A DNA stretch of 64,000 nt from Eledone cirrhosa. Taxonomy: Eukaryota. Where the stretch lies: contig OZ024740.1 in NCBI GenBank assembly GCA_964016885.1, positions 220,906,001-220,970,000 of the forward strand. The letters run 5' to 3'. The notes below the pieces were generated by a model, which was not told the DNA's origin, did no database searches, and saw only the letters and a program-made list of their open reading frames with translations. Within the stretch, counting starts at the first letter, position 1, and every line of letters begins with the position of its first letter. Shown in pieces: positions 1 through 64,000 of this stretch. Made by a program: the position numbers and the translations under genes.

Positions 1-700
1 GAATTCCAGGATTCTGAAGCCCTCCTCATTTCTATTTCCAACCCCATAGTCTCCATGGATTCCATCATAGCCATCACTATGTTGTCCAACATGACTGTTT
101 AGGTCGCCAGCAATAATTAAGTAGCCGCTGTCAGTTATTTGGGAGGTAGTGTGTATTAACGTCTCATAGAACCTGTCCTTTATAATGTCAGGTAGACCAG
201 ATTGGGGTGCATAAGCGGATATTATGGTCACAGTATTTCTATTTAGAACTAGTCTTATTTTAATTATTCTGTCATTCACTCCATGTCAATTACCTTATCT
301 ACCCATTTTTCAGCTAACATAATTCCTACACCACCCAGTCCGTTGTCATTTCCCACCCAGGAAAGTTTATAGCATCGTTTTTTACCCACGATGAATCTGG
401 CAGACCCACCTCTCCACCTAGTCTCTTGATCACAATGAACATCAACTTCTTTATGTTCAAGCATCTCTCCAACCTCATTTGAGCAACCTTTCAATGTGCC
501 TAAGTTCATGGTACCAACTCTGAAATTGGGAGGGTGGAGCAGGGAGGGGTGTGGGAGACGAAATTATGTTGGTCATCCGTGTCTGAAATAAAGAGGGGTC
601 CTTGTATTCTCATCCTGCAGCGGGAGGTGAATTTATCTTTATCTGTGTCATTGTCATTGAGTGTTTAGACTTTCCAAATTCCGCAGTCCACCCATCAAAC
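1..700 (-). mobile_element. Degenerate RTE LINE 5' portion (5' region plus AP-endonuclease), runs off the window start
   Basis: ORF 276..509 ([12 protein letters not shown]) and flanks are homologous to the 50600-51340 region of the full-length RTE; contains stops/substitutions. Confidence 0.85.
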
Positions 701-2344
701 AGGTCTAAACTTAAGGAGTAGTAACTGAGGTGGTAGCTTTGCTATACTGATTTGTAAGACAACTTACTATAAGCTGCTGAGTTATGATTGGACCATATAG
801 CAATGGTGGTGTGTTTGTGGGGGTGGGAGGGTAGGAAATGGATAACTTTAGGAGAAGGTTGGTTTTTAGTAAAGGTCCAACAGAATGAGGCATATTATTA
901 AAAACATGTAAAATATTAATTGAAAATCCGAGAGAAAAATGGAGAATTTGAATTCTAGACTAGCATAAATAGAAGTTTAAAACACTGCTCATCAAGTGAA
1001 CTACAGGTAAAAGGAAAGACAAGTGTTTTGCTTACATTCTCAAAATCGACAGATCGTCCGTAAGATAGATTAGATAGATAAATTCTATATCTTGTATTTT
1101 TGATGTCACTGTTCAGTGTGTGCCATTCTATATTCTTTTATAGCACCATGGTTAGAATAAATACAGGTACCAACCACATTTGAATAATTGAAATGAGTCA
1201 AAGATGCTTCTACATGATCTCTTGACTTGCTAAAATTAACTGTGAAATCTCCCTCAAAATAATGTACCATCTTAAAATGAAAAGACACATTGGATGAGGT
1301 GGATATTATACATTATACCAGGACCCCCACCCCACAAAAAAAAAATTGGAATAACTATGGTTGGGATGATATGCTCAAACAGAGTAATTTGAGTTAACCC
1401 TTTATGATTTAAACTGGCTGTCTCCGGCCAGAATTCTCTCATCTCTTTCTGTTCAAACTGGCTATAAACAGCTGCTCATACTTATGTTAAGATATTATTC
1501 TCAAAATAAATAATACCAACATCTTGTAGATTTGATATTACATGAGATAAAGCCTTTTCTGTGAAAATACAATAGTAAATATGGAGTAATGTAAATGCTA
1601 AAGGGTTAAACAACAATTTATAAACCTATAAAAGTAGTTTACTTATAAGTAGTTATAAAAGTAGATTATTTTTGTACACTGTAAATATATAAGAGGTGAT
1701 AAACTGGCAGAATTGTTAGGGCATTGGATAGAATCTCTTCCAGTATTCCTCCTGGCCCTCTGCATCCCTAGTTCAAATCCCACTGAGGTAATCTTTGCCT
1801 TTCCTCCTCTCAGGGTCAATAAATAAATGTACTAGTCCAATACTGATGCTTATTCTTCTCATCTCATATTTTCTTTTCCTCCCCCTCTCTCTCTGAAGAA
1901 GCTCAGCCAGGTCTAACACTTTTAATGCTAGCCTGACTGAAATCACCCATAATTCTATGATACAAAACAGCTTTAAAGTGTTCATATTCATCTAAAATCT
2001 TTCCAACATAATTTTATGAGAACCTTTAAATTATGCCCCAAATAACAGCTATGTAAATAATGAAAAAGTTCTATTTCTGAATCTTCACAAATTATAAGCA
2101 ATGCTTTAGATTAAAAGTAAGGTAAAGAAAGGGTTAAAAATCCCAAAACACAGCATGTCATGACAGCATCGCTACAACTGAATGAGGGGTTAATGTGTTC
2201 AATGATGAAACTTATACATAAATAAGACTGTTATTGTTCAAATCAGTCTACTAACTCTCAGAAAACTCCTTAAACTAAACGCCAGTGTGTACCCATGACT
2301 CACCCTCCAAATTTGGCAAATCAAATAATACATAATGTAATAAT

Positions 2345-2530
2345 TGTTTCTATTTTAGGCACAAGGCCAGCAATTACCCAGTACATTACTGGTACTTTAT
2401 TTTATCGACCCCGTAAGGATGAAAGGCAAAGTTAACCTCGGCGGGATTTGAACTCAGATCGTTAAGGGATGTAACTATGCTGGAAAGCATGGCGTCCGAC
2501 CCTCTACCGATACTGTCAATCCACCGCCCG
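2345..2530 (-). mobile_element. tRNA-derived SINE (family 1)
   Basis: Near-identical to the 48463 copy; flanked by a tacataatgtaataat direct repeat. Confidence 0.85.
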
Positions 2531-4072
2531 TTATATACATAATGTAATAATGATGCTGATGACGATGAGTCATCAGCAATGGTAGTTAATCTGTTTGTGT
2601 AATCTGACTTTACTTACCTAAGTTCCAACTGTGGCTCGCACTATGCTCCTGAAAACTTTCAAGAAAAACAACACTATAACAATCTATTAAACAACACAAA
2701 AATGAATTAACATAAGAAGACAAACCTTTACTTAGGGGACTTTTATTGTCTCATTCTCAATAGAAAGGATACAATATTTTGGGCTATGTATAAAATATCC
2801 AGCAACTTATAAAAACAAGTATAACTTGTAACACAGCAATTATTTTGAGAATTTAAGGATCCTAAAACCTCCTGAAACAATATCCAGCTGTGTCATGGTA
2901 AACTACACGCCCTTAGCATGATAGGTGTCAGTGGTACTGATACCAAACAATTAGAAAAAAATAATAAATAAATGGTGGGAATTTGGAAGTGTAGTGACAT
3001 ACTTGCTTTACAACAGACTTTTAACACAGGAAATTTAACATTCCTTTGAAATAGAAATCATAGGTACTCTGCAATTTCTATATATATATTAAAAAGAAAA
3101 CACTTAAATATACATTTTTTTTCAACCAATTTTAGACTCTATATCAAGAAACATTTGAAATGAGTTAGATATGAGAGTTTTTATTTATATCATACAAACA
3201 TACATTAGATTGCATTGGTTGGGTAGGGGTTGGCGGTAGAGTGGACAGGGGTCGGAGTGCTGAAACATGGATCATGGATAGGTAAGTAAATTGGTGAAGG
3301 TTAAGTTGTTCGTAAGTCTTACTGGTTGGCAGTTTGTTCAAATACGGAGCATGGTTTTCAAATTAAAATTTTTACCTTGATTGGTATTGCTGACAGATTT
3401 TTTTTTATTTTCATTTTTACATTAGTTAAAAAGCAATAAATATGTAGATCAGAAAATCAATAATTAGCCAATATTGAAAGCTATTTTATTATAGCAATTA
3501 AATATATAACTTTTTCCCTTTAAGTTGTTCCAATTGCATAAAAAATAAAGATATTTGCTATAAAATGTATGTAATTTTTATTTTTAATAGTTAGAAAATT
3601 GTTTTAAAATTAATATTATTGATATTATTATTACTATTAATATTATTATTAGTAGTAGTATTATCATTAGCAGTCAACATAGAATATGAAAAAATATAAA
3701 ATGTGGTTCTTAATAGAATTTAAGCTAATTATTTAAAGCTATAGGAAGACTAGGAAAATCACCGAGATTATTTTAGAATAGAAATCGCTGTTGATCACTT
3801 ACACTGTTGTTAAAAAAATTGTTATAACTGAAGAGAAGTTTAACTAGAAATGAAGTTTTACATAATATATATATTATTGAAGATGATTTATGTATAATCA
3901 TATACAAAATCAATCAAATACTAACAGTGTGAGCACTCAATACATACAAGCAAAGTAGAAATATTATTTCTCAAAGAAAATGATGTTAAACTTTCAGCCA
4001 TAATGAGCCTCTTCAGATAGTCAAAAAATGCACATTAAAGTTGAACTGCTATATTTTCCTTTGAAAATTTGT

Positions 4073-4108
<36 letters not shown>

Positions 4109-5789
4109 CACATGTAATATATATATATATATATATATATTTATTAAAATAACAGATTAAAGTTTAAGCAAAGAATCGCTGCTTTCACCCTTAACGGGAT
4201 CTTCTGAAACTAACAAAGTCAATCTGTGAACGCGGAAGTGAATAGTATATATATATATATATATACATACATACACACGCAATATATATATATATATACT
4301 ATATTTTCCTTTGAAAAATATTGTGTGTATATATATATAATATTCTGGTCTAAAAAAGAACAAAATCGTTTAACCATTCATTATAGTATAAACTTTAAAT
4401 GGTTGATATCACATGCTTTTATTTCAGAACTTATATTTGTACCTGTGTGGTTGACAAGAGGTTTTAAAAGCTCTTATATCTTTTAATTCTCATGTTAATA
4501 AAAAGAGCAGTATGGTTAGGTTTTCAAGAATATATAAAGTAGCTATAGTCACAAAAAAAAAAATACCAGATTGAATTTTGCCACAGTCCTTATAGAGATA
4601 TTTGACAACTATAAGAAACACAATAATGGATCATATTTAAAAACATTGCTCCTTAGTGCTGAGAGAGACTATCCTGTAACCAATGAGAAGGGGTGGAGAC
4701 AATATGATTAAAGAGCAGCATAGAAAACAGGTACTGACTTACAGAATCCAGCAAAGGAAATAAGAGAATACATGTGTGTGTGTGATATAGTAGATATGTA
4801 GATCCCCGAGTTGTGTTGGGTGGGTAACCACAATTAAAAAAAGTACTTTATACATTGGTAGAGTATAGGCATCTTTATTATATATAGAAATGACTTCTAC
4901 AGGACTAGAAATATTTCATTTTTATGAAATCATTCTGATTGATTTCATACAACAAATGAAACATTTCTAATCCTGTAGAAGTCATTTATATATATATATA
5001 TATTATAATATGGGGTTAACCGACCATATATATATAACCAGTCAAAAATTGAGGAACCTGCAGAACACAGAGGAAACCTCTATGTAACAGGCCCTCGGAT
5101 TGGCCTTCCCTATATATATGTATATAACAGTTTTCTTTATAGAAGGCTGTAGTAATGCAAATCAAATAAAAAAAAAATAACACCACCAAATATCTTGAAA
5201 TGTTTTATTCCTGCTGATATATTTTTGGTAAAATAACCCATTTCAATTTGGCATAACATCATAATGGATGTAAAATAATCGTATCTCTCTTATATTTTCC
5301 TATCACCTTAGAAAGGAGTACTTTACTCTGCCAAAATAATCAGGGCCAATTAAATAATTCTAAGGTAATATTCCAATAACTGTTCTTATTGTTTACACTA
5401 TTGTTTGAACTGTATTGATATAGTTTTAACATTTTTTTATAACAAACTGAAATGTGTTTGTGTATATATACATATGTATACACACACATATATTTAGTAT
5501 CAGATCCAGTTATAGAAAGAAAATTCTTAACAAAAGAATCTTTTTAATGAAATAAATAGAAATAGTAATGTAATATAAGTGATTTTTAAAACTGGAATGG
5601 AAGCCTAGAAAGAGGACATATTTTGAATATATTTGTGCCTTCAATACCCAATGATCCATGTTACGTGTTTATGTCCAGGGAAAATGATGGCTGATGAAAA
5701 AAGGGAAAATAAGAAGAGATGATATTTCCTATCCATGACACAGCCAGAATTGTTTGAAAGTTACAATATGTGAAAATCTGGAATCAGTT

Positions 5790-6095
5790 ATATATATATA
5801 TATATATATATATGTTTGTATATATATATACATGTTTGTATATATATATATATACATGTTTGTATATATATATATACGTTTATATATAGATATATATGTT
5901 TATATATAGATATATATGTTTATATATAGATATATATGTTTATATATAGATATATATGTTTATATATAGATATATATGTTTATATATAGATATATATGTT
6001 TACATATATATATATGTATGTTTACATATATATATATATATGTTTACATATATATATATATATACACATACAAATATATGTTTATATATATATAC
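5790..6095. repeat. TA-rich micro/minisatellite (20-bp unit tatatatagatatatatgtt)
   Basis: Direct reading. Confidence 0.9.
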
Positions 6096-9000
6096 ATAAA
6101 AAATCGTGTAACCTTTCAGTCTTTGTTGCAGTAGCACCGGTTCCTATAAAACCATATGGTGAAGAAAAAAGAAATAAAACCACATATAACAGTAGTAACA
6201 ATTGTATTTTAGTTTCTCAACTGTTATATGAAGGACACGGGCAACGTATGCATAACATCGTTTGACATAAGATGATCAATTCTTGTGATATAAACACAGT
6301 TTCATTTTATATAATATGTCAGGACACCCAATTGATATAAACAAGTATGTCTCATTATCGTTATATAACTAATATAGAAAAAATGTTCAATTTATACCTT
6401 TTGGTCAGTCTGAAATCATGTATAAATAGATATATGATGAAGTTTGGGAAGAGAAGAAAGTTAAACAGAACAGCTCCAGATCAGAATAAACAGTAAATGT
6501 CATTCCTAATGAAAATATTTTGACAACAATGAGTCAACTGAAAAAAGATGAGTGCTATGTATCATTTTTGTTGCCATGTCACAAAAATAAATACATTGGT
6601 TAGAGAAAAAGAATTTTACTGTTTTTTAAGCTATTAAATTTTCATTGACATTGCAGGTAATAGATACCTGAAGTGGAGCTATATTGCTAGCTTCTTTTAT
6701 TCCCTACTATGTTTACAGAACTACAATATAGACTAAAATATACTATAGATAAAAAATAAATGAATAATAAAAGATATCATAATACATTGAGTTAATACCA
6801 TTCAGTATAATGATTGGCATAATTAAACTATTAATCTAATTTCAAAGACTAAAAATTGAAAAGTCAATTTTTTTTTAAAATGTCAATTTCTAAGACCAAT
6901 ATTATTTATAATATGAAGAAAATATTTATAAATTATCTTAGTGTAAAAAACAAGCTAGCAATTTTGCTTCAACATATGGTGTGCAGTGTTTAGATATTGC
7001 TAAGGAGGATGGGCTAGATGTGAATAAGGACTACAAGTGAACTAATATTTGGAAGGAGAGGGGGAGGAAGGAATGTAATTTATACAACCAACTATGTTCC
7101 AAAGTGATAAATGTCAAATGACAATGATTACTAGGGACATTATTTTCAACAGACTGACTACTAAATACAGACTGATAAATTGGAAAAAACCAACTAGAAC
7201 AACTCAGTTCAATTTGGAGAAATCTTTTAAAATTATTTCACTAAAACTTTTTTTTTCAAAGTACTAATGTATCAAATAGAAATGTAATAAAAATTCCAAT
7301 TAACATACTGACACTGTATATCCAGAATGTGACATACAAATCCAGAAGTTGCAGTTTGGACTGAAGTTGAATAACCCCATAAAAGAATGGTATTTGTAGC
7401 ATGGAAGAGCAGGTATAGTTCAAATTAAATCAATCTCACCGTTTTTTTAAAAATTTATTTGAAAACTAAAATCAACAGATATAGATTTTTAAAGAATCAC
7501 ATTTTTATGTATAGTCAGCAGCAAATATCTCCCAATAGATAAAAGATGGGATTAATCCAAGAGATTAATTACATCCAGTGAAATGGATGCTATAACTCTT
7601 CAATAAATGATGTATCACATATCAATAAAAGAAATCAGCAGTTTGGAGAACTGAGACATATGACATCAGAAGACATTGGTAAATGTACTAAGGAGGAAAT
7701 AAAAGAAATCTTAAGTCTAGCTAGAATCTAGAGAATAAACTTTATTTCTATAGACAGTAGTTTTCTAATGGTTAAATTAGTCTTTATTTTCTGTTGGCAC
7801 TTTGGTCTCAGTATTAATAGTTTTAACTGTACCTGTGCAGCAACATTTTGTCAATAGAGTTTCTCACAGTTGAAATACAAACACAGACTCAAACACACAT
7901 GCAACACATACAATGGTGGAACTATTTATGTATAAATAAAATCCTAAGTAAATATATTAGTCATAAACTAAGGAAGAGAAAAAATTTAAAGAAATATTAT
8001 ACAAAATTTGATTATACAAAGAAAATTTGGGATGATTTTTAAAAATAACTTAGTTGGAGGAAGGTTAGTGTCCATAACTCCTAATCAGGTCCTCTGAGAC
8101 TGTTCGTAAGAAGTTATCCTTAGATTGGAAACTTAGTCTGAATGCTTACGAAAGAGTATATACACTGCTAAAGGCACCCAAGAGCTAGGTGGTGGAATAA
8201 AGCTGAGTGACAAATTAAATCTAACACACAAATGTTTCAAAAATCTAAAAGAGGATCTGCACAAAATAGAAAAATAAACACTAAACCACTCTGAGAAACT
8301 ACTATAATGTACTTATTTAACATGAAATTCTAATAAGGAACCATTATGAAACCTTAATTTACTTTGGTAGTAAATGAATATATAGAGTAAGACTAAGCCA
8401 TATTTGAAAATATCAAATATTTTTAAAAGAAAAAAAAGAAAAGAAATTATTCTTTTAATATTTTAGGTCTTATTTCTTTAAAACAAGATTATGAATATGA
8501 AATGGAGAATATATCTTATATTTCAGCTTTTGTTATATGATAAGGTATTTATAACAGAAATAAAAAAGAAAGAAAGAAAAAGTAACACAATGAGAGAATA
8601 AGAATATAAATAAATAAAAAAATCACGTTCAGGATATTTTATTACCATCAATAACAGCTTTAAACAAACAATTTAATGATATATAAATGCCTCTATTTAG
8701 TACATTTCTTTGCTATATATTTGTATTTGATATTTTTTAAAATATATATAGGCACAAGACCTCAAGTTTATAGGGAAGAAGTGAGATTGAGTGATATTCA
8801 TGCCATTCTCAATGGTATGAAATGAAGTGAAATCAAAAGGAAATTTACTTCTATCCTCACATGATGAGTTTGAAATTGTGAAATAACATCGTATTATCCA
8901 TTATCAAAATACTTTGTATTTATTATTTTTTTCATTTCTCTCTGCCTATTTTTTGTAAGAATAATACTAGGTTACTTATAATGGCTCCCTATTAGAGATT

Positions 9001-9959
9001 TCTAGAGAAGTGATATAGTTAACTGAATCAATTTTAGTACATCCACTATGGGAGTGAAGATGATATGAGCCATGAGGAACAATATGGAAGCAGCAGAGAG
9101 GGTATCTATATGGCTCTGACTAAAAGAAAACGTGACCGGTGAGATCAGTAGAATGCTGTTGGACACAGGCTGAAATTCGATCAACCTTGGTGCAATCATC
9201 TAATTGAAGGTCTATGTTATAAGACCTGTAACATTCAGTAGCTCTAGGACACAACATTGATGTTGTGTCCAAGTATTTACATCTGTAGATGTATAAAAAA
9301 AACTTGAACTATGGAGAAATGAAAGATCAAATTAACCTTTGTGAAAATTGAATTTAAAATGTAAAAGCTTACAATTAAATACTATTAGAAATTTAGTCTT
9401 GGTGCTGTACTGTCTCTGCCAGTTTACTGCTTTTTGGGGTGGGGTGGGAGAGAATATGTAGAAATCTTTCAATAGTAACATTAAAGAATGGCTCTTTCAT
9501 AGTTTTCCTTCAACAAATATTTAGTAAGGATTTTTTTTCTCCAATAACTTCTGATTAGAATAAAATATATTTGTATGTGTGTGTATATATATTAGGAGGG
9601 AAAACTGGGGGATCAGTTAATGGCTCAACTGCGTACCTCTGTTTTTTACAGCTGAGTAACATTTTGGATCACAGTAGCAACAACCACATAGAGATTTCTG
9701 GAACAATTCCATTAGTTTTGATTTTTCTTTTGTGTAGACAGAGAAACAATACAAAAAAAATCTATTTTGATTTCACAAAAAAAAGCACAAACAAATTAAT
9801 CATTAAAAAAAATCAACAGAAAGATAACTCACGAAACAGACAGACTTAGATCTAGACAAAAAACAGATCTTTATGACTAAAATATAGAAATATAGTAAAG
9901 AATACGTCTAAAATTCATTATTACCAAGAGGTGATAATGTGCTGAATATACATATAGAA

Positions 9960-10610
9960 ATGTTTATTTATTTACCAGTGGCAGAAAATATTTGATGTTA
10001 ACATGTTGAGCTGTTATCAAGTGGTAGAAACACATTTGTTGCATTGCTTTGTATTGGGATATTACCACCAATGGGTAGACATGTGTAGAGATGGTACTAC
10101 AAGCTGATGGAAATATGCAGAGCTGTTGTTTCCAAATGATAGAAACATGTAGAACTGCTCCTGCTAAATGGTAGAAATATGAAGAGCTGTTTCCTACCAC
10201 ATGACAGACATATGTAGAGCTGCTTCTACCAAGTGATATAAATGTATAGAACTGCTTTTACCAAATGATAGAAATGTAGTAGAACTATTTCTACCAAGTG
10301 GTAGAAATATATAGAGTTGTTTCTACCAAATGATAAAAATGTAATAGAGCTATTTCTACCAAATGATAGGAGTGTGTAGAGGTGTTTCTACAAAGTGGTA
10401 GAGATGTATAGAGCTTTTGCTATATAGTGGTGGAAATGTGTAGAACTCTTTCCACCAAGTGATACATATGTATAACACTGTTTCTTCCAAATGACATAAA
10501 TGTATCGAGCTGCTTCTACCTAGCAGTAAAAATATGTGAAGACATTCATGTCAAATGGCAAAGAATATGTAGAGATGTTGCTAACATGTGGTAGAAACAT
10601 GTTAGAGTAT
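9960..10610. repeat. Degenerate ~32-bp tandem repeat with an internal palindrome
   Basis: Consensus approximately tagagctgtttctaccaaatggtagaaatatg. Confidence 0.8.
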
Positions 10611-13600
10611 GAATGAAATTATTGATGTGAAAGAAGAAAAGAAATATACAACAATAAATGTCGATATGGTCACTAAATATGATATAGGTACAGTTTGTAG
10701 ATATATGAAAGAGTTTAATTAGATATCTCAATGATAGCAATGCAAATAAATAATACTAAAACCTTTTAGAATCAATGTGATTTGAGAGTTTTCGATGTCA
10801 CAAGAAGTTTTGTGTGAAAAATAAATGGAAAAGTAAAAAAATATTACTAGTTTATGTATGTTCAAGGAATTTGTCTTGTTTTCTTATATAGCTTTGGACA
10901 ATTATAATGTTTGTCTTTCTCTCTTTGTCTATTTTTCTCAGATGCTTAACCAACCATTACTGGTTGTAATGTTTCTTGTATGTACCATCTTCAATTAGTT
11001 TGCATTGTAACTAGAGCACAACAAGAAATCATCTGAGATGGGGTTTTTTCCCTGATTGGCATGTCAATTTACTATAATGAATTTCAATTTTAGACGGTGA
11101 TTTAAGAAGAAAAAATGGCAAGACAAATGATAAATGATGAAATTCAGTTTCAATATAACATTCATCTCTAATATATGAGGTTTTTATTGAAGAGAAAAAA
11201 AGAAATGATGTTATCTTTGTACATATTTTATTTTGATCACAGTTCATCATCTTGTAACTGATCGGACAACACTATTGTTATACTCATCTATATTTTTGTA
11301 TCATTGATTAACTTACTCAGCAGTGATTTGTAATGGCTCTTTATTAAAGTCTTATACCCCCCCACCCGCCATCTCTCTCTTACAAATCGATGTATTTAAA
11401 ACCCATAGAAGCTGAAAGAGAACAGATGTTGATAAACAGGTTAAACAAAATTGTTTCATGCATATTGGGGGCAAAAACAAAAGAAGCTAAAATGCAGTCA
11501 CAAAATAAAATAAAAAAAAAAATGAATCTATTGTATACATATATAAAATCTAAATGCAAGGGAATTTTATATCAACATTATAAAACCAAAGATAAGAAGA
11601 AAAGCTACAATTCCAAAAACCTTTCTAAAGCAATTTATATCATATTTTATATCTGGCAGTTTGAGACTTTTGTTTATTCAAGAAAGCTAAAATCTAGCAG
11701 TTTTAAAATGTTTCTGTTTCTATATAAGATAGGTCAAATAGACATGTCATTGAAAAAGGAACATAAATATATTTTAAGGAACATTAGTATTGCTATTATT
11801 ATTTATCTAAAGCCATCAATTATTATCATCAAGCATCTTAAATTAGAATGCAGTTTGTTATTTCCTACTTTATATTTTAAATTCTAAAATAAGTTTCTTG
11901 GAGGTATAACTGCAGTTCATAAGTCTCACTGCAAAGAATATTGTTATTCTCTTTGTTCAGAATAATGTAAAAGATGTTTTCTGTGTACAAAAACAATAAC
12001 AGAATGTATCTCACATTTGTTTAAATTTCCACAGCAGTACTTACAATGAACTGTAGTTATATCTATGTTAAACTTATCTTAGATTTTTTAATATACTCTG
12101 TGTTGTGCATGAATATTAATTATTTTATTATCGTTTACTTAGTATTAAGATAGCAAAACAAAACAATCAAGAGGTTATTCAAAGTTGAAATAGTATTAAA
12201 GCATTACAATAATACCATGACCTAGGTGTTTAAGGAGGGTTTTTTTTCAGTATTGATAGAGAGAAGATAGTAAACAGATTTCATTGGCTACCATATTTGT
12301 TAAATTTCCAATATGAATTTGAAGAAATTGGACTAAAAGTAACGTTTTTTTTTGTAACAGGATATATAAAAAAAAATACAGAAAAGAAAAATGACATGTG
12401 CATGTGGATAGAAAGAAGAGATGGCTATAAAAAATTCCTACAAGTGTATATCACAATATTTTAGTAATTAGCCCTAGAATAGCTGCCAATAAATGAAAGA
12501 ATATGCATGTGTCAGTATACAGAATTTTTGTTTTCAACAAAATGTGTATCCTAGATGTCAAAAAATAGAATTTAGAATGTTTGGGTATTTTCTTCTTTTA
12601 AAGAGGATTCTTTAGGATTGAGAGAGCATTGAAGGAAAAGATGTTGCTATCATAAATGGTACCAAGTACAGAATAAAGAGCAAGTACACTGGTTCCTAGA
12701 GAAGATTCTTTTAAAAAATAATATGACACCTGGTAATCTTAGGTTTTCTTTATTTATGGATAACGTGTTTGGAGAGGTATCACATTTAGAATAATTCCAT
12801 TTAAATAAACAAATTTTGTTTCTTGAGGAGTTCAAAATGACCATATGGCAGCAAAATTAAAACACACAAAAAAAAAAATGTTAAAATAAAAAAAAAACAT
12901 GTCTGATAATGGTATTAAATTTGTCTAACTCTTTGGTAACAAAATAAAGATTTCAAATTTTTCAAAGAAAAAGAGAAAAAAAAAAAAATTTAGAAAAAAC
13001 AAACAAACAAAAAACAAAACAATCATAAACACATAAAATTGAAAAATAAAATATAAATACAACCCAACAAAAATAATTTGAAAAGATTTGCAGCAATAAT
13101 TAACCACCAGTCAGGATTATCTGATCAGCAGAAACCTTTCTATTAAAATAACATACTAACAGAAAGGACAATAAAAAAAAATCTTGATAAAAAATATCAT
13201 AGACAGCAATTCCTTTTAAAAAATACTCCAATAGGGGATATTTAATTGATACGTTTTTCTTGTCAAAATTCATTTTTAATCCTCTCAACATATTAAACAC
13301 TATTGCTGTTGGGTTTGTCTCAGATATGTCAGATAGAGACAAGGGAGGTAATTTCAGAGTATAACTTTTCTTTTCAACATTATATGTCAGTCACTGCCAA
13401 AAATACATTCCTGTTAGTTCCATATTCATAGAATTCCAGGATCTATCTATTTTAGACATTTCTAATTAAGAAACAACAGCTAGTCTTTTTAGTTTTGTTA
13501 ATCAGCAATTTTTGTTCGTGTTCAACTTCAGTGTCAGCAGTACAAGAGAGGAGGTGGAAAATGGGAAAGAATAGGTGGGTGGGGAAAAAAATGAACCTCA

Positions 13601-13646
13601 GTTTACAATAAAATCTGGAGTCCATTACAGCAGCTGTAGTTCTTAA

Positions 13647-13738
13647 TTAAGAATAAATTGTGACGACTTCCCGACCACTGCCACGCACCATCATTACACG
13701 ATCCAGACCTTCCGTGAGAACTTCTAAGAATTCCATAT
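13647..13738 (-). CDS. kcc: KCC last coding exon ([30 protein letters not shown])
   Basis: cag acceptor; TAA stop at 13647-13649. Confidence 0.96.
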
Positions 13739-16700
13739 CTGTAGAAAAATTTATTAAGGAACAACAACAGAAATTGTTTATTCATAAGAAAGAGTTAAAT
13801 AAAGATAGCTGCATTATAATACAATTTTGTTATATGGTTGTAAGACATAGATACTCACAAAGAAGCTTAAAAATGTTATGGAAGAGCCGCACCACCAACA
13901 ACATTTTATGATAGTTTGTATAAATAAAAAAAATAGCTGTGATTGGCATGTTGCTGTGTGAGATATATCGAAGAAATAGCCTCAAATTCAGAGCTATGGC
14001 AATCATTACACTGTTCCCTTAAAGGTACATAATTTTACCTGCCTCATTCTGCCTTACTCAACAATAGTTTTCAATTACTCTTGGGTCTCAAATAATAGTG
14101 GGGGTTGGAACATTTTTCAAGGTCGTCTCCCTTGTTTTTTTTTTAAACCAGAAGTAGTTGTTTAGTTTACATATTGTAACTGCAACCCATCTTATTTATT
14201 CTATAATATATGGGATTTCTTGTAATGTTCTTTTTTTGTCATGTATAATGTTTTTAATGTCTAAAGAAAATTAATTATCACAGGAATGCTACTACTTAAA
14301 ATAAAATTTCGCCAGATAGATTAGCAAAATTAGGAAATAAGAGCAGGAGGTTGGAAAAAATGTGAAAAAATAATAAAGGGATGACAATGATTATTTGAGA
14401 CCTGAGAGTATTATGATACAATTGTAAAAAAAAAAAAAAGTAATTCCTCTAACAGTATAGAGAATGAATGTAAAATAGGAAACCCAGTGAATTCATCTAC
14501 AAGGGTCAGATACCTGTGGTTCTTTAGCCTATCATGAGTGGCTCTTGTAAAATCTTGCATTAAAATAAAAAATAGGTCTTACGATCCAGACATTGAAGCA
14601 ATTTCACATTAGGAAAAAAATTGCTAAATTCATGTTTTCTTGTAAGCACTTTTTGTTTATGATAAATTATGTGGCTTTGATAGTTTCAATTATTAGCTTT
14701 TTAAAAAACCGATAACTATTTCAGAAAGCCAGTACAATGTGGTAGAAATACATAAAGGGCAAAAAATGACAAATTACCCAGTGCATTTTAACATATTTCA
14801 GGGCTATTATCCTCTTTTCAAATGTGAAACAAAATCTAACGATCAATGTGGTCTTCCATAACTGGTCTACATGTCTGAAATAAGCATATGTGAAATCATC
14901 TCAGTAGCTATCTTATTAAAACATACATAAAAGAGTCCAAGTTAAAAATTAGACCCTTTGTTTTGTTTTGAACCATTTTTTCTTCACATTTGAAAAGAGG
15001 GTATTGGCCCTGAAATATTATGTTGAAATATACTAGGTGAAACATTACTTTGTTTTATATGTCATCCTTTGCCCTTTATATATTTCTACCACATTGTACT
15101 AGCATTCTGAAACTTATCAGTCATTTATTACATATCCCACAATGCTTCAGATTAACTATACTAATTTATCATTATTATGGATTGGCAGTATCGGTAGAGG
15201 GTCGGACGCCATGCTTTGACGCATAGAGTTACGGTCCTTGCCATTCTGAGTTCAAATCCCGCCGAGGTTTACTTTGCCTTTCATCCTTACGGGGTTGATA
15301 AAATAAAGTACCAGTAATTGCTGGCCTTGTGCCAAAAGTAGAAACAATTATTATTTTTTTCTAGCTAAAAATTGTTCTTCAAATTGAAAACTTTCCCTAT
15401 CCCTGATCTTCATCAATATTAGGGAAGACTTGGTTTAAGGATTTTGGAAGGAATATTTTAAAAGATATATTTGTCTTTACTGACCAGTAATTTTTGTGGA
15501 AAGATAGTTGTTCATTTAAACTACTATGTTTTATTTAGACCTGCAAAAACACCTGTATAGGTAATTTTTTTTATACAAAAATATATTTTGTAGATGGATT
15601 GTATTAATTAATTGGAGACATATTCCCATGAAATCATAAAATGGAATCGAAAAAAATTATCTATTGTGTTCTAAACCCTTATTTTAATGGTCCCAGTTTC
15701 ATAGTTTTCCAATTAGAATGTATTTAAAATACAAATTAAATTTTCAAAAGCAAAAAAAGAGAATGAAATAACAGTTTTATGAAAAGGATACAGTTTTGTT
15801 CTCCAGATTCAGTTCTGGGAGGTGTTGGTAGGTTTAATATGACAAGTTGTGCTTCATGGGATTTCTCGACAATTACTTCATTCAATTTTACTGCTGTGTG
15901 CATTCTTCGTACGTTCTTTTTATCACTGGTTCAGGAAAAAGATTTTTTTAAAATCACATTAAATATGAAAACAAAGCTTGAAGAAAAATATTCTTTAATA
16001 TAAAAATGTACTTCACAACTTAAAGAGGACAGTGGTATATGAAATTAAATTATCAAAGATAGCAATTTAAATAATTCAATACTAACGGTTTCACTTGGAA
16101 AAGTTCTTTCCCTAATTCTTTTCCAAGTGATTTTGCTTCTGATGGAGAAAATGTGTATTGGCTTCTGTCAAGTTCTAGTGAATTGGCAGCATCATTAAAT
16201 TCGATAGTCTCTTCAACAACTGTTTCCAATGTCGCATCTTTTGACTCCAGAGCAGTAGGATTATGTGCACGATCAATTATGGACTGAGCCTGAAATACAA
16301 GAAACACAACAAATATCAGAAAGTTAAACAAACACAGTTGCCTACCAAACAATAAAGAACTATGTGTAATTATGAGCAGAGTAAATCTTGAATAATCTAG
16401 CTTTTATGTTACAAGTAGGCCATTGAGAAGTACTCTGTGGGCCCCGGGAACAGATAAAGAATTAGAACACAAAACACCTGACCTGGTGATTTTTTACAAG
16501 ATCTTTCTTGATTTTAAATGTAACTTGTTCCTTTGACATAAGAGTCCAAGAAAAGGAGGAGAAAATTACCTGTACCAGAATCGAAAAGGATTTGTCACTG
16601 TCATGAGATTAAGGTATCCCCTTCATCATAGGAACACTAGGTACTGTTTCAAAGAGTTTCCACAGCAAGTTAAAGAATATTAGCCCAGCCCCCTGTTTTG

Positions 16701-19700
16701 GAACAATTCAAAAGGCATGTCTACTGGGAACAGCAGGGACCCTCTGATACATCTTGAATATCTGAGGCTGCAGGTAGGAGCTTGATGTTCATCAGGGCAA
16801 ATTTACTGGTTAAACAACATCAATGACTAAGATATCAAATTCATAATAATTGACAAAGTGTCAAAAGTATGTATAACTGTTGACATGAACATGACCAACA
16901 AGGAGCAGAAGATTGAAAATTACCAGTATCTTGCTAGGAAGATAAAGAGATTGTGGAATGTTTCCACAAAAGTAATCCCCATTGTTAATAGTGTGTTAGG
17001 GACTATTTATTACCAACTGAATAGAAAGATCCCTGAAAAACATAGGAGTAACAACAACTGTACTATTGATCCAAAAGTCTGTCATATTGAGTACCGCAAA
17101 AATCATTAGAAAGGTCCAGGAGCTTTAAGGAAAAAAATTCCAATTTATTTGTACAAAGCAATGCAATAATAATGATTTGTAATTTTAGGCACAAGGCCAG
17201 CAATTTTGTGGTGGAGTGAGTTGATTAAATCAACCCCATTAATTGACTGGTACTTTATTTTATTGAATCCGGAAGGGTGAAAAGCGAAGTGACTTTGGTG
17301 GGATTTGAACTCAGAATTTAAGGAGCCAAAACAAATGCTGGAAAGCATTTTTTCTGATACTCTATAGATTCTGCTAATCTAAAACAACAACAACAATAAT
17401 ATGTCAGGACGATTCCCTTACAACTCCATAAAGAATTTCAGGCCTTCCTTCATCTCCTCTTCACATATTCTTACTAAATAAAAATAGATTCTAGTTGATT
17501 TAGCTTGTTTATGAAACTCATCAGAATGGCTTTCTTATAACTGGGGATTAATTCTCTTGATATACAAGATTAGATAACTTTTTCTTTTGCTAACTTGCCT
17601 CATTAGAACATGTGATGAGAAGAAGCAGATAAGATGTAGTGACAGAGCTAATTTGGGAGTAAGTTGACTATAATCTAAGAAAACTAACCGTTTCCTTCTG
17701 TAGTCTCATGTTACTAAGCAGTTCTGTTCTTTGTTCCATCATAAGGGTTCGTTCATAGGTATATGCAGATATATCAGAATTACTCTGGAAAGATAAAGAA
17801 TTATGAGTTTTTTCATAAATATCCAAATAAACACATTATTATTGAGAATATTCTTCAACTATGGAACAATATATAGCCACATAAACCATTAAAACAATAT
17901 TTAAAATGTAGATAAATGGTAAGGTAGTTGAAAAACATTAACGTTAAGAATATAGGCACATATGGAATTACTAGCAAAGTAACTGGATGATGGTGGGCAA
18001 TTTTCACCATTGAAAAATGGTTGTGTAGGTGTGTCACAGCAAAAAGCACCCAGTCCACACTATAAAGTGGTCATGTAGGTGTCACAGCAAAAAGCACCCA
18101 GTCCACACTGTAAAGTGGTGGTGTAGGTGTCACAGCAAAAAGCACCCAGTCCACACTGTAAAGTGTCGTGTAGGTGTCACAGCAAAAAGCACCCAGTCCA
18201 CACTGTAAAGTGGTGGTGTAGGTGTCACAGCAAAAAGCACCCAGTCCACACTATAAAGTGGTCATGTAGGTGTCACAGCAAAAAGCACCCAGTCCACACT
18301 GCAAAGTGGTCGTGTAGGTGTCACAGCAAAAAGCACCCAGTCCACACTGTAAAGTGGTGGTGTAGGTGTCACAGCAAAAAGCACCCAGTCCACACTGTAA
18401 AGTGGTCGTGTAGGTGTCACAGCAAAAAGCACCCAGTCCATACTGTAAAGTGGTGGTGTAGGTGTCACAGCAAAAAGCACCTAGTCCACACTGTAAAATG
18501 GTCATGTAGGCGTCATGAGAAACAGCACCCAGTACTCACTGTAAATGAGGTTGGTGCTAGGAAGGGCATCCAGCTGTAGAAACCAGGCCAAATCGGTGGA
18601 GCTGTATGTTGAAATGGTATCAGTGGCTTTTTGTGTACTTTAAAATGAGTGTCTTCATGTAAACATCAGGTGACCTCTGTGAGGACAACACTCTGCCTCA
18701 TAGCAAGAACAATGCCACCAGCTGACGGCATAGGGGGATAGAATAATAAGGCCACATTGAAGGAATACATGAAACAATAAATAAAAGCCAGACTGCTTAA
18801 ATTGTCACAGTATCAGTGATTGATAGTATTACTAGTTTTTATTTCTTTTATTCTTTTTGGAATTAAGAATCTCCATGGGCCCAAAAACCTCCTTGGGATG
18901 CAGATTTTGAAAATCAGATCAGTTTTTTTCTAGGATGCGCCATTTCAGAGCCTTTAAACGACATACATTTTCAAAAATATAGATATACAATATATTTGTG
19001 TATAACAAATATAAATTTAGTTTTGTTGAGAGCATTTTAAGCTGTGATCATATCATAGCCATTTCAGCATCTATTTAAGAATGCTGACGAAAGTGGTTGT
19101 CGTGTGATCACAGTAATACTACATGTGTTTGTTATACATAAACTATTGTATATTGGTTCGCATAATCCTTTATGCTGAATCAAACCTTGTCAGCGTAATC
19201 ACTAGTTAAAATGAAGTCACATTTCCTTACCATCTCGACTATTTTCACTTCAGCTTCAATACGTAGGTTATACATGTATTGATTAAGATCCTTTTCCATT
19301 TGAATACTGTTATCTTCCAGTTCTGAGAAGTGCATTATTAAGAAAAAACAACAGGTACACAATACCCAAATGTTGAAAGAGAGGTGTATCAACTCCAGTA
19401 AATTACTGGTATATATATATATATATATACTTGAATATAAGCTGCAGCACAATTTTCCATGCATTTACAATGTGCCATGTAGTTTAGATTCTGTATGTCC
19501 AGCGAAACATAGGTTATGAATGTAGAGCAGCATAGATGGTAGAAGGTTGAAAAAAACTGAATTGGGAATAGTTTAGTGGATGAGATGAGCAGAATATTAC
19601 TCAGAGACAAACAGAGGATGATGAGAACAAAACCAGTGTTGAATGCTGTGAAGAGAATTAGAATGAGATGGCAGGGCCATGTGTTGAGGAAGGATGAAAT

Positions 19701-22700
19701 GTGGCTGGGTGAGAGGAATGAGGGAGATGAATGTGGAAAGAAACAGAGGGAGGGAAGACCAATTAAAACATAATTAAACATGATGGAGGAGGAAATGAAA
19801 GCCATGGGATTTGGTGAGAGAGATGCAGATGACAGGGCAAAATGGAGAAGCTTGTCATTGGGCATTGAATGGCTAACTTTTACTTTAGCAAGAAAACTAG
19901 CTTTAAAATGTTTGTTGCTGTGGTTCTAGGTACAGTATTTTTATGGAAAAAATGTGACTTATACACAAATATATATGGTGTGTTACTAACTCTGAAATCT
20001 CCAATTTCTCCATGAATTTCTTAAATATCCCCATTTCAATCAATATCTATTACAATGTGATAACCTCCCAATCCTACCTTGATTTTCTTTTGCCCATTCC
20101 ACTTATTTCAAATCTGCGAGACCATGTCCCATCAAATGAAATATTTTTTTCATTTCTTATGGATGAGCCCAGGTTATCAACAGTACCACTACTTTTCTGC
20201 CTAGCACCCATGAACCTGTCAAATGCATTTCATCAAAAGGACATCGTCCTACTTTTTTACACTTTCTAGAGTGATTAAAAGCTGCTTTGGTCAGACAAAG
20301 TTATAGGTTTGGCTCAGTCACCTGTAAATGTGGAGAATCAAACCAGACTATAGGGCATTGCATTGTCTGATCCCTGTTACTCAATCCATGCAGCTCAAAA
20401 GACCTTGCAGACTTCAATGAAAATATAATGAGCTGTGTGGTGAGGTGGAAAGCTGTTACATGACCACTGTGCTAGCCTTGATGAAATGACAAGAGAAAGA
20501 AAACACCTTCAAATTCAACAAAAACCCTTTGTGATCTCCTGGTGAGAAGTTCCTTTGTCTTCAGACATGCCCAACTTTGAACTGGCTGTAATACATCTTC
20601 AACACCACACTTCTACATGGCTTACAGTTCACTGTCCATGTTTTTGACCATTTTCATTGCACTTACGCTAATCTTGTATACCGTATTGCAATGCTTTATA
20701 TATAAGTGAGACCCATTGTTGATTGGATAACTGCTTCTGGGAACACGTACTTAATGTCCATAGCAACATACCAAAACTATGGATAGCCACTTCAACTTCC
20801 CTAGTCACCCAGCCAGAACCTCTCAGTCTTTGGAAGACACCAACTAATTTTCCAATTGGGAACCTTTGTTCCCAATGGTACAATCATTTGCCTTAATTTC
20901 CTCTAATTCTGTCACCCACCTCATTTACTTTTTAACCCTTTAGCATTTAAACTAGCCATATCTGTCCAGAATTCTCTCACCTCTTTCTGCTCAAACCAGC
21001 AGCTCATACTGATATTAAGGTATTGTCCGCAAAATAAATATCAACAGATATGAAGATGGGGAAGGCAACCGGTCCATCGGGTATAGCTGCCGAGATACTG
21101 AAGGCATCTGGGTCTGTAGGTCACACTATAACCACACGTATTGTTAACCAGGTAATACTAGAAGGTGTCATACCAAAAGATTGGTGCAGTAGCATCATTG
21201 TCAACTGCTACAAAGGTAAAGGCGATGCACTAGATAGAGGAAACTATAGAGGTATAAAGTTGATGGACCAGGTCATGAAAGTAACAGAAAGAGTTATAGC
21301 ACAGTTGATTAGGGACCGGGTGAAAATAGACGAGATGCAATTTGGGTTTGTACCAGATGCACCACTGATGCCCTCTTCCTTGTGAGGCAATTACAGGAAA
21401 AGTACCTAGCTAAAAGTAAGCCACTCTACTTGGCATTTGTCGACCTTGAGAAAGCCTTTGACAGAGTTCCACGTGCTGTAATCTGGTGGGCTCTTAGAAA
21501 ACTAGGAGTAGATGAATGGCTTGTGAAAGCGGTACAAGCATGTATAGGGGAGCAGTCAGCAAAGTTAGTATTAGCAATGAGTATAGCGAGGAATTTAGCA
21601 TACAGGTTGGGGTCCACCAGGGCTCTGTCCTTAGCCCCCTCCTGTTCATCATAGTCCTGCAGGCAATAACGGAGGAGTTTAAGACCGGATGCCCATGGGA
21701 ACTCCTGTATGCTGATGACCTCGCACTCATAGCTGAATCTATGGTAGAACTTGGAAGCAGGGACTAGAAAGAAAGGGTCTCAAAGTCAACATGACAAAGA
21801 CTAAGGTCCTTGTAAGTAGACGAGAAAACAGAACCCAGATCCCCTCAGGGAAATGGCCTTGCTCAGTATGTAGGAAAGGTGTAGGTAGGAACTCCATTCT
21901 CTGCCCCAAATGCAAAAAATGGGTACACAAGAGATGGAGCGGGATCTCAGGAAGCTTAATTAAGAATGTAGGCTTCACATGCAGCAGCTGTGCTGAAACA
22001 GCAAGCAGCAAACAGCCACAGGAAACAAGTACCACCAATCTCTGGGAGGGCTCTGTAGAAACAGTAGACAACTTCTGCTACCTAGGTGACCGAATTAGCA
22101 GCGGAGGTGGGTGTTCAGAAAGTACAATAACTAGGGTAAGAACGGGATGGAAGAAGTTTAGGGAACTACTACCACTGCTAGCTGCAAAAGGCTTCTCCCT
22201 CAGAATGAAAGGCAGACTGTATGATGCGTGTATCCGAACAGCAATGTTGCATGGTAGTGAGACCTGGGCGCTGAAAGTGGAAGATTTACGTAGATTAGAG
22301 AGAAACGAAGCCTGCATGCTCCGATGGATGTGTAACAGTAATATACGTGAACGACAAAGCATAAATGAATTGAGAGAGAGACTGAGCATAAGAGGAATCA
22401 AATGCTGTGTGCAGGAGAGGCGGTTGCGCTGGTATGGACATGTGATGCGTATGAAGGATGACAGCTGCATAAAAAGGTGCAGAGCACTAGAAGTTGATGG
22501 AAACCGCGGAGTGGGGAGACCCAAGATGACCTGGGATGAGGTGATAAAAGCCGACCTTACCCAATTACACCTCTCAAAGGCAATGACACACGACCATGAC
22601 TTCTGGCGTCATGCAGTAATACAGAGTACCCGACCTCCCATGGGTACAAGCTGAAGCATATAGACAATATGGAAAGTGAATACATTAAAACTGGACAACT

Positions 22701-25700
22701 CTTTTTTTAAATTTCTGATTTATATTAGTTTCCTGAAAATTAAAAAAAAAAAAGAATTTGGTGTAAGTATTGAAGAAGTGCCAAGAAATTCCAGTGGAAG
22801 GAAGCTGCAGTAGAAGAAGGCGAAGGAGCAGAGGTGGTGAGAGCTGATCTCAAATCACTGAAACTCAGTGGAGATGACGAAGGATCCTGACATGTGGAGA
22901 GATGCTGTACTGAAAAGGACTTGTTCAACTCATACAAGCGTGAAAAAAACGGATGTAAAAACGATGAAGATGATGGTGATGGTTATGATTCAGCATTTCA
23001 AAACATAAATTCATATCTGTACAAATATAGTCCAGGATTGAAGTGAAGTTGTGGAAACTGTTTGTCGCAAACATATAACCCATAACTCCTGAAGGTGTGA
23101 TAGAGGTGCCATATTGACATACAGTATTTCTAGGGCATTTTTAAACCTGGCAGAGCCCATCTCCTCTCTGGGACTCAATACAGTAGATTTCTTCTAGGGA
23201 AGGTTAGAGAGTGAGAGAAAGGAAGTGAAAAAGAGATATAGTGGAAGAATCGACCTCAGTACTAGACTGGTACTTTTTTTTTACCTTAAATGGAGGAAAG
23301 GCGAAGTTGAACTCGGTGGGATTTGAACTTCCGAGAGCAGAGAGCCAGAACGAATATCATAAAGCATTCTATCCAATGTTGTAATGACTGCCAATTCGCT
23401 GCCTCTGTGCAAACATACACATTTATAATTGTAAACATGCCTTATGTATTTCTCTGTAAATTGAAAAACATGAACAGTTCGGCCTAGGTTTCAGCTCTTC
23501 TTGGAATCATCTTCAAAAGTTATATACATCTCTCACATTTCACAGAGAAACACACAACTTTGTAACTCCATCAAATGTAACTGTAACAGTGAACTGGATA
23601 TGCCATGTTACATGTGTGTGTTTACATTCACATTTTCTGCAGCTTCATTTAAATCCTATATTGCTTCTGTACAGATAAGAATTTATAGTATACAACGATT
23701 GGCTAAAAAGTTCATAGGCTGACTATGTAGCAGTGACGCTAGAGCTGTGAAATCTTGCATGCATTAATTTCAACTCTTCTTATTAATATCTGCATTGTTT
23801 CTTTCCAGGGATTGTGTTGAAAAATGAACCTCATTTGGTCATTCTATGAGAGTATCTTGGTAAATCTATGAACTTTTCAGCCCTTAAGCTGCTTAGTGCG
23901 CAGTTTAATGCATATACAATGGAACCTCAGTTCACAAACACCTCTAATCATAAACAAATTGGTTCACAAACAGTTTTTCTGAACATAAAACCTCTTGGTT
24001 GACGAATGGTGTCTTGAGTAACGAACACGCAAACTGGCAACAATGGTTGGTGACAAGCTTGGAGCATAGGTGGGAGAGTGTCATTTGCTGTAGTTAGATA
24101 CAATGGTGATATCTATCTGTCTTTCACACACAGTCTCTCACTTCGTATGGGAAAAACAGTTTCGGTTTACAAACATTTCGGTTACGTTCAGTCTTCAAAA
24201 ACGAATTAAGAACATGAACTGAGGTTCCACTGTATTTCAAAATATGAATTTTAAAAAAATAATCTCACACTGCCCTGGAAGTATTGAAAACCATTGCAAG
24301 CATTGAAAATAAGACATAAAATGGTGGTAATGATTTCATTGAAAGGATACGGGCTACTGTGAAGATCCGTAGTTTGCAGTTTCTCCAGACTTTGTGTTGT
24401 CTAAGCAGGAAGGGCAACAACATCAAAAGACCTCCTTCATATAATCAAAGTTAAGAGAAATATTTTGAAGAAAAGTCAAATATAGAAACAAAGAGATAAT
24501 ATAATGTGTAAATACAGTTGGATTTTCAAAATGTTCATATAATGCTCTGGACATATATTGATAATTTGATTAATTTAAAGATAAAATTGACCACATTTTA
24601 TTGAAAATTATGACCATAATTATTTTAACTTATATATTTAACCCTTTAGTATTTAAACTGGTCATATCCGGCCAGAATTCTTTGACCTCTTTCTGTTCAA
24701 ACCGGCCATAACTGGTCACTCATGCTGATGTTAAGGTATTGTTCCCAAAATAAATAATATCAAAATCTCATAGATTCAATATTATGTGAGATAAAGTCTT
24801 TATCATGAAAATATAATAGTAAATATAGAGTAATGTAAATGCTAAAGGGTTAACTTATTTTTAACAAAGGATTATTTTCTATTTTCATAGAAGTTTGATA
24901 ACTAGATTTAAACACTCACAAAATAAATATTAATATAACCTAAGGAGACTTGGGATGAGGTGATAAAAGTTGAGCTGGCACAATTGCACCTCTCAAGGGC
25001 AATGACACAGGATCGAGAACTCTGGCATTATGCAGTAATGTGAAGGCGCATGGCTTAGTGGTTAAAGCATTGGGCTTGCAATTGAGAGGTTGTGAGTTTG
25101 ATTCTTGGACCGGGTGATGCATTGCGTCCTTGAGCAAGACACTTTATTTCATGTTGCTCCAGTTTACACAGCTGTAGAAATGAGTTGCGACGTCACTGGT
25201 GCCATGTTATATTGGCCATTGTCTTTGTCCTGGACAACATCGGTGGCGTAGAGAGGGGAGACTGGTATGCATGGTCGACTACTGGTCTTTCACAAAACAA
25301 ACCTTGCCCAGGCTTGTGCCTTAGAGGGAAACTTTCTAGGTGCAAAACCATGGTTATTCGTGACTGAGTGAGGCAATAGAGATATGCAGTAATACAGAAA
25401 ATCCACCTTCCCATGTGCACAGGTTGAAGCATACATCTTGTATACACTACGTTTCCCCTTCCCCATCCCACTATTGTTTAAATGCCCAAAACACAATGGC
25501 ATCCATTTGACTCCATTACAAGCTGAGGGGCAATGGAAAATTTACTTCCCTGTCTATTTTAAAAGAAGAAAGTGTTAAATTGGATATTAATATTTCTGAA
25601 TATACATATTTAAACTGTTTCAAAGTATTTTTGTAAAATCTGATCTATTATTTAGACATATATTTGTAGTTAAATACTGTGTGTATTGTGGCTTTTAGGG

Positions 25701-28700
25701 ATAAATGTACTGTATCGATGCAATGGCATAAGACTCGGCTGTAAAACATTATCTCAAAACATCCTATCCAACCCATGCCAGCATGAAAAAGGGGACATAT
25801 AAATGATGATGACAATGGGGATGATGACAATGGTGATGATGATAATGATGATGAATTGATTTTGATTTCAAGGATATGAACAATCCACCAGACGTCAATG
25901 GTTCCGGTTAATTTTTGAGTGTTATCAGGGAACTGGTTAATGCCCTTTACAGCCATTAAGGCCAGCTGGGCACTAGCAACATTCCTGATGGTGTCTAAAA
26001 AGGAAAGGAAAATTTATACTTAGTTAAATTAAATCCAAGGACAAATTAAAAAAAAAGTGGTAGTTGTTAATCGAATAATTTTTTGTAGTCATCTTATATA
26101 TATATATATATATATATAAAAGCTGACCTTTACAAAACACCAGTCACATATACACATGCAAATGTATGTACAGCTGTATATGTATGAATGTGTGTGTATC
26201 CACAGAAAATATTTCAAAGAATTCAGACACACAAACGTGCATATTCACATACACACACACACATAAGCACACTTACGTGTACACAGATGAACACAAAAAA
26301 AACAAAAGAATTCAGACACACACTTGTATATACACACACACAAACCATACAAAAAAGTTGCAAATACGTGAATATACACATACATACACTCATACATAAA
26401 AATATACACACACACACACTCATACAAAAACATACACATGTACACCAAAACACTACAAACAATCTCCACATAAACACACACACAAAACACAGGACTCACA
26501 GACACATACATGTATACATGCACACACAAACAATACAAAAGACTCAGACATCCACATATATACACACACACTCATAAAAAAAACATACATCCATGTGCAC
26601 AGAAAAAAAAAATTCAGACACATGCACTTCCATCAACAATACACAATCCACACATAGAAGTGTAGAAGATCACGCCACCTAGCTTTGACTTTGGAGGCAG
26701 TCGATTAACTGACCTTAGTTCTGACGTCAGTAGCTGAATACACTCGCTTTCCAACTTTGTGTGTTGATGCGAGCAGACGCATTTCACTGTGGCGAAACAG
26801 CGATATCACACCATGCGGTCACGGGATAATTGAACACTGCCACTTAATGATAATTACGAATTACCAATCAAGGAGCAACTGATGTGATAACCCGTTTTGT
26901 TTATTGCTCTGATTAAAATGCTCATGTACATATAATCTCGAGGTATGTTCTTTTTGCTTAATTGTTTACCTACACCTAACAACAAATAGAAGAGATGTTC
27001 TAGCAGCCAAGCTAGGGAAACGAACTCCCCTCTAAATCATAAAACAATGCAGCCTTCTAAAATGGTGACCATCTCTCCTAAAGTGGTTGACTCCAAACAT
27101 CGAACACTATAAAATGGCAACCCTCCTGATAAAACATTTCGTTGAACATTTATAAGCGAAACACTTATATCTTCTATTATGCTATTCTCTGGGCAGTGAA
27201 TATACAACAAAAAACAAAAAAAAAAACATTTAATTTTTCTGCCTTGAATTATTGTGACTTGTCGATTCTGGATTTTGCATTTCTTTCTTCATGGATGTTG
27301 AAGGAAATTTGTGTAGTTTTCCCGTTGTTCGGAACATCTAATGAAATTTCTGCATTCTTTTTACGTGAATATCACTTACTTTTATACGTCCAAGTTGATA
27401 TAGATTGACAATGAGTGGTCCTAATTTACCTGCGTTCTCAGGTGATCCCAAACTCTGGTTTGCACAACTCAACGCATATTTCGCTGCGAATGGAGTAAAA
27501 ACAGAGCAGAAGCTCAACGTTTTGATAAGCGGCATTCCTTCTTCACTCGCTACAACGGTGAAGGATTTGATAACGGACCCGTCGGCCGGTATTTCGTATG
27601 ATTCATTACGGGAAGAAATAGTAAGAAGAAACAGTCGTTCTGCTGAAAGCAGATTTCGTTCATTGTTGGATGACGTGTGTTTAGGTGACAGAACACCGTC
27701 TGAATTTTTGTGACACATCAGGGACCTCAGCGACTCGACCGACGAAGATAGCCCATTCATAAAGAAACTATTTTCTCTTGCCTGCCAAACAACGTCCAAA
27801 TTATCTTGGCAAACATTGTGGGTACCAGCTCTTTGGAGCAGATTGCTGCCTCCACTGATCGAATTGTGGAATTTTCTAGAAAGGCTACCGCCCCGGACTC
27901 GTGTGTTGCTTCTTCTGCACATTCGAACCAGCCCGTCTTAACACGCGAGGATGCCATGTTAAAAGCTACTGACGCTTTGATGCAGCAAGTCGCTCGGTTA
28001 TGCAGGGAGAATAGGCCGTATTCCCGGCAGCCTAGGAGTCGTTCGCGTTCTTTCACGACTCCACGTCAGCATACTACTTCGCCCGCCAGTAATCCATTAT
28101 TTTGCTGGTATCATGCCAGCTTCGCGGATAAGGCAAAACATTGCCGGCCTCCATGTAAATATTCAGCTTCGGGAAATGTAAATCAGAGTCACTAAAGGCG
28201 GCAAGTGAACTCTGCGAGACACAACAGAACCGCCATTTCTTCATAGAGGACCTCCTGTCTGGAAGAGCCTTCCTCATAGATGCAGGAGCTTCGTGCAGTA
28301 TTTGACCTGTTAATTGTATGACAGTAACTCCTCCCGAGTCGTCGATTGAATTGCAAGCTGTCAACCAGTCACCAATCCAAACTTTTGGACAGATCTCGCT
28401 TCCTCTTCAGTTTCGAAATCTTCGTCGGGATTTCAAATGGGTTTTCAATGTTGCTGACCTGCCATACCCGATTTTGGGTGCGGACTTCCTGCACCATTTT
28501 TCTTTGACGGTAGACGTCCGTCACCAACACCTAGTCGACGATATTACTGGTTTTTCTCTTTGTGGCAGGACGGCAGAAGTTTCTACAGTTAGTCCGACAT
28601 TCTTCATCGCTAACTCCGGAAACCCATATCATGGATTGTTGAAATCGTTCCCGCAACTGACTCATGGAAATTTTAGAGTCACTGATCCGAACCACGCCAT

Positions 28701-31700
28701 GGAGCATTTCATTACTACTACTGGCGCTCCAAACTGAAAGCAGCACGGTCCGAGTTCGATCATATGCTGCAGCTCGGAGTTATTCGTCCTTCCACGAACC
28801 CGTGGGCATCTCCATTACATATGGTGCCAAAATCTTCTGGGGATTATAGACGATTGAACTCGATGACCGTACCGGATCGGTATTCTATCCCTCATCTGCA
28901 GGATTTTGCATCATCGTTGCAAGGTTGTAACATCTTTTTGAAACTCAATTTGATACGAGCCTACAACCAAATTCTTGTCAACAGAGACGACATCCCGAAA
29001 ACGGCTATATCTACGCCATTTGGATCTTTTGAATTTCTCACCATGCCTTTCGGGTTAAGGAATGCTGCTAGCACCTTCCAGCGATTTATGGATGAGGTCA
29101 CTCGCGACCTCGATTTTGTATACACATATATTGACGATCTTCTTGTTGCTAGCTCTTCTTCAGCGCAACATTTGCGCCATCTGGACCTTCTATTTTGTCG
29201 TTTGAAGGATTACAATGTTCGGATTAATCCATCAAAATGTGTTTTTGGTTCCGAATCTCTGAATTTTTGGGGCCATGTCATTGACACTGATGGTATTCGA
29301 CCTATTCCTGAGAGAGTTAAAGCTATAGAGGATTTGCCTCCACCAACCTCACTCCGTCAGTTGCGCCAATTCTTGGGGCTGATTAATTTTTATAGGCGGT
29401 TTGTGCCTAATTGTGCTAAGCTACACTTCTCTTTGACGGAAATTTTGAAAAATTGTCGAAAGAAAAATAAAGACATTTCTTTGAATGAAACTCAGCTCGA
29501 GGATTTTGAGAATGCGAAAATTGCTCTAACCAATGCATCTTTGCTGGCTCACCCAGTGTCCAATGCTAAACTTTCATTTTGTGTTGATGCGTTGGATACT
29601 GCCGTGGGCGCAGTTTTACAACAAAGTAGGAATGATCAACAGCAACTGTTTGAATTTTTCTCCAGGAAGCTGAAACCTGCTGAAACCCGCTACAGCACCT
29701 TTGGACGGGAGTTGTTAGCTATATACTTATCGGTGAAGCATTTTTCGCACATGCTTGATGGAAGAACGTTCACCATTTCACGGACCACAAGCCGTTGACA
29801 TTCGCCTTGCAAGCAAAGGCCGACAAATACTCGCCCAGAGAAACTAGACATGTCAACCTCATCTCTCAATTTACTAATGATATTCAACATATTCCGGGTT
29901 CTATGAATACAGCGGCCGACGGCGTCTGGTTTGCCGATTGCTTCGATCTCGTCATCCAATGACATAGATTTGAATCGCTTGGCAGCCGATCAGCCTACCC
30001 TTGAATCATTGGATGTTACATCATCTGAATTTGTGAATTTCAGGATGAAATACCTACCATTATCGACCGCAGATGGACGGATCCTCTGCGGCGTCTCTTT
30101 GGATGCGCCACGCCCTTTTGTTCCGTTGAACCCTCGTCGAACTGTGTTTCTTGTTTTACATGGCATTTCACATCCAGGATCTTCTGTCACAGTAAAACTC
30201 ATAACGGCTAGATTCTTCTGGCCAAATATGAGACGTGATATTACTGTTTGGTGCTGTTCCTGTGTTGCTTGCCAGAAATCAAAAGTTCACAGGCATGTTA
30301 AGACTCCTCTAGTTACTTTTAGTAACCCGGACGCTCGGTTTCGCCACATTCATGTGGACATCGTGGGACCTTGGCCAATCAGCGGTGGTTATAATTAGAT
30401 AATGACTGTTATCGATCGTTTTTCGCGATGGCCTGAAGCCATCCCCTTGAAAGATATCACTGCTGAGACAACAGCGCGTGCCCTTGTGTCTGGATGGATC
30501 GCTCGATATGGAGTACCAACGTCAATTACCACGGACCGTGGAAGGCAGTTTGAATAGAATCTCTTCCATGAATTAACGAAAATCATCGGCGCTAAACGCA
30601 TCCGAACGACTGCATATCATCCTGCCTCTAATGGAATGGTGGAGCACTTCCACCGACAACTAAAAGCCGCCCTACGGACTTCTCCTGACTCTACGTGTTG
30701 GAGCGAGTACCTCCCTATTGTGTTGCTGGGGATTTGGTCAACAATAAAGGAGGACCTTGGGTTCTCCCCAGCTGAATTATTATATGGTGCTCCTCTAGCG
30801 TTACCTGGGCAAATGCTTGCCCCTGTCGATCTTGCTGCACAGGATCCGCTTTCCTACGTATCCCGTCTGCGTTCCTATTTTCAGGACCTGCCGCCGATGG
30901 ATACGAGGAAGCAAACTGTAAAATCTGCAGTCCCGAGGGATATTGCCTCGTGGACCCACGTGTTCGTGAGAAACGATGCTGTGAGACCACCTCTCACACA
31001 ACCGTACTCTGGACCCTACCGTGTATTAGCTCATTCTGAGAAACATTTCACTGTAGACATTAAGGGTTCCAGAGAGACGGTTTCTATTGATCGACTCAAA
31101 TGAGCACATTTGGACACAGACGCTATCACACCTGAGCCACAAACGCCCCCATCTTTTTCTTTCGCACACACACCTGCTTCTTCGTTGTCCCCCCTCACCA
31201 AGATATAAGACTACGACCCGTTCCGGTCGGAGGGTTCATTGGCCCAAAAAACTGTGTAGCACTGTATATTTTAAAGCTGCTATTGTGCGGCGCTTTAATC
31301 CTATATTTCCTATTTGAACTTTTAAAAATTGTATTTACATTTTATTATAATTTTTTTTCTTTCTCGTTCTTGCATGCTTGTTTCATATGTTCTTTTGAAA
31401 TTTGTTGTGCCCTTCATGCTTGGTTGGGCTGATTTGCTCCTTGGTTTGGGGTTTTTGCTAGTTGCTCATCGTTTTTCTACATACATGGTCCGATGAACCG
31501 ATTTTTATTTCCTTTTCTAAAAATCTGGTGGGGGGGGGGGCATGTAGAAGATCACGCCACCTAGCTTTGACTTTGGAGGCAGTCGATTAACTGCCCTTAG
31601 TTCTGACGTCAGTAGCTGAATACACCCTCTTTCCAACTTTGTGTGTTGATGCGAGCAGACGCATTTCACTGTGGCGAAACAGTGATATCACACCATGCGG

Positions 31701-34700
31701 TCACAGGATAATTGAACACTGCCACTTAATGATAATTATGAATTACCAATCAAGGAGCAACCGATATGATAACCTGTTTTGTTTATTGCTCTGATTAAAA
31801 TGCTCATGTACATATAATCTCGAGGTATGTTCTTTTTGCTTAATTGTTTACCTACACCTAACAACAAATAGAAGAGATGTTCTAGCAGCCAAGCTAGGGA
31901 AATGAACTCCCCGCTAAATCGTAAAACAACGCAGCCTTCTAAAATGGTGACCATCTCTGCTAAAGAAGCAATAACGCACATCAATGAAATGCACTCAATC
32001 TGCACACCCATAACTATTTAATTTATTTATCTTTAATTTGTTTTCTTTTAAGGCTCAAGATAATTTCTTTGAACGCAAAACTTTTTTGTCAACCCCTAAT
32101 ATACTACAAATTCTTATAAGGACCCCAGATGATAACCACTGTTCTAAACCAGGTGTGGGCAACCTTTTTCGAACAGTGGGCCACATAGGATGTGGTTCAT
32201 CATAAGGTGGACCACACTACCAAAAAAATCCAAGGCACTTTTGAAATTAGGTGTGCTATTCGGAAATCTAAATGGGGTGCATGCGGCCCACAGCTTGCTC
32301 ATGACTTTTCTAAACACTAACTTAATAATAAGAACATTAGTTATTTTACAAAATCCCTTGAAATTTTTGATGATTTTCAGAATTAACTGAAGATTATGAG
32401 CAGCATCTTTCATTAGAAATATCGTAATGAAAGGGTTAAGACAACTTGAAAGAATATATTTATCAAAATATCTAAAACCGATTGACCAATATCATATCCT
32501 ATGAATCCTTATTTGCAGACACATATCTTAAATATAGTTCATTACTAGTACCTTATGGAACACATTTGGGAAATCTGGGAGAAAATGGATCCCCTCACAG
32601 ACATGCCTGTGTGTGTGTGTGTGTCTTCTGCCAGTATATATCAGAAGAAGATGTAAACATCAGAGAAAAAAAAAGTGCTTTTAAAACAAAGTCCCTTGCA
32701 ATATTTGTTCTGCACTGAATTACAGATACATTCTCTCATAGTTAGAAATGCATTGAACCAGTGATTAGCCATTTGAAAACCTGTTAACGATGATGCTGTT
32801 GTTCACCAAATGTGATATAGAATAAATAAATAAATGAAGATTAACAACAATAAAAGAGAGTTGCTCCAGGTAGAACTATTACTTTTCTGAATTGAGAGAT
32901 CACAGCTGTGATATTATGGGCATGTGGTTAGAATATCTTAGGTAAGAATTGTTGGACAGATTTTATGGGCAAAACCAATTGGCAGGACACCCAGGGGTAG
33001 ACACTGAGCAAGATGGGTGGATAAAATCCAAGAGCTTGGCTGCTTGTGGCAGGACCTGCTAGAGGGTGTGCTTGAGAACTTATCCTCCATGACCCTCTCA
33101 AGAAGAAGAAAGAAGAAAACAACAACAACAACAATAAACATAAAACAAGCAAGCAAATAACTGGGTTACCTATAAAGACCCTGTAGCTCTTCTGCTCAGG
33201 ACTATGTCTCCAACCATAAGGCCATCCGATCATAATTGTGTTATGTTTCAAACCTCCAAGGCCGGCTGTCTGGGTTCTGTAAGATTAAAAACTCTTATGT
33301 TATTTCAATAGCAGCAGGAATCATCTGATTTCTTTCCTTTCTTTTTTTAAAAAAATTCATAATATACATAAGAAGGGCATCAAGCCATAGGAAACCTGCC
33401 AACCAAAGGGTTGAGAGGACTCTTGATCTGTGTCAAAGATATGACGTTCTCCATAAGAATGTTGACCTAGACAATACATGCAGCCAGTATACTCTATAAA
33501 GAGGTTAGTGTTAAGGAGGGCATCCAGCCATAGGAAATCTGTCAAACAAAGGGTTGGAAGGATTCTTCAGTTACATGAAATACATGACCACCTTCATAAT
33601 ATTGGTAATAAGAAGGGCATCCAGCTGTAGGAAACTTGCTAAACAAAAGGTTGGGAGGATTTTTCAGCTATGTCAAAGACATGATGACCTCCTTAGTGTT
33701 AGTGTCACAATAAAATGCACTCGGTAGAGAATAGGAACATATGCAAATGAGATACGGGCCCCTCACCTATCTGAGAACAATGTAGAGTGTAACAACATAT
33801 GTAAGAGAGATGCATGCGCATGATCCATCTGAGAGATCAGTAACTTAACTTGAGTACTGACTCGGTCGGTGATGACGTGTCCAACTCTTGCTAGCAGGAA
33901 GAATAGATCTTAAATAATGATGATGATGGCAATAACTTTGGCGAAGTGACTGACTGATCATCTCATCTTTTTAGGGGTGTATCATCATCATCATCATCAC
34001 CATTTAACATCCATTTTTCCACGCTAGCATGGGTTAGATGTGTTTTCCTGTTGTGAGACAAGTCAGATCTTGCTCATACAGAACCGTTTCTGGCTTGGTT
34101 TCTATGGCTGGATGTCTTCCTAACGCCAGCCACATTTACAGTGTGGAGTGGGTGCTTTTTATCATGGCAGCAAAACGATCACTTTACAGTGTGGGCTGGT
34201 TGTTTTTTGTCATGACACCTAACACAACTACTTTACAGTGTTTTTGGATGTCAGTAGACCTGCTTCAGTAGTGACTCGGTCTGTGAAAACCCTTCCAACT
34301 CTTGCCAGCAAGGAAACTGGATGTTAAATGATGATGATGAGAGGATGAGATTTGAAGGAGAGTTAGCTGCTATTTCTGGATGAATGAATACTTATTTGTC
34401 TAATCAGTCAATTATTAGTTAGCTATTATTTCTAGATATCTTCACCTAGTTTTTTTTTTTAAGTTCCTGATAATTTTAGGTCAATGAATAGAGGAAGACA
34501 ATAGAGTGGTTTATTTCCGTGAAGTGGTTAGTACCTATATTTTGGTGGTGGTGTTGTAGGAGACTAAAGTGCCAAGTTCCTGTTGAAGTCTATTTTGGTG
34601 ATCTCCTATTGTATCAAGAAACGATGGAAATTAAAATATAGGTAATATATTGCCTTATGAATGAATTTGGTAGATGGAAACTGTAGAAAGCCTGTTGTAT

Positions 34701-35564
34701 ACAGATGTGCATAAATATACATGTATGTATATAAGTGTAAAAAAAAAAATATATATATATATATATATCTTAGTTTCAGAAAAGCAGAAATTGTTTGCTT
34801 AAACTTTTAATCTGTACTATTAATATATATATATATATTCATTATTATTAAGGCTAAAAAGTGAGTCTTGTTACTCAGGATTTTTGCCTGTTTATCTCAG
34901 CCGTTAACCACATACAGATATATATATATATATATGTATGCATAAATTCTCTTCCCTTTGGTATTTGTTGTTGTTATCTATTGAAATTAGCATACATATG
35001 GTCAAAATTTTGTTCATGGAGTTTTCCTCTAATATCGTAATTGAGTCTACTATGATGCCAAGAATTTATTTCTCGCATCAAGTGTCTAGAGACTACCTCA
35101 GATGTTTTTGACTTGTGCTGATTAAGTGCAAATATGGCTCCAATGAACTACTACTCTATCATCATCATCATTATCATCATTTAACATCTATCTTCCATGC
35201 TGGAATGGGTTAGTCTATATATATATAAATATATAGTAGTTAGAACATCAGGCTGACAGTCCTGAGGTTGTGAGTTTGATTCTTGGACCGGGTTTTACGT
35301 TTTGTTCTTGAGCAAGACACTTTATTTCACATTGATCCAGTTCACTCAGCTGTAGAAATGAGTTGAGATGTCACTGGTGCCAAGCTGTATTGGCCATTGC
35401 CTTTCCCTTGGACAACATCGGTGGTGTGGAGAGGAGAGACTGGTATTCATGGGTGGTTGCTGGTCTTCTACAAACAACCTTGCCCGGACTTGTGCCTCGG
35501 AGAGGAACTTTCTAGGTGCAAATCCCATGGCCATTCATGACCGAAGGGGGTCTTTACGCTTTAC

Positions 35565-35617
<53 letters not shown>

Positions 35618-36252
35618 GTAAAAGGTTAACAGAAATAAAACAAATGGTATAGTATATGGAAGGAATACATTAGTTTAAAGCTTAATGGGACACTCGTCTA
35701 AAACACGCTAGTGTGGAAATATGGACATTAAACGATGATAATAATGATATAGTATAAATAGAGAATTAGGAAAAACCAGGTGAGAAAAGATGAAATTTGA
35801 AAAAAGATTTATAACATTATATTGTAATATAATTGCCTAGTTTTTCCTAATATTCTATTTATTCTAAATTATTCTGTGAAATTCTATTTGGAACCATGTA
35901 CCATATTTGATGATTCAACATCTGGATACTTATAACTCCACCAACTACGTTGAGCACAACTGACTGATAGGCTGTTTATTTCACCTTTCTTGCATATTCA
36001 CTCCACATAAACACGAATTAACCAACATAAGAAGAAACCTCTATATCTATCTATATGTATATACCATGCTAGTGTGGAAGATGGACATTAAACGATGATG
36101 ATGATGATGATAGAAGAAGTCAACACAGTAATACAATACAATGATGATATATTAGGAAAATGAAGGAAAGAAGAGAGGATGCTTGGCAGAGAGAAGAAGA
36201 AATAGCAAGACAGACAGGAATAAGAAAAAAAATAGAAAATAGTAAAAAGGCA

Positions 36253-36287
<35 letters not shown>

Positions 36288-39200
36288 AATAGGGTCTATC
36301 AGTCTGAATATGGCAAATGACACAAATCTTCAGTCAATTGAGACTATCCTTGCAATTTCAAGAATGAAACTCCTTTTAGGGGTGTTAAAGTAAAGAGAAG
36401 CAAGGAAGAGAACTCTTGTAGCTTGAGCTGAACCATGGGAACAGACCATGTGTTTGTGTGAATGTGTGTGCATATGTATGTATGGATACCAGATGTCATG
36501 GATGCCATATCAATACTACTATAAGCCTGAGGTATTAGAAAATGTTAACAGCATATATCATACTTAAAATAAGGTATGGTTTGGCATGAGGGAGGATATT
36601 CTACCATAGAAATACTTACCAGAACAGAGATCTCATTCAACCCATGCAAGCATGGACAAACAGACATAAAAGCAATGATGAAGATGATGATGATGATGAG
36701 CCAATTTAAAGCCTATAAGAGTACTTACAGGTGACATAACCCCTCAATCACACTTTTTGCCACTAATACATCTGCAAAACCTTTGATATTTTCTGAATCC
36801 ATTAAATGATCAAGTGCCTATAAAGAAATAAAAAATAGAAAATTTAACCAAACAAAAAAATAACAAAGCATGAGACATCAGATATCTTATCCCTTACATC
36901 CCAAAAGAAGAAAATAAAAATAGCTCATATCTTAAAAGGGTTAACAGCCGGAAAAAAAAATCCTTTTGTTAACATATTTCTTATGAAAGACACTGCTTAT
37001 GATTTTCAAATATTTTTAATAAAGAATTTGGAGAAATTTAGAAGAGTTTTTATTATCAAGTTGATATTTGAAGCATTACTTAACAAAATGTTACATAAAA
37101 TCAGAATGAAAGGTATGACTATTTTAAAAGGAGCAGTTTTCTATAATAAAACCAGCAGTGGTTTCAGGCAGATTGGTATCAAAAGGGTTAAGTAGATTGC
37201 ATACAAAGGGTTAACAAAAGAAAAGATTATAAAATCCATTCGTTAACATATTTCTAATGAAAAAAACTGCCTATGATTTTCAATTATTTTTGTAAATAAT
37301 CAAGAATTTGGAAGAGCTTAGTAATATAAGTAACTTTACCATTACTAATCAGGTGTTTTGAACATAACTAACTTTCTCATTATCTATTTGTATTTGGAGC
37401 ATAACTTAATAAAGGCTCTTACATAAAAGTATGATGGAAGATTTGTATATAAATATAAACAGTAAAATAAACGATAGGTAGTATCTAGTAGTTTGGTATT
37501 AAAGGATTAAAAATATCTATAATACCATTCTGGTTGCTTTGACATGGGTACAAATGTTACACTTTTAACAAGTTTAACTATGGAACATAAAGATATATAA
37601 TTTAAAAGTTTTTACATAATGAAAGAAGTATTATGTTTTCAGCAATATTATATAAGAACATTTATTAAGTTATGTTCCAAACAATATCTTAATTATTAGA
37701 ATATTAATTATATATTATAACTACATCCCTCAACATTTTTAATTTTTTCACAATTATTTGAAAACCAAAGGCAGTGTCTTTCATTGGAAATATATGGTAG
37801 TAAAACATTTAACAGAAAAGTTTTAAAATACACTTACTTGTTTAGCAGCTTGAGATTTAGCAAACGTTCTCCTAAAATCTCCTTCTAGTACACTGGATAC
37901 TAGAATAAGTCCTTTACCTAAAAGTTAATTAAAAATATAGAATATACAATAAATTTAACAATTTCTTCACAAAATATTATTATATGTTTATGGTCTTAAA
38001 TTTTTAGAATAAGATTTTCTTATGGTAACATTAAATTGGAAGTTGTATTATTCTTAAGCAGTGGATTTTAAGGAAATGTTAATATAGTTGACCATTTAAA
38101 AAAAATATTTAGTCAAGAGAAGAGCAATGTACGTGGCCCTTTTCAGAGCCTCTGAAACTAGTTGGAAGGAGGGGAGATGGTAACCACAAAACAGAGTCCT
38201 GGTCTGAATTACTTGCAGCAGAACATGAACTCTGGTGAAGGCACCCAAGGGCCAAGTGGTGACAAGACTACCACTCAAATAGGTTGCAGTAGGATTTGAA
38301 CTCAGAACAAAAACAGCAAGAAAAGGCAATGCTTTAACAATGCTGTAAATTCACTACCCTAGACTGGTACTTTATTTTATTGACCCTGAAAGGATGAAAT
38401 GCAAAATTCCCCTCAGCATGATTTAAACTGAGAGCATAGAAGATGGAAACAAATGCTGCAAGGTATTTTGTACCATGCTCTAATGACTGCCAGTTAAGGA
38501 AACGCTGGTCTAAACAATTCTATTTTTCTATATGAACCAATGTAGAATCTTCTATATTTATTTAGTGTTTCTTCCATCATTACTTCAACATGTATAGAAG
38601 TTCATGTTTCACTGATGAGGGCATAATAATACCTGGTACTTGAGTTTAATGAAGCCACCATACAATCCTGCAGTCTAATGACTGCAACAGGCAAAATAAT
38701 AAACGAGAGTTAAAGAATATATAAATATATATATGCATACCAGCTTTTAATTGAGTTGCGAGTGTTGCCAATTTTGGGTACATTGGTTTCAAATTTTCAT
38801 CTGGTTTCATAAGAACAAGCAATTGGGGTCTAAAGAAAGAAAGAAAGAAAGAAGGAATATCAGAAAATTATATGCACATATGAAATAAAATGATATTGTT
38901 TAACTTGTCATAATGTCAATATTTGTTAAAGTATAGAAATAATCAAGTCATCTCCAGTTAATTACTGGTAGATATTTGATCAACTTGGACAGATTTAGAT
39001 TTGTTACTATATTTATTTCCCTTAAAGCACACACTGCTATCTTAAGAAAGTTGATAAGACTACATTTCTTCTTTTCCTCTTACCTCCTGAGGGAGTCGTA
39101 GGGGCTTCCAGAGACGGATAAAGAGAATGAGAGAATGGAAGTTAGAAAGAAATATAGAGGAAGAATCGATCCCAGTACTTTTTTTATTGACCTCAAATGG

Positions 39201-42200
39201 ATGAATGACAAAGTTAACCTTGGTGGGATTCAAATTCAGAGAGCAAGAACGAATACTGCAAAGAATTCTATCTGGCGTTCTAACAAGTCTGCCAATTTGA
39301 CACCTTAAAACTACATTACTACACTGAATAATAATATGAGATATGTGATTCTGTATTTGAAAATAAAGGGCTTCTGGTCATAGAAACACTGCCTTAAAAG
39401 ACTCATCCATCCCATGCCAGCATAGAAGAGTAATGATGATGTCTGTCCAAAAGCTCTACGTATGTATGTATGGACCCGATGGAGTTAAAAGGGTACCATG
39501 TCTTGGGCACTTTAAACCTGGAAGAGCCAATCACCTTCGGATTTCTTCCAAAGAAAGAGAAGAGAGAGAAGTGGGGGAAGGAAGAATTGCCCCTAGTACT
39601 GGACTAGTATTTTTTTTTATTAACCTTGAAAGGATAAAGTTGATCTTAGTGGGATTTAAACTCAGAGAATGCAGAGAGCTGGAATAAATACCGCAAAGCA
39701 TTCTATCCAACATTCTAACAAATCTGCCAATTTTTCACCTGTTCAAAAAATAAAAATAACTAACAGAAAAAACAAACAAAAACAAAACAAAAAAAAAAAA
39801 TAAACAGGATGTTTATGGATGGAAAGCTTTTGGTTATAAGTCTGCTAGATGAAAGCTGACCTAGAGCTAAACAACCACATTTATGAGGTATCTATTTACA
39901 ATAAGATAGATGAACAGTTGATCTTTTGGCTGACAGTCAGCCTTATTATTGATTTTCCTAACTGCAACTTTCTCATATAATTTATTAATGTTATTAATGT
40001 ATATAGACAACTGTGGAGGTGTTTAAGTCTTAACCTTTCGATACAGAACTAATTTAATGAAGGCACTTAATATTTCATGATTTAATACATACAAAGGTAT
40101 GAAGATCACATAGAAATTTGAGACATTGTGCTAGCTTGTGCAATACTTTTTGAGCTGCTAACTCGAGTAATATGATTATAATGAACATATAAGTGTAGGA
40201 GTGGGTATGTAGATAAGGAGTTTGCTCCACAACTACATAATTTTAGCTTTGATCAAAATGCATGGCTCCATGGGTAAATGTCTTCTACAGCCTCAGATTG
40301 ACTAATTTCTTGGGAGTTAAATTTGGGAAACAGTAACTATGTGGGAGCTCGTCATATATTAGAGCTGGCCCTCACAATTGAGTTTGACTTGGTAGTATAT
40401 AGCATGCTTTTGTGCTTTTGCTAAGGGTTTTAGGTGTCCAAACAACCATGAGCAGACACAAACACCCTCTCAACTATCTTTCTCTTGATCCAGCAGAATA
40501 TCTATGATGTGACAGCTAGAAGGCAAGAGGGTTGCACCAGTACTGGGCTCATTCTTTGATACCGAAAGAATGAAAAGTAAAGTACACTTCGGCAGAATTT
40601 GAACTCAGAATACAGAGGTCTGGAAGAAATATCCAATGGTTTAACAATTCTGCCAAATCGACAACCTTTATCTACCTATAACATTGTAAATGGAAGTAAT
40701 AAAACATTGTTTATCACTTGAATAAAAAAAATATTAATATTAAAACATTGTTTATAATTTGAATCCATCAAAGAGATTATCAAAATATAAAAATATTGGT
40801 TAAAGAGTAGTTAAACTCTTCCATATTAATATTAAAACATTGTTTATAATTTGAATCCATCAAAGGGATTATCAAAATATAAAAATATTGGTTAAAGAGT
40901 AGTTAAACTCTTCCATCTGCCACTTACTTAAAAACAACTGAAACTTTGCATCAGGAAAAGTATATAGCTATAGAATTCTCCCTCAAAAAGTCTTGTCCAA
41001 CCCATGCTAGCATGGAAAAATGGAAGTATAAATAATTTTCGTGATGATGATGATTAATTGCTGAAAATGAGTTTAATAGTACCAAAACATTATAATCTTA
41101 ACAATAAAGTGTTAGTGCTGGTGCCATAATCAAATGAACTCAGTACACTTTGTAATGAGGTTAGTATTAGGAAGGGCATCTAGTCATAGAACCATATCAA
41201 ATATGGAATATATGAGCAAGATGAGGTCTCTCCAATCTGTCTAACGTCAGACCATGACAATCCATCCAACCTGCACCATCATGGACAGCAGATGTATGAT
41301 GATATTTAACCCTTCTTATCCTATTACCCCTGGTTTTGTGATACAAAGCTATTTGCTTATAATTTTATGTAAGAAAATGTTGTTTCAAACATCAGCTTAA
41401 AAATGGTTTCTGATTTAGACACAAGGCCAACCATTTTGGAGGAGAAGAAAGTCAATTAAATCAACCCTTTTGCGCTACTAGCACCTTATTTTATCAACCC
41501 CGTAAGGATTAAAGCCAAAGCTAACCTTGGCAGGATTTGAACCCAGAATGTAAAGGGATGTAACTATATGCAGCAAAGCATGTTGTCAGATGTTCTACCG
41601 ATATTATCAATCCACTGCCAATCAGCTTAATAATGAAAAAGTTTAATATTTCTAAACCCAACCAAATTTCTTAGTATTTTCAAAATTTATAGAAAATCAC
41701 AGGCTGTGTCTTTCATTAGAAATATGGTAAGAAAGGTGTTAATCTGATTAATGATCTAAAATTCAGTGGTAGTAAACATTTTCCCGTTGTAACATTTATA
41801 GGAATAAAAAAATATTCAGCTAAAAGGGTGGGCTGAAATGTTTAGGCTGACTATGAAGGGGTGACTATGAAGCTGTGAAATCTTGCATGCATTAATTTCA
41901 ATACTTCTTATTAATAACTGCATTGTTTCTTTCCAGGGACTATGTTGAAAAATAAACCTCATTTGATCATTCCATGAGAGTATCTTGGTCAGTCAATGAA
42001 TATTTCAGATGAATATTTTGAATTGATTCAAGTCAGATACAGAGTAATACAATCTTTCATGCTAGTATGGGTTAGACAAAGCCCAGAGCTTATCCCAGTT
42101 TGATTAGTTTTAAGCAGCTGAGAATACAAGATTCCTCCCTTGGATGTGATACTAGTCCATCAGAGAGCTAATCCCCAGCTGGTGCTTACTGGTACTCATT

Positions 42201-43129
42201 TCCAGCTGAGTGAACTGAAACAAGGTGAAATGAAATGCCTTACTCAAGGACAAAATTCATCACTCAGTCTGGGAATTGAATCCATCCCCGTATGATCAAG
42301 AACCCAACAGCTTAACAACTGGTTAACGTTTCTACAGTCAAAAAAAGAACTCATCCTCCTATCCTCAGTTGTCCAGTGGGATGCCTCAAATTCAGGAAAA
42401 GCAAGACTGATGAAAAGCAAAAATGACTGATGAAAAGCATACATGTTTGATGAAAAGCAAAAACATTATGTAATATTCATTTCAAGGAAAAGAATAGCAT
42501 ACCTCCAATTTTTGGTATGGGGTGGTCCTTCTTGTAATCTAAGTAATGCATATCTTGCCGCAGACATAGCAAGTCCACGTATACCATCTCCCCATTCTTT
42601 TTCAGCACTGTTAAATTACACATTCAATAAAGATTTAAACATTAATTTTCTAAGTATCAATTAACTATTCAGAGTATGTTTTTATTGTTGCAATTTTTAT
42701 AAATGAATATATACATACACATATATCAGTAAATGCGGTTGGTATTAAGAAGCACATCCTACTGTAAAAATCCTGCCCAAATTTACAGTTATGTTTGAGC
42801 AAGATACAGCGCAGCCAATCTGGCCAGACTTGTCTCATGATGTGAACGACCCATCTAACCCATGCAAGCATGGAAAATGGATGTTAAATGGTCATGATGA
42901 TGATGATACACACACACACACACACAGATAAATATAATGAATAAAATAACCAGGGTTTAATCACATTATTTAATAGATTTACAAACATTTCTTTTAAATA
43001 CAGAATTATTCTCTGCCTATATGCTTGCCTTATATGTTTGTATTATCAAGTCTACCCTTTATCTATCTATATATATTTGTCTTGTTTTTGTTTGTTGTCT
43101 TCTCTTTGTTAATTTTCCTATATTCTTTT

Positions 43130-43160
<31 letters not shown>

Positions 43161-46100
43161 CGTACTTATATATACATAGATAAATACAGCTTTGTTTTAA
43201 TGAGTATATTAGTTACAAATTTGGCATTCAATGGTGTTATCCACTGGGTGTTTTATTTATTATTGTGAAGCTGCTTTCTAGATGTTTGTCTGTAAGACAC
43301 TAGAGTAAATAAAGGTGGTTCTTCAACCAGCTGTTTCTTGTTTTTAAAGACCTGGATCTTAGTAATGAATGAAGAGGTCTGAATAGCTTGGCAGCAGGGT
43401 GCCTTCTGTCACAGGTGATGCATAGAGCATGATACAGTACTTATAAATGGAGATAGTTTGCAAGCTTGGTAGAGCAGTGAACATCCCTCTTTAATAAGAA
43501 TAAGCTATTTTAAAGACATGTGTGATCACTTTGAACTGCTTTATCAACATAGAATTTCAATTGGCTGCTGATTAACATTTAATATCATGTTTAACCCATT
43601 AGCACTTAAACCAGCCGTAATTCTCTCACCTATTTCTGTTCAAACCAGTAGTAACCGGCCGCTCATACTGACATTAAGGTATTGTTCTCAAAATAAATAA
43701 CATCAAAATCTTGTAGATTCAATATTATGTGAGATAAAGCCTTTTCTGTGTAAATATAGTAAATATAGAATAATGTGAATGCTAAAGGGTTAAGTTTGTT
43801 TGTTGTTTCATGGTCCCAGTGAATTGAATGGTAAAAGCATTACTCCATAGGTTGGTAACGGATATGTACTGTGTGGTGTGGATGAGGGGTTCTTGTGAGC
43901 TGCCATCTCATATCTTGATCACAGTAACTATGGAGGTGGTTTGGGGACCTAGGGGTCACAAAATGTTTCCACCAATATGGGTTCAACAATAAACCTATTG
44001 GAAAGCGACCAGTACTTTGTCATCTTGAGATCCTCAGTTTTTCAGGAAACATAGTCTTGGTTTGGCACTGATTTCACCAGATTGCCACTGAAGAAAGTAT
44101 AACTGCAGGTTGAATCCCAGATAAGTGGTTTATCACCTTGTTACGAGAATATTATGATGCTGTCTGGCCTTTTTCCATTCCTATGGTTTAACACTGTTGG
44201 TTCCAACTATGATAGGAAATCAGCCATATCATGGGAAGTGGCTTGTCCTGAGGTGATATGGCAGCAGATGGGGTCTAAATGTGTCTACCTTGGACTTGCA
44301 GCAATATTCTTGTTAAAATTATATAAACAGTATAACATGGATATATGTTATAAAAAAAAAGTAAAATAGAAACAACTTACCCTTTATATTCAATGTATTT
44401 GTAAATACATAATGCGAGGAAAAGGGCTGCCAGAGCATAATACCAACTTGATATGAACATGAGAGATATACAAAGACCAAGTCCAAGTAAAGAGAGAGTC
44501 CTGGCAGAAAAAGAAATTAACAATTATTTACCAATAGCATATATTTTCAAATATATATACAGCAAATGCATTTAAATTAATCTGCAGAATAGTGGTTCTT
44601 AACCTTCTATCACAGCACCTCTTGTGATTTTGAAATTCCACCTTGCATCCCTAAGCCTAGCGCATAAGACTAAAGAACTTTAATTTTTAGGTCAAATTAT
44701 AAGCTACTTAGCTTATTAATTATTATTTAATTAACTAACTACTAGGATTAATAAATACAATTTTTTGAAAATAGCAGAAAATATCTAATCAAAATATTGC
44801 ATGATGAGAAGTAAAACGAAAGAAAAGTTGTTTTACTGGACCTCTCCTTGCACCCCCAAGAACTGAATCTCACACACCTTGCGGGTGCCAGCACCCCAGG
44901 TTAAGAACCACTGCTGTAAAGGCCTTGTCACTTTTACGGATCTTGTTTTACATGAGACATATACCGAAAGTGACTAGAATTGAGGATATTTTTCTATGGT
45001 TTATCAATAATCTAGCCATTAGCACTCTGTCGATATTACCATCTGCACTCTCTTGAAATAAGGAATGTATTTTTGCGTATTTTAGCTGTCAATTATTTTT
45101 ATATTCATTAATCCAGACTAGCATAAGGAGAGCCTAGAAGCTCATAAGGCTGGAGCTTATCTTGGTTTTATTAGCATTAAGCTGGACAGGATACTAGTCC
45201 ATCAGAGGGTTAGTCCTCAGCTGCTACTGGTACTAATTTTCAGCTCAGTTGATTTGAGTAACATGAAATGAAGTATTTTGCTCAAGAACACAATATACTA
45301 CTTGGTCAAGAAATCAAACTCACAATCTAATGATTGTGAACCCAACACTCTAATGTAATAAGCAGTAAAAACAAATTAAAATGGTTGGTATTAGGAAGCG
45401 CATCCAGTTACAGAAACCATAGACCCAGTACATGATGCAAAGTGGTTGGCATTAAAACCAAACTAAAACAAGGTGTTCAAGCAGAAACTAATCACCTGAC
45501 CAGTCTGGTCTCAGCACATGACAATCATCTAATCCATGCAAACATGGAAAATAAATGTTAAGCAGTGATGATGATGAATTAACGACTATTTTGTTACTAA
45601 TATCAAGTAGGTAAAAGACTTTATCATAAGGAAGGGTAAATTAATCAATGCAATGTGACTTTAAGGAGAATACAATAATAATGGTAAAATTTGAGCCAAA
45701 TAGCATATAACTTTGCAATTAGGAGCCCAGTACCTTAAGCCCTCATCCATAGTATCTCATATCTTTATAAATAAAAAACCAATACATGATTTTCTAAAAA
45801 TGTTAGTGTTTATATTCATCTAAAAACCTCCCATAAAAATTTTATAAGAACTTTTGTTAAGTTATGTTCAAAACACTAGCTTAATGATGGGAGAGTTAGT
45901 TATATTTTTAATTCCTTCCCAATTCTTGATTATTTCCAAATTATTAGACAATAATATTCAAAGTCTTTCATTTGAAATAAGGTAATAAAAGGGTTAAAGT
46001 TGTTATATTCATCTAAAAACCCTCCATCATAATTCTATATAATAACTTTTGTTAAGTTATATTCAAAACACCAGCTTAATGATGAGAAAGCTAGTTATAT

Positions 46101-47613
46101 TATTAAATCTCTTCAAATTTATGATTAATTAAAACAATTATTTGAAAGACATGAATTGTGTTTTTTTATTAGAAATATGACAATGAAAGAATTAATGAAC
46201 ACTACTTGAAAGGACATATGTATCAAAATATCTAAAGTTGATCAGAACTCAAACCTATGAAACAGTAGCCTGATATGAAATCCTCTAAATTTTCATTTTA
46301 TATATGCATAATTCAAATATAGAAATATAGTAAAGAAAGCATTAAACACCAGAATATTCCCTTGATGATTGAAAAAAAAAATGCTTATTAGCTTACCAAT
46401 GATAAAACCTAAAGCGTGGTCGCCAGTTTGGTGTCCGCAGTAAAGTTTGAAGGGCACAAGCCATGTTAACAAATCCATAGCACAGCAAAAAAAACCTTTT
46501 AGAAAAAAAAAGAAAAGAAAATAACATGATTTAAAACAGCAAAACAAATATTGTTTTCATTTATTTAAAGAAAAAAAAAAAAAGGAAAGGAGAAAATTGT
46601 CAGATTGTTGAACAAAGAAAACCATATTTCTATTGGTCTTTTCATTGCTGATGCTAACACAGCGTTTCACAAGCAGTGTTCCCTGGAACCCTAGTGTTCT
46701 ACAAGAAGTTGCTAGGTGTTCCGCAAGAAACAGTGATAAATAAGACAATACATTTGTTTTAGTAATTTTTATTTGATTTTATATTCATAATTTTACTATA
46801 CACATACGGCATACTGTTGGAAAATCCCTGGTTATTATGATAAAGGCTTCAACAATATGTAAAACAGTATATATACATATAGTTTAAGCATTTATTATAA
46901 TAACCAAGGATTTTCCAACAATATAATTATTAATATATGGTATATAATAATTTTTATGCAGGGGTTTCCTGAGACATGAAAACCATTTCAAGGGTTCCAC
47001 AAGGGTAAAAAGGTTGAGAAACGTTGTGCTAACTGCTAGTCACAACTCTTGGCAGAAGAAAGCGGCCTTTAACTCAGAATATACAGAGATCGATCAGGAA
47101 CTGCAAAGTATCCTGTCCGAGATTTTAAAAATTCTGTCAATTTATTATTTCTGGAATGATAGTTTCATTACTAATCCCAGAAAGATGAAAGGCAAAAATT
47201 ATCTGTAGCAGGATTTGAACTCAGAACACAAAGAACCAGAACAAATACAGAGGCATTTATTTGAATATTCTAACAACTCTGTCTATTCTCTACCTATTTT
47301 TAGTTTAGCTGGAACCATGCCAAGACTAAGGAACGTATGAGTAAGACGTGGATATCAGACTCATCTTCTCGCAGAGTGTAATAACTTGTACAACTCATGC
47401 CATGGAAAACAAACATATGAGGATAGGCTGAAAAGTTCATAAGCTGACTATAAAGCAGTGATGCTTGAGCTGCGAAATCTTGCATGCATTAAGTTCAACT
47501 CTTCTTATTACTAACTAAAATGTTTTTTTTCCAGGGACTATGTTGAAAAATCATCCTCATTTGGTCATTTCATGAGTATCTTGGTCAGGCTATGAACTTT
47601 TCAGCCGACCCTC

Positions 47614-47656
<43 letters not shown>

Positions 47657-48350
47657 AAAAGAGTCAGGACCCTGATGGCTGAACTCCAGCCGTTTTGATA
47701 GCTAGATCTAGCTGTCGAAATGGCCGGAGCTCAGCCGTCGGGGTCTTGACTCTTTTCTATTAACCATTCTACTACTCTAAGTATCAAGTACTCTGGTGCG
47801 TTATGGTCCACCTGGTTTCTTACCACACTTCCTTCGTTTTATATATATATATATATATATTATATGAGCTGAAATGGTAAACAGGCTGACTATGAAGGAG
47901 TGATGCTAGAGCTGTGAAATCTTGCATGCATTAATTTCAACTCTTCTGCAATGTTTTTTCCAGGGACTATATTGAAAAATATACCTCATTTGGTTATTCC
48001 ATGAGAGTATCTTGGTTAGCCTATGAACTTTCCAGCCGACCCTCTTCAAATGATGATGATCTGAAATCTACTTACATTGTAATAATGGGTGCCACATAGT
48101 CAAGGCTGGCAATGATAATTCCTATTTCAGAAATTGCAGCTGTCAACAGCAATGCTCGAAATGGCTCTCCTTTCTTGGTGGTCACACTAAATACGTCTAA
48201 AAGTGGTATGACACTATCTTTTGCAATTGCTTGCAGAACACGAGGGGCTCCTATATTGTTAAAGAGAAAGAGAGAAAAAAAAAGGAAAAGAAAAAATATT
48301 CTTATAATAATTTAAATAGAAAAGAAGATTTTAACCAGAAATTTGTGTGA

Positions 48351-48385
<35 letters not shown>

Positions 48386-49582
48386 TTAAAACAATGAAAT
48401 AAAAAATCAAATCATTAGAGATATACTTCACTGCTTTACGATCGTTTCTAGATGATGATAATTGTTTCTACTTTTGGCACAAGGCCATCAATTATCCCAG
48501 TGCATTACTGGTACTTTATTTTATCGACCTCGTAAGGATGAAAGGCAAAGTCAACCTCGGCGGGATTTGAACTCAGATCGTAAAGGGACGTAACTATGCT
48601 GGAAAGCATGGTGTCTGACCCTCTACCGATACTGCCAATCCACCGCCCTCTAGATGTTGATAATACATTGTAGCTATACTCAGTTATTGATCTATGTAAG
48701 GTTAGTTACAAACTATCAGATAAAGAGAATATTTACTTACATGCATATCACCAGCTGTTTTCAAAAGCAATAATAATTTTATTCAGAATTAGTAGTATGT
48801 TAGTATCATGTCTTTATTTGGAGGAATTGTTTTTTTTCATATGGTGTTAAGATGAAAAGTAATATACTTTAGTTGAGGTCATGACCCTTTGAAAGGAATG
48901 GTTGAAGGGTGTTAATAGTAGAATTGGCATAACAATCTATTAGGAGGAAAGGGATTGTCAAACTGATAGTTGAATGTATCTGGTATAGTGAATTTAAAAG
49001 GAATGTCAAAATAAATGGTGATTAGTGTTGTATTGAGTTTTAAGGTGAATATAAATTAAGGTTATGGTTAGGAAAGATAGTATATTAAAAGATGAAAATT
49101 ATAATAAGATAATGTGATATAGTAATGCAATAATATACAACTTAACCAACACAATATAGTACTGTGTGGTAAATTGCATTTAGTATAATATATCATATGA
49201 TACGCTCTAAAATACTATCAAGTATGTTTATGCATAAATAATCAAACTCAGACAAATACATGTTGGCATAGTTAAAACACATACATTTCATAGATTACAA
49301 AGTGCATATATCCACACTATATATAGAGAGAGGTACAGTTAAATTGATATCCAACCAAAAATATACATACGCACAAATAGATGCAAATCTAAATACACAT
49401 TTACATGCATGCATATAATCATATACATACATATCCATACATATCTATATCCACATATGAAAAAAACAATTTGATTTGATAGTTCTTCAACTACCTCCAA
49501 ATAAGGAGATTATACTAACATACTTCTTCGAAGGCACGGGGCGGTCAAACGCCTAACACTCACAGCCATCATGTGCCCCCCC

Positions 49583-49638
<56 letters not shown>

Positions 49639-50098
49639 GATAGGAATTCACTTCGCCAAATTTCATTGCTTGCTGTCTAACCCACGATATTCATGTAAAC
49701 GTAATGTACAGACTTCATTTCTCTCCCTCCACAAATCTTAATTCTAGCGTATTTTCAAAACAATCCATATTTCGTATCAAGTCCAAATAGCCAATCTATC
49801 GCTAAAACAAACTACATTTTCTGTTTCTATTAATTGTTAAATACGCAAGTTTTTGGGCGTATTTAACAGAACAAATTTTGTATTTTTGTTAATCGCTTGT
49901 TAAATGCAAGGACCCCATTCAATCATTACCTTCTTGCTAGCTATTTTCAAACCTTAATTCCTAACGTATTTTCAAACCTCAATCCCTAATTCTAGCGTAT
50001 CTTCAAAACAAAAAAACAAAATCCTTTCCTTCTTCCTTCTTCGAAGGCACGGGGCGGTCAAACGCCTAACACTCACAGCCATCATGTGCCCCCCCCCC

Positions 50099-50148
<50 letters not shown>

Positions 50149-53100
50149 GATAGGAATTCACTTCGCCAAATTTCATTGCTTGCTGTCTAACCCACGATAT
50201 TCATGTAAACGTAATGTACAGACTTCATTTCTCTCCCTCCACAAATCTTAATTCTAGCGTATTTTCAAAACAATCCATATTTCGTATCAAGTCCAAATAG
50301 CCAATCTATCGCTAAAACAAACTACATTTTCTGTTTCTATTAATTGTTAAATACGCAAGTTTTTGGGCGTATTTAACAGAACAAATTTTGTATTTTTGTT
50401 AATCGCTTGTTAAATGCAAGGACCCCATTCAATCATTACCTTCTTGCTAGCTACCCAACACCCCTCCCCCCCACCCCCACGCACCACCATTGCTATTACG
50501 TGGACCAATCATAAAACAGAGCCCCCACGCATCACCAGTATTATTACGCGGACCAATCAGAAACCAGAGGCCTATACTATCGCTTGCCTTTCGATATACG
50601 ATATATGATGGATGGATGGACTGCGGAATCCTGGAGAGTGGAGGTGAGAGAGAGAAAAATCTGGACGCTCAGCGACAATGCCAAAGATAAAGACAAATTC
50701 ACCTCTTGGACGAGAATGCGAGCACTCCTCATTGTTTCGACCGCGGACGGCTAACATAACCCCATCCCCCCCGCCCCTCACCGCCCCCAACCCCCAAACG
50801 CAATCCAAAACTTCAGAGTTGGTACCATAAATGTAGGCACCCTAAAGGGTCGCGCTAACGAGGTTGTAGAAATGCTTGAACGTAAGGAGGTCGATGTTTG
50901 TTGTATTCAAGAGACCAGGTGGAGGGGTGGGTCTGCTAGGTTCATTGAGGGTAAAAAACGATGTTATAAGCTTTTCTGGGTGGGAAACGACGATGGGCTG
51001 GGTGGAGTAGGAATCATGGTAGCAGAAAAGTGGGCAGATAAGATAATAGACGTAAATAGAGTGAACGACAGAATAATTAAAATACGACTTGTCCTCAATA
51101 GAACTACGGTGACAGTAATATCTGCGTACGCACCCCAATCCGGACTGCCCGGCACTATAAAAGACAGATTCTATGAGACACTGATGCTAACTACCTCCCA
51201 AATATCCGACAGTGACTATATAATTATCGCAGGCGACCTAAATGGTCACGTTGGACAACATTGTGACGGCTACGACGAAATCCATGGAGGCTATGGGTTT
51301 GGTACTAGAAATGAGGAAGGCTCCAGAATCCTGGAATTCTGTGATGCAAATAACCTAACTATCTGTAACACTAACTTCAAAAAACGTGACAATCACCTGA
51401 TCACCTATAGATCCGGGGAACACACAAGCCAGGTAGATTATATCCTTACCAGAAGACGTGACAGAGTGTCTGTTGTTAACACTAAATCCCTCCCCCATGA
51501 AGAATGCACCTCCCAACATAGACTGATAATTAGCGACCTCATAGTCAGGACGAGACGTACTCGACAACAGAAGAGGACTATCCTCAGGAGGAAAATATGG
51601 AAGCTAAAGGACCCCACAGCCAGGAATAAATTTCAAAGCATATTACTTGATGCTTTCGACAGTAAGGAAGAACATTTAGAGTCGGACAATATAGAGGGAG
51701 AGTGGGAATTTCTGAAAGCAAACCTGCTGTTGGCGACAGACGAGGTCTGTGGCTGGAGCAGGCCTGTAGGCAGGAGGAGAGTAACATGGTGGTGGAACAG
51801 TAAGGTGGAGGGGTCAATTAAGGCCAAAAAGCAGGCTTGGAAAGTATGGCGGGATGGGGGAAGTAGAGAGGACTATCAAGTGGCCAGGAGGGAAGCTAGG
51901 AGACAAGTGTACTTAGCAAGAAGGGAAGCTGAGGAAAGAAAGTTCAAGCATGTTCTACAACGCGATGACCAAAAACGTGAGGTGTTCAGGATTGCTAGGC
52001 AATGCGTCAAGGAAAACCGTGATATTGTCGGGGAGAAGTGTGTACTAAACGACGATGGCACACTTGCCATCACCGACTCTGATAAGAAGGTAGCTTGGAA
52101 GTGTCACTATGAAAGGCTACTAAATGAGGAGAATAATTGGGAGAAAGGCAGTCTCCCCCATATCGACCCAATAGAGGGACCAGCAGTGTTAGTCGAGGGG
52201 AGTATAATAAGTAAGGCAATCAAGGATATGAAGACGGGTAAGGCGGCTGGGCCTTCGGAAATAGTTGCTGAGATGCTGAAGGCATCTGGCACGGTGGGAC
52301 ACACCATGGTCACCCGCATAGTTAACCAAGTCGTACAGAATGGGGTTGTTCCGAAGGACTGGCATAGCAGCATCATCGTTAACTGTTATAAGGGTAAAGG
52401 AGACGCCCTAGATAGGAGTAACTATAGAGGCATTAAATTAATCGACCAGGTCATGAAGGTCACGGAAAAAGTAATAGCGCAACTAATCAGAGAGAGAATT
52501 GACCTAGATGAAATGCAGTTCGGGTTTGTGTCAGGCAAAAGTACCACAGACGCTCTTTTCATAGTACGACAACTACAGGAGAAGTACCTAGCTAAAGGTA
52601 AACCCCTCTACTTAGCTTTTGTCGACTTGGAGAAAGCCTTCGACAGAGTCCCCCGCTCCATTATCTGGTGGGCTCTTAGAAAACTAGGCGTTGACGAATG
52701 GCTTGTGAGGGCTATACAAGCCATGTATAAAGAAACAGTCAGCAAGGTTAGAATTAACAACGAATATAGTGAAGAGTTTAGCGTAAAAGTTGGCGTCCAT
52801 CAGGGCTCTGTTCTCAGCCCACTACTATTTATTATTGCCCTTCAGGCTATAACAGAGGAGTTCAAGACAGGCTGCCCATGGGAACTCCTATACGCAGACG
52901 ACCTGACACTCATAGCGGAATCAATGGCCGAGCTAGAGAAGAAATTCCAAACATGGAAGCACGGCCTAGAGTCAAAAGGACTTAAAATTAACCTGGCTAA
53001 GACCAAAGTACTAGTTTGTAGGAAAGAAAACAAGGCGGCGGTCCCTTCTGGGAAATGGTCGTGCTCGGTGTGTAGGAAAGGCGTAGGTAGAAACTCCATT

Positions 53101-54617
53101 TTATGTCCTAAATGCAAAGTATGGGTGCATAAAAGATGTAGTGGGATCACAGGTAAGCTAACTAAGAACATAGATTTTACATGTGGCCGGTGCTCTGGTG
53201 CAATAAGTAGCAGCAAGTGCCCACAAACTACTAGCTCTTTCAATTGCGCAGAGGGTTCTATAGAAATAGTGGACAGCTTCCGTTACCTGGGCGATAAAAT
53301 CAGCAGTGGGGGAGGGTGCTCTGAAAGTACTGTAGCTAGAGTCAGAACTGGTTGGAAAAAGTTCAGAGAGCTTATACCACTATTAGCTGCTAAAGGGTTC
53401 TCACTAAAAATGAAAGGCAGGTTGTACGATGCCTGCATACGAACAGCAATGCTGCATGGCAGTGAGACCTGGGCATTGTGTGCAGAGGATATACGCAGAC
53501 TAGAGAGGAACGAAGCTTGCATGCTCCGCTGGATGTGTAACAGTAATATACGTGAACGGCAAAGCATAAACGAACTAAGGAAAAAATTAGAAATAAGAGG
53601 GATCAGATGTTGTTTACTCGAGAGAAGGCTACGTTGGTATGGACACGTGATGCGCATGAAAGTCGATAGCTGTATAACAAAGTGCAGGGCAATAAAGATA
53701 GACGGTAGTCACGGAATAGGCAGACCTAGAAAAACCTGGGACGAGCTGATAAACTCCGACATCACACACTTACACCTCTCCAAGACAATGTCACTGGACC
53801 GAGACCTTTGGCGGTACTCAGTAACAGAGAAGACCCGCCTTACCTAAATATATAGTAAAACCTACTCCAGCCAGTAGGCATCTCTAACAAAATACACCCC
53901 GTCCCACCACCACCACCCCCACCCGATCCACACCACCCCGTTCTATGTAAAGTTATGTTGGTGCCGCGCCATCGAGGCCGAAACAAATGAGATCGTGTAG
54001 GTGTCACGACAAAAAAACACACAGTCCACGCTGTAATGTGGCCGTGTAGGCAACACGGTAAAAACCTCCCAGACCCACACTGTAAATGTGGTTGGTGTTA
54101 GGAAGGGCATCCAACTGTAGAAAACCTGCCAGACAGTCCTATGCAAGCAAGACAATCACTCTTGCCTCAAGTGGGACTACCCCCGTCCAAACCCATGCAA
54201 GCGTGGAACACGGACGTTAAACGTTGATGATGATGATGATGATGATACTACTAATTCTGAATAAAATTATTATTGAATAAAATTATTATTGCTTTTGAAA
54301 ACAGCTGGTGATATGCATGTCAGTAAATATTCTCTTTATCTGATAGTTTGTAACTAACCTTACATAGATCAATAACTGAGTATAGCTACAATGTATTATC
54401 ATCATCTAGAAACGATCGTAAAGCAGTGAAGTATATCTCTAATGACTTGATTTTTTATTTCATTGTTTTAACTTATATCATGACTCTGTTTTCTTTTTAA
54501 TGTTTTATTGTTTTCCGAGATTTATCTTAACCTACAACATTTTCAACATATGGATTACATCGAGTTCTTCATGCAGAATAGACCCCACAACTTACTGTGG
54601 ATACCTCTGTGTATATT

Positions 54618-54649
<32 letters not shown>

Positions 54650-57600
54650 CATATTTATATACATATTTATATGTATATATATTTATATATATATATACAT
54701 ATTTATATATATATATATTTATATATATATATACATATTTATATATATATAATTAGATCCAATTAACTGAAATGCAGCTCAGTCTTAGGAAGATTAAAGA
54801 TTAAACAGCTGTCACCAATGAGAGATATATATAAAGAGTTGGCAACAGAGAGTGAGTGAGAAGGGAGGAATAGAGAGGGGAAGGGGGGAAGGAAAGAGAG
54901 AGAGAAAAACAGTTATTTAAAAGCCAGAGAGAATGATATATGGGATTCACACAGCTATAGTGGTTAGAGCATTGGCCTTACAATTGAAAGGTTGTGAGTT
55001 CAATTCTCAGACCGGGTGATGTGTTGTTTCCTTGAGCAAGACACTTTATTTCACATTGCTCCAGTTTACTCAGCTGTAGAAATGAGATGATAGGGACTGG
55101 GGTCCGTATCATTCCACTGCAAAGCGGTCGTGGAGGTGCCACGGCAAAAAAGCATCCAGCACTCACTGTAAATGAGGTTGGTGTTAGGAAGGGCATCCAG
55201 CTGTAGAAATCAAGCCAGAATCAGTTCCCGTCCCGCCCTTGCAAACAGGGAAAAGCAGACGTAAAATGAAATGATGATGATAGAGTGAGAACTCTACATA
55301 GCCAAATAAAGAGACTGCTTACTACAAAGATAGAAGAGAAATATAGACAGAGACAAATAAGAAAGAAAGAGGATGGTGTAGAAAGTGATTTATAAGACTA
55401 GAGCAACATTAGCACATAGACTATGGAGAATTATTTAAATAACATTTTAAACATAGTACAACAGTAGCAAGAGTTTTAAGGCCATATTCACTACTAAAAT
55501 ATGGCTTAGCCTGCAGACCCCTTGACAAGTTGCTCTGTTTTACCCTACTGTTTGCACCCCTTTTTATTAATGCTCTAGTTTTCATTTCCTCAATCTTTTT
55601 TAGCCATATACATTCTTTGCCTTCCTCTTTCTCTACTTACTTCTACATTAATTTACATCACTCCTCTCTTCCAGTTACTTTTTTCTTTCAACAAATGACC
55701 CATCCATCTCATTCAATTTCTCTTCACAATAGTCATCACTGGTTCTATTCCCAACATCCTCTGCAATCCATTACTTCACTCATCCACCAGATCATTCTCA
55801 TTTCATTTCTTTTCAGACTTCTCTATTGCTCCATGTTCATCACCCATAAATCATGGCAATTTTCACACATGTGACATACACCTTTCCCTTCAGTTTCAGT
55901 GACACTCCTCTCTGTATTAGCACACCACTCAGTTCCTGGAACTTCTATGCTCATCTCACCCTAGATATTATTGCAGAGTCTGATCTACCCTCTCGATTCA
56001 TTATGTCTCCAAGGTAACCTGATTTTTCACACTTTCCATCTTCCCACCATTCCCAAGATCCAACTCAACATCCTCTCCATACACACTTTACACTTAAATG
56101 CAACTACTACATTATTTAATAATCCCTTCACACCAATTTCAATATATACTTTCTGGACATCATTGCCACACAAACATCCTCTTTCCTTCTATTTTGTCTC
56201 CTGCACACAACATATGTCCAGTCTTCTATTCAGTGCCTCTACCAATTCTCCTGATCTCCCTGTTATTGTTACTATATTTTGTCATCAATTTTATGTCTAT
56301 TTTTTCCATTCTTGCATGGGTCCTTTTCAGCACAGTATTTCTCCACATGTTGTATTCCTTCGTCATCTCCAGTGTGAGTCTCATTGATTTGAGATCAGCT
56401 CTCACCACCTCTGCCCAGGTTTTCCTTTCTCTACTTCTACTGTGGTTTCCTTCTACAGGGATTCCTTTGCACTTCTTCATTCAGCAATCACCATCAATGC
56501 ACACCACATGTCTTCTCTCTTGTACACTACTTCTGATTCCTCTTATACTCAGTTCATCTAAGCTCTGTTGTTATCTTAAATTAACATCATACATCCACTG
56601 AAGCAGGCTTGCTTCATCTCTCTCCAACCCGCGCATTTCCTCAACATTCCATATCTGAAACCTCTTTCATATACCTGTCTCCACAAGGAACATCAAGAAT
56701 TTGGCTATCATAAATGAACTGAACTCCTTTATTTTGACTGGCTGCCTCACCTTGAGTTTTGACAAGAGGGAATGGTGATGCCTATAGGGTACATCAGACT
56801 GAACCCTGCCCATATGTTAATATACTTGTCATGAGGTGCTTTTTGAGCCATTGCTTTATGGCCAGATGCCCTTCTTGGTGCCAACTCTTTTAGTTGCCTC
56901 TTACAACATACTGAAATATGGTATGCATATTGTAAACTGGACACACATATTTTAAACATAGACTAATATTTCATTGGTACATGTGTATACCAGTCGATCA
57001 TTTTGTGTTGTATACAATATAATACAGACTTGAGATAGGAAAGACAAAACAGGTATGGACATATAATGTTGATGGTAGATAATGTGAATTTCAGCGCCAA
57101 CCCAGAGACCCTCCCCTACGAGTGTCGACAAATGCCCAAAACTCCGAGTTGGTACCATCAATGTAGGCTCAATGAAAGGAAGAGCAGGAGAAATCGTAGA
57201 AATGCTAGAGCGAAAGGAAGTTGATGTATGCTGTGTGCAAGAGACTAGATGGAGAGGAGGGTCTGCTAGAGTCCTTGTAGGAAAAAGCCAGTGCTACAAA
57301 TTTTTCTGGGTGGGAAATGACGATGGGATGGGTGGTGTAGGTATACTATTAGCTGACAAGTGGGTAGATAAAGTAATCTCAGTGTACAGGGTAAATGCAA
57401 GAATCATTAAACTCAGACTAGTCCTGAATAAGACAATTACCACAATAATATCAGCTTACGCACCCCAATCGGGGCTGCCAGACGAACTTAAGGATAGGTT
57501 TTACGAGTCCCTAATACACACTACTGCTCTAACAGACGACAAGGACTTCCTAATCATTGCAGGAGATTTTAACGGACACGTAGGTAAACACTGCGACGGC

Positions 57601-60600
57601 TTCAATAGAGTACATGGAGGCCATGGAGTGCACTCTAGTCAGTTAGATTTTATCCTCATCAGAGGACGTGACAGATGGACGGTCGTAAACACAAAAGCCT
57701 TCCCTAGTGAGGAATGTACATCCCAACATAGCTTAGTTGTCAGCGACCTCACGGTCAGAACTAGACGAGCCCTGAAACAGAGGCCAACCTGGAGAAGAAA
57801 GATCTGGAAGCTGAAAGTCCCCTCAACCAGTAACAGATTTAAAGATATTTTACTCAACGCCTACGACAGTAAAGAAGAACAGATAGAGACATTTAACGTA
57901 GAAGAGAACTGGGAGTTCCTAAAAAATAACTTACTAGAGGCGACGGATGAGGTTTGTGGCTGGAGTAAGACCTCAAGCAGGAGGAGAGTGACTTGGTGGT
58001 GGAACAATAAGGTAGATGAAGCAGTCAAGGCCAAGAGACAGGCATGGAAAGAATGGAAGAACGGGGGGAGCAGGGTACATTACATAGAGACCAAGAGGGA
58101 AGCTAGGCGACAAGTATACTTAGCTAGGAGGGAAGCAGAGGATAGAAAATTCAAGCATGTTTTACAACGTGAGGACCAGAAACAGGAGGTATTCAAGATT
58201 GCGAGGCAGTGTGTCAGAGATAGTTGTGATGTCATTGGAGAGAAGTGTATCCGGAATGATAAAGGTGAGCTTGCCCTCACAAGTGCTGAGAAGAAAGATG
58301 CATGGAAGAGTCATTATGATAGATTACTAAATGAGGAGAATGCATGGGAAGAAGAGACCCTACCCCACGTAGACCCTATAGAGGGACCAGCAGTACAAGT
58401 CAGCGGCAGCGTAGTAAGTAAGGCAATCAGAGATATGAAGATAGGGAAGGCAACCGGTCCATCGGGTATAGCTGCCGAGATGCTGAAGGCATCTGGGTCT
58501 GTAGGTCACACTATAACCACACGTATCGTTAACCAGGTAATACTAGAGGGGGCCATACCAAAAGATTGGTGCAGTAGCATCATTGTCAACTGCTACAAAG
58601 GTAAAGGCGATGCACTAGATAGAGGAAACTATAGAGGTATAAAGTTGATGGACCAGGTCATGAAAGTAACAGAAAGAGTTATAGCACAGTTGATTAGGGA
58701 CCGGGTGAATATAGACGAGATGCAATTTGGGTTTGTACCAGGGAAAGGCACCACTGATGCCCTCTTCCTTGTGAGGCAATTACAGGAAAAGTACCTAGCT
58801 AAAAGTAAGCCACTCTACTTGGCATTTGTCGACCTTGAGAAAGCCTTTGACAGAGTTCCACGTGCAGTAATCTGGTGGGCTCTTAGAAAACTAGGAGTAG
58901 ATGAATGGCTTGTGAAAGCGGTACAAGCCATGTATAGGGGAGCAGTCAGCAAAGTTAGGATTAGCAATGAGTATAGTGAGGAATTTAGCGTACAGGTTGG
59001 GGTCCACCAGGGCTCTGTTCTTAGCCCTCTCCTGTTCATCATAGTCCTGCAGGCAATAACGGAGGAGTTTAAGACCGGATGCCCATGGGAACTCCTGTAT
59101 GCTGATGACCTCGCACTCATAGCTGAATCTATGGTAGAACTAGAGAATAAATTCCAAACCTGGAAGCAGGGACTAGAGAGAAAGGGCCTCAAAGTCAACA
59201 TGACAAAGACTAAGGTCCTTATAAGTAGACGAGAAAACAGAACCCAGATCCCCTCAGGGAAATGGCCTTGCTCAGTATGTAGGAAAGGTGTAGGTAGGAA
59301 CTCCATTCTCTGCCCCAAATGCAAACAATGGGTACACAAGAGATGTAGCGGGATCTCAGGAAGCTTAATTAAGAATGTAGGATTCACATGCAGCAGCTGT
59401 GCTGAAACAGCAAGCAAACAGCCACAGGAAACAAGTACCACCAATCTCTGGGAGGGCCCTGTAGAAACAGTAGACAGCTTCTGCTACCTAGGTGACCGAA
59501 TTAGCAACGGAGGTGGGTGTTCAGAAAGTACAATAACTAGGGCAAGAACGGGATGGAAGAAGTTTAGGGAACTACTACCACTGCTAGCTGCAAAAGGCTT
59601 CTCCCTCAGAATGAAAGGCAGACTGTATGATGCATGTATCCGAACAGCGATGTTGCATGGTAGTGAGACCTGGGCGCTGAAGGTGGAAGACTTACGTAGA
59701 TTAGAGAGAAACGAAGCCTGCATGTTCCGATGGATGTGTAACAGTAATATACGTGAACGACAAAGCATAAAGGAATTGAGAGAGAGACTGAGCATAAGAG
59801 GAATCAAATGCTGCGTGCAGGAGAGGCGGTTACGCTGGTATGGACATGTGATGCGTATGAAGGATGACAGCTGCATAAAAAGGTGCAGAGCACTAGAAGT
59901 TGATGGAAACCGCGGAGTGGGGAGACCCAAGATGACTTGGGATGAGGTGATAAAATCCGACCTTACCCAACTACACCTCTCAAAGTCAATGACACACGAC
60001 CGTGAGTTCTGGCGTCACGCAGTAATACAGGGTACCCGACCTCCCATGGGTACATGCTGAAGCATATAAACAATATGCCCCCACTCCCCCCACCGCAAGG
60101 TGGTCGTGGAGGTGCCACGGCAAAAAAGCACCCAGCCCACACTGTAAAGTGGACGTGTAGGCACCACGAAAAAGCACCCAGCACTCACTGTAAATGAGGT
60201 TGGTGTTAGGAAGGGCATCCAGCTGTAGAAATCAAGCCAGATCAGTTCCTGTATGAGCAAGGCATGGTCAGCCGACCAGACACTGCCCACAACAGGACAA
60301 CCCGTCTAACCCATGCTAGCGTGGAAGAACGGACGTAAAATGGTGATGATGATGATGAGTGAATAAATTTGATAGCATATAAGACCCACACATTTTTTTA
60401 AATACAAAAAGGCTACAAAAATAACACGTAAACTTAGGATGTGAATTTGAGATGCATGTTTTAATAATATTAGATGCTTACCCATAATTACAAACAAATG
60501 TATTTTTTTATATTCCCTATTGAAATCAGGGGTTTTATATGCTATCAAATACAGTAATGTGAAATCCAAACACAGAAGACCTCTGAAAACATTAAAGAGA

Positions 60601-62449
60601 GTCATAAGGAAGATACAGAATTGAAGCAGTTAATGCTTGATCATGGATGAATTTAGTAGTAGTAGTAATACAGCAAATCTTGTAGGTTCAGTGATAAATG
60701 GTAACTGGAGCAGAGGATGGCTGACTGAATACACACGTGCTTTTTCTAAAAAAAAAAAAAGGAAGAGTTTTCTTTTCTTTCTTTTCCTCACTCTTTATTT
60801 TTCATTCTATCTTCTGATGAAGGACCAGTGTCCGAAAAGTAAAGACTCTTTTCCTACTATATCAAGTGTTAAACTAATATATTTCTTCATTGTACTGTGT
60901 TGTTTCCATTTACTTTTTGCATAGTTAATATCTAATTAGTTTAGTGCTGGTGCCATGATAAAATGCACCTAGTCCACTCTGTAAAGTGATAGTGCAAGTG
61001 CCATGAATAAAATGCATCCAGTACACCCTGTAAAGTGCTGGTGCTATGAAAAAATGCACCCTGTATACCCCATCATGTGATTGGTGTTAGGAAGGGCATC
61101 CAGTCATAGAAACCAAGGAACACATGAGTGAAATGAGATTGCTGTGACTTGTCTGGTCTTGAACTGTGACAACCTATCCAATCCATGCCAGTGTGGAAAT
61201 CACACATAAAAATGAGGATGATGTCTATATCAAATTTTTCTACCTTTTTATGCAATGCCTTATTTCTCAAATGATTCAAGCAAAGGATATCCAATAATGG
61301 TCAAAGCAATAGCTGACTTATTGTTTGGACAGTTTCACAGTTTAAGTAAAGGGATTCCACACTGTGTTCCTTATTTCAGTTTGATATCTCTAGTTGGGTA
61401 AAATCCAATGAGGAATTGATTAAGACATTTCCAATCACATTATGTGGACTCCAAGCCATTTGAGCAATTTTTGGATGGTTCAATATTTATATCTGATATT
61501 GGTGAGATATTTACCTGACGTTTCTTCCACACATTTCTATGTGGACAGATTCTTTGGAAACATATACAGGAATGGTAGATATTACAAAACATATTTTGAT
61601 CATCTTCATATCTGCTGATATCCACACAATGGATGTCTTTCATCAATCATCTATTTTTATTTATCAGTTTTGTAGGTCACATACCTCCTGACATCAGGTA
61701 GAGCAAGGTCAGCCAACAGGTAAAGATTAATAACCCTTCAATTACCATATGTTTAAAAACAAACACTGCCTATGATTTTTCAAATAATTTTCCAAAATCA
61801 TTTGAAAAATCATAGGCAGTGTTTTTTTGTTTTTAAATTCTGCATCTGAGTAGCACAGAGCCACTGAACTAAGATAAAAGTAGGAAAAGAGGAGTTTGAC
61901 TTAAACGGTATACTCATAAATCAAATGAATTGGGTAAGATAGGATGGAGACGGTTGTTGTTGTTTAGCATCAGGTCAATAAAATATATTCCAAACATGAC
62001 CATTTTTTTGTTTTCTTTTAGTCATAGTGTATCTCAGACTACATTACCCAATGTTATCCTTTTTAAAAAAATGGCAGCGTGTTATACAAAGGAGATTTGG
62101 CTGGTGTTTCTGTCAGGCTGAGCAATCATATAGATGGCTTCTTTGTTGGCTAAAGAGAAAGAGAGCTGATCAGAGAGGTAGACCCATTTGACTGATAAAG
62201 AAATGGAGGTAAAAGCTGCTATATTGATGTATGATGTTGATGATGATAATGAATTATGATGATGATGATGATAATGATGATGATGATGAATTATGATGAT
62301 GATGAATTATGATGATGAACAATATCAAACCTGTTAAACTCTGCAATCCAGCACCGAGAGTTGATAAGAAGGAACCAATTAGAATAACCCATTCATTGGG
62401 CCAGGCTAGGTTAGCTACCACAAGGCCACCATTTATACCTTCACCAAAT
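13647..62449 (-). CDS. kcc: K-Cl cotransporter (KCC, SLC12A4-7 family), 3' part: 16 exons, ~601 aa; 5' exons outside the window
   Basis: Exons read by hand on the minus strand: 62331-62449, 48076-48250, 46397-46495, 44381-44500, 42503-42607, 38741-38829, 37838-37917, 36729-36817, 33170-33276, 25878-25994, 24351-24440, 19231-19322, 17689-17784, 16087-16289, 15792-15925, 13647-13738. All phases are compatible. KCC hallmarks: [97 protein letters not shown]...EVVTIYS*. Confidence 0.96.
13739..15791 (-). other. U12-type GT-AG intron (2053 nt)
   Basis: 5' GTATCCTTTT; branch TTCCTTAAT at 13761-13753. Confidence 0.92.
15178..15352 (+). mobile_element. tRNA-derived SINE (family 1); older copies near 1690, 17170, 23240, 38355, 39160, 39580, 40530, 41400, 47150
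   Basis: Box A/B plus the shared core ctttgcctttcatcctt...gataaaataaagtaccag. Confidence 0.8.
15792..15925 (-). CDS. kcc: KCC exon ([44 protein letters not shown]), ends at a U12 GTATCCTT donor
   Basis: cag / GTATCCTTTT, 134 nt. Confidence 0.95.
16087..16289 (-). CDS. kcc: KCC exon, variable C-terminal linker ([11 protein letters not shown]...KELFQVKP)
   Basis: cag / gttagt, 203 nt; phases fit both neighbours. Confidence 0.85.
16400..17130 (+). mobile_element. Degenerate 3' fragments of a restriction-like-endonuclease LINE (R4/Dong-like)
   Basis: ORF 16858 [36 protein letters not shown] resembles the K..KY..L...RLW....PIVIGALG C-terminal motif. Confidence 0.55.
17689..17784 (-). CDS. kcc: KCC exon ([32 protein letters not shown])
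   Basis: cag / gttagt, 96 nt. Confidence 0.94.
18031..18545 (+). repeat. 48-bp minisatellite, ~10-11 copies, derived from the RTE 3' UTR motif
   Basis: Unit gtgtcacagcaaaaagcacccagtccacactgtaaagtggtggtgtag; same motif at ~53990-54100 and ~60095-60200. Confidence 0.9.
19231..19322 (-). CDS. kcc: KCC exon ([31 protein letters not shown])
   Basis: cag / gtaagg, 92 nt. Confidence 0.94.
21045..22672 (+). pseudogene. 5'-truncated, frameshifted RTE copy (RT to C-terminus) nearly identical to the 57090 element
   Basis: ORF fragments at 21050, 21382, 21516 and 21791 match 58430-60060 with small deletions. Confidence 0.9.
23915..24234. mobile_element. pogo/Tigger-like MITE
   Basis: TA|CAATGGAACCTCAGTTCA...TGAACTGAGGTTCCACTG|TA terminal inverted repeats. 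Confidence 0.75.
24351..24440 (-). CDS. kcc: KCC 90-nt exon ([31 protein letters not shown]) between two U12 introns
   Basis: Preceded by TTTCTCTTAAC branch site; followed by GTATCCTTT donor. Confidence 0.88.
24638..24853. mobile_element. piggyBac-type MITE (~215 bp); other copies at 1394-1609, 43591-43793 and a half copy at 20932-21045
   Basis: TTAA|CCCTTTAG...CTAAAGGG|TTAA termini; conserved internal sequence. Confidence 0.8.
25042..25370 (+). mobile_element. tRNA-derived SINE (family 2); related copies near 35235-35560, 54955-55090, 42165-42320 (-), 45180-45355 (-)
   Basis: Box A TGGCTTAGTGG, box B GTTTGATTC; shared ccttgagcaagacactttatttcac core. Confidence 0.75.
25878..25994 (-). CDS. 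kcc: KCC exon ([39 protein letters not shown]), ends at a U12 ATATCCTT donor
   Basis: tag acceptor; KCC homology stops exactly at ATATCCTTG. Confidence 0.9.
26150..26655. repeat. Degenerate CA-rich simple repeat (Gypsy insertion site)
   Basis: Direct reading; explains the H/T-rich and C/V-rich spurious ORFs. Confidence 0.8.
26661..27082 (+). repeat. 5' LTR
   Basis: TGTAG...CTAAA; direct repeat of 31543-31964. Confidence 0.92.
27405..31103 (+). pseudogene. Gypsy gag-pol, fragmented
   Basis: ORFs at 27405 and 27806 (gag), 28318 (protease C-part), 28764 (RT/RNase H), 29931 and 30636 (integrase). Confidence 0.88.
31543..31964 (+). repeat. 3' LTR
   Basis: About 14 mismatches to the 5' LTR (manual count). 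Confidence 0.92.
33170..33276 (-). CDS. kcc: KCC exon ([35 protein letters not shown])
   Basis: cag / gtaacc, 107 nt; overlaps ORF 32928..33251. Confidence 0.93.
36729..36817 (-). CDS. kcc: KCC exon ([30 protein letters not shown])
   Basis: tag / gtaagt, 89 nt. Confidence 0.9.
37838..37917 (-). CDS. kcc: KCC exon ([26 protein letters not shown])
   Basis: tag / gtaagt, 80 nt. Confidence 0.92.
38741..38829 (-). CDS. kcc: KCC exon ([30 protein letters not shown])
   Basis: tag / gtatgc, 89 nt. Confidence 0.92.
42503..42607 (-). CDS. kcc: KCC exon ([35 protein letters not shown])
   Basis: cag / gtatgc, 105 nt. Confidence 0.95.
44381..44500 (-). CDS. kcc: KCC exon ([40 protein letters not shown])
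   Basis: cag / gtaagt, 120 nt. Confidence 0.93.
46397..46495 (-). CDS. kcc: KCC exon ([33 protein letters not shown])
   Basis: AG / gtaagc, 99 nt. Confidence 0.95.
47415..47617. mobile_element. mariner-like MITE; other copies near 23690-23885, 41820-42010, 47865-48045
   Basis: TIR ggctgaaaagttcata... / ...tatgaacttttcagccgaccctcgta (TACGAGGG-type end). Confidence 0.7.
48076..48250 (-). CDS. kcc: KCC exon ([16 protein letters not shown]...[12 protein letters not shown])
   Basis: AG / gtaagt, 175 nt. Confidence 0.95.
48463..48648 (-). mobile_element. tRNA-derived SINE (family 1) with ~16-bp TSD
   Basis: Box A TGGCAGTATCGG and box B GTTCAAATCC on the minus strand; TSD tctagatgatgataat / tctagatgttgataat. 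Confidence 0.85.
49525..54244 (+). mobile_element. Full-length RTE-clade LINE with duplicated 5' UTR, (GAT)n tail and probable ATACT target-site duplication
   Basis: Single EN-RT ORF; tail at ~54222-54246; ATACT at 49520-49524 and 54245-54249; removing the element restores the right arm of the flanking inverted repeat. Confidence 0.88.
50872..53847 (+). CDS. RTE ORF: AP endonuclease + reverse transcriptase + PHD-type zinc finger (991 aa)
   Basis: QETRW, AYAPQ, GDLNGH, SQHRL (endonuclease); [33 protein letters not shown] (RT); RLRWYGHV...GRP C-terminus. Confidence 0.93.
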   Translation: MLERKEVDVCCIQETRWRGGSARFIEGKKRCYKLFWVGNDDGLGGVGIMVAEKWADKIIDVNRVNDRIIKIRLVLNRTTVTVISAYAPQSGLPGTIKDRFYETLMLTTSQISDSDYIIIAGDLNGHVGQHCDGYDEIHGGYGFGTRNEEGSRILEFCDANNLTICNTNFKKRDNHLITYRSGEHTSQVDYILTRRRDRVSVVNTKSLPHEECTSQHRLIISDLIVRTRRTRQQKRTILRRKIWKLKDPTARNKFQSILLDAFDSKEEHLESDNIEGEWEFLKANLLLATDEVCGWSRPVGRRRVTWWWNSKVEGSIKAKKQAWKVWRDGGSREDYQVARREARRQVYLARREAEERKFKHVLQRDDQKREVFRIARQCVKENRDIVGEKCVLNDDGTLAITDSDKKVAWKCHYERLLNEENNWEKGSLPHIDPIEGPAVLVEGSIISKAIKDMKTGKAAGPSEIVAEMLKASGTVGHTMVTRIVNQVVQNGVVPKDWHSSIIVNCYKGKGDALDRSNYRGIKLIDQVMKVTEKVIAQLIRERIDLDEMQFGFVSGKSTTDALFIVRQLQEKYLAKGKPLYLAFVDLEKAFDRVPRSIIWWALRKLGVDEWLVRAIQAMYKETVSKVRINNEYSEEFSVKVGVHQGSVLSPLLFIIALQAITEEFKTGCPWELLYADDLTLIAESMAELEKKFQTWKHGLESKGLKINLAKTKVLVCRKENKAAVPSGKWSCSVCRKGVGRNSILCPKCKVWVHKRCSGITGKLTKNIDFTCGRCSGAISSSKCPQTTSSFNCAEGSIEIVDSFRYLGDKISSGGGCSESTVARVRTGWKKFRELIPLLAAKGFSLKMKGRLYDACIRTAMLHGSETWALCAEDIRRLERNEACMLRWMCNSNIRERQSINELRKKLEIRGIRCCLLERRLRWYGHVMRMKVDSCITKCRAIKIDGSHGIGRPRKTWDELINSDITHLHLSKTMSLDRDLWRYSVTEKTRLT
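55950..56650 (-). mobile_element. Old RTE 3' fragment (a similar + strand fragment lies at ~19480-19900)
   Basis: [12 protein letters not shown] and RMRWQGHV...GRP motifs. Confidence 0.6.
57090..60358 (+). mobile_element. RTE LINE of a sister family, 5' UTR truncated, (GAT)n tail
   Basis: 962-aa ORF; 3' UTR similar to the 53850-54244 tail; possible TSD GTGAAT at 57084-57089 and 60359-60364. Confidence 0.88.
57172..60060 (+). CDS. RTE ORF (EN with in-frame ~40-aa deletion, RT, PHD finger), 962 aa
   Basis: Same motifs as the 50872 ORF; HGGHG is joined directly to VHSSQLDF. Confidence 0.88.
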   Translation: MKGRAGEIVEMLERKEVDVCCVQETRWRGGSARVLVGKSQCYKFFWVGNDDGMGGVGILLADKWVDKVISVYRVNARIIKLRLVLNKTITTIISAYAPQSGLPDELKDRFYESLIHTTALTDDKDFLIIAGDFNGHVGKHCDGFNRVHGGHGVHSSQLDFILIRGRDRWTVVNTKAFPSEECTSQHSLVVSDLTVRTRRALKQRPTWRRKIWKLKVPSTSNRFKDILLNAYDSKEEQIETFNVEENWEFLKNNLLEATDEVCGWSKTSSRRRVTWWWNNKVDEAVKAKRQAWKEWKNGGSRVHYIETKREARRQVYLARREAEDRKFKHVLQREDQKQEVFKIARQCVRDSCDVIGEKCIRNDKGELALTSAEKKDAWKSHYDRLLNEENAWEEETLPHVDPIEGPAVQVSGSVVSKAIRDMKIGKATGPSGIAAEMLKASGSVGHTITTRIVNQVILEGAIPKDWCSSIIVNCYKGKGDALDRGNYRGIKLMDQVMKVTERVIAQLIRDRVNIDEMQFGFVPGKGTTDALFLVRQLQEKYLAKSKPLYLAFVDLEKAFDRVPRAVIWWALRKLGVDEWLVKAVQAMYRGAVSKVRISNEYSEEFSVQVGVHQGSVLSPLLFIIVLQAITEEFKTGCPWELLYADDLALIAESMVELENKFQTWKQGLERKGLKVNMTKTKVLISRRENRTQIPSGKWPCSVCRKGVGRNSILCPKCKQWVHKRCSGISGSLIKNVGFTCSSCAETASKQPQETSTTNLWEGPVETVDSFCYLGDRISNGGGCSESTITRARTGWKKFRELLPLLAAKGFSLRMKGRLYDACIRTAMLHGSETWALKVEDLRRLERNEACMFRWMCNSNIRERQSIKELRERLSIRGIKCCVQERRLRWYGHVMRMKDDSCIKRCRALEVDGNRGVGRPKMTWDEVIKSDLTQLHLSKSMTHDREFWRHAVIQGTRPPMGTC
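60810..60845 (+). ncRNA. Degenerate minimal hammerhead-ribozyme motif (Penelope-type)
   Basis: tctt-CTGATGA-a-GGAC cagt GTCC-GAAA-ag-TA-aaga; stem I tctt/aaga and stem II GGAC/GTCC. Confidence 0.45.
62331..62449 (-). CDS. kcc: KCC exon ([39 protein letters not shown])
   Basis: AG acceptor, GT donor (gtttga), 119 nt, phase 2/1. Confidence 0.93.
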
Positions 62450-62678
62450 CTATTAAAATAATGGAAGAAAGTATTATTTTTCAGTCTACATGTATATGTA
62501 TTATCACCACCAACATGCCACCCTTAAAACATTAAACATTTCAATACTAAAATTAGCAGTAGGTTAATGTTTTCAACTGTACCTTCTATGATATATTTAT
62601 CTAAAAAAACAGAACTTTCTCCTAAATCTAAACACTAAATGTGCATAGAAAAATTATTAAACACACACATATATATAT

Positions 62679-62682
<4 letters not shown>

Positions 62683-62744
<62 letters not shown>
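62683..62744. repeat. (AG)n microsatellite
   Basis: Direct reading. Confidence 0.9.
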
Positions 62745-62746
<2 letters not shown>

Positions 62747-64000
62747 TGTGGTGCTGAGACAGGGGAGATCACTAATCATGAGTGGGTATAGAGATAGGTA
62801 AAATCTAAACTGTGGTGCTCAGAAACCACTTGGCACCATGATCGGGATTTTACCCCTCTCTCTCTGTATGTTTGCTTCTAATATTCATTATAGTTATATA
62901 TATCAATCTAAACATTCCCAGATAACATCAATGCTACTTGGCATTGCTGGAGGGAGTGATACAGTTATGGGCCTGCCAAAATCATCGAGATCTCCAGTCA
63001 GCTGATGGAAGGAATGTCCCACAGTACAAACTGCATATATAACAATAATAATAATTTCTTTATTGACCACTAGAGCCGAAACAAAGGACAATACAAAAAC
63101 AGAGACAGTGGGGCTTTACATAAAACCTGTCAGAAAAGATAACAGGAAACAACAAAAATTAATAACGATAAAATTATCCAATAGGGGAGAGGGATAATGA
63201 TAAATGGAAGAAATTCAGAAAATAGTACTCATGGGACTGTGAAAAATATTGTCTATGTAACTCCAGAACAATCATTTCACATATTATCAAAAGTACTTTT
63301 AAAATACCTTTTATCGTTATTTTATTGTCATACTATCATTTTACCATCAATCAGTTACTTTTAAACAAGATTATAGTTTTCTTAAGTTTTGACAAACATT
63401 TTTTAGAACAATATTTCTTAGGAACTCAAGACAAACAGTTAAAACACTGAACCATATTCTTCCCCACAAAACATGGCAGTTATCAACCATCCTAGTCATA
63501 ATGTCTTTTACAAACCCAAATCTCTATCACTAAACTACATTCTTCCACCAAAACATGGCAGTTATCAATCATGCTAGTCATAATGTCCACTTGAACTTCT
63601 AACTTGCTGTCTCTTGAGATCTCTGGAGTGAGACCTGGAGTTAGCTTGTACAAACACAAAGCAAAATCTAGACATCATCATAATAATAAACAGATAATGT
63701 CTACATGTATAAAGTAAATAATATACTTCTGTGTAAAGTGTGTGACATGAACAATCTAGTGAGTTTATTTAGTGGCTTATCAATGTATGTAGTGAGTTTC
63801 TCTGCCCTAGGTGTCGGGAAGACACTTGGCAAGAAATGGAAACAAAACTGAAGGAAGACGAAAAACAGAAATAGTAATAATAATATAAGAGACTGAGAAT
63901 ACAAGACTTCCCCTTGTATAGAATGCTAGTATTATCACAAGGTTAACCTTAGCTACAGCTGATACTCATTTTCAGCAGAGTGAGCTGGATTAACCTGAAA

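Follow-up and report, generated by a model that had tools for sequence, protein, structure and literature searches.

Three putative U12-type introns at animal-shared positions in an octopod KCC gene, one of them predicted to be AT-AT

The window, which was the whole 64-kb stretch of DNA that we analyzed, contained the 3' part of a KCC (SLC12A4-7 family) gene. Specifically, a model with 16 coding exons and 15 introns gave one open frame of 601 amino acids plus a stop codon, and the 5' exons of the gene, including the exon that follows a U12 intron position at TM8, were located beyond position 64000. The window protein was identical to Octopus RefSeq KCCs at 589 to 591 of 601 residues. A 98%-identical protein (P0002; 589/601) scored 1079 bits against TIGR00930 (cutoff, 953) and 1205 to 1288 bits against the PDB KCC1-4 proteins, versus 377 bits or less against NKCC/NCC proteins. 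Judged by these protein comparisons, the gene is that of an octopod KCC, which groups with KCC rather than with NKCC/NCC. Its putative role as a chloride extruder (K+-coupled Cl- transport) was inferred from the KCC family. The features discussed below were as follows.

13647 to 62449, minus strand: 3' part of the KCC gene (16 coding exons, 601 amino acids, open frame)
25878 to 25994, minus strand: exon 10, ending ...IDVWWIV plus the first base of a His codon
24441 to 25877, minus strand: intron 10 (VH site), 1437 nt, phase 1, putative U12 A-type, donor ATATCCTTG, predicted AT-AT
24450 to 24458, minus strand: branch-site-like TCTCTTAAC of intron 10, 9 nt before the AT end
24351 to 24440, minus strand: exon 11, 90 nt, phase 1-1, putative U12 introns on both sides
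19323 to 24350, minus strand: intron 11 (VAQ site), 5028 nt, phase 1, putative U12 GT-AG, donor GTATCCTTT
19345 to 19337, minus strand: branch-like TTTCTTAAT of intron 11
19231 to 19322, minus strand: exon 12 (open-frame exon model)
15792 to 15925, minus strand: exon 15 (open-frame exon model)
13739 to 15791, minus strand: intron 15 (last coding intron), 2053 nt, phase 1, putative U12 GT-AG, donor GTATCCTTT
13761 to 13753, minus strand: branch-like TTCCTTAAT of intron 15
13647 to 13738, minus strand: last coding exon, up to the stop codon (open-frame exon model)

Three of the 15 introns, all of them in phase 1, had RTATCCTT donors (at 25877, 24350, and 15791), and the remaining 12 introns in the 16-exon model were GT-AG introns with ordinary donors. 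RTATCCTT was found 7 times in 128,000 positions (5.5e-5); by arithmetic from this frequency, the chance of finding it at 3 of 15 junctions was about 1e-10. We also scored the donors with a U12-versus-U2 matrix, which was home-made rather than that of intronIC; its training set consisted of 17 U12 donors, all taken at a single orthologous site, and 42 U2 donors. The three introns scored +14.9, and the other 12 scored -0.4 to -17.3. An earlier sequence-only reading of this DNA had proposed the three U12 donors, the 12 ordinary GT donors, and the 90-nt exon between two U12 introns, and all of these proposals held.

U12 introns carry a TTCCTTRAY-like branch site near the 3' end. Branch-like sequences with one or two mismatches to this consensus preceded the 3' end by 9 nt in intron 10 and by 14 nt in each of introns 11 and 15, as the earlier estimate of 9 to 14 nt had indicated. 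The branch motif by itself was weak evidence for the U12 type because a match with two or fewer mismatches was also present in 4 of the 12 U2 introns, and the branch score of intron 1 (a U2 intron; 7.4) was similar to those of the three U12 introns (7.0 to 8.7). Assignment of introns 10, 11, and 15 to the U12 type was supported by motif. The sequence GTATCCTT at 2772 was about 11 kb past the stop codon with no evident exon and was taken as a chance match.

With exon 11 starting at 24440, intron 10 would end in AT and not in AC or AG, a point that was absent from the sequence-only reading. When exon starts from 24426 to 24450 were tried, the peptide WWIVHEGG was obtained from 24440 alone. This peptide was present in 17 proteins of the compared set and was found in the Octopus sinensis and O. 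bimaculoides RefSeq models, as well as in intronless Logan cephalopod proteins. The AT end rests on homology. Only the AT acceptor gives the conserved peptide, and we predict that intron 10 is spliced with AT at both ends. Measured from the A of the putative branch site (24451), candidate ends AT, AT, AA, and AG follow at 10, 12, 15, and 16 nt. All 27 distinct orthologous acceptors had a longer branch-to-end spacing (10 to 20 nt) than the 9 nt of intron 10. Inspection showed that intron 10 could not be read as GT-AG because the neighboring GT donors were out of phase with the neighboring AGs. Automated KCC models failed at intron 10 in O. vulgaris, O. bimaculoides (older model), Argonauta, Lymnaea, Pinctada, and Sinanodonta, with read-through, skipping, or a shifted acceptor as the modes of failure. 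The Argonauta model reads VPCVYEGG, with 9 extra nt at the junction, which implies that the Argonauta intron at the VH site also ends in T.

Two other readings of the intron 10 terminus were weighed against this prediction. If the intron were really AT-AG, the AG at 24436-24435 would be used and the junction would read WWIV-R-GLL, with two residues removed. This AG is in frame, 6 nt downstream of the AT end, and its distance of 16 nt from the branch A is inside the range of the orthologous acceptors; AT-AG is also the most frequent non-canonical U12 pair in Table 2 of PMC1557818. However, the cephalopod proteins named above read WWIVHEGG, the orthologous acceptors were located at the equivalent of 24440, and H[DEN]GG was retained in 226 of the 235 proteins compared, with the 9 exceptions being read-through or skipping artefacts. 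The AG-form junction was found in 0 of 235 proteins having the motif, and we regard AT-AG splicing as extremely improbable. The terminal T could instead reflect an error in the assembly, or a private variant in what is otherwise an AT-AC intron of the ordinary kind, as the window came from one single assembly. The acceptor was covered by DNA contigs of X5 and X8 and scarcely by X6, whereas X4 gave no coverage of the exons. The contigs bear on this idea through the differences listed for them (10 of 25 for X8 record 24 and 8 of 33 for X5 record 9): none of those listed was at 24441-24442, though neighbors were listed, which is suggestive only. An error or variant, which we consider very improbable, is also at odds with the terminal T implied by the Argonauta model and with the breaks at intron 10 in the O. 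vulgaris model and in the older model of O. bimaculoides.

To place the predicted AT-AT intron among its orthologs, we turned to other animals. At the VH site, a U12 donor was present at exactly the same position in at least 56 of the 115 metagenome loci listed, a count of loci and not of species, as many were near-duplicates or paralogues that belong to one annelid-like group. All of these donors were GT, all 28 of the loci listed that had a covered acceptor were GT-AG, and none of the 115 loci listed showed an AT-type donor at the DNA level. One locus (L094) was left out of the set as a chance match. A further 44 loci had an intron at neither VH nor VAQ; these include transcript-like intronless contigs and were not scored as losses. 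The VH intron was absent from two jellyfish models and from jellyfish-like loci; three fish-like loci (L041, L072, and L102) had no VH intron and had a GT intron after QHK instead.

A molluscan A-type donor was implied by VHIL read-through in gastropod, bivalve, and octopus models (P0014, P0018, P0020, and P0068). The same read-through was found in oyster-like open reading frames P0211 and P0225, and annelid P0099 reads VRIL. These observations imply that the VH donor is A-type in molluscs, where, outside the window, it was read from mis-predicted proteins. Because the donor appears to be A-type in molluscs and is GT in all 56 loci, its subtype has likely switched, from G to A in molluscs, a direction that depends on two loci, L062 (93 amino acids) and L106 (135 amino acids), both poorly placed in the tree.

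The VAQ site was U12 in at least 7 and U2 in at least 24 to 25 of the 115 loci listed, and a read-through footprint was present in the jellyfish Rhopilema model P0033. Two annelid-like loci among those listed, L027 and L079, had U12 introns at both VH and VAQ around the same 90-nt exon, and they grouped with two different annelid KCC lineages. L027 fell with a second KCC paralogue of annelids (75% to Capitella), a grouping with a FastTree support of 0.999, and readings of L027 as echinoderm-like or as a basal animal were rejected on this placement. The last site was U12 in L007, L043, L066, and fish-like L072, and mis-prediction footprints were found there in three vertebrate models. A fourth shared position, TM8, lies outside the window and was U12 in L027, L037, and L043. 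Two invertebrate loci, L027 and L043, had three U12 introns each.

In the PMC6717393 supplement, human and mouse KCC1-4 (SLC12A4-7) have two minor introns each, which confirmed the statement in the sequence-only reading that these are minor-intron genes. The 12-mer around the 15791 donor was identical to a minor donor that is listed, with a score of 100, for human SLC12A6 and SLC12A7. The PMC2831892 supplement had no SLC12 row, and the available passages of PMC13361015 and PMC5491111 made no mention of U12 introns.

By this comparison of positions, all three U12 sites in the window are old, and differential retention of ancestral U12 introns is the best reading of the octopus set. Parsimony points to a KCC ancestor with four U12 introns; no locus with all four was found among the 115 loci listed. 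The earlier suggestion of an ancestral state partly lost elsewhere fits the shared U12 positions and the conversion or loss in other loci. Overall, we consider it quite probable that the octopus KCC gene has three U12-donor introns at animal-shared positions, likely kept from a four-intron ancestor, and that the first is AT-AT, as predicted, after a likely G-to-A switch in molluscs.

We propose that U11/U12 would read the donor and branch site of intron 10 and that how far an end lies from the branch point would be the main factor in choosing the 3' end. Under such a choice, an AT end 10 nt downstream of the branch would be usable. Different lineages would have retained different U12 subsets: TM8 and the last intron in vertebrates, VH in most annelid-like loci (with VAQ converted to U2), VAQ in jellyfish, and VH, VAQ, and the last intron in octopus. 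With an A-type 5' end, intron 10 would be unlikely to convert to U2 and would be locked in place, and the KCC gene would have a constitutive need for the minor spliceosome.

Possession of three U12 introns is not special to octopus because vertebrate KCCs already rely on the minor spliceosome for two introns and three such introns also occur in other invertebrate KCC loci. A strong dependence of KCC output on the minor spliceosome, as proposed in the sequence-only reading, is a conjecture. Extra U12 introns may cause no further delay (PMC1557818), and nothing indicates a dedicated regulatory switch at the KCC U12 introns. An unlikely alternative to simple retention is that AT-AT intron 10, which has rival ends out of frame at 2 and 5 nt downstream, is deliberately inefficient; its splicing would then tune the KCC level, and with it neuronal chloride, according to tissue or state. 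Use of the rival AT or AA end would shift the frame, retention of intron 10 or 11 would introduce an early stop, the 9-nt spacing is below that of every orthologous acceptor, and the T-ending intron is apparently common to Argonauta; in addition, passages of PMC8280824 describe higher basal, CENATAC-dependent retention of A-type minor introns in human cells. Against such tuning, the junction was normal in all 17 HEGG-form proteins, the AG form was missing from all 235 motif-bearing proteins, non-canonical ends switched between human and mouse in 14 of 24 cases (PMC1557818), which fits drift, and neutral processes have been argued to explain much of minor intron evolution (PMC10639083). We find quite improbable the fuller scenario in which an ancestral GT-AG KCC minor intron became A-type in molluscs, against the usual direction, and drifted in octopods to AT-AT, next to another U12 intron and with rival ends that are out of frame, making the exon a CENATAC-sensitive bottleneck for KCC level and for the inhibitory chloride gradients of cephalopod neurons. 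If these introns did have a regulatory role in the chloride homeostasis of cephalopods, the locus would be of greater importance. Differential retention, the reading that we prefer, makes the KCC gene a compact natural series of U12 introns that were kept, converted to U2, lost, or switched between G- and A-type, and this series suits tests of minor intron evolution and of A-type 3' end choice. A practical cost is that intron 10 breaks automated KCC gene models.

The octopus KCC U12 introns add one more case to phenomena that are already known. Earlier work describes subtype switching, AT-AT termini, and G-type-biased conversion (PMC1557818, PMC10639083, PMC2831892), and U12DB has both subtypes within 36 clusters (PMC2831892). 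Minor introns with AT-AT ends form a rare but established class, with examples among the AT-AN non-canonical U12 introns in human ERCC5 and IK and mouse Gpaa1 and Slc9a8. Unlike these examples, octopus intron 10 has a G-type orthologue in annelid-like loci and tandem rival 3' dinucleotides, and its AT end is predicted. In the model of Burge et al., as cited in PMC2831892, AT-AC introns become GT-AG introns and then U2 introns. The VAQ site resembles this conversion in that the intron at this position is of the U12 type in some loci and of the U2 type in others, whereas the simpler, though not conclusive, reading of the VH site is a change from GT to AT in molluscs. Among mammalian genes, 45 to 46 have two U12 introns and 2 to 3 have three, and U12 introns cluster in ion-transport genes (PMC1557818). 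The mammalian SLC9A/NHE sodium-hydrogen exchangers have three, as does octopus KCC, but they belong to a different family. Vertebrate KCC1-4 are of the same family as the octopus gene, and one of their minor introns maps to the last intron in the window, as indicated by the identical donor 12-mer, the fish-like locus, and the mis-predicted models. Unlike the window, vertebrate KCC1-4 appear from donor contexts and footprints to have their second minor intron at TM8, and the fish-like loci, unlike octopus, have no intron at VH (3/3) or VAQ (L072) and have a U2 intron after QHK.

The minus-strand gene was modeled within the window with 16 coding exons, which run from 62449 to 13647 and hold a single open frame of 601 amino acids. 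Its product was identical to the RefSeq KCCs of Octopus sinensis and Octopus bimaculoides at 589 to 591 of the 601 positions. P0002, a stored protein nearly identical to it, scored above the cutoff for the K-Cl cotransporter model TIGR00930 and gave 1205 to 1288 bits against solved KCC1-4 versus at most 377 bits against NKCC/NCC. Three O. sinensis isoforms (P0063, P0066, and P0069) had five extra residues, QQRIC, at the intron 14 junction (window 15926-16086), and no matching QQRIC-encoding stretch was found in window 15700-17688.

U12-type donors were present at three of the 15 introns:

25877, minus strand: intron 10 donor, ATATCCTTG; phase 1, in the His codon of WWIVH (VH position)
24350, minus strand: intron 11 donor, GTATCCTTT; phase 1, in the Gln codon of FTVAQ (VAQ position)
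15791, minus strand: last intron donor, GTATCCTTT; phase 1, in the Tyr codon of NYMEF (last site)

The motif RTATCCTT occurred seven times in 128,000 positions, so its presence at three of 15 junctions far exceeded chance, and a home-made donor matrix scored these three introns at +14.9 and the remaining 12 at -0.4 to -17.3. The feature proposed in the sequence-only reading, three U12 introns in one KCC gene, is real. U11/U12 reads the donor and the branch site jointly. Branch-like motifs were located 9, 14, and 14 nt before the 3' ends, and matches with two or fewer mismatches were also found in four of the 12 U2 introns; thus, the U12 case rests on the donors. An isolated GTATCCTTT at window 2765-2772 (minus strand), about 11 kb beyond the stop with no evident exon nearby, was probably a chance occurrence.

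Intron 9 contained, at window 26661-31842 on the strand opposite KCC, an element whose 300-nt direct repeats (26661-26960 and 31543-31842) share 97% identity, with a 344-aa open reading frame at 28764-29798. We take this element to be LTR-retrotransposon-like; it looks like a recent insertion, and its end lies upstream of exon 10, some 670 nt away. Related fragments in introns 11 and 1 (window ~21050-22560, ~51400-53700, and ~57300-60000) were presumably LINE-like, of the reverse-transcriptase type, and intron 12 held a tandem array with a unit of about 34 nt (window 18040-18500).

A point absent from the sequence-only reading was that intron 10 (25877-24441) terminates in AT under the predicted exon start, 24440. 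When 25 starts were tried (24450-24426), only 24440 yielded WWIVHEGG. Seventeen stored proteins shared this peptide; two Octopus species were represented among them by RefSeq models, and Logan contributed intronless cephalopod proteins. Shifting the junction by two bases left the termini AT-AT. The minor spliceosome picks the 3' end mostly by distance, and AT-AN ends are tolerated. The predicted AT end lies 10 nt from the A at 24451, and the rival ends were as follows:

AT, 12 nt from the A at 24451: frameshift
AA, 15 nt from the A at 24451: frameshift
AG, 16 nt from the A at 24451: in frame, HEG replaced by R

The AG-end form was found in none of the 235 stored proteins with the WWIVH-region motif. 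Two DNA contigs of other organisms spanned the acceptor; the minority of their differences from the window that were listed included none at 24441-24442, which is no more than suggestive of agreement there. An Argonauta model read VPCVYEGG, with nine additional bases; in the window, the branch-site AC lies just that far from the exon, so a T-terminated intron may exist in that family as well. Taken from sequence, the AT-AT ends of intron 10 are predicted ends. Cephalopods, a chiton, and some of the annelid-like loci (besides the window, P0011 and L005, L007, L021, L024, L038, L060, and L090) had HEGG in place of the conserved HDGG motif (window 24433-24438), apparently independently of intron subtype.

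Metagenome contigs scanned for the exon 10 end gave at least 115 loci, many of them near-duplicates or paralogues of one annelid-like group, and locus counts are not species counts. Among those listed, 56 had a U12 donor at the exact VH position, all GT; 58 read on without an intron, including some intronless transcript-like contigs; and one was a chance match. Among the matches listed, all 28 VH introns with a covered acceptor were GT-AG, and the VAQ site in these loci was U2 in 24, U12 in two (L027 and L079), and absent in two. Six further listed loci lacked the VH intron, with VAQ being U12 in five (three jellyfish-like) and U2 in one; a Rhopilema model terminated in read-through matching the VAQ intron. 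L027 and L079, each grouping with a different annelid KCC lineage, had the equivalent 90-nt exon flanked by two U12 introns. Also among the matches listed, the last site was U12 in L007, L043, L066, and fish-like L072, and the TM8 site, a fourth shared position whose octopus counterpart is beyond the window, was U12 in L027, L037, and L043; L027 and L043 had three U12 introns apiece. A second, divergent KCC paralogue lineage was apparent in annelids (L027; P0098, P0099, P0100, and P0101), and annelid-like loci held several further KCC paralogues.

These equal positions in other animals bear out the suggestion that the U12 introns are ancestral. The ancestral KCC gene would have carried four phase-1 U12 introns, with different ones retained, converted, or lost by lineage. 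An A-type (AT donor) end should be resistant to conversion, because 74 of 79 converted single-subtype clusters were GT-AG in the available part of PMC2831892. Beyond the window, the A-type donor was known from protein-model footprints alone: VHIL read-through in models of Lymnaea, Pinctada, Sinanodonta, and O. vulgaris and in two oyster-like ORFs. An annelid Lamellibrachia model showed VRIL read-through. A G-to-A switch in molluscs is the simpler reading and a fairly likely one, because the donor was G-type (GT) in both annelid lineages and in the poorly placed L062 and L106.

Failed splicing would be costly. Retention of intron 10 or 11 would bring an early stop and retention of the last intron a replaced C-terminal end. 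Loss of exon 11 by skipping, or of exon 10 along with it, stays in frame and costs 30 or 69 conserved residues. The gene is thereby shown to depend on minor splicing, but not to be regulated through it. It is possible that minor splicing of A-type intron 10 is a bottleneck, given that splicing of A-type introns is less efficient and, in human cells, requires CENATAC (available part of PMC8280824). However, the accessible text of PMC1557818 indicates that non-canonical ends often switched between human and mouse and that additional U12 introns may cause no delay, and PMC10639083, in the portion available, argues for largely neutral evolution of minor introns.

No publication on these invertebrate KCC introns was found in literature on SLC12A6/KCC U12 introns, AT-AT termini, CCC gene structure, subtype switching, cephalopod minor introns, and 3' end choice, and the term SLC12 did not occur in the available parts of PMC7367187, PMC11347168, and PMC10639083. 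Because O. sinensis was among the species analyzed in PMC10639083, the supplement or database of that study may already catalogue these introns. AT-AT minor introns, subtype switches, U12-to-U2 conversion, and three-U12-intron genes have been described (PMC1557818, PMC10639083, and PMC2831892). The octopus KCC introns are a fresh instance of these known phenomena; all that is new in them is the predicted AT-AT termini of intron 10 and the difference in subtype between molluscs and annelids.

The statement in the sequence-only reading that vertebrate SLC12A4-7 are minor-intron genes agreed with the available part of the PMC6717393 supplement, which gives two minor introns apiece for SLC12A4, 5, 6, and 7 in human and mouse; it also gives SLC12A9 one, with the same donor context (ACT|GTATCC). 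The two vertebrate KCC introns appear to map to the last intron and TM8, because the listed donor contexts and the read-through footprints in vertebrate models (three at the last site and 11 at TM8) fit. Among the matches listed, three fish-like loci had no VH intron and instead had a GT intron after QHK. Compared with vertebrate KCC1-4, one of the window's three U12 introns would be common to vertebrates.

What the first reader, a model, noticed from the sequence alone, without database searches (positions are those of the whole stretch)
24441..25877. Minor-spliceosome intron with non-canonical AT...AT ends and a competing in-frame AG
Seen: KCC homology stops at WWIV-C|ATATCCTTG, a textbook U12 AT-AC-subtype donor. 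It resumes 1.4 kb away after a U12-like branch site TTTCTCTTAAC followed by tttgattat|ATGAAGGAGGT. No AC dinucleotide lies between the branch motif and the exon. Restoring the conserved WWIVH(D/E)GG motif requires an AT-AT intron. An AG 6 nt downstream gives an in-frame AT-AG alternative reading WWIVRGLLM (2 aa shorter, motif destroyed). I found no in-frame GT-AG solution. Known: U12 3' splice sites are positioned by branch-point distance and tolerate rare AT-AA/AT-AT/AT-AG ends. Inference: this is a natural AT-AT intron, possibly with alternative 3' site choice, which standard annotators would mis-model.
Basis: partly seen in the sequence, partly recalled or inferred. Interest (0 to 1): 0.85.

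Follow-up and report, generated by a model that had tools for sequence, protein, structure and literature searches.

The report
Octopus minor intron ending in AT
An octopus potassium-chloride transporter gene has a 1.4-kb intron carrying the signals of the rare "minor" splicing machinery that ends in AT where related molluscs likely have AC; it is probably spliced normally, and such introns are a rare but already catalogued type that some gene-prediction pipelines get wrong.

Summary
On the minus strand, 25877-24441 (1,437 nt) starts with a U12 donor, has a U12 branch motif 9 nt from its end, and ends in AT. Cutting AT-AT gives a stop-free 603-residue KCC/SLC12A4-like frame, 591 of 603 identical to the Octopus bimaculoides protein with no gap. 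The genome has U11, U12, U4atac, U6atac and CENATAC matches. The final T is probably real: an Argonauta gene model reads through the same end and needs a T there, while cuttlefish, oyster-like and spider models need a C. An octopod AT-AC to AT-AT switch is therefore inferred. No RNA or same-species read covered the base. AT-AT is a known subtype (0.95% of conserved animal minor introns; 8 human rows seen, and ERCC5 has the same geometry). The AG alternative lies 15 nt past the branch motif and 0 of 167 homologous proteins show its product. A likelier competitor is the exon's own first AT, which frameshifts. The scan noted similar non-canonical U12 introns in other genomes, none in this gene. 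Verdict: real, a new member of a known kind, low interest.

The parts
24441..25877 (-). U12-type intron, A-type, AT-AT ends, 1,437 nt, phase 1 inside the His codon of WWIVHEGG (10th intron within the window)
25869..25877 (-). U12 5' splice site ATATCCTTG
   Evidence: predicted duplex with this genome's U6atac -5.5 kcal/mol against -2.2 or weaker for the 12 non-U12 introns
24450..24460 (-). U12-like branch motif TTTCTCTTAAC; candidate branch adenosines 24452 and 24451
   Evidence: motif match only, the duplex-energy test did not discriminate
24441..24442 (-). Terminal AT, 9 nt after the branch motif; the acceptor that restores the conserved protein
24439..24440 (-). First AT of the next exon, 11 nt after the motif; possible competing acceptor, frameshifting
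24435..24436 (-).
25878..25994 (-). Upstream exon (DTIRN...VWWIV) of the KCC C-terminal domain
24351..24440 (-). Downstream 90-nt exon (EGGLLML...IFTVA), flanked by U12 introns on both sides
19323..24350 (-). Second U12-type intron, GT-AG, 5,028 nt, 14-nt spacer
13739..15791 (-). Third U12-type intron, GT-AG, at the position of the last U12 intron of human SLC12A4-7
13647..62454 (-). 3' part (16 exons, 603 codons plus stop) of an octopod SLC12A4-like K-Cl cotransporter gene; the 5' part lies beyond the window

Best explanation
This is an intron with minor-spliceosome (U12-type) signals and AT-AT ends in an intact octopod KCC gene, likely spliced at the AT 9 nt after the branch motif to give the normal WWIVHEGG protein, and likely derived from an AT-AC intron by one C-to-T change in the octopod lineage. 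Mechanism: U11 and then U6atac would pair with the ATATCCTT donor, U12 with the CTTAAC branch motif, and the 3' end would be set mainly by distance from the branch, with a 5' A tolerating any last base (established for AT-AN introns; inferred here). Shown: the signals, the intact reading frame and the presence of the minor-spliceosome genes. Inferred: that the T is fixed in the species, that the transcript uses this junction, the lineage history, and somewhat slower or noisier splicing as for other A-type introns.
For: AT-AT is the top-scoring junction and gives 603 residues without stop or gap, 591/603 identical to P0043. H-[DE]-G-G is kept in 163 of 167 long homologues, including 7 Octopus RefSeq-type models and 6 full-length proteins from 3.8-4.0 kb Logan contigs, likely cuttlefish-type transcripts. 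U12, U11, U6atac, U4atac and CCDC84/CENATAC all match over cut-off in G000. The Argonauta model P0002 reads WWIVPCVYEGG: all 32 nine-base spacers compatible with it end in T, and nine bases is this window's spacer. Read-through models put C at the last base in Sepia pharaonis (P0241), Oedothorax (P0258), two oyster-like records (P0239, P0250) and P0268. The same position holds a U12 GT-AG intron in 19 distinct unnamed animal loci. All 8 human U12 AT_AT rows have spacers of 9-11 nt, 4 of them 9; ERCC5 has 9 nt and an exon starting with AT. A contig of another organism (X5, record 25) spans the junction with no difference listed at 24441 (weak, 142 rows hidden).
Against: No transcript of this species was seen, and no same-organism contig was shown to cover 24441. 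The Argonauta and other terminal bases are inferred from protein models, not read from DNA; the Argonauta model fixes only the last base (AT, CT, GT or TT). The intron ends of O. sinensis and O. bimaculoides were not seen, so their correct models do not by themselves show AT-AT splicing. The branch motif has one mismatch to consensus and did not stand out in duplex energy. The two GT-AG U12 introns of the gene use 14-nt spacers, so the AG at 15 nt is within reach of the machinery.
Confidence: 0.85

Rival explanations
1. The intron is an ordinary AT-AC U12 intron and the T at 24441 is an assembly error or a private allele.
For: One base separates the two. Five read-through models in other animals need C. 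Same-organism contigs did not cover the base.
Against: The Argonauta model independently needs T. AT-AT is 3.85% of AT-starting animal minor introns, so prior odds favour a real T by about 44:1 even at an assumed 1e-3 error rate (from Table S1). The 1,812 coding bases have no stop or frameshift, and two X1 contigs inside the intron match with 0 differences. A segregating allele is not addressed by the error odds.
Confidence: 0.07
2. The intron is alternatively spliced in a regulated way between the AT and the in-frame AG, giving a second KCC isoform two residues shorter (WWIVRGLL), possibly steered by A-to-I editing of the first intron base.
For: The AG is in frame and 14-nt spacers work in this gene's GT-AG U12 introns. 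Editing of U12 AT-AG donors is reported in human NUP210 and CRYZL1 (PMC4176328). Heavy editing in cephalopods is recalled, not from a call.
Against: 0 of 167 homologues show the product. A-type spacers were 7-12 nt in 17 of 17 rows seen. AT-AG is described as disfavoured and U12 alternative 3' ends as rare and error-like (PMC3584512). No unusually strong duplex covers the donor: -28.2 kcal/mol against 14 control windows of -19.6 to -40.7. The AG is a by-product of the Glu-Gly codons.
Confidence: 0.05
3. The junction is made another way, by the major spliceosome or through a micro-exon, and the AT-AT reading is coincidental.
For: U2-type introns with AT starts exist (PMC1557818).
Against: No AG in the last 100 bases, no motif-preserving GT-AG pair, no micro-exon candidate, a consensus U12 donor, and a U12 intron at this position in other animals.
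Confidence: 0.03

Closest known systems
Human ERCC5 U12 AT-AT intron (PMC8280824 supplement row; AT-AC in mouse per PMC1557818 Table 3)
   Same: ATATCCTT donor, TCTTAAC branch motif, 9-nt spacer, AT end followed by an exon starting with AT, and an AT-AC counterpart in a relative.
   Different: Other gene and phylum; the human intron is backed by RNA data, this one is not.
AT-AN (A-type) minor introns, AT-AT subtype (PMC1557818: 6 human, 6 mouse; PMC10639083 Table S1: 701 introns, 0.952% in animals)
   Same: Donor, branch motif, short spacer, single-base departure from AT-AC, lineage-level switching of the last base.
   Different: This member, in an octopod KCC gene, was not found in print by my searches.
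U12 introns of human SLC12A4-7 (two each; SLC12A7 has one GT-GG)
   Same: Same gene family; the window's last intron sits at the position of one of them; the family already has non-canonical U12 ends.
   Different: Neither listed human intron is at the WWIV-H position, and both are G-type.

Membership tests
U12-type (minor) intron | 5' splice site RTATCCTT | tested here: met
   ATATCCTTG at 25877; U6atac duplex -5.5 against -2.2 or weaker in 12 non-U12 introns
U12-type (minor) intron | Branch motif near TTCCTTRAY | tested here: met
   TCTCTTAAC, one mismatch; the energy test against U12 snRNA did not discriminate
U12-type (minor) intron | Short branch-to-3' end distance | tested here: met
   9-nt spacer, 10-11 nt from the branch A; human AT_AT rows 9-11 nt; optimum 11-13 nt in PMC3584512
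U12-type (minor) intron | Host has a minor spliceosome | tested here: met
   U12, U11, U6atac, U4atac and CCDC84 over cut-off in G000
U12-type (minor) intron | Orthologous position holds U12 introns elsewhere | tested here: met
   19 distinct AG ends, 15 with a GTATC donor in the same locus; AT donor read-through in bivalve-type and O. vulgaris models
U12-type (minor) intron | Excision depends on U11/U12/U6atac | not testable with these tools
   needs knockdown or in vitro splicing
AT-AT subtype | Genomic last bases are AT | tested here: inconclusive
   AT in the assembly; T inferred in Argonauta; no same-organism read shown at the base
AT-AT subtype | Transcripts join at the AT | tested here: inconclusive
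   no RNA holder listed; relatives' proteins all use this junction
SLC12A KCC cotransporter | Homology to SLC12A4-7 with an intact C-terminal domain | tested here: met

The most novel reading that the evidence does not exclude
Octopods fixed an AT-AC to AT-AT change that weakens the 3' end of a KCC intron next to a cephalopod Asp-to-Glu change that created an in-frame AG, so the minor spliceosome can switch, tissue-specifically or through editing of the first intron base, between full KCC, a two-residue-shorter form and a frameshifted decay product, tuning neuronal chloride export.
Probability: 0.05. Interest if true: 0.6.

Novelty: new member of a known kind. Interest (0 to 1): 0.22.

Why it matters
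As it stands it is a clean invertebrate example of a known rare intron subtype and a fix for gene models: the O. vulgaris model stops at this intron, the Argonauta model gains three false residues, and a Sepia model starts inside it. The position also appears to show three end types across animals (GT-AG read from DNA; AT-AC and AT-AT in relatives inferred from protein models), which makes it a usable case for how U12 ends drift. It would matter more only if alternative 3' end use proved substantial or regulated.

Tried and rejected
Sequencing runs: no RNA holder listed. Laying 4 of 13 runs gave contigs only; repeats inside the intron swamped the tables, X1 and X4 had no cover on the exons, and 142 difference rows were hidden. 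Branch-site duplex energy with U12 snRNA did not separate U12 from U2 introns, and six internal intron sites scored better than the real one. The editing-duplex scan found nothing above controls. Micro-exon and GT-AG solutions were rejected. Splicing at the AC of the branch motif was rejected because it gives a stop here. A second or allelic copy of either exon was not found in G000 (one distant paralogue-like hit at E 0.04). None of the intron-bearing loci among the 80 metagenome loci kept (of 149) showed an AT donor; one flagged locus, L027, was contiguous coding sequence and was dropped from the count. Paper searches for cephalopod plus minor spliceosome gave 0 papers and octopus plus U12 plus non-canonical splice gave 2, one a general survey and one on sodium channels that I did not read. 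The primary mutational study of U12 terminal dinucleotides was not held and is known here only through citing passages. intronIC could not be run.

Full report
Observation. On the minus strand an exon ends at 25878, the intron begins ATATCCTTG at 25877, the motif TTTCTCTTAAC lies at 24460-24450, nine bases follow and end in AT at 24441, and the next exon starts at 24440. The upstream exon matches solved KCC1-4 chains. The window is at G000:C1:220906001-220970000 of a 3.0-Gb assembly, and each of the two exons has one close match in it.

Gene. tblastn with cephalopod proteins maps 16 exons between 62454 and 13647. A junction search put the AT-AT junction at the top score for this intron. The 16-exon model gives 603 residues with no internal stop, 591 of 603 identical to Octopus bimaculoides P0043 in one ungapped block, 576 to Argonauta P0002 and 553 to P0004, so the host is an octopod close to Octopus. 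Twelve of 15 introns have ordinary GT-AG ends and three have U12 donors (25877, 24350, 15791). These three donors pair with the genome's U6atac at -5.5 to -6.2 kcal/mol, the other twelve at -2.2 or weaker; with U11 one non-U12 donor scored as well as the three, and the same test for branch sites with U12 did not discriminate. U12, U11, U6atac, U4atac and three exons of CCDC84/CENATAC match over cut-off in G000.

Which 3' end. After the branch motif the candidates are AT at spacer 6 (in frame, one extra residue), AT at 9 (conserved protein), AT at 11 (the exon's first two bases, frameshift), AA at 14 (frameshift), AG at 15 (WWIVRGLL) and AG at 18 (where distances are given from the last branch A). 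The AC of the motif itself is in frame but gives a stop. There is no AG in the last 100 intron bases, and the only two in-frame GT/GC-AG pairs near the junction destroy the motif. No micro-exon candidate was found. Among the 167 proteins of 600 residues or more held (best hits and cluster members, not all 3,038 hits), 147 read HDGG, 16 HEGG, three are mis-models and one lacked the motif; none shows the AG product. In the 17 human A-type rows displayed (the first rows of a longer sheet) spacers were 7-12 nt, counted by hand; in all 8 human U12 AT_AT rows they were 9-11 nt, four of them 9, and three have an exon starting with AT. ERCC5 uses the AT at 9 with another AT at 11, as here. Against dismissing the AG: this gene's two GT-AG U12 introns have 14-nt spacers, and GT-AG introns at the orthologous position had mostly 10-15.

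Is the T real. Direct evidence is thin. No RNA holder was listed. Of four runs laid, all contigs, the two same-organism runs did not show cover of 24441; a contig of another organism (X5, record 25) spans 24275-24516 with differences listed at 24369 and 24468 but not 24441, with 142 rows hidden. Indirect evidence is better. The Argonauta model reads WWIVPCVYEGG, which is what results if the AC of the branch motif is taken as acceptor and nine intron bases are read; all 32 compatible spacers end in T and share 4-6 of 9 bases with this window's spacer. Of 172 short proteins examined, 129 were contiguous, 19 lacked the motif and 24 were flagged as read-through. Of these 24, 13 end in Asp (last base G), five informative ones end in His (last base C), none in Tyr, and six were contiguous variants or too short to tell. 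The five include Sepia pharaonis P0241, the spider Oedothorax P0258 and two records whose exon is identical to named oyster proteins. From DNA, 19 distinct intron ends at this position in unnamed metagenome loci are all AG, 15 with a GTATC donor in view. The simplest history is an old U12 intron, AT-AC in molluscs and a spider, changed to AT-AT in the octopod line; this is inference from protein models. Prior odds from Table S1 of PMC10639083 (701 AT-AT, 16,044 AT-AC) favour a real T over an assembly error by about 44:1 at an assumed error rate of 1e-3.

Mechanism. U12 introns are defined by donor and branch sequence, the 3' end is set largely by distance with an optimum of 11-13 nt, AT-AG is disfavoured, and alternative 3' ends are rare and error-prone (PMC3584512, passages). 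A 5' A can splice to any last base with a preference for AC (PMC4176328, passages; PMC1635337, one passage). A-type introns, AT-AT included, depend on CENATAC and show higher basal retention (PMC8280824, passages and supplement rows). I infer normal splicing at the AT at 9, with some retention and noise. An editing-driven switch to the AG found no support: the best duplex over the donor was within the range of 14 control windows.

Comparison and novelty. PMC1557818 (passages and Tables 2-3) lists 6 human and 6 mouse AT-AT U12 introns, several AT-AC/AT-AT switches between the two species, and notes that such introns are often mis-mapped. PMC10639083 (passages, section 30 and supplement Table S1) ranks AT-AT second among non-canonical animal ends at 0.952%. 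Human SLC12A4-7 each have two listed U12 introns, one at the position of this window's last intron and none at WWIV-H. PMC2831892 (passages) reports GG-AG in macaque and cow SLC12A4; PMC8848931 (passages), PMC7367187 (passages) and PMC11347168 (passages) added nothing on this intron. Searches showed no paper on this octopod intron, but O. sinensis was among the species of PMC10639083 and its per-intron tables were not visible, so it may already be listed there. Mis-annotation is real but patchy: O. vulgaris P0047 stops after reading into the intron, Argonauta gains three residues, Pinctada and Sepia models are also wrong, while O. sinensis and O. bimaculoides RefSeq models are right.

Verdict. 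A real feature, most likely a natural AT-AT minor intron spliced to the standard KCC protein (0.85). It is a new member of a known kind. Interest 0.22; a regulated alternative 3' end remains possible at about 0.05.

Noticed in passing
window 24638-24853: High-copy element inside the intron with 18-nt terminal inverted repeats beginning TTAACCC (very high contig depth); piggyBac-like MITE by recalled end pattern. It carries a branch-like motif CCTTAAC at 24736 followed by AT and AG, a possible cryptic U12 acceptor.
   Followed up: partly
window about 24940-25410: High-copy interspersed repeat(s), SINE-like by recall, in the same intron (depth).
   Followed up: no
window 24351-24440: A 90-nt exon flanked by U12 introns on both sides (A-type upstream, G-type downstream); the gene has at least three U12 introns.
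   Followed up: partly
window 21737-22654 (+): 305-residue open frame that looks like the C-terminal part of an RTE-type LINE, inside the GT-AG U12 intron (label from recall).
   Followed up: no
window about 27338-28195: Open frames resembling a retrotransposon gag region inside the 7.2-kb intron upstream (label from recall).
   Followed up: no
G000 contigs C9, C4, C12 and others (L007, L008): 15 U6atac matches over cut-off against one U12, one U4atac and two U11; probably dispersed copies.
   Followed up: no
L011, L043, L046-L060, L063 and similar: In one group of unnamed animals the WWIV-H intron is U12 GT-AG while the next intron (after IFTVA) has a GTAAGT/GTGAGT donor, suggesting U12-to-U2 conversion of the intron that is U12 in the octopod.
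   Followed up: no
window 62330: First intron in the window has a weak donor GTTTGATATT and is 14 kb long; it contains a U12-donor-like ATATCCTTTG at 61290 with no assigned role.
   Followed up: no
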